A stretch of DNA of 64,000 nt from Phycisphaerae bacterium (GTDB lineage Bacteria; Planctomycetota; Phycisphaerae; UBA1845; Fen-1342), in NCBI GenBank assembly GCA_050115495.1, contig JASFQK010000011.1, positions 1-64,000 of the forward strand. The letters run 5' to 3'. Within the stretch, counting starts at the first letter, position 1, and every line of letters begins with the position of its first letter. The notes beneath the pieces are model-generated. The model was not told where the DNA came from, searched no databases, and worked only from the letters and a program-made list of their open reading frames with translations. Positions 1-64,000 of the stretch are shown here, in pieces. A program made the translations under genes and the position numbers.

Positions 1-11133: not shown

Positions 11134-12245
11134 GTGCGGCGCACCCTGGTGACGACCATTCCCGTGGCGGATTGCCGGCAACGCTGGCTTGGATTGGCGA
11201 TGATGACGGGTTCCTCCGCCTGATCGACCAGACGCTCTTGCCCGGACAGATGACGATGCGGGACTGCCGTACCGTCGAGGATGTGTATGACGCCATCCGC
11301 GTGCTGTGTGTTCGTGGGGCGCCGGCCATCGGCGTGGCGGCGGCCTTCGGCTTGTGCCTGGGCACGCGGGACGCTCGGGAGAACGACGCCGACGCGTTCC
11401 GGACCCGGGTCGCCGAAGCGGGGCGGTACCTGTGCTCGTCCCGCCCGACGGCGGTGAACCTGTCGTGGGCCATCCGCCGGGTCAGCGAGGTCGCTCACAA
11501 GGCTTTGGGCCGGGGGGCACGGGCGGCTTGGTCGGCCATGCTCGACGAGTCCCGCCGAATGGCCCAGGAGGACGCCGACGTCTGCCGCCGCATCGGCGAG
11601 ATCGGCGCCGCCCTGATCCCCGACGGTGGAGGCGTGCTGACGCACTGCAACGCGGGGGCATTGGCGACGGTGGCTTATGGGACCGCCCTGGCCCCGATGT
11701 ACGTGGCTCACGAGCAAGGCCGCCGCTTCCGCATCTTCGCCGACGAGACCCGCCCACTCCTCCAGGGCGCCCGGCTGACCGCCTTCGAGCTCAACGCCGC
11801 CGGCATCGACGTGACGGTTCTGTGCGACAACTCGGCGGCGAGCCTGATGCAGTCCGGTGCGGTACACCTGGTGATTGTGGGGGCGGACCGGATCGCGGCG
11901 AACGGCGATACGGCCAATAAAATCGGTACGTACGGCGTCGCAGTGCTCGCTCGCCATCACAACATTCCGTTCTACGTGGCGGCGCCGCGGAGCACGTTCG
12001 ACCTGACGCTGGCCACCGGGGCTGAGATCCCGATCGAGCAGCGGGGCGAGGAGGAGGTCCGCGGGCTCGCGGGCCGGGAGGTCGTTCCGCCGGGCGTGCG
12101 GTGCCACAATCCGGCGTTCGATGTGACGCCGGCAGGTCTGATAACTGGGATCGTTTGCGAGGGCGGGTTGGCGCAACCGGTTACGGAGGCGAATATCCGT
12201 CAACTCGTAGCCCCGGCCTCTTGCAATCCAGTGCGTCGCGCGTAG
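11130..12245 (+). CDS. mtnA: S-methyl-5-thioribose-1-phosphate isomerase
   Basis: VRGAPAIG, SRPTAVNL, THCNAGALAT, DETRPLLQGARLT, GADRIAANGDTANKIGTY and NPAFDVTP motifs. Confidence 0.96.
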   Translation: MSAAHPGDDHSRGGLPATLAWIGDDDGFLRLIDQTLLPGQMTMRDCRTVEDVYDAIRVLCVRGAPAIGVAAAFGLCLGTRDARENDADAFRTRVAEAGRYLCSSRPTAVNLSWAIRRVSEVAHKALGRGARAAWSAMLDESRRMAQEDADVCRRIGEIGAALIPDGGGVLTHCNAGALATVAYGTALAPMYVAHEQGRRFRIFADETRPLLQGARLTAFELNAAGIDVTVLCDNSAASLMQSGAVHLVIVGADRIAANGDTANKIGTYGVAVLARHHNIPFYVAAPRSTFDLTLATGAEIPIEQRGEEEVRGLAGREVVPPGVRCHNPAFDVTPAGLITGIVCEGGLAQPVTEANIRQLVAPASCNPVRRA

Positions 12246-12411
12246 CATTTATCCCATACTTCGCGGCGTGTCGGACGTACAAGGATCTGGCGCGGTTGTG
12301 CGTACGTCCGCGACCCGTGTCTGAACCAATGGTTCCAGGCTGCCGGTACGGGCCCCGGTCGTGATTCGTAGCCGGCCGGTCGCTGGCGCCCATTGGTGTA
12401 GGAGATGTAGG

Positions 12412-12552
12412 ATGAAACGGAGATTCTCCCTGAAGGGGGCGTTGCTGGCCCTGAGCGTTGGCACGATGCTGGCGTTCTGGGGCGGATGTCTCAATACGAC
12501 GGTGCAACGAGTGGTGGTGGCCGCCGCGGCGGACTGGCTCACCAGCCTGTAG
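12412..12552 (+). CDS. Micro-lipoprotein candidate A (46 aa)
   Basis: AGGAGA RBS; MKRRFSLKGALLALSVGTMLAFWGG|CLNTTVQRVVVAAAADWLTSL. Confidence 0.7.
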   Translation: MKRRFSLKGALLALSVGTMLAFWGGCLNTTVQRVVVAAAADWLTSL

Positions 12553-12589
12553 ACCGCCTTGATCCGCGATTAGGAACGGGAGAACGCGT

Positions 12590-12721
12590 ATGACGTCCAG
12601 GATGAAGGCCGTCCTGCTGGTTCTGAGCACGGGCGCGGTTGCCTTCGGCACCGGCGCCTGCTTCTTCCGCTGGCTCGGAGACGCGGTCGGCGACGCGATC
12701 ATCTATGGCGCCCTGGGCTAA
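12590..12721 (+). CDS. Micro-lipoprotein candidate B (43 aa; absent from the ORF track)
   Basis: GGGAGA RBS; MTSRMKAVLLVLSTGAVAFGTGA|CFFRWLGDAVGDAIIYGALG; high GC3. Confidence 0.72.
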   Translation: MTSRMKAVLLVLSTGAVAFGTGACFFRWLGDAVGDAIIYGALG

Positions 12722-12794
12722 TCACGGCCGTCACCGGCCGGAGGACCAGCGTGCCTGCGGAGTTGGGCCGCGCGTGCGGCCACAGGAGTTCGCG

Positions 12795-12962
12795 ATGATG
12801 AAACGTAAATGGTATGCCTTGGGGGCGCTGGCCATCAGCGGCAGCTTCCTCCTCCAGAACGGCTGCCTCAGTGCGTTCTGGCGGGGCCTGCGCGACGGCC
12901 CCACTGACAACCAGTGGCTGAACCTGGCCAACGACGTGGTTAACTACGTTCTGTTCACCTAG
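12795..12962 (+). CDS. Micro-lipoprotein candidate C (55 aa)
   Basis: AGGAG RBS; MMKRKWYALGALAISGSFLLQNG|CLSAFWRGLRDGPTDNQWLNLANDVVNYVLFT. Confidence 0.75.
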   Translation: MMKRKWYALGALAISGSFLLQNGCLSAFWRGLRDGPTDNQWLNLANDVVNYVLFT

Positions 12963-13052
12963 TATCGCCCCGGCAAACGTGGGCGATGCGCCGGCCCGAT
13001 CCGGCGGTGGGGAAGGGGGGCGGCCCGTTTCCGTCTCCGGTCTCCCCCGAGG

Positions 13053-13081
13053 TTGAATACCACCTGGGTTGTCCCTATACT
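13053..13081 (+). promoter_or_regulatory. Putative sigma70 promoter for ORFs D/E
   Basis: TTGAAT-17-TATACT. Confidence 0.55.
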
Positions 13082-13127
13082 GCGGCGTCGTGATATTACG
13101 GTCCCTGGTTGGACGGGAGCAGGCCTT

Positions 13128-13346
13128 ATGATGCTATCGAAACGGGTCAGGATGCTGGCCCTGCTGGCCGCGCTGAGCATTGGCACCGCCTTTAGCGTGG
13201 GCACGAACGGTTGCGCCGAGTTCTACACGACGATGACCGTCGGCTCATTCGACTTCTGTTCCGTCTTCAACTGCGAAGGCGGCAGTTACTTCAATTTCTG
13301 CAGCCCCATCCGGCTCTTCGCGGACTGCCCGCAGACCGGGGAGTAA
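13128..13346 (+). CDS. Cys-rich micro-lipoprotein candidate D (72 aa)
   Basis: GGGAG RBS; MMLSKRVRMLALLAALSIGTAFSVGTNG|C followed by a 44-aa mature part with 4 more Cys. Confidence 0.75.
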   Translation: MMLSKRVRMLALLAALSIGTAFSVGTNGCAEFYTTMTVGSFDFCSVFNCEGGSYFNFCSPIRLFADCPQTGE

Positions 13347-13376
13347 GGCGATACCTGGCGCAAGGTGGTCAAGATT

Positions 13377-13646
13377 ATGAATCGTAACAGGCTTCTCCGT
13401 CTGACCGTCGGTTTGATGGTAGGCGCGATGCTCTCCGGGTTTGGGGGCTGCTCGTTCGAGGACGTCGCCGGGTTCGTCAAGGACTACAACCCCTGCGGCA
13501 CGATCCTCGACTGCGACCCTGTCGCCTACGAGTTCTACACCTCGGGCTACCGGGGCCCGGGTGTCGACGTCGGCATCGATCCGGCTTGCACGTACCCGCC
13601 GTACTGCAACGTAACGACCCCCGGTTCGGATCCGTTTTCTCCGTAA
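13377..13646 (+). CDS. Cys/Pro-rich micro-lipoprotein candidate E (89 aa)
   Basis: MNRNRLLRLTVGLMVGAMLSGFGG|C followed by a 65-aa mature part with NPCGTILDCDP and DPACTYPPYC. Confidence 0.75.
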   Translation: MNRNRLLRLTVGLMVGAMLSGFGGCSFEDVAGFVKDYNPCGTILDCDPVAYEFYTSGYRGPGVDVGIDPACTYPPYCNVTTPGSDPFSP

Positions 13647-13790
13647 CCGCGGCGGCCGTGCACGCCCCGGGGGAATGGGGCCGACGTGCCGGCGACGCGC
13701 TGCCTGCCGCTGTGGTGGTGGGGCGCCTCGCCCGCATAGGTCGGCCCCATTTTGCGTGATGTGCGTCCCGGCCATCGGTACCATGCCGGC

Positions 13791-16700
13791 ATGTCGGGCG
13801 CTCGCCTTCCCTCATGTCGCTCACGCCGACGCGCGGATGACCGCCGTCGTCGGAGGCTGATGCTCGTATTGGCCGGGGGGCTGCTGGTCGGCTGCGCAGC
13901 CGCCAGCGCGCAGCAAGCCGCCGACGAGCCCGGCCTCACCGCGACGCTACCCACGAACAACGAGGCCCTGCTCGTCGCCGGACAGGTCAGCGATGCTATC
14001 GAGAACGGCGACTACCGCCTCGCCATCGCTCTTCTGCAACGGCTGCTCGAACACGCTCCGGAACTGGTCGTCGTGCCGCCCGGACGCACGTGCTATCCGG
14101 TATGGCGGCTGCGGGCGCGGCTCATGGATCAACTGCCGCCCGAGGCGCTGGCCATGTACCGCCAGCTCTACGATGCGGAAATTGCCGGCCGGCTCGATGA
14201 GGCCGTTCGTCGCGGCGATCGCGACGCACTGCGCGAGCTGTTCCGCATCTACCGCGGCAGCACGCTCTGGCCGCAGATCGGCGGCGAGCTCGTGGCCACG
14301 CTCCTGGACGACGGGCGCTTCGCCGAGACCGATTTCGTCATCCGCACGCTATCCGAGGCCGGGGTGGAGCTCGGTCCCGAACGCCGGGCGCAGTGGGCTG
14401 TCGCGCTGGCTCGGCTGGATCGTCCGGCTGCGGCGCAGGCCCTGCTGGCCGAAGCCCCCGAAGCCCCGGGCACGCACGCCGCGGATGAGCTGTGGCCGGC
14501 GGTGCGCGCGTATGTCGATTCGCTGTCGGCTGCGCCGCCGAACGCGGCTGATTTCGCGCCGGCCTGGGCGGCGGGGGCGGTGTGGGGCAGCGTGCTTACG
14601 CCCGCCGGTCCCGGCGAGCTGTTCGAAGACGATGAGGCCGTCGCCGACGCGGTTGAGACGGCGTTCGGCACGCGCGTCGTTCCGCGTCATCAACCGGTGC
14701 TTGATGGCCAGACGCTCGTCGTGCGTCTGCGTGGCACGGTGTGGGCGTACGATGCGCTGACGTTGACGCCGCGCTGGCGCGTGCGCGAGTTCGTGCCGAC
14801 CACGTGGGGAGCGAGCGACGTCGCCTGGCCGCCGTCGGTCGTCGCCAACCCGCTCGACGCCGAGGAGGCGAGCCGTCCGGTCAGCGCCGACGCCCTCGTT
14901 CTGTTAACCAACAGCCTGCGTCATGAGATCTCCACGGGTTTCGGGCAGGTTTTCACGGTCGAGTCGCTGCCGCTCGCCGGCGGCGAGACCGGCGAATGGA
15001 GCGCGCAGCGGGCGGGATTGCTCGACAGCCTGCCCCTGGCCAACGAGCTCGTCGCTCGCGAGTTGCTCACCGGCGACCTGTGCTGGCGCACCGGCGGCGA
15101 CCCGGACGCGCCGCTGGCCGGTGTGGCTTTCCAATGCGCGCCGCTGGCCCTCGATGACCGGCTGTACGTTCCGTTTCAGCGCGGCAGCGATCTCGTGCTC
15201 GGGGTGCTCGAGCCCGTCGCCGGTCAGGTGCTCGCCGAAATCCCGGTCGTCGGTCCGCCGACGCATTTCGGTGTGCGCGGCGGGCGTTGTCTCCTCACCG
15301 CCGACGAGACCAGTATCTACGTGTGCACGGGGAACGGCGTGGTGGCCGCGTTCGACCGCCGCGATCTGGGCTGGCAGTGGGCAGCGACGTATCCGAGCAC
15401 GCTCGCCTCGTGGCGCCCCGCCGACTGGTGGTCACCGCGGCAGACGCCCGGCGACCACGCGGCGCAACCGCCGGTGCTCGTGGACGACCTGCTCGTGCTG
15501 GCTCCGGCCGATTGCCCGTACATCTTCGCCCTCGATCGGTTGGATGGCCGGCAACGTTGGCGCCGCGAGCGCGGTCGACACGATCTGCTGCTCGGTGCGC
15601 TGCACGCCGGTACCGACACCGCCGGCCTTATCGTCGCCAGCGATACGCTCACGTGTCTGGATGCGGCCGACGGTGCTGCTGTGCGGTGGCGTTCGGTGCC
15701 ACTGGCGCTTACCGGCCGGCCCGCAGTACGCGACGTTCGCGGCGAGACGCCCTGTCTGTTCGCGCCGACGGCGCACGGAGTCGTTGTGCTCGACGGCCGC
15801 AACGGCAAGGTGCTCGGCGGTTCGCCCGAGGTCGAGACGCAGTACGCCGTGGGCCAGACCGAGCCTTCCGACGTAGTCCGCCCGGCACCGACGGCCAACC
15901 TGTTGTGCTCGTCTGCCGCAGTGTTCGCCGTGTCGCCGAGCGGCATCGCCAAGTATGCAGACATCGACCGCACGCGGGCGGCGGCGGAGGCGCTGCTGGC
16001 CACCGCCCCGGTCGGCAGCGACGCGGATCGCGCCCGTCTCACGCTCGCCTGGACCGAACGTCTGGCCGGCGGCTACGAGCAGGCCCTCGCCGCCCTGGAA
16101 GCGCTCAACCCCGCCGAGCAGTCGCTGGCGGTCGCACGCGACCATCTACTCACCGACGTTCTCGTGGCCATCGCGGCGCACTCCGCCGGCGGCGACGAAC
16201 GCCTGCGGTGGCTCCGCCGAGCGGCACAGCCGGAAGCGGGCGATGCGGCGAACTCGGTGCGTTTGGCGCTGATGATCGGGCGTGCGCTTGAAGAGAAGGG
16301 GGCCTGGATCGAGGCCGCCGGTCACTATGCCGAACTGCTGCGCCTGGCGGATGCGGAGCCGCTGGCCGTTGCCGGCGAACCTCGTCGCGAAGCCGCCGGC
16401 TGGCTCCAGGCGGTCGCCCGGCTGCGTGAGCTGCGTTCGCGGCTCACCGCGGAGCAGACTGCCGCACTCATCGACGGCTGGGCCGAACGCGAGTCCATTG
16501 AGTTTCTTCAGCGGTTGCGGCTCGTCTTCGGTACGCCGGATCCGGCGGCGGATGAACCCGGGCATGGCCGCCTGCTGGAGCCATCGCCGGCGGCCGCTAC
16601 GTTGGATCGGGCGATCGCGCTGCGGGGCAGTTCGGCCGTCGCTGCCGAGATTCTGATCAGCTACCTCGCCGATGCGGACAATCCCGAGCTCAGCGACGAG

Positions 16701-18314
16701 GAACGCCGCGAGCTGCACCTGTGCCGTTGGGAAACGCACGTTGCGCTCGGCCTGGCGGAGCAGGCTCGCGCCGACCAGCGCACGTGGTACGAGGATTGGG
16801 GATCGCTGATGCCGCGTCCGGCGAACGAAGGCGATGAAGCGACCGACGAACTCGCCCAGCGTGTGCGGCGTATCGAGCGCGCGCAGACGCAGCTTGACGA
16901 GGAAGTCGCGGCGCCGCTCGACGCGGGCTCGTCGGAGGATGTCGCGTCGATCGGGCGCTATCGCTGGCGTCTGCCCGGTTGCGAATTGCTCATCGATCAG
17001 CGCCACCCGGCGCGCTTGCGGTGTGGCTGGTTGCCTGTCCGCAACCTCGAACAGCCGGTCATCGCCGTGCACAGCGCCGCCCGCGGCCGCCAGTGGCACC
17101 ACACGGTCGACGCCCTTCAGTCCGGACCCGGGGCTCGCGCCGCCCTCACTGACGCCGCCGAGGCCGTCCTCTTCGGCGACGATCACAGTCAGTCCGGCGA
17201 GGCGGCGATGCATCGCCACGTCTGGCCCGCGGCGATCTACGGCCACCTGGCGGCGATTCCGGCCCGCCTCGGCCGCGCTCTCATCTGCATTGGACTCGGG
17301 CCCGAACGCAGCGGCGGGCAACGCCTGTGGGAGTGCCCGCTGCCGGAATGGCTGGACGTGCCGCGCGACCTCGCTCGCACGGCCGTCGCCGGCCCGCTCG
17401 GCGTGCACCTCGTCCGCCGGGGCGATCGCGTCGCGCTCGTCGGCTGGCTCGACGGGCACATCTGGTGGCAGCGCGACCTGCCCGGCATGAACATCGACGC
17501 CATCTACCTCGCCGGCTCGCGGCTCGTCGTCGCTGGCCGGAACGACACGGTGATCTCGGTCGACGCGATGCAGGGTGACGACCTGCGCCTGCTGCCGGCC
17601 GGTTGGGGCACGCCCCGCGCGGTGGCCGTCGCCGGCGACGTCGTCATCGTGTGGGGCGACGAGCGCATGGCGGGGTTCGACCCGGCCACGTTCGAGTGTT
17701 TGTGGACGCGGCCCTCCTGGAATGTCGGAAGCTGGAGCGCCGTCGAAGGCGCCCCGTGGCTCGCCTGCCGTGAACGGGGGAGCGAACGCTGGTTGCTGTT
17801 GAACGTGCGCAGCGGCCAACCGGTGTTCGAGGCCGGCCTCGGCAACCTGGGCCGCGATGCTATTCTCGCTCTGGATCGCGGTCAGCTCTTCGCCGCCGGC
17901 GTTGCCGACCAGTCGCTCGACGCGCCGCCGGAGGCCGAGCCCGCTGAGCCCGTGGGGTACGTTCGGCTGGCGGCGTTCGATCCGGCGGACGGACGCTGCC
18001 GCTGGCGAAGCGAATTGCCGACTGCGGCTCCCGTAAACGTCACGCAACTGCTCGCCCATCCCGACGTGATCCCGCTGCTCGAAGCCGGCGGCGTCTACGA
18101 GTACTGGAGCGGCGTGAACTACCGCAGCCTGGCCCTGCGGCTGCTGGACAAGCGCAGCGGTACAATGGGACCCGCGGTCGCGGTGAGCGAGCACTTCACC
18201 GATGGTGACGGCACGTGCGGCGCGTACCTGCTCGCCATCCCGGGCCGCATTATCGTGCAGGCCAACGGAACGCTGGCTGCTTACGGCGTTCCCGCCGCGA
18301 GGACCGAGCCGTGA
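13791..18314 (+). CDS. Large exported protein with PQQ/BamB-like beta-propeller repeats and TPR-like helical segments
   Basis: Signal-like N-terminus; repeated xDxxxG...W blades (ALDRLDGRQRW, CLDAADGAAVRW, AFDPADGRCRW); alternating helical regions. Start uncertain (13791 or 13860). Confidence 0.8.
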   Translation: MSGARLPSCRSRRRADDRRRRRLMLVLAGGLLVGCAAASAQQAADEPGLTATLPTNNEALLVAGQVSDAIENGDYRLAIALLQRLLEHAPELVVVPPGRTCYPVWRLRARLMDQLPPEALAMYRQLYDAEIAGRLDEAVRRGDRDALRELFRIYRGSTLWPQIGGELVATLLDDGRFAETDFVIRTLSEAGVELGPERRAQWAVALARLDRPAAAQALLAEAPEAPGTHAADELWPAVRAYVDSLSAAPPNAADFAPAWAAGAVWGSVLTPAGPGELFEDDEAVADAVETAFGTRVVPRHQPVLDGQTLVVRLRGTVWAYDALTLTPRWRVREFVPTTWGASDVAWPPSVVANPLDAEEASRPVSADALVLLTNSLRHEISTGFGQVFTVESLPLAGGETGEWSAQRAGLLDSLPLANELVARELLTGDLCWRTGGDPDAPLAGVAFQCAPLALDDRLYVPFQRGSDLVLGVLEPVAGQVLAEIPVVGPPTHFGVRGGRCLLTADETSIYVCTGNGVVAAFDRRDLGWQWAATYPSTLASWRPADWWSPRQTPGDHAAQPPVLVDDLLVLAPADCPYIFALDRLDGRQRWRRERGRHDLLLGALHAGTDTAGLIVASDTLTCLDAADGAAVRWRSVPLALTGRPAVRDVRGETPCLFAPTAHGVVVLDGRNGKVLGGSPEVETQYAVGQTEPSDVVRPAPTANLLCSSAAVFAVSPSGIAKYADIDRTRAAAEALLATAPVGSDADRARLTLAWTERLAGGYEQALAALEALNPAEQSLAVARDHLLTDVLVAIAAHSAGGDERLRWLRRAAQPEAGDAANSVRLALMIGRALEEKGAWIEAAGHYAELLRLADAEPLAVAGEPRREAAGWLQAVARLRELRSRLTAEQTAALIDGWAERESIEFLQRLRLVFGTPDPAADEPGHGRLLEPSPAAATLDRAIALRGSSAVAAEILISYLADADNPELSDEERRELHLCRWETHVALGLAEQARADQRTWYEDWGSLMPRPANEGDEATDELAQRVRRIERAQTQLDEEVAAPLDAGSSEDVASIGRYRWRLPGCELLIDQRHPARLRCGWLPVRNLEQPVIAVHSAARGRQWHHTVDALQSGPGARAALTDAAEAVLFGDDHSQSGEAAMHRHVWPAAIYGHLAAIPARLGRALICIGLGPERSGGQRLWECPLPEWLDVPRDLARTAVAGPLGVHLVRRGDRVALVGWLDGHIWWQRDLPGMNIDAIYLAGSRLVVAGRNDTVISVDAMQGDDLRLLPAGWGTPRAVAVAGDVVIVWGDERMAGFDPATFECLWTRPSWNVGSWSAVEGAPWLACRERGSERWLLLNVRSGQPVFEAGLGNLGRDAILALDRGQLFAAGVADQSLDAPPEAEPAEPVGYVRLAAFDPADGRCRWRSELPTAAPVNVTQLLAHPDVIPLLEAGGVYEYWSGVNYRSLALRLLDKRSGTMGPAVAVSEHFTDGDGTCGAYLLAIPGRIIVQANGTLAAYGVPAARTEP

Positions 18315-19405
18315 CGGCTGTCCGCTCGCTGACGCTGGTGCTCGTCGTGCTGGTGGCGGGGCTGCTGCCGGCGGCGCGGAGCCAGGATGTGGAGCCGCCG
18401 ACACCGGTCGCGGCTACGCCCGCGCTCGCTCCACCGGAGATCACGCCGCGCATCCGTGAGTCCATCGACCGCGGCCTCGCTTACCTCGCCGCGCAGCAGA
18501 ACCGCGACGGAAGCTGGCGCAGCGACGGGGCCACCGGTTCGTACCCGACGGCCATGACCGCTCTGGCTGGCCTGGCCCTGCTCGCCGGCGGCAACACGCC
18601 GACCGAGGGTGCCCAGGCGCCGCACGTCAGCCGGGCTTTGACGTACCTGCTGGCCAGCGCCCGCCGCGACGGCCTGATCGCCCAGCTCGAAGAGGAAGCA
18701 CACTGCATGCACGGCCACGGCTACGCCATGCTCTTCCTCGCCCAGTGCTATGGCATGGAGGAGGATCCGCGGCGGCGGGCGCAGGTGCGCGTCGTATTGC
18801 AGCGGGCGGTGGCGCTCACCGCACGCAGTCAGAGTGCCGCCGGCGGCTGGCTGTACACGCCCGATGCGGGTGGCGACGAGGGTTCGGTCACAGTGACGCA
18901 GGTACAGGCGCTGCGCGCCTGCCGCAACGTCGGCATCGCGGTGCCGAAGCGGGTCATCGACCAGGCGATGGCCTACCTCGAACGCTCGACGAACGACGAC
19001 GGCGGCATTCGTTACCAGGTCAGCGATCGCGGGCCGAGCCGGCCGGCGATCACGGCGGCGGCGGTTGCCTGCTGGTACAACGCCGGCCTGTATGAGGACC
19101 CGCACGTGCAGCAGGCCCTCACGTTTCTGCGGCCGCGCCTCACGCCGCGCCGCAGCGACGTGACCAACAGCTTCGGTCACTATTTCTACGGGCATCTGTA
19201 CATGGCGCAGGTCATGTACATCGGCGGCACGACCACGCCGGACGATTGGCGGACGTACTACACGGACATCGCCGACGTCATGCTCGAAAGCCAGTCCGCC
19301 GACGGTTCGTGGGAGGGCGACATGGTCGGCCCGGTTTACGGCACGTCGGTGGCGTTGATTATCTTGCAGTTGCCGTATAAGAATCTGCCGATCATGCAGC
19401 GGTGA
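18311..19405 (+). CDS. Exported prenyltransferase/squalene-cyclase-repeat (alpha6-alpha6 barrel) protein
   Basis: GTGA overlap with the upstream gene; signal peptide; QW-like repeats [16 protein letters not shown] and SQSADGSW; no DXDD motif seen. Confidence 0.85.
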
Positions 19406-19428
19406 GTGCCGGTCCAGCGAGGAGTGCC

Positions 19429-20598
19429 ATGGACAGTCCACGCGACGAATCCGAACAGGCCCCAATGCCGCCGGCGCCCGAGGCTGGCGATGATGTGCAG
19501 GCGACCGAGCGGCTGCGAACGGCCTATGCCGCGGTTCGGCAGGAGCTGGCCCGCGTCATCGTCGGCCAGGAGGAGGTGCTCGAGCAGCTTCTCATCGCCT
19601 TGTTCGCCCGCGGGCACGTGATTCTCGAAGGCGTGCCCGGCTTGGCGAAGACGCTGATGATCAGCTCGCTGGCCCGCTGCCTCGACCTCGGCTTTCACCG
19701 CATCCAGTTCACGCCCGATCTCATGCCTTCGGACATCACCGGCACGGAGGTGATCCAGGAGGACCGCCGAACCGGACAGCGTTCGTTCCGTTTTCTGCCG
19801 GGGCCAGTGTTCACGAACGTGCTGCTCGCCGACGAGATCAACCGTACGCCGCCGAAGACGCAGGCAGCGCTGCTCGAAGCCATGCAGGAGCGGCAGGTGA
19901 GTGCGGGCGGTGTGCGGCACGCGCTCGATCCGCCATTCTTCGTGCTAGCCACGCAGAACCCGATCGAGCAGGAGGGTACGTACCCGCTGCCCGAGGCGCA
20001 GCAGGATCGCTTCATGTTCAAGGTCCTGGTGGAATACCCGGGTTACGAGGACGAGTATCTGATCGCCGAGCGGGCGGCGGCGGCCGAACCGCCGGAGTTG
20101 CGGGCTGTTCTGACGCGGCCGGAAATCCTGCACTTGCAGGATGTCGTTCGCCGGGTGCCGGTTGCCCCGAGTGTCATTCACTACGCGTTGACGATCGTCC
20201 GTCGGACGCGGCCCAGTGCCGCCGCTGGCCGAAATGGTGAGCAGTCCGGCGGTGATGGTGGCGACGGCGGTGATGGCGGCAAGGATTTCGAGCGTTCCTC
20301 GGCTACGCCGCTGATCGATCGCCTGGTGACGTTCGGCGCCGGCCCGCGGGCGGTGCAGTTTCTGTTGTTGGGGGCGAAGGCGCGGGCGGTGCTGCACGGG
20401 CGGAATCACGTGGCGGTCGAGGACGTGCGGGCCCTGGCGCCGCCGGTGTTGCGGCATCGGCTCATCACGAACTACGCCGCCGACGCGGAGGGCTACGACA
20501 CCGATCGCATCATCGGGCACGTGCTGGCCTCGCTGCCCGCCGACGGGCTCGACGCCGCCGGCCAATCGGCCCTTCGCCGCGTGTTGCAGCAGGGCTGA
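19429..20598 (+). CDS. moxR: MoxR-family AAA+ ATPase
   Basis: GVPGLAKT Walker [60 protein letters not shown]. Confidence 0.96.
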
Positions 20599-20658
20599 GC
20601 CGGGGGCCGGCCGGACCGGCACTCGGCGTAACCGCGTCGCCGTCGCAGGCGGTAGGGC

Positions 20659-21591
20659 ATGGAATACCTGAAACCCGAGGTGATCGCCGGCTTGCGGGGG
20701 CTCGACCTGCGGGCTCGCACGGTCGTTTCGGGCGTGTTGTCCGGGATGCACCGCAGCGTCTGGCGCGGGCAGAGCGTCGAGTTCGCCCAGCATCGCCCGT
20801 ACGTCGCTGGCGACGACATCCGCCACGTCGATTGGCGCCTGTTCGGCCGCAAGGACCGCTTCTTCATCAAGCAGTACGAGGAGGAGACGAACCTCCGCTG
20901 TCACATCGTGCTCGACGTCAGCCGCTCGATGGCGTACGGCAGCGGCCCGCTGAGCAAGTTCGAGTATGGTGCGTGTCTCGCTGCGGCGCTCGCGTACCTG
21001 CTGGTCCGGCAGAATGACGCCGTCGGCATGATCACGTTTGACCACGCCGTGCGGCGGAAGCTGCCCGATGCGACCGGGCGGGCGCAGCTTGCGAATGTCG
21101 TGGCGCTGTTGGAAGACAGCCAGCCGGATGAGGAGACGGACGTCGGGGCGGTGTTTCACCAGATCGCCGAGGAGTTGCGCCGGCGGTCGCTGGTCGTGCT
21201 GATCTCTGATTTGCTGGCTTCGTCGGCGGATGTCGCCTCCGGCCTTGAACACATCTGCCTGTCGGGCCATGAACTCGTTGTGCTGCACGTGCTGGACGAG
21301 CATGAGTGGACGTTTCCGTTTGTCGAGAACACGCAGTTCGAGGGGCTCGAAGAGGGGGTGCGGTTGCTGGCTGATCCGCAGGCATTGCGGGCCAGCTATC
21401 TCGCGGCGCTGCGGCGATTCTCGGCTCATGTGCGCGGCATCTGTTTGAAGCATCGGGCCGACTATGTGCCGGTCAGCACGGGCGATCCGCTTGACGCCGT
21501 TCTCAGCGGCTACCTTAGCCGGCGACGCGGGACCGCGCCACGTTGGGCTACGCCGGCGGGCTCGCCTCGTGGCGGGGAGGACGGCGGATGA
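20659..21591 (+). CDS. DUF58 (vWA-like) protein
   Basis: GMHRS..RGQSVEFAQHRPYVAGDDIRHVDW, KQYEEETN, LDVSRSM and ISDL motifs. Confidence 0.93.
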   Translation: MEYLKPEVIAGLRGLDLRARTVVSGVLSGMHRSVWRGQSVEFAQHRPYVAGDDIRHVDWRLFGRKDRFFIKQYEEETNLRCHIVLDVSRSMAYGSGPLSKFEYGACLAAALAYLLVRQNDAVGMITFDHAVRRKLPDATGRAQLANVVALLEDSQPDEETDVGAVFHQIAEELRRRSLVVLISDLLASSADVASGLEHICLSGHELVVLHVLDEHEWTFPFVENTQFEGLEEGVRLLADPQALRASYLAALRRFSAHVRGICLKHRADYVPVSTGDPLDAVLSGYLSRRRGTAPRWATPAGSPRGGEDGG

Positions 21592-23864
21592 GTGCCTTCC
21601 CGCCGTTGCTCGCGTTTGGGTTCGTTCATCCGGCGTTGCTCGGCGGACTGGGTTTGGCCGTCGCGCCGATCATCATCCATTGGCTTTCCCGCCGGCGGGC
21701 CCGACATCGGCCGTGGGCGGCGATGACGTGGCTGCTCGAAGCTGAGCGGCAGACACGCCGGCGGGTGCTCCTTGAGCAGTGGCTGCTCGTGGCGCTGCGT
21801 TGCCTCGCCCTGGCGCTGCTCGCGTTGCTGATCGCGAGGCCGTTTCTGCGACCGGGGGTGGTCGCGTCGCTCGTCGGTGCCGGCGGGCAGGTCACGCGCG
21901 TGGTCATACTCGACAACTCGGCGAGCCTGGCGTTTCGCAGCGGGGCGGAGGTTGAACTGACGCGTTTGCAGACCGCGGCCGACCGCCTGCTCACGTGGTT
22001 CCACGACCAGGCGCCGCAGGACCATGTCGTCGTTTGTCTGACGTCCGGTGGCGGGGAGATGCTTTTCGATGGCACGCTGGGTTCGGACGCGGCGCTGTCC
22101 GACGTGCGGACGCGGCTGCGCAACTGCGCGCCGACCAGCACGCCTGCTCGGCCGCGCCGTGTGCTGACTAGCGTTGCCGACCATCTTCGCGAAGGCGGCG
22201 TAACCCGCGCCGACGTCTACGTGTTCTCCGACCTGCAGCGCACTGACTGGACGCCGGCTGGTCAGTCTGTCTTCGAGCCGCTGCGCGAGCTTGCCCAGGC
22301 GGGTGCCGCCGAAGGGGCCGCCACGCCGGCGACGCAGATCCGCTGCGTGCTCGTTGCTTCGGGTGGTCCGCGGCGCGACAACGTGGCGCTGACCGACCTG
22401 CGGCTCGAACGGGCCCAGACGATCGCGGGTATTCCGGCCGTCGTGCGGGCCCAGGTGGCCAACTACGGCGTGCGGCCCGTCCGCGACCTCGTCGTGCAGG
22501 TCGATCTCGATGGCACGCCGCTGCCGGCCGTCCCTGCGGAGCCGATCGACGCCGGCGCCCTGGCCGACGTGCTCTTCGAGGTCACGTTCCCCGACGAGGG
22601 TTACCATCAACTCACGCTCACGGTCGGCCCGGTCGATTCGTTTCGGCTCGACGACGTTCGCCGGCTGGCCGTGTTCGTCAAGCCGTCGCTGCCCGTGCTG
22701 GTTGTCGACGGGGCGCCGGCGGCCGATCCGCACAACGACGAGGTCTTCCTGCTACGGACCGCACTGGCGCCGTCCGGCCCGCTCTCGTCGGGCCTGCGTG
22801 TCGACGTCGTCGATCCCGATGAACTGGCCGCGGCCGAGTTGGAAAGCTACGACGCCGTGCTGCTGTGCAATCTCGCGCCGCCCGGTGCGGGACTGATCGG
22901 GCAGTTGCAGCGCTACGTGCGACGTGGCGGCGGGCTCGCCTTCTTCCTCGGCAGCGAGGTGGGCGACGCGTCGGCGTACAACCGGGCGTTCTACGCCGAC
23001 GGCACGGGCCTGCTGCCGCTGCCACTCGAACGGCTGGGTTCGCCGACCGGTCAAGCCGCCGGCGTCGGACTGATTCGCGCCACGCCGCATCCGGTGACGA
23101 CTGCGTTTCCCGCGTCGGCCGACACGCTTTCCGAATACGTCCACTTCTGGCGCTACTTCCGCTGTCGCACCGACGCCGAGTCGCTGGAACGCGATCCCGC
23201 GCCGGCGATCCTCGCCCACTACACCGACGACGAGCAGACGCCCGCGCTGATCGAACGCCCGCACGGCCGCGGCCGTGTGCTGCTGTTCACGTCGAGCGTC
23301 GATCTCGATTGGAACGACTGGGCCCGCTCGCCCGACGGCAGCTACGTCGTCACACTGCTCGAAACGGTGCAGTACATCGCCCGGCGGCACAATCATCCGG
23401 GCAGCCTCGCGGCGGGGGAGGTGCTTGCCGTGCCGGTCGAACCGGACGTGTACGAGCCGAGTGCGCTGTACAAGCCGCCGGCGTATCCCGATGAGCCGGC
23501 CGTGCCGTCTGCCCCGCCGCAACGTGGCCCTGCTGGCGAGGACATCGTCGTGCTGCCCGGTCCGGAGGCGCAGCGGCTGGGCACGTACATGGTTGAACTC
23601 ACGACGCGCTCGGGGCGCCTCGAAACACGTCCGCTTTGTGTGAATCTCGCCCTGGCCGAGTCGGACTTGGCGGCGGCGGCGCCCGCTGATCTGGACGCCG
23701 CGCTGGCCGGGTTGCCGTACGAGCTGTTCGCCGCGGCGACGGACTTCCTCCGCGGCGCGGCGCAGACCCGCCGGGAGCTGTGGCCGCTGGCGTTGTTATC
23801 GGTGGTGCTCGTGCTGACGTTGGAGCAGACGCTGGCCTGGTACTTCGGCAAGGCCGGCCGCTGA
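21588..23864 (+). CDS. BatA N-terminal/vWA domain membrane protein
   Basis: PIIIHWLSRRR...WAAM BatA motif; MIDAS DNSAS and FSDLQ; Ig-like and GATase-like regions; C-terminal ELW...LEQ.LA TM segment. Confidence 0.88.
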   Translation: MSAFPPLLAFGFVHPALLGGLGLAVAPIIIHWLSRRRARHRPWAAMTWLLEAERQTRRRVLLEQWLLVALRCLALALLALLIARPFLRPGVVASLVGAGGQVTRVVILDNSASLAFRSGAEVELTRLQTAADRLLTWFHDQAPQDHVVVCLTSGGGEMLFDGTLGSDAALSDVRTRLRNCAPTSTPARPRRVLTSVADHLREGGVTRADVYVFSDLQRTDWTPAGQSVFEPLRELAQAGAAEGAATPATQIRCVLVASGGPRRDNVALTDLRLERAQTIAGIPAVVRAQVANYGVRPVRDLVVQVDLDGTPLPAVPAEPIDAGALADVLFEVTFPDEGYHQLTLTVGPVDSFRLDDVRRLAVFVKPSLPVLVVDGAPAADPHNDEVFLLRTALAPSGPLSSGLRVDVVDPDELAAAELESYDAVLLCNLAPPGAGLIGQLQRYVRRGGGLAFFLGSEVGDASAYNRAFYADGTGLLPLPLERLGSPTGQAAGVGLIRATPHPVTTAFPASADTLSEYVHFWRYFRCRTDAESLERDPAPAILAHYTDDEQTPALIERPHGRGRVLLFTSSVDLDWNDWARSPDGSYVVTLLETVQYIARRHNHPGSLAAGEVLAVPVEPDVYEPSALYKPPAYPDEPAVPSAPPQRGPAGEDIVVLPGPEAQRLGTYMVELTTRSGRLETRPLCVNLALAESDLAAAAPADLDAALAGLPYELFAAATDFLRGAAQTRRELWPLALLSVVLVLTLEQTLAWYFGKAGR

Positions 23865-23897
23865 GCCTGTTGTTCGAGTTCTTGTGGAGCGCAGCGC

Positions 23898-26336
23898 ATG
23901 CTGCCGCAGATGCTGAGCACATTGCCGATCGGCCTCGCCCAGGTCACGCACCAGCAGGTGTTTGAATGGGCCGGTCTGCCCGCCGGCTGGGCAAGGGCGC
24001 TGCTATTTGGCGTCGTGGCGGCGCTGGGCGTGCTGGCGATGGTGCTCTATCGCGCCGAGTATCGCAGCGGGGCGAGTGCGAGGCTGCGCACGCTGCTGGC
24101 CGTGCTGCGCTGCATCGTCATTATCGCGCTGGCCGTCGTCTGGCTCGAACCCGTTCTCGTCACGTATGCCCATCGTTATGTTGAGGCCCGCGTCGCCGTG
24201 CTCGCCGACGTATCGGCCAGCATGTCCGTCGCCGATCCGGGTGAGCGCGTTACTGACGGTGCCGGCGAGATTCGCGCCGAGGCCGTACGCCGGCGGTTGT
24301 ACGCCGACGATGCCCGCTGGCTTCGCCGACTGCGCGAGCACAATGCGGTTGATCTCTACGTCTTCGGCGGCGAGACGACGCGCGTGCCGCTGCCCTGGTC
24401 GACCGAGGTGTCCGCCAGCCGTCCCGCCGTCGACGCGTTCGCTCCGATTCAGCCGCGCACCGATTTCGGCCAGACGCTGGCCACCGTCCTCGACGACGTC
24501 GGTGACGGTCCCAGTGCCGGCGTGATCCTCTTCTCCGACGGCGGCCTCAACCAGGGGCTCAGCCTCGACGAGACGGTCGCGCTCGCCCGCCGACTCGCCG
24601 GCCCCGTGTACTGCGTCGGTGTGGGTGCGCTCGACGAACCGCCCAACCTGCGCATCACCGGCCTGCTCGCGCCGGCGACCGTGCCGCAGGGTGACCCGTT
24701 CGAGATCCGCGTCGATCTCGTCGGCGCCGGCATGAGCGAGACGCCGATCGAGGTCGAGCTCGTTGCTCGGCGCACTTCGCCTGGCGGCACCGCCACCGAT
24801 ACCGCTGAGACGCGCCCCGCGCAGAAGTCCGCCCGCGTCGGCGACGACCAGCCGCCGGCCACGGTGCTCTTCGAGGTGACGCCGCCGGCGCCGGGGCAGT
24901 ACACGTACCGTGCTCGCGTCCTTCCGCCGCCCGACTTGGTCGAAGCGCTCACGGATGACAACGCCCGCGAAGCATCGGTGCTCGTGCTCGACGAACTGCT
25001 GCGCGTGCTGATCGTCGCCGGTGGGCCGACGTACGAGTACCGCTACGTCACGCGGCTGCTCGAACGCGATCGCAGCATCGACGTGAGTTGCTGGCTCCAG
25101 TCGGCGGACGAACAGGCTCTCCGTGACGGCAACACGATCCTCGAAGCACTGCCGCGCGAGCCGGCGGCGCTCTTCGCCTACGACGCCATTCTGCTGCTCG
25201 ATCCCGATCCGGAAGAGCTCGATGCCGCCTGGGCCCTTACTCTTCGCCGATGCGTGGACGAGATGGGTGGGGGGGTACTGCTGGAGGCGGGGCCGCAGTA
25301 CACCGCGCGTTTTTTGCGCGACCCGCGGCTCGACGAGTTCGTCGCCATTCTCCCCGTCGTGCCCGATCCCGACGTCGAAGTCCGGCTGAACACGCTGGGC
25401 ACGTACCGCACGTCGCCGCTGAGCGTTCAGCCGCCCGAATCCGTCGCCGGCCACCCGCTCGTCGCGCTCGACGCCGAAGCTTCGACGAGCCTTCAGCTCT
25501 GGCAGGCGCTCGGCGGAACGTGGTGGCATCTGCCGGTGCTGCGGGCGAAGCCGGTGGCAACCGTGCTGCTGGAGCGCGGCGGTGACTTGCCCACTGTCGC
25601 CGAACAGGGCGACGTGGTGATGGCGGCCCAGCCGGTCGGTCCTGGTCGGGCGGTGTTCCTGGGGATGGACAGCACGTGGCGTTGGCGCGGGCCGGCGGAG
25701 CCGCTGTTCAACCGCTTCTGGATCCAGCTTGTCCGGTACCTCGCGCAATCCCGCCGACAGCAGGCCAGCCGCTTCGGCACGCTGACGCTCGACCGCGAGT
25801 CGTTCAGCGTCGGCGATTATGTGCGTGTCGAGGCGCGTGTGCTCGATCGGGCATACGCACCATGGCCCGAGCCGGAGGTTCGCGCCGAACTCGAATGGGC
25901 GGATGGAACGACGGAACCGTGCATTCTCAAGGCGATTGCCGGCCGTGACGGTTGGTTTGCCGGCCGGTTGCTGCTGAGCCGCGAGGGGCCCGCCGAGCTG
26001 CGCGTCCCGCTGCCGACCACGGGGGGAAGCGAGCCGGCCCCTGCGTCGCCGGAGTTCCTGCGCGAGCGTATCCGCGTCTTGCGGCCGGATGTTGAAATGG
26101 TCTCGTTGCGGCAGCGGCGCGACGTGCTCAGCGCCCTGGCCGTGCAGACGGGCGGCGCCTACGTGGCGCTCTCCGACGTCGATTCGCTGCCCGACCGCAT
26201 TCCGAACGCCGGCCAGCGCCAACCGCCGCAACGTCTTTCTGCCACGCCGCTGTGGGACCGGACCTGGGTGCTCGGCGTCATTGCGGCGTTGCTATGTACA
26301 GAATGGGCGCTACGGCGCCGGTATCACCTGCTGTAA
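23898..26336 (+). CDS. vWA plus glutamine-amidotransferase-like membrane protein
   Basis: N-terminal TM segments; DVSASM, TDF and FSDG motifs; GRAVFLGMDSTWRWR...RFWIQLVRYL; C-terminal PLWD...EWALRRRY. Confidence 0.85.
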   Translation: MLPQMLSTLPIGLAQVTHQQVFEWAGLPAGWARALLFGVVAALGVLAMVLYRAEYRSGASARLRTLLAVLRCIVIIALAVVWLEPVLVTYAHRYVEARVAVLADVSASMSVADPGERVTDGAGEIRAEAVRRRLYADDARWLRRLREHNAVDLYVFGGETTRVPLPWSTEVSASRPAVDAFAPIQPRTDFGQTLATVLDDVGDGPSAGVILFSDGGLNQGLSLDETVALARRLAGPVYCVGVGALDEPPNLRITGLLAPATVPQGDPFEIRVDLVGAGMSETPIEVELVARRTSPGGTATDTAETRPAQKSARVGDDQPPATVLFEVTPPAPGQYTYRARVLPPPDLVEALTDDNAREASVLVLDELLRVLIVAGGPTYEYRYVTRLLERDRSIDVSCWLQSADEQALRDGNTILEALPREPAALFAYDAILLLDPDPEELDAAWALTLRRCVDEMGGGVLLEAGPQYTARFLRDPRLDEFVAILPVVPDPDVEVRLNTLGTYRTSPLSVQPPESVAGHPLVALDAEASTSLQLWQALGGTWWHLPVLRAKPVATVLLERGGDLPTVAEQGDVVMAAQPVGPGRAVFLGMDSTWRWRGPAEPLFNRFWIQLVRYLAQSRRQQASRFGTLTLDRESFSVGDYVRVEARVLDRAYAPWPEPEVRAELEWADGTTEPCILKAIAGRDGWFAGRLLLSREGPAELRVPLPTTGGSEPAPASPEFLRERIRVLRPDVEMVSLRQRRDVLSALAVQTGGAYVALSDVDSLPDRIPNAGQRQPPQRLSATPLWDRTWVLGVIAALLCTEWALRRRYHLL

Positions 26337-26393
26337 GGCGCGCGTGCCGAATCGCTATCCCTTCGTGGAACCCCCGCGGCGGCCGGCGACCGC

Positions 26394-26618
26394 CTAACGT
26401 CGCTCTTCCTGAATGGCTTCGAAGAGGACTTCCCCCTTGGCGTCACAGACCCGGTATGTTCCAGCGCTCAGCGTGATCGTATTACCGTTGTCGACGCGAT
26501 CCGCCAGCACGATCGGTTGTTCTGAACAAAGGCGGTACACGCCGCCGCCCATCTGCTGCATCTCACATTGATGCGCATTGCGGATCCAAACGACCCGCGA
26601 CGAGACCCGTGCACACAT
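26394..26618 (-). CDS. Small hypothetical protein (74 aa) on the opposite strand inside the cluster
   Basis: AGGAG lies 8 nt before the ATG; the ORF fills the gap between two + strand genes. Confidence 0.55.
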   Translation of the reverse strand: MCARVSSRVVWIRNAHQCEMQQMGGGVYRLCSEQPIVLADRVDNGNTITLSAGTYRVCDAKGEVLFEAIQEERR

Positions 26619-26798
26619 TCCGGTGGCTCCTGACCCTCGCTCCTTCCCCGGTCACCTGCCGCCATTGTAGCCAGCTCCCATCGCCATGAGAACACCTTTT
26701 CGCGCTTCCGCTTGCCGTCGGTGGGGTCGGCGAATGTCAAGCTGCCGATCCGGCGGTATCATTATCGGCGGTAGCGAGTTACGGAGGACATCGCGGCG

Positions 26799-28955
26799 GT
26801 GAGCACTCGAGCAGCCGACCCCCTGACCGCCCAGCTTGCCCGGCGCATCCGCGCGCCGTTGGCGCGTCTGCGGCTCGGCTGCCGCCTGCACCTGGCCATC
26901 GACGGCCTGTACCGCGCGGGGTTCCTCGTCGCCGCGGCGCTCCTGTTTCAGCTCGTGCTCGACCGCTGGCTCCGTCTGACGTTGGATCAACGGGCGGCGC
27001 TGACGTCGGCGCTCGCCGTCCTGCTGCTGTGGATCACCGGCCGGTTGCTGTTTCTTCCGCTGGTGCAGCCGCTTCCGGATCGGCTGCTCGCTGCGCTGGT
27101 CGACCGGGCGCACCCGGAGCTGTGCGGCCGGCTGTCCACGACGGTGCAGCTTGCCGCCGGTCCGCCATGGCCGGGTGGTACGTCGCCGGCGCTGGCTCGC
27201 GAGGTGATTGAGCGCACGTGTGAACTCAGCGCCGACCTATCGTTCCTGGCTGTTCTGAACCACCGCCGTGCCGCACGCCGTGCCGCTGAAATACTGGGTC
27301 TGTTCCTGCTGGCGGTCGTGGCGGCGGGCCTGTCGCCGAAGCTCACGGGCACGTGGTTCGCGCGGAACTGGCTGTTACAGGACGTTGCTTGGCCACAACA
27401 GACGTACATCTGGCCCGACGGCTTCGACGCCGACGGCCGCCGCCGACTGGCGCGGGGTGATTCGGTGGAGATCACCGCCCGCGTTCGCGGCGAGTTGCCC
27501 GACTCGGCCGAACTGCATTGGTCCACGCCTTCCGGCAACGAGGGCACGGCGGCGATGACCATCGTCGGCGATACGTATCTGGCGGCGTCGATCGGCCAGC
27601 TTTCCGAAGACGTGCACTTCCGTATCGTCGGTGGTGATGAACGCACGCGCGACTTCCACATCGAAGCCGTCGAACGCCCGCGGATCGTCGGTACGCTGGC
27701 CCGCATCACGCCGCCGGCGTACACCGGCCTGGACGAGTTCGTCGTCGAGCATCAAACCGTGCTCGAGGTGCTCCGCGGGGCGACGCTCGATATCGTGGCG
27801 CAGCTCAACAAGCCCGTGCGGCTCGCGCGGTTCGTCGGGGCCGACGCCGGCGATGTGCCGGCCGACGTGACGTGGAACGGCGCCGCTTCATCGCCTGCCG
27901 ACGGGCCGCCCGAGGTTCGCTTGCGCTGGACGGAGCCGCATAGCGGGACGTACCGGTTCGAACTCGTAGACAATGACGGCCTGTCGAGTCGGGATCCAGT
28001 GCATTACACGCTGAAGGTCGCGCCGGACCGCCCGCCGACGATCCGTTTGCAGATGCCCGGTGTCGGAGAGCTGATCACGCCGCGGGCGGAGATGCCGGTC
28101 GAATTGCAGGCTGCCGACACGTACGGGCTCGGTTCTGCGCGTTTGCTCGTGCAGCCCGGCGTGCAGGCCGAGCGCGTGCTGCCCATATCGAGTCTGACCT
28201 CGGGGGCCCATAACCTCGCGACGACCGTTATGGTCCCGGCGGCGAGTGTCGGCGGTGTGGCGCCCGGCGATACGTTGCGGCTGTGGGCGGAGGCGGCGGA
28301 TCTCGATCCAGCGGGTCCGAACATTGCGGCCACTCCTTCAACAACATTGCGCGTCGTGTCGCTGGATGAGTTCCGCATGGCGCTCGCTCGGCGGGAGCTG
28401 ACGTTGCGGCAGGAGTTCGATCGGCTGCGCAGTGCACAGCGGACGTTGCGCGATATGCTCGGGCGGACGCTCGCCGAGGTGCCGGCGGGACAGGCGCCGC
28501 CGGACGCGGCCAACCAGCAGCTTGCGGCGCTGGCGCGCACGCAATCGCAGCAGGCAGGGCAGTGTGCGACGGTCGGGCGGTCGTTCGCGCAGATTCTGGC
28601 GGAGATGCAGACGTGCGGCGCCGCCGGTCCGGCCGATGAACGCCGGATTATCGACGGGGTTACGGTGCCGCTGGATCGGTTGGCGCGGGAGACGATGCCG
28701 GCGGCGGCGGATGCGCTGACGGCGTTGCGCGAGCACGCGGGCGATGCGGCACGGCAGGCGGCGCTGGCGGAGCAGGACGCCATCTTGCAGCAGATGGAGG
28801 CGATTCTCGGGAATATGCTCGAATGGGAGGGTTATCGCGAGGCGGTGAGGCTGTTGCAGGAGACGCTTGCGGCGCAGACGGAGATTCATGACGAGACGTT
28901 GAAGGCTCTGGACCGGCAGCTTGAGGACATATTGGGATTGGAGGAGGAGCCGTAG
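26799..28955 (+). CDS. DUF4175-like membrane-anchored protein (TM + Ig-like + coiled coil)
   Basis: GGAGGA RBS; three TM segments, a beta-rich middle (ITPPAYTG, PDRPPTI, AADTYGL) and a helical C-terminus. Confidence 0.75.
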   Translation: MSTRAADPLTAQLARRIRAPLARLRLGCRLHLAIDGLYRAGFLVAAALLFQLVLDRWLRLTLDQRAALTSALAVLLLWITGRLLFLPLVQPLPDRLLAALVDRAHPELCGRLSTTVQLAAGPPWPGGTSPALAREVIERTCELSADLSFLAVLNHRRAARRAAEILGLFLLAVVAAGLSPKLTGTWFARNWLLQDVAWPQQTYIWPDGFDADGRRRLARGDSVEITARVRGELPDSAELHWSTPSGNEGTAAMTIVGDTYLAASIGQLSEDVHFRIVGGDERTRDFHIEAVERPRIVGTLARITPPAYTGLDEFVVEHQTVLEVLRGATLDIVAQLNKPVRLARFVGADAGDVPADVTWNGAASSPADGPPEVRLRWTEPHSGTYRFELVDNDGLSSRDPVHYTLKVAPDRPPTIRLQMPGVGELITPRAEMPVELQAADTYGLGSARLLVQPGVQAERVLPISSLTSGAHNLATTVMVPAASVGGVAPGDTLRLWAEAADLDPAGPNIAATPSTTLRVVSLDEFRMALARRELTLRQEFDRLRSAQRTLRDMLGRTLAEVPAGQAPPDAANQQLAALARTQSQQAGQCATVGRSFAQILAEMQTCGAAGPADERRIIDGVTVPLDRLARETMPAAADALTALREHAGDAARQAALAEQDAILQQMEAILGNMLEWEGYREAVRLLQETLAAQTEIHDETLKALDRQLEDILGLEEEP

Positions 28956-29109
28956 CGTCGGCCCTCTGTGGCCGACGTCGACTGGCGGGACGCGGCGTTT
29001 CGGCGGTTTGGAAGAGCACTGCTCAAGAGCAGTGGCACACTTGTGGCTGCTCGATGACTGTGGCTTGGCGCGGATGGATGGCACTGGTGGACAAGCCACC
29101 AGTGGCACC
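28952..29109. repeat. Cluster of REP-like palindromes
   Basis: gtagcgtcggccctctgtggccgacgtcg (28952-28980), gaagagcactgctcaagagcagtggcacac (29011-29040) and gcactggtggacaagccaccagtggcacc (29081-29109). The first two recur elsewhere in the window. Confidence 0.75.
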
Positions 29110-29153
29110 CGATGTTGCGGCCGACCTCCGTGTCGGCCGTCGAGTGCGATGAG

Positions 29154-30530
29154 ATGTTGAGACGGTTCGGCATTCTGGTTTTCGGCGTGGCGCTGGCCGT
29201 GGCGGCGGCGGGGCAGGGGGCTGCGCCGCCGCTCGCGCAACAGCAGGCGGCCGTGCGCGACCGGATGCAGAAGCTGGAGAATCGTCTGCTGGTGCTGAGC
29301 CGGCTGCTCGCTGAGACGCAGCCAGACAAGGCCGATCGGTTGCGGGCGGCGCTGGAGAAGGGGGGCGAGCGACAGGTTCGGCGGCGGTTGGAACGGGTTG
29401 AGCAACTGCTGCGCGAGGGGTCGCTCAGCGAGGCCGAGCAGGAACAGGAAACGCTGCTGCGTGATTTGCAGGAGATGCTCGACGCGCTCACCGACAGTGG
29501 CAGCGACCTCGATCGCCGGCGGGCCGAGCGCGAGCGGCTCGAGGCATTTCGCCAGCGGATTGACGAAATGCGACAGGATCAGCTCGACGAGCTCTATCGC
29601 ACGCAGGCCGCCCGCGAGGAGGGCGAAGCTGCCAGCCGCGTACGGCTTTCGGAGATCGAGCGGCGACAACGCGGTCTCGAACGGCGGGCAACCGACCTTG
29701 CCGAGGAGATGAAGAAGCAGCGCGAGGGTGCGGCGCAGACGCCGGGCGAGCGGCAGATTGGGACGGCTCGCCAACACATGCAAGACGCGGCCGATCGGTT
29801 GGCGGAGGGGACGCCGGCGGAGGCTGAGGTTCAGCAACAGGCGGCGCTCGAACAGCTTCAACGGGCGCAGGAAGAGCTCGACGATGCGCTGCGGCAGGTT
29901 CGGCGGGAGGAGCTGGAAGAGACGCTGTCGGCGCTGGAGTCGCGGTTCAAGAGTATGCTGGCTCGGGAGCGCGAGGTCCGCGCCGGCACGGGCGGATTGC
30001 ACGAGAAGGGGGCGGCGAACTGGAACCGCACCGATCGGCTGCGGCTGGCGGCTTTGGCGCAGACGCAGGCGGCGGTGACCGAGGATGGGGCGGGCATTGT
30101 GCGGATTCTCGTCGCCGAGGGTACGACCGTGATTTTGCCCGATTTGGCCGAACATCTCGTGGACGACATGAAGACAGCAACGGCGCGGCTCGAAGGGGCC
30201 GACACGTCGCCGGCGACGCAGGCCCTGGTGGACGGGATCATCTCCGCGTTGGAGGAGATCATCGGGGCGATCGAGGTCCGCCGGGATCAGGAGACCGAGG
30301 CCGCGCAGCAGCCGGGGCGTTCCACTGGCGGTGGTGGAGGGAGTCGGCCGTTGCTGTCGCCCTCGGCAGAGTTGAAGCTGCTGCGGTCAGCGCAACTGCG
30401 GATCAACTGGCGGACGACGGAGTTGGCCGGAACGCCGGAGAGTGCGGAGCGGACCGCCGCATTGGAGCAACTGGCGGCGCGGCAACGGCAGATTGCGGAG
30501 ATGTCGCGGCGGATGGGGGGGCAGCCATGA
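29154..30530 (+). CDS. Exported coiled-coil protein (DUF4175-like C-terminal helical type)
   Basis: Signal peptide MLRRFGILVFGVALAVAAAG; Q/E/R-rich heptads; AELKLLRSAQLRIN motif. Confidence 0.75.
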   Translation: MLRRFGILVFGVALAVAAAGQGAAPPLAQQQAAVRDRMQKLENRLLVLSRLLAETQPDKADRLRAALEKGGERQVRRRLERVEQLLREGSLSEAEQEQETLLRDLQEMLDALTDSGSDLDRRRAERERLEAFRQRIDEMRQDQLDELYRTQAAREEGEAASRVRLSEIERRQRGLERRATDLAEEMKKQREGAAQTPGERQIGTARQHMQDAADRLAEGTPAEAEVQQQAALEQLQRAQEELDDALRQVRREELEETLSALESRFKSMLAREREVRAGTGGLHEKGAANWNRTDRLRLAALAQTQAAVTEDGAGIVRILVAEGTTVILPDLAEHLVDDMKTATARLEGADTSPATQALVDGIISALEEIIGAIEVRRDQETEAAQQPGRSTGGGGGSRPLLSPSAELKLLRSAQLRINWRTTELAGTPESAERTAALEQLAARQRQIAEMSRRMGGQP

Positions 30531-31552
30531 AGACGCGACTGTCGGTGCTGGTGATGCTCGTTGTCGGTGTATGGGCCGCTGTGGGTGAGACGCTGGAGGA
30601 TGTGACGCGGCTGAACGCGGCGTTTCGACGGCACTTGCAGTCGCTCGGGCCGCAGCATGCCATCGCCGTCGAGATCGTCGAGAGCAGTTGGGAGACGTAC
30701 GAACAGGAGTCGCCGACGAGCCTGGTGCCCGATGCGCTGGGTGTGCTGTACCCGGCGTATCGCGAAGCACTGGCGGCGTTCGATGCGGGGGATGCGGCGC
30801 GGGCGGCGAGTTTGATGGAGCCGCTCCGCCGACACGAAGACCCGTACGTCGCGGCCAATGCGGAGTACTTCCACGCGCGAGCCCTGGTCGAGCAGGGGCT
30901 TTCCGAAGAGGCGGAGCGGGATCTGGCGGAGTTGGTCGCGGACGACGACACGCTGCGCGAGCATACACCGTACGCGGCGCATGCGTTGTTCCTGCGGGCG
31001 CATTGCCAGGCGGCCAACCTGCATTGGGCCGATGCTGAAGCGACGTTGCAGGCGCTGACGGCGGTGTTTCCGGATGCGGCGGAGCCGGTGCTGCTCGGGG
31101 CGCGGCAACTTCGCATCGAGATCGAGCGGCGGCGGGAGGGCACGCTCGACGATGTGGCCGACGTGATGGGCTACTCCGCGGCGCGGCTGGGCGTCGGCGA
31201 CGCCACCGAGCGTGTGCAGGAGCAGCAGGAGAATGTGGTGGCGTTGCTCGATCGGCTCATCGACGAAGCACAGCAACGCGAGCAACAGCAGCAGCAAAGC
31301 ACCGGGCGGCGCGACAGCGGACAGCAACCCGAAGCGCCGCGTGCGGGTGCCGAGCAATCGGAGCTGCCCGGGGCCGAGGCCGGCCAGATCGGCGAGCAGC
31401 ACGCGGCGCCGCGGGTCGATCCGGGTGAGATGTGGGGGCGGCTGCCGCCGGCGGAGCGAGAGCGCATCTTGCAGGGGTTGCGGCAACGGTATCCGTCGCG
31501 CTATCGGCAACTCGTCGAGCAATACTACCGTTCGCTGGCGGAGGAGAAGTAG
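30527..31552 (+). CDS. Exported TPR-like protein
   Basis: ATGA overlap; signal peptide; helical repeats; C-terminal WGRLPPAERERI...YPSRYRQLVEQYYRSLA. Confidence 0.78.
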   Translation: MKTRLSVLVMLVVGVWAAVGETLEDVTRLNAAFRRHLQSLGPQHAIAVEIVESSWETYEQESPTSLVPDALGVLYPAYREALAAFDAGDAARAASLMEPLRRHEDPYVAANAEYFHARALVEQGLSEEAERDLAELVADDDTLREHTPYAAHALFLRAHCQAANLHWADAEATLQALTAVFPDAAEPVLLGARQLRIEIERRREGTLDDVADVMGYSAARLGVGDATERVQEQQENVVALLDRLIDEAQQREQQQQQSTGRRDSGQQPEAPRAGAEQSELPGAEAGQIGEQHAAPRVDPGEMWGRLPPAERERILQGLRQRYPSRYRQLVEQYYRSLAEEK

Positions 31553-32788
31553 ATGAGGTGGCGAGCTTCTTTGCTGGTGTGGGTGGTGATCGTGCTGGTC
31601 ATTGGGCCGGCGTGGTGCGGCGCGCAGGCGCCGACGCTGACCGTCACCGGGCTGGACGGTCGCACGAGCAGCGGTGAGTTGCTGCAAGTCGTTCCGGAGA
31701 TCATCGTTCGCACGAGCGAGGGGCCGGCGTCGATTCCGTGGTCTGAAGTGCTCAATGTCGAGGTTGGCGGCGAGGGACCGCAGTCGCGGCCGGCGACGAG
31801 CGCCGCGCCGCTGTGGTTCGAATTGGCCGACGGCTCGTCGTTTCCGGGCGAGGTGTCGGCGGCGGATGAGGGCGGGTTTCTCGTTCGCTGGGGTGAGCGG
31901 ACGTGCCGGCTGGATACGTCGATGATTCGGCTGATTCGGGCGATGGTTGCACCGCCGGCGGCGGAAGCTCGGTTCCGCGAGGCATTGAGCGAGGCCCGGC
32001 AGCGGAGCGGCGACAACGGGGCCGATCGGCCGGCGGCGCTCGACGATCTCGCCGTCGTGGCTCGTGACGAGGACGTGCTCGCTCTCCGCGGCCGCGTGCA
32101 GCAGATCGAGCCGAACGCGGTACGTTTTGAGTGGAATGGGCGGGTCGTGCATTTGCCGTGGGCGCGTGTCGCCGGACTGCTGTTCGCGCGTCCGTCGCCG
32201 CGGTCGGCGTCGTGCATCGTGCGGCTGCACAGTGGCGAGGCGTTCGCCGGCCGCGTGGTCGGTGGCGGGGCGGATGGGCTGGTGTTGCGCTCCGCAATGT
32301 TCGAAGACCTGCCGCTGACGTGGGTGGCGATCGCCGGCGTCGACTGCCGTAGCGAGCGGCTGGTGTTCCTGTCCGAGTTGACACCGGCGCGGTACGAGTT
32401 CGAGCCGCTGTTCGACAAACGGTGGGAGTTCGCGGCGGACCGCACGCTCAGCGGCCGGCGGATCCGGCTCGGCGGGCAGACGTACGCCCGCGGTCTGACG
32501 CTGCACAGCGGAGCGCGGCTCACGTATCGCCTCGGCGGCCAGTTTGCCCAGTTCGCCGCTCTGGCCGGCATTGCGGATGAGATGTCGCAGCGCGGCTGCG
32601 CGACGTTGCGCGTCGTGGGCGACGGCCAGGTGTTGTGGGAAGCGACCGGCGTCCGCGGCGGGCAGCCGCCGCGCGAGGTCGTCGTTTCGGTAAGCGGCGT
32701 CGATGAACTGACGTTGATCGTCGAATACGGCGAAGAACTCGACCTGTCCGACGAGGTCGTCTGGGCGCTGGCGCGGGTGATTCGATGA
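31553..32788 (+). CDS. Exported protein with a C-terminal NPCBM/NEW2 domain
   Basis: IRLGGQTYARGLTLHS, FAALAGIAD, VVGDGQVLW and VSGVDELTLIVEYG...D...WA motifs. Confidence 0.85.
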   Translation: MRWRASLLVWVVIVLVIGPAWCGAQAPTLTVTGLDGRTSSGELLQVVPEIIVRTSEGPASIPWSEVLNVEVGGEGPQSRPATSAAPLWFELADGSSFPGEVSAADEGGFLVRWGERTCRLDTSMIRLIRAMVAPPAAEARFREALSEARQRSGDNGADRPAALDDLAVVARDEDVLALRGRVQQIEPNAVRFEWNGRVVHLPWARVAGLLFARPSPRSASCIVRLHSGEAFAGRVVGGGADGLVLRSAMFEDLPLTWVAIAGVDCRSERLVFLSELTPARYEFEPLFDKRWEFAADRTLSGRRIRLGGQTYARGLTLHSGARLTYRLGGQFAQFAALAGIADEMSQRGCATLRVVGDGQVLWEATGVRGGQPPREVVVSVSGVDELTLIVEYGEELDLSDEVVWALARVIR

Positions 32789-34359
32789 GTTGGCGGGCGT
32801 TGCTGCTAGCCGTGGCGGTGGCCGGGTGCGTCGTCAGCGCGGCGCCGGCGGACGATCTCGCCGACGCGCTCGCCCTGGTTCGCCAGCAGGAGCAGCACCG
32901 CGTCGAGGTGCTGGCCCAGGCCGCCCGTAGTGTCGTCTGCATCTACGGCGATCGCGAGCGCAGCGGTGGCGGCACCGGTGTCATCATCGACTCCGCGGGC
33001 TATGGCCTGACGAACTTCCACGTTGTGGCCGATCTGCTCGCCACACGCAGCGGCTTCGGCGGGCTGGCCGACGGCAACCTGTACCCGTTGCGGGTCATCG
33101 GCATCGACCCTGGCGGTGACCTGGCCTTCTTCAAGCTCGACGGCCGCGAACGCTTCGAGCCCGCCCCGCTGGGTGATGCGGCGACGTTGCAGCCCGGGCA
33201 GTGGGTCGCGGCCCTCGGCAATCCGTTCATGCTCGCCGAAGACGGCACGCCGACGGTGACGCTCGGCGTCGTCAGTGGGTTGCACCGCTACCAGTACGGC
33301 GAGGGGAACCTGCTCGAATACGCCGACTGCACCCAGGTTTCGACGTCGATCAACCCGGGGAACTCGGGCGGGCCGCTGTTCGACATGGCCGGCCGCGTCG
33401 TGGGGATCGTCGGGCGGGCGTCGTTCGAGGAGCGCGGGCGAGTGAACGTCGGCCTCGGCTACGCGATCACGATCAACCAGGCGAAGCGTTTCCTGCCGGC
33501 CCTGCGGGCGGGGCGGCTCTGCTATCACGGGACGCTCGGGGCCACCGTGCAGCGCGCCGGCGATGAGTTGATCTTCAACGCCGTGCAGGCTCTTTCGCCG
33601 GCCGAACGAGCGGGCGTCGAGCTCGGCGACGAGTTGCTTGCGATCAACGGCGACGCGGTGCATACGCCGAACGAGTTCAACAATGCGATTGCCGTGCTGC
33701 CGGCGGAATGGCCGGTGACGATCCTCGTTCGCCGGGGGGATCGTGAGCTGACGCTGCGAACGCGGTTACAGCGCCTGGTGTCAGCGGACCTGCCCACGTG
33801 GATTCCCGATCTGGCCCAGAACCACGTGGAGATTCGGCGGCTGCTGAGCCTGTACCGGCAGTATGACCTCGAGGCGGCGGGGCCGGAGCCGCGGCGTGTG
33901 CAGGGACGCGTGCGGCTGGGCGATGCGGAAGAGGAGGTACCGTTCATCGTCGGCGATGAAGCGGCGACGCCGCCCGGTTTACCGATGCTGGTCGAGTGGC
34001 AGGAGCTGATCGCGCCGTTGCTGCTCGGGGCCGAGTTTAATGTGGATTGGCAGGCACGCGGTGGCGACCTCGTGGACGGCCGGCTGGTCGCGGTGGTCGA
34101 ACGGCGATTGGGCGATGATCGCCGACTGCGCTGGAAGTTCGATGCGAAAACGAATGCGCTGCTGACGATGACTGTTGGCCGCGAACCGGATACGGAGTCG
34201 GTTACGTGGACACCCGGCGAGCGGTTTGCCTTCGGCGAGATGCGCTGGCCGCTGGTCTGGCAGCGACGGACGGCTGCCGGTGAGGAGACCAGGCTCGAAG
34301 TGCTCGCCATCGAAACGTTGCGCGACGCGCCGGCGACGCAGCCAGGGGGTGAGCCATGA
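32785..34359 (+). CDS. HtrA/DegP-like S1C serine protease with PDZ domain (intact triad) and C-terminal extension
   Basis: TNFHVV, GGDLA and INPGNSGGPLF motifs; PDZ SPAERAGV..GD. Confidence 0.92.
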   Translation: MSWRALLLAVAVAGCVVSAAPADDLADALALVRQQEQHRVEVLAQAARSVVCIYGDRERSGGGTGVIIDSAGYGLTNFHVVADLLATRSGFGGLADGNLYPLRVIGIDPGGDLAFFKLDGRERFEPAPLGDAATLQPGQWVAALGNPFMLAEDGTPTVTLGVVSGLHRYQYGEGNLLEYADCTQVSTSINPGNSGGPLFDMAGRVVGIVGRASFEERGRVNVGLGYAITINQAKRFLPALRAGRLCYHGTLGATVQRAGDELIFNAVQALSPAERAGVELGDELLAINGDAVHTPNEFNNAIAVLPAEWPVTILVRRGDRELTLRTRLQRLVSADLPTWIPDLAQNHVEIRRLLSLYRQYDLEAAGPEPRRVQGRVRLGDAEEEVPFIVGDEAATPPGLPMLVEWQELIAPLLLGAEFNVDWQARGGDLVDGRLVAVVERRLGDDRRLRWKFDAKTNALLTMTVGREPDTESVTWTPGERFAFGEMRWPLVWQRRTAAGEETRLEVLAIETLRDAPATQPGGEP

Positions 34360-35384
34360 TGCGACGTGCGGGCTGGTGCAGCGTGCTTCTGCTCGCGGCG
34401 ATTCTCGCAAGCTGCGGCATCGTCGGCGTTCAGGACGCGGACAACGCCTCGTGGTTCAGCGAGGCGGTCTCCGCGGCGCAGCAGCGGGTCGTCAAGCTCT
34501 ACGGGGCGGGGCTCGGACGTGAGAAGGCGTACGGCTCGGGCGTGGTCGTGTCGGCGGATGGGAAGATCGTCACGGCGCTGACCGTGCTGCTCGAAGGACG
34601 CGGCTTGCGGGCGGTTCTGCCCGATGGCCGCACGTTGGCCGCGGAAGTCGTAGCCCGCGATGAGCGGCGGCAACTCGCCCTGCTCCAAGTTGACGCCGAG
34701 CAACTGCCGTATTTTGAACCGGGGCGGAGCGACGAGCTGCGGCCGGGCGATTGGGTGATCGCCGCGGGCAATCCGTTCAAGGTCGCCGACGGCCCCGAGC
34801 CTGTCTCCGTGTCGGTCGGGCTCTTCGCCGGCCGGACGGAGCTCAGCGGTCGGCACCGGGCCCGCGACTTCCCGTACACCGGGACGGTGCTGCTGACCGA
34901 TGCGATCGTCACGGCGCCGGGTTGTGCCGGCGGAGCGCTCGTGGACGGCCAAGGGCGGCTCGTGGGCGTGATCGGCCGGGCCGTCATCAGCAAGCATACG
35001 AACACCTGGCTCAACTGCGCGTTGCCGGTCGAGGAAGTCAGCGCGTTTCTCGCCGGCGGGGAGCAGGAGCCGGTGGCAGGGAGCACGAATCGCTCGCTGA
35101 CCGACGCCGCCCGACGACTTGCCGACCTGGGCATCTGCCTGTTCGACGTCGGCGGACGCGTGCGGCCGGCGTATGTCGAACGCATCCGCCCGGACTCGCC
35201 CGCGTGGATCGGCGGCTTGCGAGCCAACGACCTGATCATGTCGCTCGACGGACAGGCGGTTGATACGTGCGACGATCTGCGGCGGCTCATCGGCGAGGCC
35301 GGCCCGCAGCAACGGCTGACGCTCGTCGTCAAACGCGGTGACGAGCTCAAACTGATCGAACTGGCAGCGGAGCCACACGACTGA
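34356..35384 (+). CDS. HtrA-like protein with PDZ domain, degenerate catalytic triad
   Basis: GSGVVVS, TALTVL, RRQLALL, GNPF and PGCAGGAL motifs; PDZ SPAWIGGL..ND. Confidence 0.85.
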   Translation: MMRRAGWCSVLLLAAILASCGIVGVQDADNASWFSEAVSAAQQRVVKLYGAGLGREKAYGSGVVVSADGKIVTALTVLLEGRGLRAVLPDGRTLAAEVVARDERRQLALLQVDAEQLPYFEPGRSDELRPGDWVIAAGNPFKVADGPEPVSVSVGLFAGRTELSGRHRARDFPYTGTVLLTDAIVTAPGCAGGALVDGQGRLVGVIGRAVISKHTNTWLNCALPVEEVSAFLAGGEQEPVAGSTNRSLTDAARRLADLGICLFDVGGRVRPAYVERIRPDSPAWIGGLRANDLIMSLDGQAVDTCDDLRRLIGEAGPQQRLTLVVKRGDELKLIELAAEPHD

Positions 35385-36535
35385 TGAGATGGTCGATGCA
35401 CAACGTGCTGTGCGGCATGCTCGCCGGCGTCGTCCTGGCCGGGTCGCCGGCGGTCGCGGACGAGGCACGCGAAGCGTCGCGAATGCCGACGGCGCTCGCG
35501 CAAGTCTTCGACGCCGCGCTGCACACGGTGTCACCGTCGATCGTCCGTGTGGACACGATCGGCGGAGCGCCGCCAGTCGCGCCGGACTCGGCCGCCGGCG
35601 AGGGCGGGCAGACGTTCCAGCAAGCGGATGGCCCAACGACCGGCCTGATCTGCTCGGCCGACGGATACATCCTGACGAGCAGCTTCAACTTCATGCGCGA
35701 CCCGTCGGTGATCACCGTGCGGCTGGATGACGGCCGGCGGTTCGTGGCGTACGTCGTGGCCCGCGACGATCCCGCCGGCCTGACGCTCATCAAGATCGCC
35801 GCCGACGATCTGCCCGTGCCGCGCTGGCTCCCGCCGAGCAAGGTGAGGCCCGGGCAATGGGCGCTGGTGGCCGGCTACGGCTACGGCAGCGCGACGCCCA
35901 CGCTCTCCGCCGGCGTGATCAGTGCCGGGCGGCGGCTTGATGACCGGGCCGTGCAGACCGACGCGCGGACCTCGCCGGCGAACTACGGCGGCCCGCTCTT
36001 CGACGTCGAAGGTCGCGTCATCGGCATCTGCGTGCCCAAGGCCGGCGGCGACGAGGACCAGATCGCCGGCGCCCAGTGGTACGACTCGGGTATCGGCTTT
36101 GCCATTCACGCGGATTACATTAACGAGCGCCTGCCGCGGCTGATGCGTGGCGAGGACCTCGAACGCGGCTATCTCGGCGTCACGTTCGATCGGGCCGATC
36201 CGGTCGTCGGCAGTGCCGATGCTGCATCACTCGGCGGCGTGCGCATCCTCGCGGCCACGCCTGGGCCGGCGATGGATGCCGGACTCGCCGTCGGCGACGT
36301 TGTCACGCACGTGAATGGCCGGGCGGTCGAGCGGTTCGTCGAATTGCGACGGGAGCTGATCCGCCTGACGCCCGGACAGACGATCGAGCTGACCTGGCGG
36401 CGTGAAGGCGTCACGCAGTCGGCGGCGGTGACGCTCATCGGCTGGCGGGATTTGCTGTTGCGTGGCGGGGCCGCGCCGGAGCCGCGGCCGGCTACAATGC
36501 CCGCACAACCGGAGTCCCCAGGAACCGCGCCTTGA
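35384..36535 (+). CDS. HtrA-like protein with PDZ domain, degenerate catalytic triad
   Basis: TTGLIC, TSSFNF, AGLTLI, QTDARTSPANYGGPLF and GIGFAI motifs; PDZ GPAMDAGL..GD. Confidence 0.85.
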   Translation: MRWSMHNVLCGMLAGVVLAGSPAVADEAREASRMPTALAQVFDAALHTVSPSIVRVDTIGGAPPVAPDSAAGEGGQTFQQADGPTTGLICSADGYILTSSFNFMRDPSVITVRLDDGRRFVAYVVARDDPAGLTLIKIAADDLPVPRWLPPSKVRPGQWALVAGYGYGSATPTLSAGVISAGRRLDDRAVQTDARTSPANYGGPLFDVEGRVIGICVPKAGGDEDQIAGAQWYDSGIGFAIHADYINERLPRLMRGEDLERGYLGVTFDRADPVVGSADAASLGGVRILAATPGPAMDAGLAVGDVVTHVNGRAVERFVELRRELIRLTPGQTIELTWRREGVTQSAAVTLIGWRDLLLRGGAAPEPRPATMPAQPESPGTAP

Positions 36536-37275
36536 ACGTTGCCCTGTTCGTTACCTGCCTGACCGACACGTTCTTCCCCCGCGCCGGTGAGGCCGTGGTC
36601 CGCGTGCTGCGCCATTTCGGCTGCACCGTGGCGTTTCCCGAAGAGCAGACCTGTTGCGGCCAGCCGGCGTACAACAGCGGCTTTCATGACGAGGCCGCCC
36701 GCCTCGCCCGCCGATGGATCAAGGTGTTCGCGCCGTACGAGACGATCATCTGTCCGTCGGCGTCGTGCACGGCGATGGTGTGCGAACACTACCCGACATT
36801 GCTGGCGAGTGATCCGGACGAGTTGTCGGCGGCGCGGGCGCTGGCGGGTAGGACGTTTGAGTTCACGGCGTTCCTGCGCGATCGGCTGCACGTGGACATC
36901 GCCGCGCACCTGTCGTTCGACGAGCCGGTGACGTTCCACTATCCGTGCCATGCGCGGGGGATCTACTCGGCCGCCGATCTGGAAAGCTGGCTTGCCGGCG
37001 TGCGTGGCATCGACTTGCGCGTGCCGGCGCATCGCGATCTGTGTTGCGGGTTCGGCGGGGCGTTCGCCGTCGAGCAGCCGGAGATCAGCGGGGCGATGCT
37101 GAGCGACAAGCTCGACGACCTGGCGGCGACGGGGGCGAAGCTCGTCGTGTCGAACGAGGGTGGGTGCACGTTGCAGATCGCCGGCGGGGCGCGGCGACGT
37201 GGATTGCCGCTACGGTTCAAGCACATCGCCGAGTGCCTGGCCGAATCGCTCGGGCTGATGGAGCGGCAGCCATGA
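36532..37275 (+). CDS. lutA: Lactate utilization protein A (CCG-domain Fe-S protein)
   Basis: VALFVTCL.D, QTCCGQPAYNSG, YPCH and CCGFGGAF motifs; TTG start overlaps the upstream stop. Confidence 0.92.
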   Translation: MNVALFVTCLTDTFFPRAGEAVVRVLRHFGCTVAFPEEQTCCGQPAYNSGFHDEAARLARRWIKVFAPYETIICPSASCTAMVCEHYPTLLASDPDELSAARALAGRTFEFTAFLRDRLHVDIAAHLSFDEPVTFHYPCHARGIYSAADLESWLAGVRGIDLRVPAHRDLCCGFGGAFAVEQPEISGAMLSDKLDDLAATGAKLVVSNEGGCTLQIAGGARRRGLPLRFKHIAECLAESLGLMERQP

Positions 37276-38672
37276 GCCGGCGGGACGAATTCCGCGAGCG
37301 CGTCCGGCGGGCGGTGGCCGATCGGCGCGTTGTCGATGCGGTGCACCTGGCCACGTGGCGGAAGGTCGAGGCTCGCGAGCAGAGCCTGGCCGCCTTGCGC
37401 GACGCGCAGGGTTTGCGCGAGCTCGCCGGTCGGATCAAACAGCACACGCTCGATCACCTGCCGCAGTACCTCGATCAGTTCGTCGGCAAGCTGGGCGAAC
37501 GCGGCGTGCCGGTGTACCTGGCGACGGACGCCGCCGCGGCCCGCGAGGTCATCTGTCGGCTCGCTCGCGAGCACGACTGCCGGCTCACCGTGAAGGTCAA
37601 GAGCATGACGACGGAGGAAGTCGGGCTCAACGACGCCCTGGCCAGCGAGGGCGTCGCCGTGCACGAGACCGATCTCGGCGAGTTCATCGTGCAGATCGAC
37701 CACGACCGGCCGAGCCACATCGTCACGCCGATCATCCACAAGGATCGCCGGCAGGTTGCCCGGGCGATGGAGCGCGAGCTGGGCTGCCCGTACACCGAGG
37801 ATCCGACCGAACTCACGAAGCTCGCGCGCGGCTATTTACGCGACATCTTCCGCCGCTGCGACCTGGGTATCAGCGGGGCGAACTTCGGCGTCGCCGAGAC
37901 GGGCACGATCTGCATCTGCACGAACGAGGGCAACGGCCGCATGACGACGACACGGCCGCGGCTGCATGTCGTGCTTATGGGTATTGAGAAGCTCGTGCCA
38001 CGGTTGGCCGACCTGGCCGTGCTGCTCAAGCTGCTGTCGCGTTCGAGCACGGGGCAGCCGCTCGGATCGTATACGACGCTCATCACCGGGCCGCGGCAGG
38101 CGGGCGACGCTGACGGGCCGGAGCATCTGCACGTCGTGCTGCTTGACAACGGCCGCAGCAGCGTGCTCGGCGGGGCGTTTCACGAAGTGCTGCGCTGTGT
38201 GCGGTGCGGTGCGTGCCTGAACGCGTGTCCGGTCTATCGGAACATCGGCGGGCATGCGTACAACAGCGTCTATCCCGGCCCGATTGGCAGCCTGGTCACG
38301 CCGCTGCTCAACGCCGCCGGCGGACACGATGCGCTGCCGCGGGCGTCGAGCCTGTGCGGGGCGTGCGCCGAGGCGTGCCCGGTGAAGATCGACATACCGG
38401 CGTACCTGATTCAGCTGCGAGCCGCGGCACGCGATCGGCAACCGTGGGCCAAGCGGGCGGCGTTCCGCGGGTGGCTGTGGGCGATGTCTTCGGAGTGGAC
38501 GTATGCCTGGGGGCAGCGGCTGATGGCGACGTTTCTGCCGGATGATGGCGAGGACTGGGCGGTGCGCGGGTTCGGACCGCTGGGCGAGTGGACGTCGAAC
38601 CGTGATCTGCGAAGGCCGCCGGGCAAGCCCTTCCGTAAGCTGTGGAATGAGGGTTTGTGCGATGAACGCTGA
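37272..38672 (+). CDS. lutB: Lactate utilization protein B (LUD domain + 4Fe-4S)
   Basis: KSMTTEE, ETDLGEFIVQ, PSHIVTPIIH, TNEGN, CVRCGACLNACP and SLCGACAEACP motifs. Confidence 0.94.
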   Translation: MSRRDEFRERVRRAVADRRVVDAVHLATWRKVEAREQSLAALRDAQGLRELAGRIKQHTLDHLPQYLDQFVGKLGERGVPVYLATDAAAAREVICRLAREHDCRLTVKVKSMTTEEVGLNDALASEGVAVHETDLGEFIVQIDHDRPSHIVTPIIHKDRRQVARAMERELGCPYTEDPTELTKLARGYLRDIFRRCDLGISGANFGVAETGTICICTNEGNGRMTTTRPRLHVVLMGIEKLVPRLADLAVLLKLLSRSSTGQPLGSYTTLITGPRQAGDADGPEHLHVVLLDNGRSSVLGGAFHEVLRCVRCGACLNACPVYRNIGGHAYNSVYPGPIGSLVTPLLNAAGGHDALPRASSLCGACAEACPVKIDIPAYLIQLRAAARDRQPWAKRAAFRGWLWAMSSEWTYAWGQRLMATFLPDDGEDWAVRGFGPLGEWTSNRDLRRPPGKPFRKLWNEGLCDER

Positions 38673-39360
38673 ACATGCCGGTCAATCCGGGCGGACGGAT
38701 GCGGCGCTGACCGCGTTCATCGCCGGTCTGCGCTGCAAGACCACGGCTGTGGCCGAGCCGGTGCCGTTGCCGGAGATCGGTCAGACGGGGCGGCAGGTGG
38801 CGGCGGATGACGATCTCGAAACACGCTTTGCGAAGGCGGCGATGGCGGCGGGGATGACCGTGCACCGCGTGTCGCCGGCGACGTGGGTCGATGAGCTGAT
38901 GCGGTTGGCGGGAGAACTGAAGGCGGGGCACGTCCTCGTGGCAGCTCAGGATGGATCGGCGTTGGCCTCGGCGCAGGCGGCAGTGGTCGGCGAGCGTCTC
39001 TCGGCCGCGGGTGTCACGGTGCATACCGACCTGAGCGACGACACGTTATTCAGCGTCGATGTGGCGGTGACGGGCGTTTCCGCCGGCATCGCCGAGACGG
39101 GCACGATCGTGGCGACGTCCGGGCCGGGATTGGCCCGTGCGTCGTCGCTGATCCCGCCGCTGCACGTGGCGGTGGTGCTCGCCGAGCAGATTGTGCCCGA
39201 TCTTCACGATTACTTCGCTCTGTTGGACGCCGGAGCGCTCCCCGCCGGCGTGCACCTGATCAGCGGGCCGAGCAAGACGGCGGACATCGAAGGCATCCTC
39301 GTCACCGGCGTCCACGGGCCCGCGCAGGTGCATATCCTCCTGGTCTCCCGCGGGGCCTAG
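38662..39360 (+). CDS. lutC: Lactate utilization protein C (LUD domain)
   Basis: IAETGT, SLIPPLH and ISGPSKTADIE...GVHGP motifs. Confidence 0.92.
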   Translation: MNAEHAGQSGRTDAALTAFIAGLRCKTTAVAEPVPLPEIGQTGRQVAADDDLETRFAKAAMAAGMTVHRVSPATWVDELMRLAGELKAGHVLVAAQDGSALASAQAAVVGERLSAAGVTVHTDLSDDTLFSVDVAVTGVSAGIAETGTIVATSGPGLARASSLIPPLHVAVVLAEQIVPDLHDYFALLDAGALPAGVHLISGPSKTADIEGILVTGVHGPAQVHILLVSRGA

Positions 39361-39523
39361 CATGGGTGGGGCGACCGTCTCGCCGGTCGTCTTCCTCGAC
39401 GAACCATCGCCGTCCGCTCCGACGCCGCGAGATCAACGCCACGTGCGCCGACACGCTGGGCTCGGATGGACGACTGCTCACTGCCCAAGCCACGCACCGC
39501 GACAGACCGCACGCACGTCAGCG

Positions 39524-40217
39524 GACTAGTCCCGTAGGGACGGCTGATTGTAGCCCAGCAGGAACTGCTGGGATCCGGAGGGGCGTCTTCCCCTCTCAGT
39601 CCCGTAGGGACGACTGAACGCTTCGCCACGCGCACCATCGTCCGGCCGTCGCGGGCGGATCATCCGAACACGTAACGCTTGTCATACGCGATCCCGTGTC
39701 GCTCGAGGAACGCGACGTATTCCTCGTCGAACCCGCGCGTGGCGTGGTGTTCGGTCTGGCGGGCGATGTAGCGCGTCGTTTCCTCGACCTGCGACACGCC
39801 GATCGTGAAGGCTGCGTAACCCTCCTGCCAGGCGAAATCGCGCATCTCCGCGAATGTATCGTGGAGCCATTTCGACGAGCCGGCCTTGAGGAGTTGCACC
39901 GCCTTCGCCACCGGCATCGTTGCCGGCAGGGCCAATAGCGCGTGCATGTGGTCGCCCGTACCGCCGACCGCGAGCGTGACAAAGTCGTTCGTGCGGGCGG
40001 CGCCGCCGACGTACGCCCACAGGCGGTCCTGGACGGCGGACGGGATGAGGTTTTTCCGGCGGCGAGTGCTCCAGACGCAGTGGAAGAGGCAATGAGAATA
40101 CGAGTGCGGCATGGCGTATCTGCTTTCAGTCGTCCCTACGGGACTGGGGCGCGGGGCCGCCCGCGGGTCCCAGCAGTTCCTGCTGGGCTACAATCAGCCG
40201 TCCCTACGGGACTAGTC
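39524..40217. mobile_element. 694-bp HUH-Y1 transposase element flanked by inverted REP-like repeats
   Basis: Perfect 50-bp IR at 39524-39573/40168-40217 and perfect 22-bp IR at 39597-39618/40125-40146, around a single tnpA. Confidence 0.9.
39660..40112 (-). CDS. tnpA: IS200/IS605 TnpA-like (RAYT-like) Y1 transposase
   Basis: FHCVWSTRRR, DHMHAL (HUH), KAGSS, FAWQEGYAAF and RYIARQTEHH (catalytic Tyr). Confidence 0.93.
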   Translation of the reverse strand: MPHSYSHCLFHCVWSTRRRKNLIPSAVQDRLWAYVGGAARTNDFVTLAVGGTGDHMHALLALPATMPVAKAVQLLKAGSSKWLHDTFAEMRDFAWQEGYAAFTIGVSQVEETTRYIARQTEHHATRGFDEEYVAFLERHGIAYDKRYVFG

Positions 40218-40416
40218 TCTCGGGGTATACGTGTGGTTGATCCTGGTACGCAGCTTCGGTTACGGCTAGGTGTTTCTGCGGGACTGCTCCGTCGGCACGC
40301 GCGGCGTTGATCCCGGCAATCCACTTGGGCGACGTTCAACCGTTCCTCACGGACCATCAGGCCTTTCTGAGACTGTTAACTGCGTACGCCAGTCCGATTC
40401 GTCCTGCGAAACCTCC

Positions 40417-41454
40417 TTAGAACAACGACAACTGCCGTTCGGTGGGCGTGGGGGGCGGGGCGGGGGAGTGGAACTCCTCTCGCCAGGATTGGCCGCAGTC
40501 GAGGCCGTGGCGGGTGGCGGCGGTTTCGAAGAGGCGTTGGACGCTCAGCCAATAGGCGCCTTCGGCACGCATGCGCCAGCCGAAGCGTGGATCGTTCCAG
40601 ACGCCGCCGCGGAGATCGAGGATGCGCTGCTGGACGCGGTCCGCCGCCTGCGGGAACCCGGCGCGCAGGCGCGCCAGGAATACTTCTCGCACCGAGCCCG
40701 GCAGACGCACCGCACCAAAGCTCGCCGATGTCGCCCCGCACGCCGCCGCCCGGGCCAGCAGCGTGGGGATATCGCGGTCGTTCAACCCCGGGATCACCGG
40801 CGAAATCAGCACGCCCACCGGCAAACCCGCCTCGGCCACGCGGCGCATCGCCGCGAACTGCCCGTTCGGCGGGACCACGCGCGGGGCGAGCAGCCGGGCC
40901 ACTTTCGCGTCGGCGAACGGAATGCTGAACAGCACGTACGCCGCCGCCACGCGGTGCAGCTCACGCAGAATGTCCAGATCGCGGATCACGAGCGGCGATT
41001 TCGTGACGATGCACACCGGGTTGGCTCGCTGCCGGCAGACTTCGAGGCAGGCCCGTGTAATGCCGTACTTCGCCTCCAGCGGCTGGTAGGCGTCGGTCAC
41101 GCCGGAGAACTGGATCTTCTCGCGTTTCCAGCGCGGCTTGGCGAGAGCCTGGGCGAGAAGCTCGGCGGCATTGACCTTGACCGTGATGAGCGTCTCGAAG
41201 TCGGTACCGGCACCGAGGTCGAGGTATTCGTGCGTTCGCCGGGCATAGCAGAACGCGCAGGCATGCTCGCAGCCGCGGTAGGGGTTGACGCTCCAGCGGA
41301 AGGGGATGTCCGGGCTCTCGTTGTGCGACAGGATCGACCGCGCCTGCTCCTCGCGCACAGAGAGCCGTGCCGGCGGCGGCGGCTCGCACCACTCGACCTG
41401 CTCGCTCAGCAGCCGGTTCGCGGGATTGTCCTGGCAACCCATGCCGAACTCCAT
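40417..41454 (-). CDS. Radical SAM protein, PA0069/Rv2578c (SplB-like) family
   Basis: SPDIPFRWSVNPYRGCEHACAFCYAR (CX3CX2C), SGVTDAYQPLE, IVTKS...RD.D and PVIPGLND motifs. Confidence 0.92.
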   Translation of the reverse strand: MEFGMGCQDNPANRLLSEQVEWCEPPPPARLSVREEQARSILSHNESPDIPFRWSVNPYRGCEHACAFCYARRTHEYLDLGAGTDFETLITVKVNAAELLAQALAKPRWKREKIQFSGVTDAYQPLEAKYGITRACLEVCRQRANPVCIVTKSPLVIRDLDILRELHRVAAAYVLFSIPFADAKVARLLAPRVVPPNGQFAAMRRVAEAGLPVGVLISPVIPGLNDRDIPTLLARAAACGATSASFGAVRLPGSVREVFLARLRAGFPQAADRVQQRILDLRGGVWNDPRFGWRMRAEGAYWLSVQRLFETAATRHGLDCGQSWREEFHSPAPPPTPTERQLSLF

Positions 41455-41466
41455 CGCGCCGGCGGT

Positions 41467-41495
41467 ATTATATTAGGTAAATGTTAGCATGGCAA
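41467..41495 (-). promoter_or_regulatory. Near-consensus sigma70 promoter of the radical SAM gene
   Basis: TTGCCA-17-TATAAT on the minus strand. Confidence 0.8.
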
Positions 41496-41745
41496 CCCCC
41501 GGCGGTCGATCGGCGGGACGGGGAAACAAGTGGGCCGGTGACGTTTGTTTCCGTCACCGGCCCGGGTGCAGTACTTCGACCCACGGTTGGGGAGGAAACC
41601 CGCTCGCGAGTGGTCCGGGCGTGTCCGGACCAGCTCGCTCGCGAGGAGGCTGTTGAACAAGGGGTACTGGCACCTCGCGTCGCGCGCTTCGAGCGGCCAT
41701 ACGGACCGCTCGGCTCGGAGCCAGTCCCCTTGTTCCAACTGCTGG

Positions 41746-42966
41746 TTACGGTTCGTTTCGGTCGTTGCGCTCGCCACGCGGGCGCTGGCCGCGACCCGTG
41801 CGTTCGCCGCGGCCCGGCCGCTGTCCATTCTGGCGGCCCGTCGAGCGGGGCTGTTCGCTGGCCAGGGCCTTTTCGAACTCCTTCGCCTGGTCAGCGTCGA
41901 GCAGCTTGACGATTTCCTGCTTGGTCTTGCTGGCCAGCTCTTCCTGGGCCGCGGTGTCCCGACGGTTGAGCTCACGGCTGGTTCGCATCGCCTCTTCGAT
42001 GATCTTCTGCACGTCGGTCCGCTGCTGGCGGTCGAGCTTCAGCCGGCGGATGGCCCGCATGATCGACCGCAGGTCCGGTGCCTGCTCCCTGGTCTGGGCC
42101 TGTCCCTGTCCCGGCCGGAAGCCTTCGCGGATCTCGGCGAGCTTGGCCTGCTGCTCCTCGGTGAGGATCTCGGCTAACTGGTCGAAGAACCCGGCCATCG
42201 GGTTGCCCATGCCGCCGCGGGATTCGCGCATCTGCCGGCGCAGCTCCTCGACGCGGGCTTCATCGCCGGCTTCCTGGGCCGCGCGCATCTCCTCCCACAT
42301 CGCCCGCATTTCCTCGCCGCGCTGTCCACGGCGCTCGCGGGCGTTGGCCCGCCACTCGTCGAGTAACTCGTCGTACTGGGCCTGCTGCTCCTCGGTCAGG
42401 CCGAGCTGCTCGGGCAGGGATTCCATCATTCGGCGGGGGTCGGCCTGGTTCTCGCGGCCACCGGGACGCATCCGGGCCATGCGCTCTCGCATCGTGGCCA
42501 GTCTGCCCTGCTGTTCGTCATCGAGGATCGTCTGAACCTCGTTGAAGAAGCTGTCCATCATCTCGCGCATGGGCTCGCCACGGCGCTGCCGCATCTGCTC
42601 GCGAAGCTGGTCCATCCTCTCGCGGTCGCCCGACTCGCGGGCTTCACGCATCTGCTCCCAGAGCTCGCGGTCCTCTTCGGACGGGCCGCTCATTTGCTGG
42701 AGGCGCTCCCGGAAGCCAGCCACGATTTCGTCGAGTTCGGCCTGCTGCTCCTCGTCGAGTTCGAGCTCGCGGGTCAGCCAGCCGGCCATGCGTTCCATGG
42801 GTCGGCCGCCGAAGCGGCCCATGCCGCGCTGTCCCCCTCGGGGACGGAAGCCCGGCGGCCTCCCGGCTGCGTTGTCCGGCGGCCCGGCAGGGGCGTCTCC
42901 AACCTGAGCCAACGCCGGCACAACCATCAGCGCCGCGGCGAGCATCGCGATCCAACGCAATTTCAT
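41746..42966 (-). CDS. Exported Spy/CpxP-like (LTxxQ-repeat) helical protein
   Basis: AAGGAG RBS; signal peptide; repeated LELDEEQ, ILDDEQ, LGLTEEQ, ILTEEQ, LKLDRQQ and LLDADQ. Confidence 0.8.
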   Translation of the reverse strand: MKLRWIAMLAAALMVVPALAQVGDAPAGPPDNAAGRPPGFRPRGGQRGMGRFGGRPMERMAGWLTRELELDEEQQAELDEIVAGFRERLQQMSGPSEEDRELWEQMREARESGDRERMDQLREQMRQRRGEPMREMMDSFFNEVQTILDDEQQGRLATMRERMARMRPGGRENQADPRRMMESLPEQLGLTEEQQAQYDELLDEWRANARERRGQRGEEMRAMWEEMRAAQEAGDEARVEELRRQMRESRGGMGNPMAGFFDQLAEILTEEQQAKLAEIREGFRPGQGQAQTREQAPDLRSIMRAIRRLKLDRQQRTDVQKIIEEAMRTSRELNRRDTAAQEELASKTKQEIVKLLDADQAKEFEKALASEQPRSTGRQNGQRPGRGERTGRGQRPRGERNDRNEP

Positions 42967-43175
42967 GGGTGGTCTCCTTCGTGTTCGTACGTTTGGGCGA
43001 CTCCGGCCGCAGGCGGCGGGTCGCACCCAGTCTATCGGTACGGGCCGGGCAATTCCTGCGCCCGGGTCGCCCCCCCGCGTGGGGGGCGTTACTCCAGGCA
43101 GAACGTCGGGCTCGGCCAACCCTTGCCGGCGGGGCGGAGAATTCCGGGGGCCGCTGGCGGCCCCGCCCGAGCCCG

Positions 43176-43204
43176 TTGACGACAGGCGTGGGCGCTTGTA
43201 CGAT
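43176..43204 (+). promoter_or_regulatory. Putative infA promoter
   Basis: TTGACG-17-TACGAT. Confidence 0.65.
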
Positions 43205-43359
43205 CTCCCTTTCGTCCGGGGCGTGACACGCGAACGCCGTTCGAGGTGCGCTGTGCTGCGGGCCCGAGGCGCCGGTTGCCGCCGGCCGCGGATCCCCATT
43301 TCAGGGCATTCGGTGGATGTCACGATAGCGTTCGGCAGACGCTTGCAGAAGGAGTGTGC

Positions 43360-43587
43360 TTGGCCAGTCAGGATGCCATTCAGATGGAGGCGGTCGTCGT
43401 CAAGGCGCTGCCCAACGCCATGTTCCTCGTCGAAGCCGAGGTCGGCGCTGCCAAGCATGAAGTCCTCGCCCACGTTTCCGGACGTATGCGCAAGAATTTC
43501 ATTCGCATCCTTCCCGGCGACCGCGTCACGGTCGAGCTGTCCCCGTACGACCTGAAGCGCGGCCGGATCGTCTACCGGCAGAAGTAG
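43360..43587 (+). CDS. infA: Translation initiation factor IF-1
   Basis: AAGGAG + TTG start; ALPNAMF...[38 protein letters not shown]. Confidence 0.97.
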
Positions 43588-43665
43588 CCGCTTGGCAGGG
43601 GGGCTGGTCCGTAACCGCTCCCGGTTGCATTCTCCCATCATTGGGATTTCCCCCTGGTCTGCACG

Positions 43666-44046
43666 TCAGCCCGGCTGATTATCCCCTGATTCCTCGCCGA
43701 ACGCCGCCAGCGCCTCCGGTACCCCCTCGTAGAAAGCGAACATGGTGTCCAGCTTGGTGACCTGGAACACCCGCTGCAATTCCGGCCGGAGGCCAGCGAA
43801 GGCCACCTGCGTCCCGCTTTTGTCCGCCTTCCGCCGTAGCGTCAGCAGCACCCCCAGGGCCTGCGACGACAGGAAGCGGACGTTCGTGAAGTCGATCAGC
43901 AGGCGAGGCGTCTCGCCGGCGTCGACCAGCTCGTAGAGCTGCCGGCTGAGATTCTGGATCGACACCGTGTCCAGGATCGAGTTCTGCTGGAAGCTGACCA
44001 CGCCGGTACTGCCGCGACGTTCAACACTCATACCTGTGCTACCCAT
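43666..44046 (-). CDS. STAS-domain anti-sigma factor antagonist
   Basis: LLIDFTNVRFLSSQALGVLL and VFQVTKLD motifs. Confidence 0.9.
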   Translation of the reverse strand: MGSTGMSVERRGSTGVVSFQQNSILDTVSIQNLSRQLYELVDAGETPRLLIDFTNVRFLSSQALGVLLTLRRKADKSGTQVAFAGLRPELQRVFQVTKLDTMFAFYEGVPEALAAFGEESGDNQPG

Positions 44047-44381
44047 CCATGGCACTCCAAGGTCCCGGCCGGTGCCGGACTCAGGAGTATACCCGCTGTC
44101 AGTGGCTGGGGCAGGCCCCGCCCGATAAGCCGGCAGCCGGGGTCCATCTTTTTTGTGCCGCGCTTGACCCGCGCGATCGGCGGGGCATAGAACCAGTGGC
44201 ATGCGGGTGTGCACGCGCCCGCGGGTCGAAGGCAATGTTCACCTCGGAGTCTGTGCGCGCGACCGCCTCACGATATCGGTGCGCGCGCTCGATAAGACCG
44301 TGATGGTGACTGTGCCCACGATGGGCTTGTTCGGGCGTTGATAGATCCTGGGTTTGCACCAATTGGAGTGGAGAGACCCTG

Positions 44382-45128
44382 ATGAAAACACTTCTCGCGA
44401 TGGGGGCGATCGTTCTGACGGCGACAGCCGTGTCTGCTGCCCCCCTGATTCCGGCCGTCGCCGGCCACGATTTTACTCTGGACGCGTTCAATACGAGCGG
44501 GACCGTTGAGTATCTCACCAACGGCACCCAGCCGGACACGCTCACCTTCGAGCGTAACGCCGACGACCACGAGGTCGGCGCCTTCTGGCCCAACTGGCCC
44601 TTGCCACCCATGGTGCCGGTTTGGGATCTGTCTGATCCGGCGAACTTCGGCGGCGATTTCGTCATGAACGTGCAGTTCACCGGCCAGGATGCGCCGTACG
44701 GCGACCTGACCGTCAGCCTGACGGGCACCGGTGCGAACGACGGGGCGGACGTCGAGATCTACGGCTCGGTCGTGATCGGCGGCGACACGATTTCCGGGTT
44801 GCTGTGGGCCATCGACCTGGACGCGGTCTCGTTGTACGGCTACGCGGACGACAGCACGTACATTCTCGAAGGCGTCGGGACGGTCGTGGACTGCGAATTG
44901 GCTACGTACTACCCGGAGCTGCTCGGCGGGATGGGCGCCGTCCGCGGTCACCTGGACTTCTTTGGCGCGCCCGATGGCTGGATGCCGCCGCTGTACGACC
45001 CGCTGGGCGACGAGTACCCGGACGCGATGGTGCGTGCCGCCTACTCCGCCGAGACTGGCCTGATTCCGGAGCCGGGTGCGCTGTTCCTGCTGCTGGCGGG
45101 AGCGGTGGCCCTGCTGCGACGAAACTGA
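44382..45128 (+). CDS. PEP-CTERM surface protein
   Basis: Signal peptide; acidic body; C-terminal IPEPGALFLLLAGAVALLRRN. Confidence 0.9.
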   Translation: MKTLLAMGAIVLTATAVSAAPLIPAVAGHDFTLDAFNTSGTVEYLTNGTQPDTLTFERNADDHEVGAFWPNWPLPPMVPVWDLSDPANFGGDFVMNVQFTGQDAPYGDLTVSLTGTGANDGADVEIYGSVVIGGDTISGLLWAIDLDAVSLYGYADDSTYILEGVGTVVDCELATYYPELLGGMGAVRGHLDFFGAPDGWMPPLYDPLGDEYPDAMVRAAYSAETGLIPEPGALFLLLAGAVALLRRN

Positions 45129-45157
45129 TTCTGCTCCATTGGGTGAGCGGTGAGGAG

Positions 45158-45190
45158 AAGCCCGCGCATCTTCGCGCGGGCTTTCTTTTT
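45158..45190 (+). terminator. Rho-independent terminator
   Basis: aagcccgcgc/gcgcgggctt stem followed by tcttttt. Confidence 0.8.
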
Positions 45191-45202
45191 GCGCCGAGGC
45201 GG

Positions 45203-45996
45203 CTACGGATCCTCGTCTTCCAGAGCGCACCAGCGGGACGGGAAGATGTAGCGGGCGGTCCAGTCTTCGCCCCACTCCAGGCGGGTGAACTTCGCGTGAC
45301 CGTCGAGGAAGGCGAGGCTCAGGCTCGTCCCGTCGGCGTCGTGCCAGATGGCGGAGTACATGTGATTGCCGCTCGTGGTCCACATCATCTGCTGATCGCC
45401 GGCCAGCACGAACAGCGACGGCGAGACCTCGACGGAGACGACACGCAAGGGGCGGGGGGGTAGTAGTGGCGGCACGTCGTCTCGTCGATCTCGCCACGCG
45501 GGATGGTCTGGTTCAGCGGATAGCTGTTGCCCATGTAGTCGTAGGTCGAATGCCCGATGGACCCGGTGTCGGGCAGGTTCAGGGCACCGATGTCGGCGGG
45601 GCAGTGGAAGACCTCGGCGGTGCTGTTGCCGTAGGGGTCGAGTCCCACGTAGCGATTGACCGGGCGCGGGTTGAGCGGCGTTGGCCCGCCGACCGCGTAG
45701 ATTTCGACCTTGCCACCGTAGAACCACCTGATGTTCTGCGTGTGCGTGGGGAAGACCCACTCGGCCTCTTCTTCGAGGTACAGGGTCCACCCGATCGCGA
45801 TCTGACGGAGGTTGGAGGTGCAGCGCACGCGCTTGGCCCGCTGGCGAGCCGCGCCGAGGGCGGGCAGCAGTATGGCGAGCAGCACGCCGATGATGGCCAC
45901 GACGACCAGCAGCTCGATGAGCGTGAACCCGTCGCGGCGGCTGGGGCAGGGGGGCGCCGCCGGCGAGACTGCTTGTGTGGGGCTGTGGCTGGGCAT
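45203..45996 (-). pseudogene. Prepilin-type N-terminal methylation (DUF1559/H-X9-DG-like) gene split by a one-base frameshift
   Basis: [14 protein letters not shown]...C.SNLRQI...FHCPAD is in one frame and WHD...LAFLDGHA is in another. The frames join at the G7 run at 45454-45460. Confidence 0.85.
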
Positions 45997-46117
45997 CGTC
46001 ACCACCGTTGTGTGAGGGTTTGACCGGCCATCCCTGGCGGTCAACCCATCGGGGGACGCGGGCTCAGTTCAATTCTACCTGCTGTCGGCGGCGCGCGGAA
46101 CAGGAAACGCAGTGCGG

Positions 46118-46654
46118 TTACAGCGCGTAGTGGTCGGTGCTGAAGACCTGCGCGTGCGGTTTGCGGCGCCGGGGGTGCAGTGGGAACAGCAGATCGTCCG
46201 TCGCCGGATAGCCCAGCGGCATGAGGGCGATCAGGGCGAGGTTCTCTGGGATCCCGAGCAGCTTCTTGACCAGCTTTTCCTGGAAGGCGCCGATCCAGCA
46301 GGTGCCCAGCCCCTCGGCGACGGCGGCGAGCGTCAGGTGGTCCAGCGCGATGGCCACGTCGACCTCGACGCTGTTGCGGTGACCGGCCATTTGCCTGGCC
46401 GCGTGCTCGGTCAGGCCGCAGGCGGCGACGATCACCGGTGCATCGGCGAGCCACATCTGGTCGTTGGCCAGCTCGGCTACCTGGCGCCGCAGATCGGCGT
46501 CGGTCACGAGGATGAAGTGCCAGGGCTGGTTGTTGCAGGCGGACGGCGCCGCCCACAACGCCGTGCGCATGCGTTCGAGCACGTCGGCGGGAATTGGCCG
46601 CCGATCGTAAGCCCGCACACTCCGCCGCATCTGGATCGCTTCCATAACGTTCAT
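46118..46654 (-). CDS. Nitroreductase-family protein
   Basis: RRSVRAY, APSACNNQPWHF, LAAVAEGLGTCWIG and LGYP motifs. Confidence 0.93.
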   Translation of the reverse strand: MNVMEAIQMRRSVRAYDRRPIPADVLERMRTALWAAPSACNNQPWHFILVTDADLRRQVAELANDQMWLADAPVIVAACGLTEHAARQMAGHRNSVEVDVAIALDHLTLAAVAEGLGTCWIGAFQEKLVKKLLGIPENLALIALMPLGYPATDDLLFPLHPRRRKPHAQVFSTDHYAL

Positions 46655-46832
46655 TGTGCGTCTCCGCGGGTCGCCTGTTTCGCTGTCGGGGAGTATACGC
46701 CGCCGGCGATGAGTATGAACAGCCGACAGTCGGCCTCGGTGTGTAGGGATATAATTCGTTGTCGGGCATATCGCTGAGCGGTCGGGCGTACAGGGGCGCC
46801 GCGCTCGTAGAACCAAGCCGGGAGGAATTGCC

Positions 46833-48494
46833 ATGTTGCACCATCGTTGTTGTGTTCTCGCCGTCACGATTGCGGGCGTGCTGCTGGCCGGCGTGGCATG
46901 TGGCCAGGAGTTCATCTCGAACGGCAACTTCGACAAGGACGCCGCCGGCTGGGACAACCAGCCGCGCGATCAGGCCGGCGTCGTCTCGGAGTGGCTGGCG
47001 ACCGGCGGCCGTGACGGCAGTGGCGGCATCCACATCACCAGCAGCAGAAGCGGCCGAGGAGCCATTTGGGTCTGGCAGTACACCATCTACCCACTGCCTG
47101 CGGGGAAATCGCTGCGTGTCGCCGGCTGGGTGAAGGGCAGGAACGTCCAGGATCTCGCCGGGATCTGCGTGGAAGGCTGGAACGCGACCCGGTCGCGAAT
47201 GCCCGATTTCGCCACGACGCAGACGAGCCGGCCGCTCGCTGGGGATTTCGACTGGACGGAAATCGAGACCCGCCTGACGCCCACCGCCGGGACGGCACAG
47301 GTTCATGTCCTGATCTTCCTCAGCGGGACGGGCGAAGTGTGGTTCGACGACGTTTCGGTGACGGGCGAGGACGACCCGCAGGCGGCTCCGGCGACCACCC
47401 AGCCACTGCCCGGGCTGTACGACGTGCGCAGCAAGTACATGGTGTCGGCGAGCCGCAAGGCGCCGAAGACGACTTTCCTGGTTCCCTTGCCGCTGGACTA
47501 CCGGGAGCAGGTCCCGCTGACGTACGAACTGTGGACCAAGCCGGCGGAGAAGCTCGCCGCCGCCCGCATCTACCAGGATCAGCCGGGCAACTACGTGGCC
47601 GAGGTCGTGTTGAAGCCGATGGCACTGCTCGAGCGAATCGAGCTCGGGTGGCGCTCGATCGTGCTGTGCGGCCCGCGGTCGTTCGAGGATGTACCGGCCA
47701 AGGCGCCGATTCCCGCGGAGTGGCCTGAAGCGGTTCGACCCTGGCTCCGCGGCTCGCTGTGCGTGCAGAGTGACGACGAGCGGATTCGGGAAGTGGCCAG
47801 GGACATTCGCGGGGACAGGACCGACGTGCTGGAGATCGTCAGCAGAACGCTCGATCGCGCCAGGCAAATCTACGACGCTCAGGAGGGGCGCAGCCTCAAC
47901 CTGGACGCAGTGCAGGCGCTCGACAAACGGGGCTCGTGCACGAGCTGCGCCAACCTGGTGGCGGCTTTGTTCCGCGCCAACAACATTCCGGCACGGGTGC
48001 TCGCGGGATACGGTACATGGGCCGGACCGCATCAGACGCACTACATCGTCGAAGTGTACGTGCCGGAGTACGGCTGGTACCCGATCGAGTCGACGAAGCT
48101 GCACGCTCCCTGGCAGCCGTATCAGCAGGTGCAGGTGTCGATCGTGCGGCCGGAGTACGAGGATCGTTCGGCGTTCCGGGCCATCATTGCCGCCGGCGTG
48201 CCGTACCTGTCTCTGACCGAGATGCCGGATTACGACGGCTCGGTCGGCCCGTTGGGTATTGTGAGTGGAAAGCGGTGGGGCTGTGACCACGTGGCCGAGC
48301 GCTGGCAGGCGTTCCCGGCGAAGACGACGACCGGTGATTGGGAGAGCCTGATCAAGGCGGGGCGCGATCGCTGGCAGGCCTGGCTGGCGTCGCCGCCGAC
48401 GTTGGACGAGAAGCGCCGGCTGGCCACGCCGCTGACCGCGACGGCGGTAGAGACGAACGACCCGGCGGCGCTGCTGCGCACGCTGCGCGAGTAG
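46833..48494 (+). CDS. Exported protein with a CBM-like (NGNF...VWFDDV) domain and a transglutaminase-like domain
   Basis: GGAGG RBS; GSCTSCANL..ALFRANNIPAR and HYIVEVYVPEYGWYPIE motifs. Confidence 0.85.
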   Translation: MLHHRCCVLAVTIAGVLLAGVACGQEFISNGNFDKDAAGWDNQPRDQAGVVSEWLATGGRDGSGGIHITSSRSGRGAIWVWQYTIYPLPAGKSLRVAGWVKGRNVQDLAGICVEGWNATRSRMPDFATTQTSRPLAGDFDWTEIETRLTPTAGTAQVHVLIFLSGTGEVWFDDVSVTGEDDPQAAPATTQPLPGLYDVRSKYMVSASRKAPKTTFLVPLPLDYREQVPLTYELWTKPAEKLAAARIYQDQPGNYVAEVVLKPMALLERIELGWRSIVLCGPRSFEDVPAKAPIPAEWPEAVRPWLRGSLCVQSDDERIREVARDIRGDRTDVLEIVSRTLDRARQIYDAQEGRSLNLDAVQALDKRGSCTSCANLVAALFRANNIPARVLAGYGTWAGPHQTHYIVEVYVPEYGWYPIESTKLHAPWQPYQQVQVSIVRPEYEDRSAFRAIIAAGVPYLSLTEMPDYDGSVGPLGIVSGKRWGCDHVAERWQAFPAKTTTGDWESLIKAGRDRWQAWLASPPTLDEKRRLATPLTATAVETNDPAALLRTLRE

Positions 48495-48591
48495 GGCGAC
48501 GTTTCGGTTACCGACTGCGATTCAGCGAGGGTTCCTGGAGTGCGGGGGGCCGCGTTTTGCCGAGAAACGGCCAGCGGGGAGCGTGCGTCGT

Positions 48592-48781
48592 GTGTGCCAC
48601 TGCTCTTGAGCAGTGCTCTTCGTTCGCCGGAAGATCTCGCGAATTTCGGCGACCGCCGGCCGCGGTTCGGGGCAAGTTTCCAGGGATAGTGGAGGATGTG
48701 CCTTTGCGCCTCGATGATCCGTTCGGCTGATCGGGCGTTGGCTGTGCTGTCGAAACGCACTGATCGAGAGCAGTGGTACAC
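48592..48781. repeat. Inverted pair of REP-like palindromes
   Basis: 48592-48621 is the exact reverse complement of 29011-29040; a degenerate partner lies at 48757-48781. Confidence 0.8.
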
Positions 48782-49033
48782 TCGTGCTTTCTCGGTTGAT
48801 CATGGGTCGGTAGCGCGGTCGGCCCGCACCGCTCGTCAAGAGCGGCGGCACGCTCGCGGTCGTTGGCCTGAGCGGCCCGCTCGGCTGATTGAGTGTCGGT
48901 CGCGGTGAGGGTGCGGGACATTGACGGGGGGGGGTACACTTCCATTGACGCGCGGGTGCGCGTCGCCGGGGAGAGGTTGTCATCGTTATCGTGTGCTGGT
49001 CTCCGGCCGTGCCGAAGGCAGAGGAGGCTTCAC

Positions 49034-50146
49034 ATGCGCGCGATCATTGCAACCCTGTGGCTGGCGGTCGGCGTGGGGGTTTGTGGCGATATCCAGTATT
49101 TCGACGGCGGCCCGTGCGAGTACGCCGACACGCCGGGCGTGGCCACCGTTGTCTCGGTGTCGCCGGCCGATCCGGGCGATCCCAACTGCTGGAACGATCC
49201 GGTCGAGGTCGTCTTCGACTACGTGCCGGACGACCCGGAACTCGCCCACCTGGCGGTGTCGGGCATCCGGCTGACCATCAGCGAGGGCGTGAACCCGCCG
49301 GCGACCTGGGTCGAGGATGAGGGGCTCACCGCCGGCTCGCCACACCCGTGCCTCCGCCGGGACATCACGTCGGGAGCGTGCACGCCGCTGCTGTTCGAGC
49401 TGCTGGACGTGGACTACGAGGCGGGCATCGACCAGTGCTACGACGGGGCGTTCACCATGACCGTCGTGCCGGAGCAGGTCTACGACGCGGTCTACGGACA
49501 GCGGATCGTCGTGCTCGTCTCGGTTGAGGACAACGGCCAGACGCCCGTGCCCGAACCGGTGCACATCACCGTCAGCAGCAGCCAGGCGGACATCACGGTT
49601 GTGCCCGCGTACATTCTGCCCGGGCAGGTCTGCGAGGCAACCGCCATTCCGCGGCCGCGCCTGGCGTTCGGTGCGGGGTCGAAGCCGCTGCACAGCGCCG
49701 GCCAGCGCGGCTACCCGGAAGGCGACGACGTCGTGATCACCGTCTGTGGTGAGCGCAACGGCGCCGAGCAATCAGCCGAGCTGCACGTCAACGTTCTGTA
49801 CGGCGGAGATGGCTGGCTTGAATACGCGACGATGGTACGCGAACGCTTCATTCCCTACCTCGCGGAGCAGCACCCAGAGCTCGGCATCACGCCGCAGACG
49901 GTGTGGACCGGCACCATCGTCAAGCCGCACATCCTCGTCGTGACACACTACCTCTTCTTCTCGGCGGAGTGGGAGATGGGCATCATGTGGCACAACACGA
50001 TCCCGCCGTACGACTGGTCCCGCATCTACCTGCGGCATCGCTACACGGACATGACGCCGACGTACGCCTTCGAGATCAGTTCGTTCAGCGCGCAGCCGCC
50101 GGAACAGCCGCATCCGATCGACCCGCCGGCGGAGGTCGATCGGTAG
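49034..50146 (+). CDS. Secreted hypothetical protein
   Basis: GAGGAGG RBS; signal peptide; acidic, Cys-containing N-terminal domain. Confidence 0.8.
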   Translation: MRAIIATLWLAVGVGVCGDIQYFDGGPCEYADTPGVATVVSVSPADPGDPNCWNDPVEVVFDYVPDDPELAHLAVSGIRLTISEGVNPPATWVEDEGLTAGSPHPCLRRDITSGACTPLLFELLDVDYEAGIDQCYDGAFTMTVVPEQVYDAVYGQRIVVLVSVEDNGQTPVPEPVHITVSSSQADITVVPAYILPGQVCEATAIPRPRLAFGAGSKPLHSAGQRGYPEGDDVVITVCGERNGAEQSAELHVNVLYGGDGWLEYATMVRERFIPYLAEQHPELGITPQTVWTGTIVKPHILVVTHYLFFSAEWEMGIMWHNTIPPYDWSRIYLRHRYTDMTPTYAFEISSFSAQPPEQPHPIDPPAEVDR

Positions 50147-50256
50147 AGTACCGGTCGACCGTGTGCGTGGTTTTCCCTTGCTTCTGGCGTGTTCGCGTCG
50201 GTATAAAAAGCGTAGCGGCACGTAACCGTCAGAAGGGGGGTGGGAAGGAGAGAACC

Positions 50257-51879
50257 ATGAACAGCTTCCGAAGCATGTGGGCGGCGCTCGTCCTGGTCTG
50301 TCTGGCGAGTGCAGGTTTGGTGATGGGGCAGTGGGCGGTAGATCCGGCGGTCAACCTCGCCGTCGCGGACCGCACGTCGGAGCAGGTCGTCCCGAAGGTG
50401 GCCGGTACGGCGGACGGTGGCTGCTACATCGCCTGGCACGACCACGCCTCCGGCAACTACGACATCTACCTCCAGCGGCTCGACCGCGAAGGACACGAGG
50501 TCTGGGGACACAACGGGATCGCTATCAGCACGCACGTGCAGAATAGCTGGATCACCGACTGGGATCTGCTTGTCGACGCCGACGGCTGCGCCGTGTTGAC
50601 GTTTGTTGACCTGCGGGCCGGCGGCGACTGGGACGTCTACGCCTATCGCATCGATCCGGACGGAGTGTTTCTGTGGGGGCCGGACGGTGTCGCTCTGTCC
50701 GACAACGCCGACTTCGAGGCCATGCCCCGCGTCGCCGAGACGACCGACGGTGAGTTCGTCTTCGTTTGGTCGCGGTCGCCGGACGTCGGCGACGGCTCGC
50801 TCGTCATCCAGAAGCTCTCGACCGACGGCACGCCGCAGTTCGGTGCGACGGGCATCGAGGTCTTCGGCGCTGCGGGCGAGTCGCCGGGATACGTGAACGT
50901 CGTGGCGGCGGACAACGGCGCGTTCATCATGAGCTGGGTCCGCGACATGAGCACGTTCATGAGCCCGCGGCACTTCCGCGCGCAGAAGTACTCCGCGGCG
51001 GGCGTGGCTCAGTGGGCGGCGCCGGTCGAGGTCTACAACGCGTCGTCCCTCCCGCTGGGGCACTTCCCGACCACGCTGCCTGACGGGGCCGGCGGAGCGA
51101 TCCTGGTCTGGCATCGCAGCCAGTCGAACATGTACAACTGCCTCGTGCAGCACGTCACCGCGAACGGCGGCGAGCGCTTCACGCACAACGGCGTCCTGGT
51201 CTCGACGCTGACCGCCCGGCATCACATCGATCCGGCGGGCGTCTACCTGCCCGATACCGATGAGATCCTCATCTTCTGGAACGAGCGCAACTCGGCCCAG
51301 AGCCAGTGGGGGCTGTACGGCCAGAAGCTCTCGCCGACCGGGCAGCGCATGTGGGGCGACAATGGCATCGAGTATGAGCCCGTGAACACGGTCTACAAAT
51401 CCTATCCGCGGGCGGTGCCGCTGTCGGACGGCGCGATGGTGTTCTACTGCGACGAGCCGACCGGCTCCGTCGTGCTGGACCGCATGCTCGCCTTCCGCGT
51501 GGACACGTCCGGCGCGCTCGTCTGGGACGACTCGCCGCGGTTGGTCAGCTCGGTGCTAAGTGGGAAGGCGCGGCTGCCCGTGATCGTCGGGCCGGCGGAA
51601 ACTGCGATCATCGTCTGGGAGGACGATCGCGGCGGCACCGTCGACGTGTACGCCCAGAACGTCAACCGCAACGGCTCGCTCGGCGCGTTGGGCAACCTGA
51701 ACTGCGACGCGTCCGTCGACAACTTCGACATTACGCCGTTCGTGCTGGCGGTGACGGACCCCGACGCCTATGCGGCGGCGTACCCCGACTGCAACCCGCT
51801 GCTGGCGGACATCAACGGCGACGGTGCCATCAACAACTTCGACATCAGCCCGTTTGTCGGTCTGCTAGCAGGCGACTAA
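50257..51879 (+). CDS. Secreted beta-propeller-like protein with a C-terminal dockerin-like double EF-hand
   Basis: AAGGAG RBS; repeats D..GG....W.D....DIY.QR....G...W; C-terminus GNLNCDASVDNFDITPFV...ADINGDGAINNFDISPFV. Confidence 0.85.
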   Translation: MNSFRSMWAALVLVCLASAGLVMGQWAVDPAVNLAVADRTSEQVVPKVAGTADGGCYIAWHDHASGNYDIYLQRLDREGHEVWGHNGIAISTHVQNSWITDWDLLVDADGCAVLTFVDLRAGGDWDVYAYRIDPDGVFLWGPDGVALSDNADFEAMPRVAETTDGEFVFVWSRSPDVGDGSLVIQKLSTDGTPQFGATGIEVFGAAGESPGYVNVVAADNGAFIMSWVRDMSTFMSPRHFRAQKYSAAGVAQWAAPVEVYNASSLPLGHFPTTLPDGAGGAILVWHRSQSNMYNCLVQHVTANGGERFTHNGVLVSTLTARHHIDPAGVYLPDTDEILIFWNERNSAQSQWGLYGQKLSPTGQRMWGDNGIEYEPVNTVYKSYPRAVPLSDGAMVFYCDEPTGSVVLDRMLAFRVDTSGALVWDDSPRLVSSVLSGKARLPVIVGPAETAIIVWEDDRGGTVDVYAQNVNRNGSLGALGNLNCDASVDNFDITPFVLAVTDPDAYAAAYPDCNPLLADINGDGAINNFDISPFVGLLAGD

Positions 51880-51913
51880 GCGGAATCGGCGGACGCGGTA
51901 GGGCGGCCTGGGG

Positions 51914-52450
51914 TCATTCCCAGGGGTCCTCTTCGTCGTCGGGATTCTGCGGGCCGGTTTCCTTCGGCGGGGGCGGAGCGTTGGCGGCCCGGCGGGCGGC
52001 ACAGTGTGGGCATTCGGCCGGCTCGCCGGGAGCGGTTGCGTACCATTGGCGGCATTTCGGGCAAAGTTTGGCTCTGTACGCCGACTCCTGACCGCAATGT
52101 TCGCACTTCATCGGCCAGGCGTCGAAGTCCATAGGGACCTTCACCTGGTAGGCAGCTTGGCAGGCCGGGTTGGTGCAGCCGACGTAGATGGTGGCGGTGG
52201 ACGTGGCTTTCTCGAAATCGCCGGGGCCCGCCGGCGGGGTGAGGGCGTGCGTTAGCCAGCGGGCGGCCACGATCGCCACCACGCCGAGGATGATCCAGAG
52301 GGTGATGCGCACGGCCGCGGTCCGCCAGAAGAGGGAGGGGTCCTCGCGGACCTCGGCTCGCCAGCGGCGAAAATCCTCGGGCCAGTTGGCGGTTCTTTCC
52401 CGGATGCGGTCGGGCAGGTCGGCGAGCTGTGAGCGGCGGTCGGTACTCAT
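51914..52450 (-). CDS. Single-TM protein with four CxxC-type motifs (zinc-ribbon-like)
   Basis: TM segment ITLWIILGVVAIVAA; CTNPAC, CEHC, CPKC and CPHC. Confidence 0.75.
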   Translation of the reverse strand: MSTDRRSQLADLPDRIRERTANWPEDFRRWRAEVREDPSLFWRTAAVRITLWIILGVVAIVAARWLTHALTPPAGPGDFEKATSTATIYVGCTNPACQAAYQVKVPMDFDAWPMKCEHCGQESAYRAKLCPKCRQWYATAPGEPAECPHCAARRAANAPPPPKETGPQNPDDEEDPWE

Positions 52451-52538
52451 CTGGCAGGCCCTCCGCTGGCCGATAATCCCATCGGCGACAGCCACATGAG
52501 CTTATCCGCATACCCCGCCGGGGGGCAAATTTTTCCTT

Positions 52539-52566
52539 TTGACAACCTTCAAAGGGGCCCTACAAT
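52539..52566 (+). promoter_or_regulatory. sigma70 promoter of the tRNA-Thr-tuf cluster
   Basis: TTGACA-16-TACAAT. Confidence 0.8.
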
Positions 52567-52645
52567 GGCGGCTTCCGGTATGTAGGACCGGGTGAACGCA
52601 TGCGCTGAGGCGCCGGTGGCCGCCGATCCGGCGCCGCCGGGGAAT

Positions 52646-52717
<72 letters not shown>

Positions 52718-52837
52718 TACGGTGAGCGGCGCGCGCGCGTCGGGACCGGTTCGGGAACTCGGTTTGGCAGGAGAACTGGTGGCCGTGGAGGGCCACCCCG
52801 GGTGAAACCTTTCCCGGGCGATGAGTGGAGAAGATAC

Positions 52838-54070
52838 ATGGCCAAGGGTGTGTTTGAGCGGAAGAAACCGCACGTAAACGTCGGGACCATCGGACACGTC
52901 GACCACGGCAAGACGACGTTGACGGCGGCGATGACGGCTGTCCAGGCGGCGCGCGGACTGGGCGAGTACAAGTCGTACGACGACATCGCCAAGGCGTCAG
53001 AGAAAGACGGTCGCCGGGACCCGACCAAGATTCTGACCATCGCCACCGCGCACGTCGAATACGAGACGGAGAGCCGGCACTACGCCCACATCGACTGCCC
53101 GGGGCACGCCGACTACGTGAAGAACATGATCACCGGCGCCGCCCAGATGGACGGGGCCATCCTGGTGGTCAGTGCGGCCGACGGCCCGATGCCCCAGACG
53201 CGCGAGCACGTGTTGCTCGCCCGCCAGGTCAACGTGCCGGCGCTGGTCGTTTTCCTCAACAAGGTCGACCTCGTCGACGACCCCGAGCTGCTCGAGCTCG
53301 TCGAGATGGAAGTCCGCGAGTTGCTGAGCAAGTACGAGTTCGACGGCGACAACATCCCCGTCATCAAGGGCTCGGCCACGCAGGCGCTCGAGGCCGCCTC
53401 CGCCAAGAACGAGGCCGGCTATGCGGGTGTCGTCGAGTTGATGGACGCTCTCGACGCCCACATCCCCGAGCCGCAGCGCGAGCAGGACAAGCCCTTCCTG
53501 ATGCCCATCGAAGACGTCTTCAGCATCAAGGGCCGTGGTACCGTCGGTACCGGTCGTATCGAGCGCGGCCAGGTCAAGGTCGGCGACGAAGTGGCCGTCA
53601 TCGGTCTGCACGCCCCCGAAGGCCGCAAGACGGTCGTCACCGGCGTTGAGATGTTCAACAAGACGCTCGATTCGGGCATCGCCGGCGACAACGTCGGTCT
53701 GCTGCTCCGCGGCGTCGAGAAGAAAGAGCTGGAGCGCGGTCAGGTGCTCGCCAAGGCGGGCAGCATTACGCCGCACACCAAGTTCATGGGTGAGGTCTAC
53801 GTCCTGACGAAGGAGGAAGGCGGCCGTCACACGCCGTTCTTCCCCGGCTATCGTCCGCAGTTCTACTTCCGGACGACCGACGTGACCGGCTCGATCGTGG
53901 AACTGGTCAGCCGCGAGGGCGGCAAGGCCGAGATGTGCATGCCCGGCGACAACATCCAGATGCGGGTCGAGATTCAGCACCCCATCGCCATGGAGGAAGG
54001 CTTGCGCTTCGCCATTCGCGAAGGCGGCCGGACCGTCGGTTCGGGCGTGGTAACGAAGATCCTCGAGTAG
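52838..54070 (+). CDS. tuf: Elongation factor Tu
   Basis: [33 protein letters not shown] and [10 protein letters not shown] motifs. Confidence 0.99.
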
Positions 54071-54173
54071 CCGCTTCGGCGACGCTGAAGGAAGAGGCTG
54101 AGGGACGGCGGCCGATCGTGGCTGCCGTCCAGCCGGCGCGGGCCGCCCGGCCGGCTCTGCGGGAGTGTGGTGC

Positions 54174-54341
54174 ATGGCCAAGGCACAGAAGCGAGAATGG
54201 GTCTGGTTGCAGTGCTCGGAGACGGGCGACCTGAACTACCGCACCAACGTAAACGTCCAGGGCGGTGTGCCGAAACTGCAGCTCAAGAAGTACTCGCCCC
54301 GTCTGCGCAAGCGGACGGTGCACAAGATCAAGCGGAAGTAA
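54174..54341 (+). CDS. rpmG: 50S ribosomal protein L33 (absent from the ORF track)
   Basis: [55 protein letters not shown]; canonical position in the cluster. Confidence 0.93.
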
Positions 54342-54346
54342 CCGGT

Positions 54347-54420
54347 AGGAGCGTAGCTCAATTGGCTAGAGCATCGGTTTCCAAAACCGAAGGTTGGGGG
54401 TTCGAGTCCCTTCGCTCCTG
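54347..54420 (+). tRNA. tRNA-Trp(CCA)
   Basis: Acceptor stem aggagcg/cgctcct; anticodon arm tcggt-ttCCAaa-accga; lies upstream of secE. Confidence 0.97.
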
Positions 54421-54541
54421 ATCTGGGGCGGGGGCCCGGTTGCCGGGACCCCCGGTAAGCGTGTCCAGCAAGACGCCGGCCGGTGGCCGGCAGGGTAGTG
54501 GGGGCCGGATGCGGCCGGCCCGGCGTGATGGGAGCTGTTCG

Positions 54542-55054
54542 ATGGCTGATGAAACCCTGGCTCCGGAACGAGTATCGCGACCGGCTTCGGCCGGCTCGGG
54601 CGGAGCCTCGCCTTTGCGGCCCTACAAGCCCGGGCAGGGGCGGCACGTTCGCTGGGGCACGGCCGGTGGCGCCGGGGTGATCGCCGTAGCCGGGGCCATG
54701 TTCGTGTACGACTGGCTGGCGGCGCCCTTCGGCGGCAACTCCACGAGCGATGTCGTGCTGCGGACGCTGATCCCGGTCGTGCTGCTCATCGGAGCCGCCT
54801 GGCTGATCTGGTGGCTGACCGGCACGCGGCGCGGCTCGGTCGATTTCATGATCGCCACCGAGGGGGAAATGAAGAAGGTGAACTGGTCCTCCCGCCGCGA
54901 GGTGTTCGGGGCGACCAAAGTCGTGATCTTCACGGTGCTCGCCATGGGCATGATGCTGGCGGTCGTCGACTTCGTCTTCATGGGGCTGTTCGCCCTCATC
55001 GGCGTGTTGAAGGTGCCTTTCTGGCAGCAGATATTTGGTAGCGGGGGCGCGTGA
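54542..55054 (+). CDS. secE: Preprotein translocase subunit SecE (3-TM type)
   Basis: YKPGQG...DFMIATEGEMKKVNWSSRREVFGATKVV motif; lies upstream of nusG. Confidence 0.93.
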   Translation: MADETLAPERVSRPASAGSGGASPLRPYKPGQGRHVRWGTAGGAGVIAVAGAMFVYDWLAAPFGGNSTSDVVLRTLIPVVLLIGAAWLIWWLTGTRRGSVDFMIATEGEMKKVNWSSRREVFGATKVVIFTVLAMGMMLAVVDFVFMGLFALIGVLKVPFWQQIFGSGGA

Positions 55055-55707
55055 CGTCCATGTCCGCCGACGCTTCGCAAATCGAGAGCAAACCAGTGGC
55101 CGAAACATCGGACAATCCTCCGGTCGAGAACAACGAGCCGGAGATGGTGCGGCCGGGGATGCAGTGGTACGTGCTCCGTGTGGCCTCCAACAAGGAGGAC
55201 TCGGTGCGCGACGCCCTCGAACGCAAGGTCAAGATCGAACAGCTAGAGGAGCGTGTTGGCCGCGTCCTGGTGCCGACCCAGCGCGAGAAGCGCGTTCGCG
55301 GCGGTACGGCTCGCGTCTACCATCGCAAGCTCTATCCCGGCTACGTCTTCGTCGAGATGGCAACCGACGACGACGGCCGCATCCCCGAGAACGTCTGGTT
55401 CGTCATCAAGGAGACGACCGGCGTCGGTGATTTCATCGGTTCCGGCGGCAAACCCTCGGCCATGCCCATGCATGACGTCGAGAAGATGCTCGCCGCCGCC
55501 GTCAAGCCCGACGAATCGCCCACCCTGGCCAACCTGGCCTTCAAGAAGGGCGACCGGGTCAAGGTCACCGAGGGTCCCTTCGAGAACTTCGAGGGCGTGG
55601 TCGACGAGATCAACTCCCAGAAGGGCACCGTCCGCGTGATCGTCACGATTTTCGGACGGGCCACGCCGGTCGACATCGAATACTGGCAGGTGGAGGAGTT
55701 GCAGTAG
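55051..55707 (+). CDS. nusG: Transcription termination/antitermination factor NusG
   Basis: WYVLRVASNKE, KLYPGYVFVEM and KOW GDRVKVTEGPFENF...IFGRATPV. Start may be 55060. Confidence 0.97.
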   Translation: MTSMSADASQIESKPVAETSDNPPVENNEPEMVRPGMQWYVLRVASNKEDSVRDALERKVKIEQLEERVGRVLVPTQREKRVRGGTARVYHRKLYPGYVFVEMATDDDGRIPENVWFVIKETTGVGDFIGSGGKPSAMPMHDVEKMLAAAVKPDESPTLANLAFKKGDRVKVTEGPFENFEGVVDEINSQKGTVRVIVTIFGRATPVDIEYWQVEELQ

Positions 55708-55851
55708 CCGCGGGAGGCCGCCGGCGGCGGGAAACCGGCCCCGGGGCGTTGGACGAGCGGCTACCGGCCGGCTATACTACGGGTCTTTAGTCGCGGTCGC
55801 GGGCCACCGGGCCCCGTCGCAGACGCAGCAGTGCACGAATAGGGTAGGCTC

Positions 55852-56301
55852 ATGGCGAAGGCCGTCATCGCGAAAATCAAGTTGCAGGCACCGGGTGGCA
55901 AGGCGACGCCGGCGCCGCCGGTCGGGCCGGCCCTGGGCCAGCACGGCGTGAACATCGGGCAGTTCGTCTCGCAATTCAACGAGCGAACGAAGCACATGGA
56001 CGGGATGACCTGCCCGGTCGAGATCACCGTCTACAAGGACAAGAGCTTCGACTTCATCTGCAAGAGCCCGCCGGCGGCCGTGCTGCTGCTCAAGGCGGCC
56101 AAGCCGATCGAAGACGGGATGGCGATTGTGGAGAAGGGTTCCGGCGAGCCGAACCGCAAGAAGGTCGGCCGCGTCACCCGCGAGGATGTCCGCAAGATCG
56201 CCGAGACCAAGCTGAAGGACCTCAACGCGTTCTGCCTCGACTCCGCCGATCGGATCGTGGCCGGCACCGCCCGCAGTATGGGCATCGAGGTCACGGACTG
56301 A
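55852..56301 (+). CDS. rplK: 50S ribosomal protein L11
   Basis: [20 protein letters not shown] and [10 protein letters not shown] motifs. Confidence 0.98.
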
Positions 56302-56384
56302 GAGATTCCCGGGCGGCGAGTTGAGTGCCGTCCGCTGACAACCAAAGGCCTGACCACGGGCCAGAACGTAGTGGGAGCTTCGCC

Positions 56385-57083
56385 ATGCGGTTTCGCAGCA
56401 AGCGATACAAGAAAGACACCAATCAAGCCGCTCGCAAACCTCTTCCCCTCGATGAGGCCCTCAAGGCCCTCAAGGCTTATTCGAAGGCCAAGTTCGACGA
56501 AACCGTCGACCTGGTCTGCTGGCTCGGTATCGACCCGCGCCAGGCCGACCAGATGATCCGCGGCTCGGTCAGCCTGCCCAAGGGCATCGGCAAGAGCAAG
56601 CGCGTCATCGCCTTCTGCGGCGAGGGTGACGTCGAGGAGGCCAAGGCGGCCGGAGCGGTCGAGGCCGGCGGCGAGGAACTCGTTGCCAAGGTCCAGGGCG
56701 GCTGGCTCGACTTCGACGTGGCCGTCGCGCACCCGTCCATGATGGGCAAGGTGGGCAAGCTCGGTCGCGTGCTCGGCCCCGTCGGCAAGATGCCCTCTCC
56801 CAAGAGCGGCACGGTCACGCCGCAGCTCGTGCAGGCGGTGCGTGACTACTCGGCCGGCAAGCTCGAGTTCCGCAACGACAAGGGCGGCAACGTCCACGCC
56901 GTTGTGGGCAAGCTCAGCTTTGCCGACGCCGACCTCAAAGAGAACATTCTCGCCTTCGTCGGCCACATTCGCCGGATGAAGCCTGCCACGGCGAAGGGGC
57001 AGTTCCTCAGGAAGGTGTGCATCAGCGGAACGATGACGCCCGGCGTCGAGATCGACACGTCCACCTCGGGCGGACTGGAGTAG
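56385..57083 (+). CDS. rplA: 50S ribosomal protein L1
   Basis: [19 protein letters not shown] and [20 protein letters not shown] motifs. Confidence 0.98.
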
Positions 57084-57086
57084 CCG

Positions 57087-57626
57087 ATGAGCAAGCTGGT
57101 CAAAAACATGATCGCCGGGGAGCTGCGTTCCCGTTACAGCGAACTGGACAGTGCCTTGTGGGTCGAGCTGATCGGCGTCGACGGCAACACCACCAACGCG
57201 TTCCGCCGCGACCTGCACAGCAAGGATGTGCGGCTTGAGGTGGTGCGCACCGCCCTGTTGCGACGGGCGGTGGCGGACGGCGCGTTGCGGACGCTGGCCG
57301 ACCATCTGGTAGGGCCGGCCGCGTTGATCACGGGCGGCGAGTCGATTATCGACGTCGCGAAGATGATCGACGAGTGGCTGCCGAAGATCAAAGGTCTGCG
57401 TATTCGCGGGGCCCTGCTGGAAGGGCAGTTCCTCAACGAGCAGGCCGCCGCCGGCCTGGCCAAGATGCCGTCGAAGCGTGACCTCCAGGCCCGCATTGCC
57501 GGCATGGCCCTGTCGCCTGGGGCGAACCTGGCCGCGGCCGTGCTGTCGGGTGGCGGGCGTATCGCCGGCTGCCTGAAGAGCATCATCGAGAAGCTGGAAA
57601 AGGAAGAAGCCCCGGCCGCCGCGTAG
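57087..57626 (+). CDS. rplJ: 50S ribosomal protein L10
   Basis: Lies between rplA and rplL; MSKLVK...LEVVRTALLRRA...LAKMPSKRDL. Confidence 0.93.
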   Translation: MSKLVKNMIAGELRSRYSELDSALWVELIGVDGNTTNAFRRDLHSKDVRLEVVRTALLRRAVADGALRTLADHLVGPAALITGGESIIDVAKMIDEWLPKIKGLRIRGALLEGQFLNEQAAAGLAKMPSKRDLQARIAGMALSPGANLAAAVLSGGGRIAGCLKSIIEKLEKEEAPAAA

Positions 57627-57750
57627 CGGGCCGGGTTGGAGATTGCTGAATCGGATCCGTGCCTGACTGCTCCTCGTGAGGATTAAATGGGACCACCGGG
57701 GTCCCAGCTATCCGGCCGGTCCCCAAACGCCTGTTGCGGAGTGTGTGACG

Positions 57751-58182
57751 ATGTCCGAAGAACCTGCGGCGAGCGCCCCCGCTCGCGAATTTGACCCGGC
57801 GATCAAGGAGATCGGCGACAAGATCGCCGCCCTGACCCTGATCCAGGCCAAGGCCCTCACCGATTACCTGAAGGACGAATACGGCATCGAGCCCGCAGCG
57901 GGTGGAGCAGTCATGATGGCCGGTCCGGCCGTCGGTGGTGATGCCGGGGCCGCGGCCGCCGAAGAGCAGACCGAGTTCAAGCTGGTCATCAAGGCGGCCG
58001 GCGACAAGAAGCTCCAGGTGATCAAGGTCGTGCGGGCCGCCCGTAGCGACCTGGGTCTCAAGGAAGCCAAGGCCCTCGTGGACAGCGCCCCGAAGCCGCT
58101 GCTCGAGGAAGTGCCCAAGGAAGAGGCCGAGAAGTGGGCCAAGCAGCTCGAGGAAGCCGGCGCGACCATCTCCATCGAGTAG
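57751..58182 (+). CDS. rplL: 50S ribosomal protein L7/L12
   Basis: [27 protein letters not shown] and LEEAGA motifs. Confidence 0.97.
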
Positions 58183-58382
58183 CCTGAACCGGCCCAGCTC
58201 GACGAAACGTTAGCACAGCGGCGAGTCCGACCCTGCGGGGGCCGGGCTCGCCGCTTCGTGTTGACAGGCCCGGGCCGGCGGGGGGAAATAATGTGCCTTG
58301 GTGTCCGAATCCCCTTCGTCCCCCTGGCGTGGACGGGGGCGTGCTGCGCGTAGGGTCCTGGATCTGGCAGGAGGAGACCGGT

Positions 58383-59333
58383 ATGCGATACAGACTCGTG
58401 GTTCCCGTGCTCGTGGCGCTGCTGGCCGTGATGTCGGGTTGCACCGAGCGGCGTGGCGGCAACGTGAAGGCCACGCGCGATTTCGCGCTCACGTCGCCGT
58501 GGAACGACTTCCAGACGGTCGTCGTGGAGTCGCGGAACGGCAGCATCGAGATCGGCGTAGCAGACGTGCGGGAGGTGGAGATCGACGGCCGAATGTCCGT
58601 CCGGGGGATGACCCGGGCCGACGCCGACGCGGCCCTCGAGCGGATGCGGATTGATGTCGATCCGGCGGCGGACGCCGGCCGGACGCTGACCATCCGACTG
58701 GTCGTGCCGGACGAGCTTCGTCAGCAGTCGCCGTCGGCGGGACTGAAGGTCCGCGTGCCGCAGGGCTGTGCCGTGCGCCTGACGACGAGCAACGGTTCGA
58801 TCGAGGCCGGCGGGCTGAAGGATCGGGCGGAGCTGCGTACGAGCAACGCCTCGGTCACGGTGACGGATTTCGCCGGCCGGGTGGACATCCGGACCAGCAA
58901 CGGCAGCGTGGTGGCCCGCCGGGTGGACGGTCCGGTCGACGCCCAGAGCAGCAACGCCTCCATTACTGTTGAGGAAGTGGGCGGCGACTGCACGCTGGCG
59001 ACGACGAACGGCTCGATCACGCTCCGCGACGTGCAGGGCAGCGTCCGGGCCCGGACGTCCAACGCCAGCATCGGCTGCGACGTTCAGCCGCCGGCCGGGG
59101 CCTCGGTCGTCCTGGAGACGTCAAACGGCAAGGTCGACGTGACGTTGCCGGAGACGCTTGCGGCGGAGCTGACCCTGGTCACGTCGAACGGCAAGATCTC
59201 CACGGCGTTCGGCAACGCTCAGGTCAACATGCGCGAGATGGGGAACAAGTCCGTACGGGCGACCATGAACGGCGGCGGCGGCCGGGTCGAGGCCCGTACA
59301 TCGAACGGAGCGATCACGTTCGGCGTGCGCTGA
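58383..59333 (+). CDS. DUF4097/adhesin-like beta-strand-repeat lipoprotein
   Basis: GGAGGAG RBS; lipobox MSGC; many T(S/T)N(G/A)S(I/V) repeats. Confidence 0.88.
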   Translation: MRYRLVVPVLVALLAVMSGCTERRGGNVKATRDFALTSPWNDFQTVVVESRNGSIEIGVADVREVEIDGRMSVRGMTRADADAALERMRIDVDPAADAGRTLTIRLVVPDELRQQSPSAGLKVRVPQGCAVRLTTSNGSIEAGGLKDRAELRTSNASVTVTDFAGRVDIRTSNGSVVARRVDGPVDAQSSNASITVEEVGGDCTLATTNGSITLRDVQGSVRARTSNASIGCDVQPPAGASVVLETSNGKVDVTLPETLAAELTLVTSNGKISTAFGNAQVNMREMGNKSVRATMNGGGGRVEARTSNGAITFGVR

Positions 59334-59581
59334 CGCAACCCCCGCGTCCAGGCTGTGTGGCGCGCCCCGCTGTCGATCACCCTCGGCGGCGGCAAGCCGT
59401 GTTTTTCATCGCGCCAGCCGCGATGAACGTCACGAAGTCAGCAATATCTGCGGCGGTTTACAGCAGGTTGCGCGGAGCGCCCCGCGCAACGCCGCGTGGG
59501 GATTGCGCCGTTCCTGCAACGCGGCGTGGAGACGGTGGCGCACTTACATCCCTCGGACCCCAATCGCCCCGAGGGCGACCT

Positions 59582-59720
59582 GTAGCGCCGGCCCCCTGTG
59601 GCCGACGTCGCGTAGCGCTGGGACGCCGCACCCAGCGCCCAGACGTCCGGTACGGAGCCCGGACGCTACACCCGCCACGTCCGGCCGTTCGGTACCCCGG
59701 CCCGCCGGGAGACGCTACAC
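59582..59720. repeat. Cluster of GTAG-headed REP-like palindromes
   Basis: gtagcgccggccccctgtggccgacgtcg (27/29 identical to 28952-28980), gtagcgctggg..cccagcgc, and two inverted ...gacgctac copies. Confidence 0.7.
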
Positions 59721-59831
59721 GAACCCAATCCAGGCCCCGCGTTGTAGACCTGCGCGCCCCGAGCTGTTCCTGAACGGCGTCTTCGCCAGCAGGTCGAGCC
59801 AGACCTGCTGGACAGGCGAGGGACCCGCGGC

Positions 59832-60668
59832 TCATTCGTCGACCCAGATCTCCCGTGGTTCATCCGAGGCACTGAGCAGACAATCGGTGATCCGGTCGCG
59901 CTCATGACAGACCACGAGGTGCAGCCCATCTCGACCGCGCGTATCGGAGGTCCGGCGCATTTCGAAGCGAACCACGCCGTACACCCTCAAACGAGTTTCC
60001 CCCGCGGTCTCGTGAAAATCGGCACCGCAAAGCTGGCGAACGTTGGCGAGCGGCTCACCAACGGTAATGTACCCCGCATCCATGGCGCGCAGGCAGATGT
60101 CGCGCTTCACTGCGCCCGCTACCGCGTCCCGGTAGCAGACGACTAACTCATCGAGAGTCAGGTGCTCCGGTCGGGACTCAGTCATTCCCTTGTCCATATT
60201 CGTGACCACGAGACCAAGAATCGCATCAACTCCCTGTTCGTGATACACTCCCAAGTACCATCCGCCATACTTAGGCGAGCAAACGAAACCACGATCGTCC
60301 ACTCCGCCGGGTACCGGAGGCAGCAAATGAACTACGCTCCAGTACCTAACCCCCTCGTTTTCAAGGCGCACCTCGAAGTCCGCACCACAGAGCCGCCGGA
60401 CATTCTCTAGCGGTGCGCCGATTGCTATGTGGCCGGCATCAACGGCGCGCAAGCAGATGTTCAGCTTTGCTGTGTCCCCGCTCGCTTGTCGATAGCAGTC
60501 CGCCAACTCGCCCAAGGTGACTGGCATTGGGATGGATGCAGACCTACTGCTGCTCCCAGACGGAGGCTGCTGATGTGACTGCGACGTCTCGCCTGCACAC
60601 CCTACCAACGTCAACACAGTCACCACAAGACAAACCACCGGGGAACGCCACCGAACGATTATGGACAT
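59832..60668 (-). CDS. Hypothetical lipoprotein with an internal domain duplication
   Basis: Lipobox LVGC; two copies of TLxELxxCYR...K..ICLRA.DAG.I..G.PL.NVR.LCGADF. Confidence 0.75.
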   Translation of the reverse strand: MSIIVRWRSPVVCLVVTVLTLVGCAGETSQSHQQPPSGSSSRSASIPMPVTLGELADCYRQASGDTAKLNICLRAVDAGHIAIGAPLENVRRLCGADFEVRLENEGVRYWSVVHLLPPVPGGVDDRGFVCSPKYGGWYLGVYHEQGVDAILGLVVTNMDKGMTESRPEHLTLDELVVCYRDAVAGAVKRDICLRAMDAGYITVGEPLANVRQLCGADFHETAGETRLRVYGVVRFEMRRTSDTRGRDGLHLVVCHERDRITDCLLSASDEPREIWVDE

Positions 60669-60997
60669 GTACGACACCATATTTGCCGCCGCAGCATGTA
60701 ATTGCCGGAAGGCGAGCTTGAGGAGATTGTAACGGTTTGAGGACCGTACGACACACGGAAGTTCATCCAAAGGTAACATTTCTTGCCATCCTTAGTGACG
60801 ACTACGGTCACGCAATTGTACCGCGGAAACACGGCGCCGTTCACCGGTCGCTGGATGCTCTTGCCGGGTACTGACCCGTCTGGGCCGGGCCTCGGCTGGC
60901 CCCAAGGAGTCCCTGGTGTTTTCGGAGGAGCGCTGTTTTGTCGCCAAACGCCCTGCTTAGCGAAGAGAAAGGGCCTCGATCCGCCGGCGCCCCTCAC
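60659..60997 (-). CDS. Hypothetical ORF or gene fragment (possible orphan toxin tip)
   Basis: Overlaps the stop of the upstream gene (GTGA) and the start of the downstream lipoprotein; lower GC. Confidence 0.35.
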   Translation of the reverse strand: MRGAGGSRPFLFAKQGVWRQNSAPPKTPGTPWGQPRPGPDGSVPGKSIQRPVNGAVFPRYNCVTVVVTKDGKKCYLWMNFRVSYGPQTVTISSSSPSGNYMLRRQIWCRTCP

Positions 60998-62136
60998 TTC
61001 GAAGCACCTACGGCGCGGTCGGCCGCCGTCGCTTCAGTCGGTGTGCCGCACTCGGGACACACGCCAGTCGTGTTGCCCCTGAGATCATAGCCGCACTCGA
61101 AGCAGACCGGCCCTTCTCCGCCCGCGAGAGGCCGGCCTTTCGCGCGCAACACCGGCCACCAGTACCACAAGAGCACACCGATCATAAGAGAAGGCGGGCA
61201 TTGCACGAAGAGTTTGAAAACGACCTCCCTCACCGGTGACGGCTCCCAGGAGAAGCTGGCCGGGGGGGCTACGCAAGCCCAGTACACAATCGTGTTCGCG
61301 ACAACCACACCCCAGCGCACTACGTCACACGCGCATATGCGCCACATGGTTGATGCGAGAGACCTCCTCGTCGCTCTTATGCGCCAGCCGAGCACGAAAA
61401 GCAGCACCGGCCATGCAGCCATAAGCACGACCTCTACCGCAGATACCAGGTTCTCCGCAGAGTTGAACGAGTTCACGCTGCAAGCGAACCCCCATATATC
61501 GACGAGGCATTGCGGCCAGCCGCAGACCATGGCGAAACACAGGGCCGCGGCCATGATCAGTCGTCGCGTCAGGACCATCAAGCGCGGCCAAGAGGCCTCC
61601 TCCTGAGGTGCCCCAGGATCATCTCGCCGCAATCCTGCCACGTAGCCAGTCCGTGGCCAGCGGCGCACGGCGACAAGCAGTACGGCTGGAATGACGCAGG
61701 CCGACAGTGTTTGGAGGGCGACGTCCAGAGAGAACACGAAGAAGCCACCCTGAAAGTGCCTCCCGGCGGCCCACAGGCCGACAAAGAAACGGCAGTAAGT
61801 AATGCCCTGCACGAGCGACGAGAACGCTTGGTACGCGAGAGTCGCGTACACAAGCCGCCGACTCGAACACCAGCCGCGCAAGGCTGCCAGGCACAACAGG
61901 ATGGGCACGAGTGTGCCCGGGTTCCGCAGGAACCAGAGCGTCCACGACGATAGCAGCCTAAGCAGCGGCCAGCTCGTTTCCTGCCAGGATGTCCACGTTC
62001 GTGCCGGAGGAGACACGGCGTCACGCTCCCACAGCAACTCCCACCCAAACCACAGCGCCGCTGGCAGGCCGGCAGCCAGTAGCACGAGAGGCGCGAGGAA
62101 ACCCTCCTGCCTCCAGCGCGTTGTGTGATCTTTCAT
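60994..62136 (-). CDS. Multi-TM membrane protein with a C-terminal zinc ribbon
   Basis: Several hydrophobic segments; CFECGYDLRGNTTGVCPECGT. Confidence 0.75.
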   Translation of the reverse strand: MKDHTTRWRQEGFLAPLVLLAAGLPAALWFGWELLWERDAVSPPARTWTSWQETSWPLLRLLSSWTLWFLRNPGTLVPILLCLAALRGWCSSRRLVYATLAYQAFSSLVQGITYCRFFVGLWAAGRHFQGGFFVFSLDVALQTLSACVIPAVLLVAVRRWPRTGYVAGLRRDDPGAPQEEASWPRLMVLTRRLIMAAALCFAMVCGWPQCLVDIWGFACSVNSFNSAENLVSAVEVVLMAAWPVLLFVLGWRIRATRRSLASTMWRICACDVVRWGVVVANTIVYWACVAPPASFSWEPSPVREVVFKLFVQCPPSLMIGVLLWYWWPVLRAKGRPLAGGEGPVCFECGYDLRGNTTGVCPECGTPTEATAADRAVGASK

Positions 62137-62196
62137 ATCCACGACTGGCTTGGCAGACCCTCGTCGCTTGTCGAGTAAACGGCACTTGCCGAATCG

Positions 62197-63855
62197 CTAC
62201 GGCGTCGCCGGCGGCGCGTCTGATTCGTTCGGCAGGGGTTCCCAGAAGCCGAAGTTCTCCTCTTCGAGATGGCAGTAGCCCGTGGCACCGTACTGCGCGT
62301 CGGAGTTGTAGCCCCAGCGCAGGTACTCCGAGTCGCCGCCGCCTTGCGTGGTGATCAGGAACCGATTAGCCAGTTCGCCGAAGCCGCGGGCTTGGTCGGC
62401 TGGCGACTTCGCATCGCCGCGATTCGCATCGACCGGTACCCACCCGTAGTTCGGCAGGTACACCTGCGCCCAGCGGTGGAACGCTTCGTCCACGCTGGCA
62501 TCGTCGCCGCGAACGACGACGCTGCCCTGGTACCGCGCCGGCAGGCCTGCCGCCCGGCACAGGGCGATGAACGCGAACGTGTATTCCGAGCACGAGCCGC
62601 TGCCCCGCCGCAGCACCACCTCCGGCACGTCCCAGCCGCCGACCATCTCGTATTCGAGCTTGTCGATCACGTGGTTGAAGATCTTGCGAGCGATCCAGTA
62701 GGGGTTCTGCTCGTTGCCGACCACCCGGCGAACCGTATCGCGGATGAACGGGCTGTCCAGCCGGTAACGTGAGCCGTCGACCGTGTACGCCTCGCGGATC
62801 TCCGCCGGTATGTCGGCCAGCGTGCCCGTCTTCTCCGGGATGATGAGGTAACGAATCGCTGAGACCTCGACGTTGACGCCGTAGCTCACGACGGCCTTCT
62901 GCCCGGCGGGAACGGTCGCCAGCTCGAAGCACTGGCACGGCTGTCCCCAGCGGTCGGTCTCGGGCGCCATCGCCGCCCGCGTCCCCGCCGCCGGGCAGGC
63001 GTATTCCGGTTCCGACAACAGCTTCTGATTCGGCAATGTCACCGGCACGGCGAGGTTCACGCGCACATCGCGCACCTCGCCCGGCCCGTAGTTGTACAGC
63101 GCCCACATGTACTCGACGTGCGCCCGCCGCGTATCGCTCAGCCGGTACATCGGCGTGTCGTGCACCTTGAGGGCGTAGACCTGCCGCGTCTGGAAATCGA
63201 CGTTCCACAGGTGGCCGTCGTGCCAGGCCACGCCGGCGGCGTACGGCCCCGGGGCGGGCAGGATGCCGACGACCGTCCCGTCGTCCGGCACGATCATGTA
63301 CAGCTCATCCGCGACGCGGTTCGCGGCCCACAGGTACCGGCCGTCGTACGTCAGGCAGGTGCAGTTGCGGTCGGGCACGTCGAAGTAGCCGAGGATCGTC
63401 CCGTCCTCCGGCAGCACCTTGTAGATCTTGCGGCTGCGGCCTTCGAGGATGAACAGATGCTCGCCGTCCCAGGCCAGCCCGGACGCGTCGTTGCCCGGAG
63501 CCTTGAACGATCGCTCGACCATGCCGGTCTCCGGGTTGAAGGCGTAGATCTGCCCCGTGTGATCGTCGCCGATGTAGAGCAGCCCGCCGCCGGCGGCGAG
63601 ACCCTGTGGTTTCAGCGTTGGGGCGTCCCACGTCTTGTCGACGGACCCATCCGCCGGTTTGAGGCGGTAGAGCTTGGCCTCGCGCCAGTCCAGCAGGTAC
63701 AGGTACGTGCCGTCGGAGGCCAGGCCGGCGGGGTAGCGGCAGGGGGCGGCAAACGAGCGTTCGACGTCACCGGGTGCGCCCGAGGCCGGGGATATGAGGA
63801 CCAGGATCCCAATCACGAGCAGGGCGGAGTAGGCGTATCGCGGCAGCATTGGCAT
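62197..63855 (-). CDS. Exported beta-propeller (GLAWDG repeats) plus transglutaminase-like protein
   Basis: GGAGG RBS; GLASDG, GLAWDG, LTYDG and GVAWHDG blades; triad GSCSE / FHRWAQVY / WVPVDAN. Confidence 0.9.
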   Translation of the reverse strand: MPMLPRYAYSALLVIGILVLISPASGAPGDVERSFAAPCRYPAGLASDGTYLYLLDWREAKLYRLKPADGSVDKTWDAPTLKPQGLAAGGGLLYIGDDHTGQIYAFNPETGMVERSFKAPGNDASGLAWDGEHLFILEGRSRKIYKVLPEDGTILGYFDVPDRNCTCLTYDGRYLWAANRVADELYMIVPDDGTVVGILPAPGPYAAGVAWHDGHLWNVDFQTRQVYALKVHDTPMYRLSDTRRAHVEYMWALYNYGPGEVRDVRVNLAVPVTLPNQKLLSEPEYACPAAGTRAAMAPETDRWGQPCQCFELATVPAGQKAVVSYGVNVEVSAIRYLIIPEKTGTLADIPAEIREAYTVDGSRYRLDSPFIRDTVRRVVGNEQNPYWIARKIFNHVIDKLEYEMVGGWDVPEVVLRRGSGSCSEYTFAFIALCRAAGLPARYQGSVVVRGDDASVDEAFHRWAQVYLPNYGWVPVDANRGDAKSPADQARGFGELANRFLITTQGGGDSEYLRWGYNSDAQYGATGYCHLEEENFGFWEPLPNESDAPPATP

Positions 63856-64000
63856 GATATACCTCCATAATCCACGAAGCCGGGCGCGATTGTACTGCCA
63901 ACGAGCCCGCCGGGGCGGGCACGTCCGATTCGCGGTGGCGATTCGCCGCGAACTTTTCCGCCGGCCGGCGCGACGTAGAGGGTGACAGCGTGTGGTTCGT

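What the first reader, a model, noticed from the sequence alone, without database searches (positions are those of the whole stretch)
12412..13646. Array of five tandem micro-lipoprotein genes with a shared atypical leader and unrelated mature peptides
Seen: five short + strand ORFs (46, 43, 55, 72 and 89 aa) fill the gap between mtnA and the MoxR cluster. A-D have clear SD sequences, and B is missing from the ORF track. Each has a basic N-terminus, a hydrophobic core, a Gly 8-11 residues before a Cys, and a small-residue end (FWGG|C, GTGA|C, QNG|C, TNG|C, FGG|C). The predicted mature parts fall into two classes. A, B and C are 20-32 aa hydrophobic/amphipathic helical peptides with no further Cys. 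D and E are 44-65 aa peptides with exactly four more Cys (two possible disulfides), and they sit behind their own TTGAAT-17-TATACT promoter. Established: signal peptidase II cleaves before a lipidated Cys. Inference: this is a cassette of lipid-anchored micropeptides (membrane-shaping, signalling or antimicrobial) with a non-canonical lipobox, which standard annotation would overlook.
Basis: partly seen in the sequence, partly recalled or inferred. Interest (0 to 1): 0.78.

Follow-up and report, generated by a model that had tools for sequence, protein, structure and literature searches.

The report
Conserved cassette of tiny lipoprotein genes
Five very small genes in a Phycisphaerae genome are real, conserved and transcribed, and most likely make lipid-anchored envelope mini-proteins that belong to no described family and whose role is unknown.

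Summary
Five + strand ORFs of 46, 43, 55, 72 and 89 aa lie at 12412-13646. Each has a Shine-Dalgarno site, a basic and hydrophobic leader, and a Cys straight after a small residue.

They are real genes. Each has syntenic orthologues in the order A-B-C-D-E. GC3 is 0.82-0.91, against 0.57-0.69 for the antisense ORFs. dN/dS is below 1. RNA contigs from three metatranscriptomes cover them, while mtnA next door is not covered.

They form two units. A-B-C has its own promoter and a conserved GGCGCGGT box. It occurs in families f1, f3, f4 and f11 of the order. D-E has a conserved TTGnnn-17/18-TATACT promoter. The E profile was found in 66 of 68 genomes of the order tested by profile, and in 4 of 337 elsewhere in the class.

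D and E are paralogues (hhalign 95%). The mature parts of A, B and C are unrelated.

The leader Cys is invariant, and the remaining Cys counts are even (0, 0, 0, 4, and 4 or 2). One Cys pair of E is lost jointly. The genome has Lgt, LspA, Lnt and VKOR-thioredoxin fusions. This favours true lipoproteins with an atypical leader.

Nothing matched in Pfam, NCBIfam, PDB or the Atlas. An MNIO lipid-RiPP reading is rejected. Function is unknown; a core envelope role is the best guess.

The parts
12221..12248 (+). Promoter-like site of the A-B-C unit (TTGCAA-16-TAGCAT). Its -10 hexamer overlaps the mtnA stop codon.
   Evidence: best match in the 260 nt before A. Most of the 16 relatives scanned have a like site (TTGnAA-16-TAnACT), 151-198 nt before A where found. 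The RNA contig of run X2 starts at 12271. Inferred, not mapped.
12289..12296 (+). GGCGCGGT box in the 5' leader of the A-B-C transcript
   Evidence: Invariant in 16 of 16 family-f1 loci that have A, 117-180 nt before the A start. Not found in 3 of 3 loci of other families. No Rfam match. No consensus fold.
12412..12552 (+). Gene A, 46 aa. Leader is residues 1-25, Cys26 (12487-12489), mature part 21 aa. Family consensus from the aligner: CLxATxQRILVAVAFD.
   Evidence: In 16 aligned orthologues G25, C26, L27, Q32 and R33 are invariant. GC3 0.83. Covered by an RNA contig.
12590..12721 (+). Gene B, 43 aa. Cys24 (12659-12661), mature part 20 aa with an invariant GD..(G/A)D motif.
   Evidence: GC3 0.91. 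Covered by an RNA contig.
12795..12962 (+). Gene C, 55 aa. Cys24 (12864-12866), mature part 32 aa and rich in aromatic residues.
   Evidence: The mature-only profile finds it in 36 of 151 genomes of the order, one match in each genome that has it. GC3 0.85. Covered by an RNA contig.
12962..12989 (+). Hairpin straight after the C stop codon; likely 3' end of the A-B-C transcript
   Evidence: ViennaRNA fold. The X2 RNA contig ends at 12974. Several relatives have a hairpin with a T-run here, seen by eye.
13053..13081 (+). Promoter of the D-E unit, TTGAAT-17-TATACT
   Evidence: All 15 C-D spacers scanned (the window's and 14 relatives') hold a TTGnnn-16/18-TATA(C/T/G)T site, the top-scoring one in 14 and tied for top score in L051: TATACT in 12, TATATT in 1, TATAGT in 2. 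The sites end 25-67 nt before the D start. RNA contigs of three studies begin at 13091, 13108 and 13123.
13128..13346 (+). Gene D, 72 aa. Cys29 (13212-13214). Mature part 44 aa with four further Cys (C44, C49, C58, C67).
   Evidence: all five Cys are invariant in 30 of 30 rows. hhalign to E gives 95% probability. The model has a helix at 29-40, pLDDT 69. RNA cover.
13377..13646 (+). Gene E, 89 aa. Cys25 (13449-13451). Mature part 65 aa with the motifs NPCGTILxCDP and DPxCTxPPxC.
   Evidence: C25, C71 and C77 are invariant in 33 of 33 rows; C40 and C46 are lost together in 5 of 33. In the 123-row alignment C25 and C77 stay invariant and C71 is above 90%. The profile is found in 63 of 63 sampled genomes of the order. 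Model pLDDT 72.6. RNA cover.
13673..13757 (+). Long hairpin followed by a U-run; terminator-like end of the D-E unit
   Evidence: fold of 13644-13760, -73 kcal/mol. The X2 RNA contig ends at 13671. Inferred.

Best explanation
The region holds two neighbouring transcription units, A-B-C and D-E. Together they encode five Sec-exported mini-proteins of new families, found in one order of Phycisphaerae.

Most likely pathway:
- Each precursor is a substrate of the lipoprotein pathway. Lgt puts diacylglycerol on the invariant Cys, LspA cuts off the leader just before it, and Lnt acylates the new N-terminus.
- That leaves A, B and C as 16-34-residue lipid-anchored peptides that lie at a membrane surface.
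- D and E become 44-65-residue lipoproteins: one helix after the anchor, then loops held by two disulfides that the VKOR-thioredoxin system would form.

D and E are paralogues, always adjacent, and core to the order. I take them to act together as a small envelope component with a structural or biogenesis role. A-B-C would be an accessory module of a sub-clade.

Shown: the genes are real, conserved, under purifying selection and transcribed as two units; the pathway enzymes are present; the Cys pattern is as described.

Inferred: lipidation, disulfides, any complex, location and role.
For: Real genes:
- Orthologues of all five stand in the same order in 13 of 35 fetched neighbourhoods by tblastn and in 32 of 66 named MAG loci by HMM. 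The two sets overlap in genomes.
- D is next to E in 64 of 66 loci. The two exceptions are cut by contig ends.
- GC3 is 0.82-0.91, like mtnA at 0.83. Antisense ORFs have 0.57-0.69.
- dN/dS is 0.01-0.57 in all computable pairs. The three unsaturated pairs give 0.32, 0.28 and 0.105.

Expression:
- RNA run X2 has one contig over 12271-12974 and one over 13108-13671, with no mismatches.
- X5 and X7 cover D and E.
- mtnA has no RNA cover apart from one 46-nt diverged piece in X5, and 13680-14617 has none. The DNA run covers everything.

Lipoprotein reading:
- The leader Cys is invariant in every family.
- Position -1 is G, A or S in 99 of 109 members.
- After removing that Cys, the Cys counts are even (0, 0, 0, 4, and 4 or 2). 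The two Cys of the first E loop are lost together in 5 of 33 rows.
- Mature parts are more conserved than leaders in all five families.
- Lgt, LspA and Lnt are present, as are two VKOR-thioredoxin fusions.

Core role:
- The E profile is found in 63 of 63 sampled genomes of the order, and in 3 of 5 further ones.
- There are no paralogues of D or E in the own genome.
- Nearly all of the 100 cluster representatives among 1.84 billion proteins are short stand-alone proteins.
Against: - No experiment and no SignalP call is available.
- The c-region is not canonical. A lipobox rule that I recalled from PROSITE is met by only 29 of 110 members. Leu at -3 is rare (16 of 109), against 112 of 332 lipoprotein-like leaders of large ORFs in this genome.
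- The uncharged stretch between the last K/R and the Cys is 17-20 residues in A, D and E (my count by eye from the translations), long enough to be a membrane anchor.
- Conserved Gly, Thr and Gln in the leader could be a helix-packing motif rather than a signal.
- LolA was not found with its Pfam model (genome 92% complete).
- Both structure models are of modest confidence (pLDDT 72.6 and 69.4).
- Nothing points to a specific function.
- Contig depth cannot rank expression.
Confidence: 0.6

Rival explanations
1. The leaders are not cleaved. A-E are single-pass membrane micro-proteins, N-terminus in and C-terminus out. Their conserved Gly/Thr/Gln transmembrane helices pack against each other or against a larger complex, and the Cys sits at the membrane boundary.
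For: The uncharged stretch before the Cys is 17-20 residues in A, D and E (my count by eye from the translations). A Gly 8-10 residues before the Cys and a Gln 4-6 before it are conserved. The lipobox rule is met by only 29 of 110 members. Leaders of this kind are not used by other proteins of the genome.
Against: A boundary Cys that never varies in five families is what Lgt needs; a helix anchor does not need it. With the leader Cys unpaired, Cys parity fails for D and E (five each). If it paired between chains, the totals are odd: 13 for A-E, and 11 for the D-E-F sets seen. Leaders are less conserved than the mature parts. Position -1 is G, A or S in 99 of 109 members.
Confidence: 0.15
2. 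They are precursors of exported modified peptides: lipidated RiPPs of the DAG-RiPP kind, pheromones, or entericidin-like lytic or antimicrobial lipopeptides.
For: The peptides are short and share a leader type. D has C-x4-C and E has C-x5-C. A paper on DAG-RiPPs reports SPII-type precursors with a conserved CxxxxC motif (PMC13056109, passages read). Entericidins are tandem small lipoproteins proposed to be lytic (PMC7296081, passages read).
Against: No MNIO gene (PF05114) was found in the own genome, and only 2 of 41 relatives have one. Among the neighbours scanned against Pfam in the window and in 14 loci of other families I saw no peptide-modifying enzyme, peptidase-containing exporter or immunity-type gene; the only transporter was a ZnuA-type metal ABC system next to one locus. 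The only recurrent neighbour is mtnA. There is no Pfam Entericidin match. The genes are single copy, present across the order, syntenic and under purifying selection. That is unlike conflict or signalling peptides, which are usually patchy and fast-changing (general knowledge).
Confidence: 0.07
3. The ORFs are chance frames in GC-rich intergenic DNA, or lie inside a non-coding RNA.
For: They are short. A and B are under 50 aa. Long antisense ORFs overlap them.
Against: Frames, start codons, SD sites and residue patterns are kept across an order. GC3 is of the coding type only in the + strand frames. dN/dS is below 1. There is no Rfam match.
Confidence: 0.01

Closest known systems
Bacterial Sec/SPII lipoproteins (substrates of Lgt, LspA and Lnt)
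   Same: Basic n-region, hydrophobic stretch, a small residue and then an invariant Cys. The host has all three enzymes. Cys parity fits a lipidated first Cys.
   Different: The c-region often carries Gln, Asn, Pro or Tyr at -2 to -6, and Leu is rarely at -3. The Gly/Thr-rich leader is conserved across five families and is not seen in the other lipoprotein-like leaders of the genome.
Entericidin A/B (tandem 41-53-aa lipoproteins of Proteobacteria; PMC7296081, passages read; Bishop 1998 seen only as its citation there)
   Same: Tandem genes for very small lipoproteins whose mature parts are 20-30-residue peptides. This is what A, B and C look like.
   Different: No match to any Pfam model, Entericidin included. 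There are five genes in two units, and two of them are disulfide-rich. They are conserved across an order as single copies. No toxin/antidote evidence.
DAG-RiPPs (MNIO-modified peptides that use the lipoprotein pathway; PMC13056109, abstract and passages read)
   Same: Small SPII-type precursors with conserved Cys motifs.
   Different: No MNIO in the genome, and one in only 2 of 41 relatives. No modifying enzyme in the conserved neighbourhood.
Braun lipoprotein Lpp and other small envelope lipoproteins such as LptM, BamE and SlyB/Pcp (recalled)
   Same: Small lipoproteins with structural or assembly roles in the envelope of diderm bacteria, which is the role proposed here.
   Different: No sequence or fold match. 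No C-terminal Lys. Mature A and B are too short to span a periplasm.

Membership tests
Sec/SPII bacterial lipoproteins | N-terminal signal with a basic n-region and an uncharged hydrophobic h-region | tested here: met
   Seen in all five ORFs and in all aligned orthologues.
Sec/SPII bacterial lipoproteins | Invariant Cys at +1 of the cleavage site | tested here: met
   The Cys is present in every row of A1-A5 (one B row misaligned) and is invariant in the 123-row E alignment. It is above 90% in the 87-row D alignment, which was made from HMM envelopes.
Sec/SPII bacterial lipoproteins | Canonical lipobox [LVI][ASTVI][GAS]C, tested as a PROSITE PS51257-like rule recalled from memory | tested here: inconclusive
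   Position -1 is G, A or S in 99 of 109 members. The full rule is met by only 29 of 110, mostly because of Q, N, P or Y at -2 to -4.
Sec/SPII bacterial lipoproteins | The host encodes Lgt, LspA and (in diderms) Lnt | tested here: met
   PF01790 126.8 bits, PF01252 97.2 bits, TIGR00546 232.6 bits summed. All are over their cut-offs.
Sec/SPII bacterial lipoproteins | Demonstrated lipidation, LspA cleavage, or an SPII call by SignalP 6 | not testable with these tools
Entericidin (Pfam Entericidin family) | Match to the family profile | tested here: not met
   The Pfam scan at E up to 1 gave nothing for B-E. A had only a sub-threshold DUF7322 hit (E 0.0087, 16 bits against a cut-off of 27).
Entericidin (Pfam Entericidin family) | Lytic lipoprotein paired with an antidote lipoprotein | not tested
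   This needs expression experiments.
DAG-RiPPs (MNIO-dependent lipidated RiPPs) | Co-occurring MNIO (PF05114) modifying enzyme | tested here: not met
   No match in the own genome, and matches in 2 of 41 relatives. None among the neighbours.
Braun lipoprotein Lpp | Profile match and a C-terminal Lys for linkage to peptidoglycan | tested here: not met
   No Pfam or NCBIfam match. The C-termini are L, G, T, E and P.

The most novel reading that the evidence does not exclude
D-E, with the accessory micropeptides A-C or F, form a previously unknown lipid-anchored envelope complex that is essential to one order of Phycisphaerae. It would be a lineage-specific counterpart of the small lipoproteins that Proteobacteria use for outer-membrane tethering or assembly. 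The conserved Gly/Thr...Gln-x-Gly-x-Cys leader would mark a dedicated processing or sorting route rather than a generic signal. The adjacency to mtnA, kept in most but not all families of the order while both outer flanks change, would reflect shared regulation.
Probability: 0.2. Interest if true: 0.75.

Novelty: new variant of a known kind. Interest (0 to 1): 0.55.

Why it matters
Little is known about how Planctomycetota, and Phycisphaerae in particular, build and hold together their diderm envelope. Most of the small lipoproteins that do this work in Proteobacteria have no detectable counterparts there (general knowledge). This cassette offers five unannotated micro-protein families. Two of them are present in nearly every genome of an order and are transcribed in wetland and rhizosphere samples. 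They have a clear, testable chemistry: a lipid anchor and two disulfides. They are concrete candidates for lineage-specific envelope components. They also illustrate how many conserved proteins under 60 aa fall outside family libraries. The atypical but conserved leader would be a useful test case for lipoprotein predictors.

Tried and rejected
- Complex prediction for mature D with mature E never ran. The queue was full, and the tool was declared unavailable. Binding of D to E is therefore untested.
- Foldseek of the E model against the PDB gave nothing (best E 7). The D model was not searched.
- The ESM Atlas gave only unnamed Planctomycetota clusters.
- Earlier findings of the scan gave nothing.
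- Pfam and NCBIfam gave no family for A-E. The sub-threshold DUF7322 hit of A was dismissed.
- Word-based protein search gave only 6 hits. The exhaustive profile search replaced it. Its 647-aa hit P0103 is a repeat protein that matches a short Gly/Pro stretch, judged spurious by eye.
- An 18-residue leader HMM run over all ORFs of the genome ranked B, A and C first, but with E-values near 1. It found only one further candidate, on contig C14. So there is no evidence of a wider leader regulon.
- hhalign of the mature parts of A, B and C gave no relation. The leader-only similarities may reflect composition.
- For the 5' leader of A-B-C, RNAalifold found no consensus. Single folds were no better than shuffles in 7 of 8 cases. 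No Rfam family matched.
- The MNIO/DAG-RiPP reading was rejected.
- LolA was not found with PF03548. Given 92% completeness and a divergent phylum, this says little.
A 13-row alignment worked.
No habitat claim is made from them.
- Two paper searches and one search found no description of these families. The search covers open-access text only.
Full report
**1. What is there**

I call them A to E. Coordinates without the stop codon are A 12412-12549, B 12590-12718, C 12795-12959, D 13128-13343 and E 13377-13643.

A-D have GGAG-type Shine-Dalgarno sites; E has a weaker one. Third-position GC is 0.82-0.91, the same as the neighbouring mtnA gene at 0.83. The long antisense ORFs over the region have only 0.57-0.69.

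Upstream lies a true mtnA (TIGR00512 equivalog, 422 bits). Downstream lie a 1485-aa PQQ-repeat ORF whose translation shows an LLVGC motif at its N-terminus, then a prenyltransferase-like ORF, then MoxR, DUF58 and BatA.

**2. They are real, conserved genes**

None of the five matches a Pfam or NCBIfam family. D and E have no paralogue in the 5.97-Mb genome.

In 40 relatives, single-sequence searches found E in 31 and D in 28 (32 and 29 of 41 with the own genome). That includes 23 of 24 genomes of the same family, f1. A, B and C gave syntenic hits in the same contigs, in the order A-B-C-D-E.

- In 35 fetched 7-12-kb neighbourhoods, tblastn found all five in order in 13.
- In 66 loci from named public MAGs, family HMMs found E in 66 and D in 64. 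The two misses are cut by contig ends. All five were in order in 32. The two sets share genomes, so these counts are not independent.
- All named records are metagenome bins labelled Planctomycetota, Phycisphaerae, Phycisphaerales or 'Planctomycetales'. One is labelled Planctomycetia. One 1.8-kb contig is filed under Thiodictyon, probably a binning error.

Alignments show kept start codons, SD sites and family-specific mature motifs.

Pairwise dN/dS was below 1 in every computable pair (0.01-0.57). Synonymous sites are saturated in most pairs. The three unsaturated pairs gave 0.32 (D), 0.28 (E) and 0.105 (E).

**3. Two modules with different ranges**

A profile of E found a match in 63 of 63 sampled genomes of the order: f1 22/22, f2 15/15, f7 22/22, f6 2/2 and f5 2/2. 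Elsewhere in the class it matched only 4 of 337 genomes: f20 3/7, f23 1/28, and 0 of 302 others. Five further genomes of the order gave 3 hits: f3 2/2 and f4 1/1. The two misses are bins of 420 and 800 contigs.

Across 1.84 billion cluster representatives, the E profile has 100 hits at E up to 0.001. Nearly all are stand-alone proteins of 69-183 aa with the leader at the N-terminus.

D precedes E wherever I looked, also in f2, f7 and f20.

A profile of the mature part of C is narrower: f1 28/32, f3 3/7, f4 2/2 and f11 2/2, and none in f2, f6 or f7 (32 genomes each). It was not found in four f1 genomes that have D-E.

The two modules can also lie apart:
- In G014, mtnA-A-B-C is on one contig and D-E on another.
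- In G168 and G203 they are 87 and 410 kb apart.

Families without A-C often carry one further leader-plus-Cys peptide after E. I call it F.

**4. Transcription**

It is also conserved. Every one of the 15 C-D spacers scanned (the window's and 14 relatives') holds a TTGnnn-16/18-TATA(C/T/G)T site, top-scoring in 14 and tied for top score in L051, with TATACT in 12. These sites end 25-67 nt before the D start.

Before A there is a second promoter-like site. In most of the 16 loci scanned it reads TTGnAA-16-TAnACT, 151-198 nt before A. Behind it, 117-180 nt before A, lies an invariant GGCGCGGT box in 16 of 16 f1 loci. It is absent in 3 of 3 loci of other families.

A wetland metatranscriptome (X2) holds one contig over 12271-12974, which covers A, B and C whole. 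It holds another over 13108-13671, which covers D and E whole. Both are without mismatch. Two other RNA studies have contigs that start at 13091 and 13123.

No RNA contig bridges 12975-13090. mtnA has no RNA cover apart from one 46-nt diverged piece in X5, and 13680-14617 has none. The DNA run, which may be the source of this assembly, covers everything evenly.

Contigs cannot prove a single transcript or rank expression. Still, the pattern fits two units with the predicted starts. The uncovered flanks argue against carry-over of DNA. Hairpins follow the C stop (12962-12989) and the E stop (13673-13757, with a U-run).

**5. Leader and Cys**

Every aligned member of every family has the Cys that ends the leader. 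It is invariant in the 123-row E alignment.

Position -1 is G, A or S in 99 of 109 members. The rest of the c-region is unusual:
- A lipobox rule that I recalled from PROSITE is met by only 29 of 110 members.
- Leu at -3 occurs in 16 of 109.
- A Gln 4-6 residues before the Cys occurs in 25 of 30 D and 19 of 33 E.

Among 332 lipoprotein-like leaders of large ORFs in this genome, 112 have Leu at -3 and none has FQ before the Cys (a crude, noisy set). The window's own A, B, D and E have lost the Gln, while C keeps it.

Leaders are less conserved than mature parts in all five families: 0.30-0.46 identity against 0.43-0.58.

Three points favour a lipidated Cys over a helix anchor:
- The Cys never varies.
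- Without it, the Cys counts are even: 0, 0, 0, 4, and 4 or 2. The f2 forms of D have 2.
- C40 and C46 of E are lost together in 5 of 33 rows. That is what a disulfide pair does.

The genome encodes Lgt, LspA and Lnt over their curated cut-offs. It also encodes two VKOR-thioredoxin fusion ORFs that could form the disulfides. LolA was not found with its Pfam model.

**6. Relations among the five**

D and E are paralogues. hhalign gives 95% probability and E 3.5e-8 over 56 columns, running from the leader through the first Cys loop.

A, B and C resemble each other and D only in the leader (74-83% probability). With leaders removed, no relation remains (below 1%). These profiles are very short.

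AlphaFold models of E (pLDDT 72.6) and D (69.4) agree on a leader helix, a helix right after the Cys, a short Cys loop and a poorly defined tail. The E model has no match in the PDB. The Atlas offers only unnamed Planctomycetota clusters.

**7. Neighbourhood**

The only recurrent neighbour is mtnA. It lies directly upstream of the cassette in f1, f2, f4, f7, f9, f10 and f11, while the genes on both outer sides change. In f5 and f6 the D-E pair lies elsewhere; in f5 it is beside type II/IV secretion ATPase genes. I cannot explain the mtnA link. The RNA data suggest separate promoters.

**8. What it most likely is**

It is a set of exported, most likely lipid-anchored, mini-proteins with a core role in the envelope of this order. 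D-E is the constant pair and A-B-C an accessory module. I put this at about 0.6. That the genes are real and expressed I put at about 0.97, and lipidation at about 0.7.

Rivals:
- Uncleaved single-pass micro-proteins (0.15).
- Modified or bioactive exported peptides (0.07).

The second rival was tested in one form. DAG-RiPPs are lipoprotein-signal peptides modified by MNIO enzymes (PMC13056109; abstract and passages read). The MNIO family is missing from this genome and from 39 of 41 genomes searched. Among the neighbours I scanned I saw no peptide-modifying enzyme or peptidase-containing exporter. The only transporter was a ZnuA-type metal ABC system beside one locus.

The nearest architectural analogue of A-C is the entericidin pair of Proteobacteria (PMC7296081; passages read). 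There is no sequence match, and the distribution speaks against a conflict role.

**9. Limits**

- No signal-peptide predictor and no experiment was available.
- The complex prediction for D with E could not be run.
- Supplements of the two papers were not read.
- Three literature searches found no description of these families in open-access text.

Noticed in passing
window 12289-12296; e.g. L055:7665-7842(-), L066:7564-7733(-): An invariant GGCGCGGT box lies a short way (about 13-18 nt where I read it by eye) behind a conserved -10 element, at the start of a 117-180-nt 5' leader of the A-B-C unit. It is present in 16 of 16 family-f1 loci. It may be an operator or a 5' RNA element. There is no Rfam match and no supported fold.
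   Followed up: partly
window 11130-12245, and loci L149, L150, L152, L154, L158, L159, L070, L071, L073, L075: mtnA (methylthioribose-1-phosphate isomerase) lies directly upstream of the peptide cassette in at least seven families of the order, while the outer flanks differ. The reason for this kept adjacency is unexplained.
   Followed up: partly
L075:6086-6247(+), L077:6722-6883(+), L155:6408-6596(+), L158:5793-5960(-), L160:6347-6538(+), L072:6454-6609(+): In families that lack A-C, a sixth kind of leader-plus-Cys micropeptide ('F') follows E. Its mature part is hydrophobic and about 25-30 aa long.
   Followed up: no
L052:2748-2915(-) and L052:3260-3409(+): One f1 genome without A-C has two other small ORFs with the same LFQxG-Cys leader type, just upstream of mtnA. 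They may replace A-C.
   Followed up: no
L046, L060, L062, L063 (same genus) and L072: E orthologues in part of the window's own genus, and in one distant genome, have lost both Cys of the first loop together and keep the second pair. This is natural evidence for the disulfide pairing.
   Followed up: partly
L149-L154 (family f2): The D-like proteins of f2 have only two Cys after the leader Cys and a longer insert. E proteins of f2 and f7 end in long Gly-rich tails.
   Followed up: no
own genome, contig C14, minus strand, oriented offsets 44940-45288 of the script: A further small ORF with a similar Gly/Thr-rich leader ending in TG-Cys was the only extra hit of the leader HMM. Its score was not significant.
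   Followed up: no
window 13857-26336: A 1485-aa PQQ/BamB-like repeat ORF is followed by a prenyltransferase-like ORF, MoxR, DUF58 and BatA/VWA genes. This set is kept downstream of the cassette in many f1 genomes but not in the other families examined (f4-f7, f9-f11).
   Followed up: partly
window 32785-36532: Three tandem HtrA-like genes (Trypsin_2 plus PDZ domains) lie in a row.
   Followed up: no
L093 (1.8-kb contig filed under Thiodictyon): An E homologue sits on a short contig binned to a purple sulfur bacterium. This is most likely a binning error, not a transfer.
   Followed up: no
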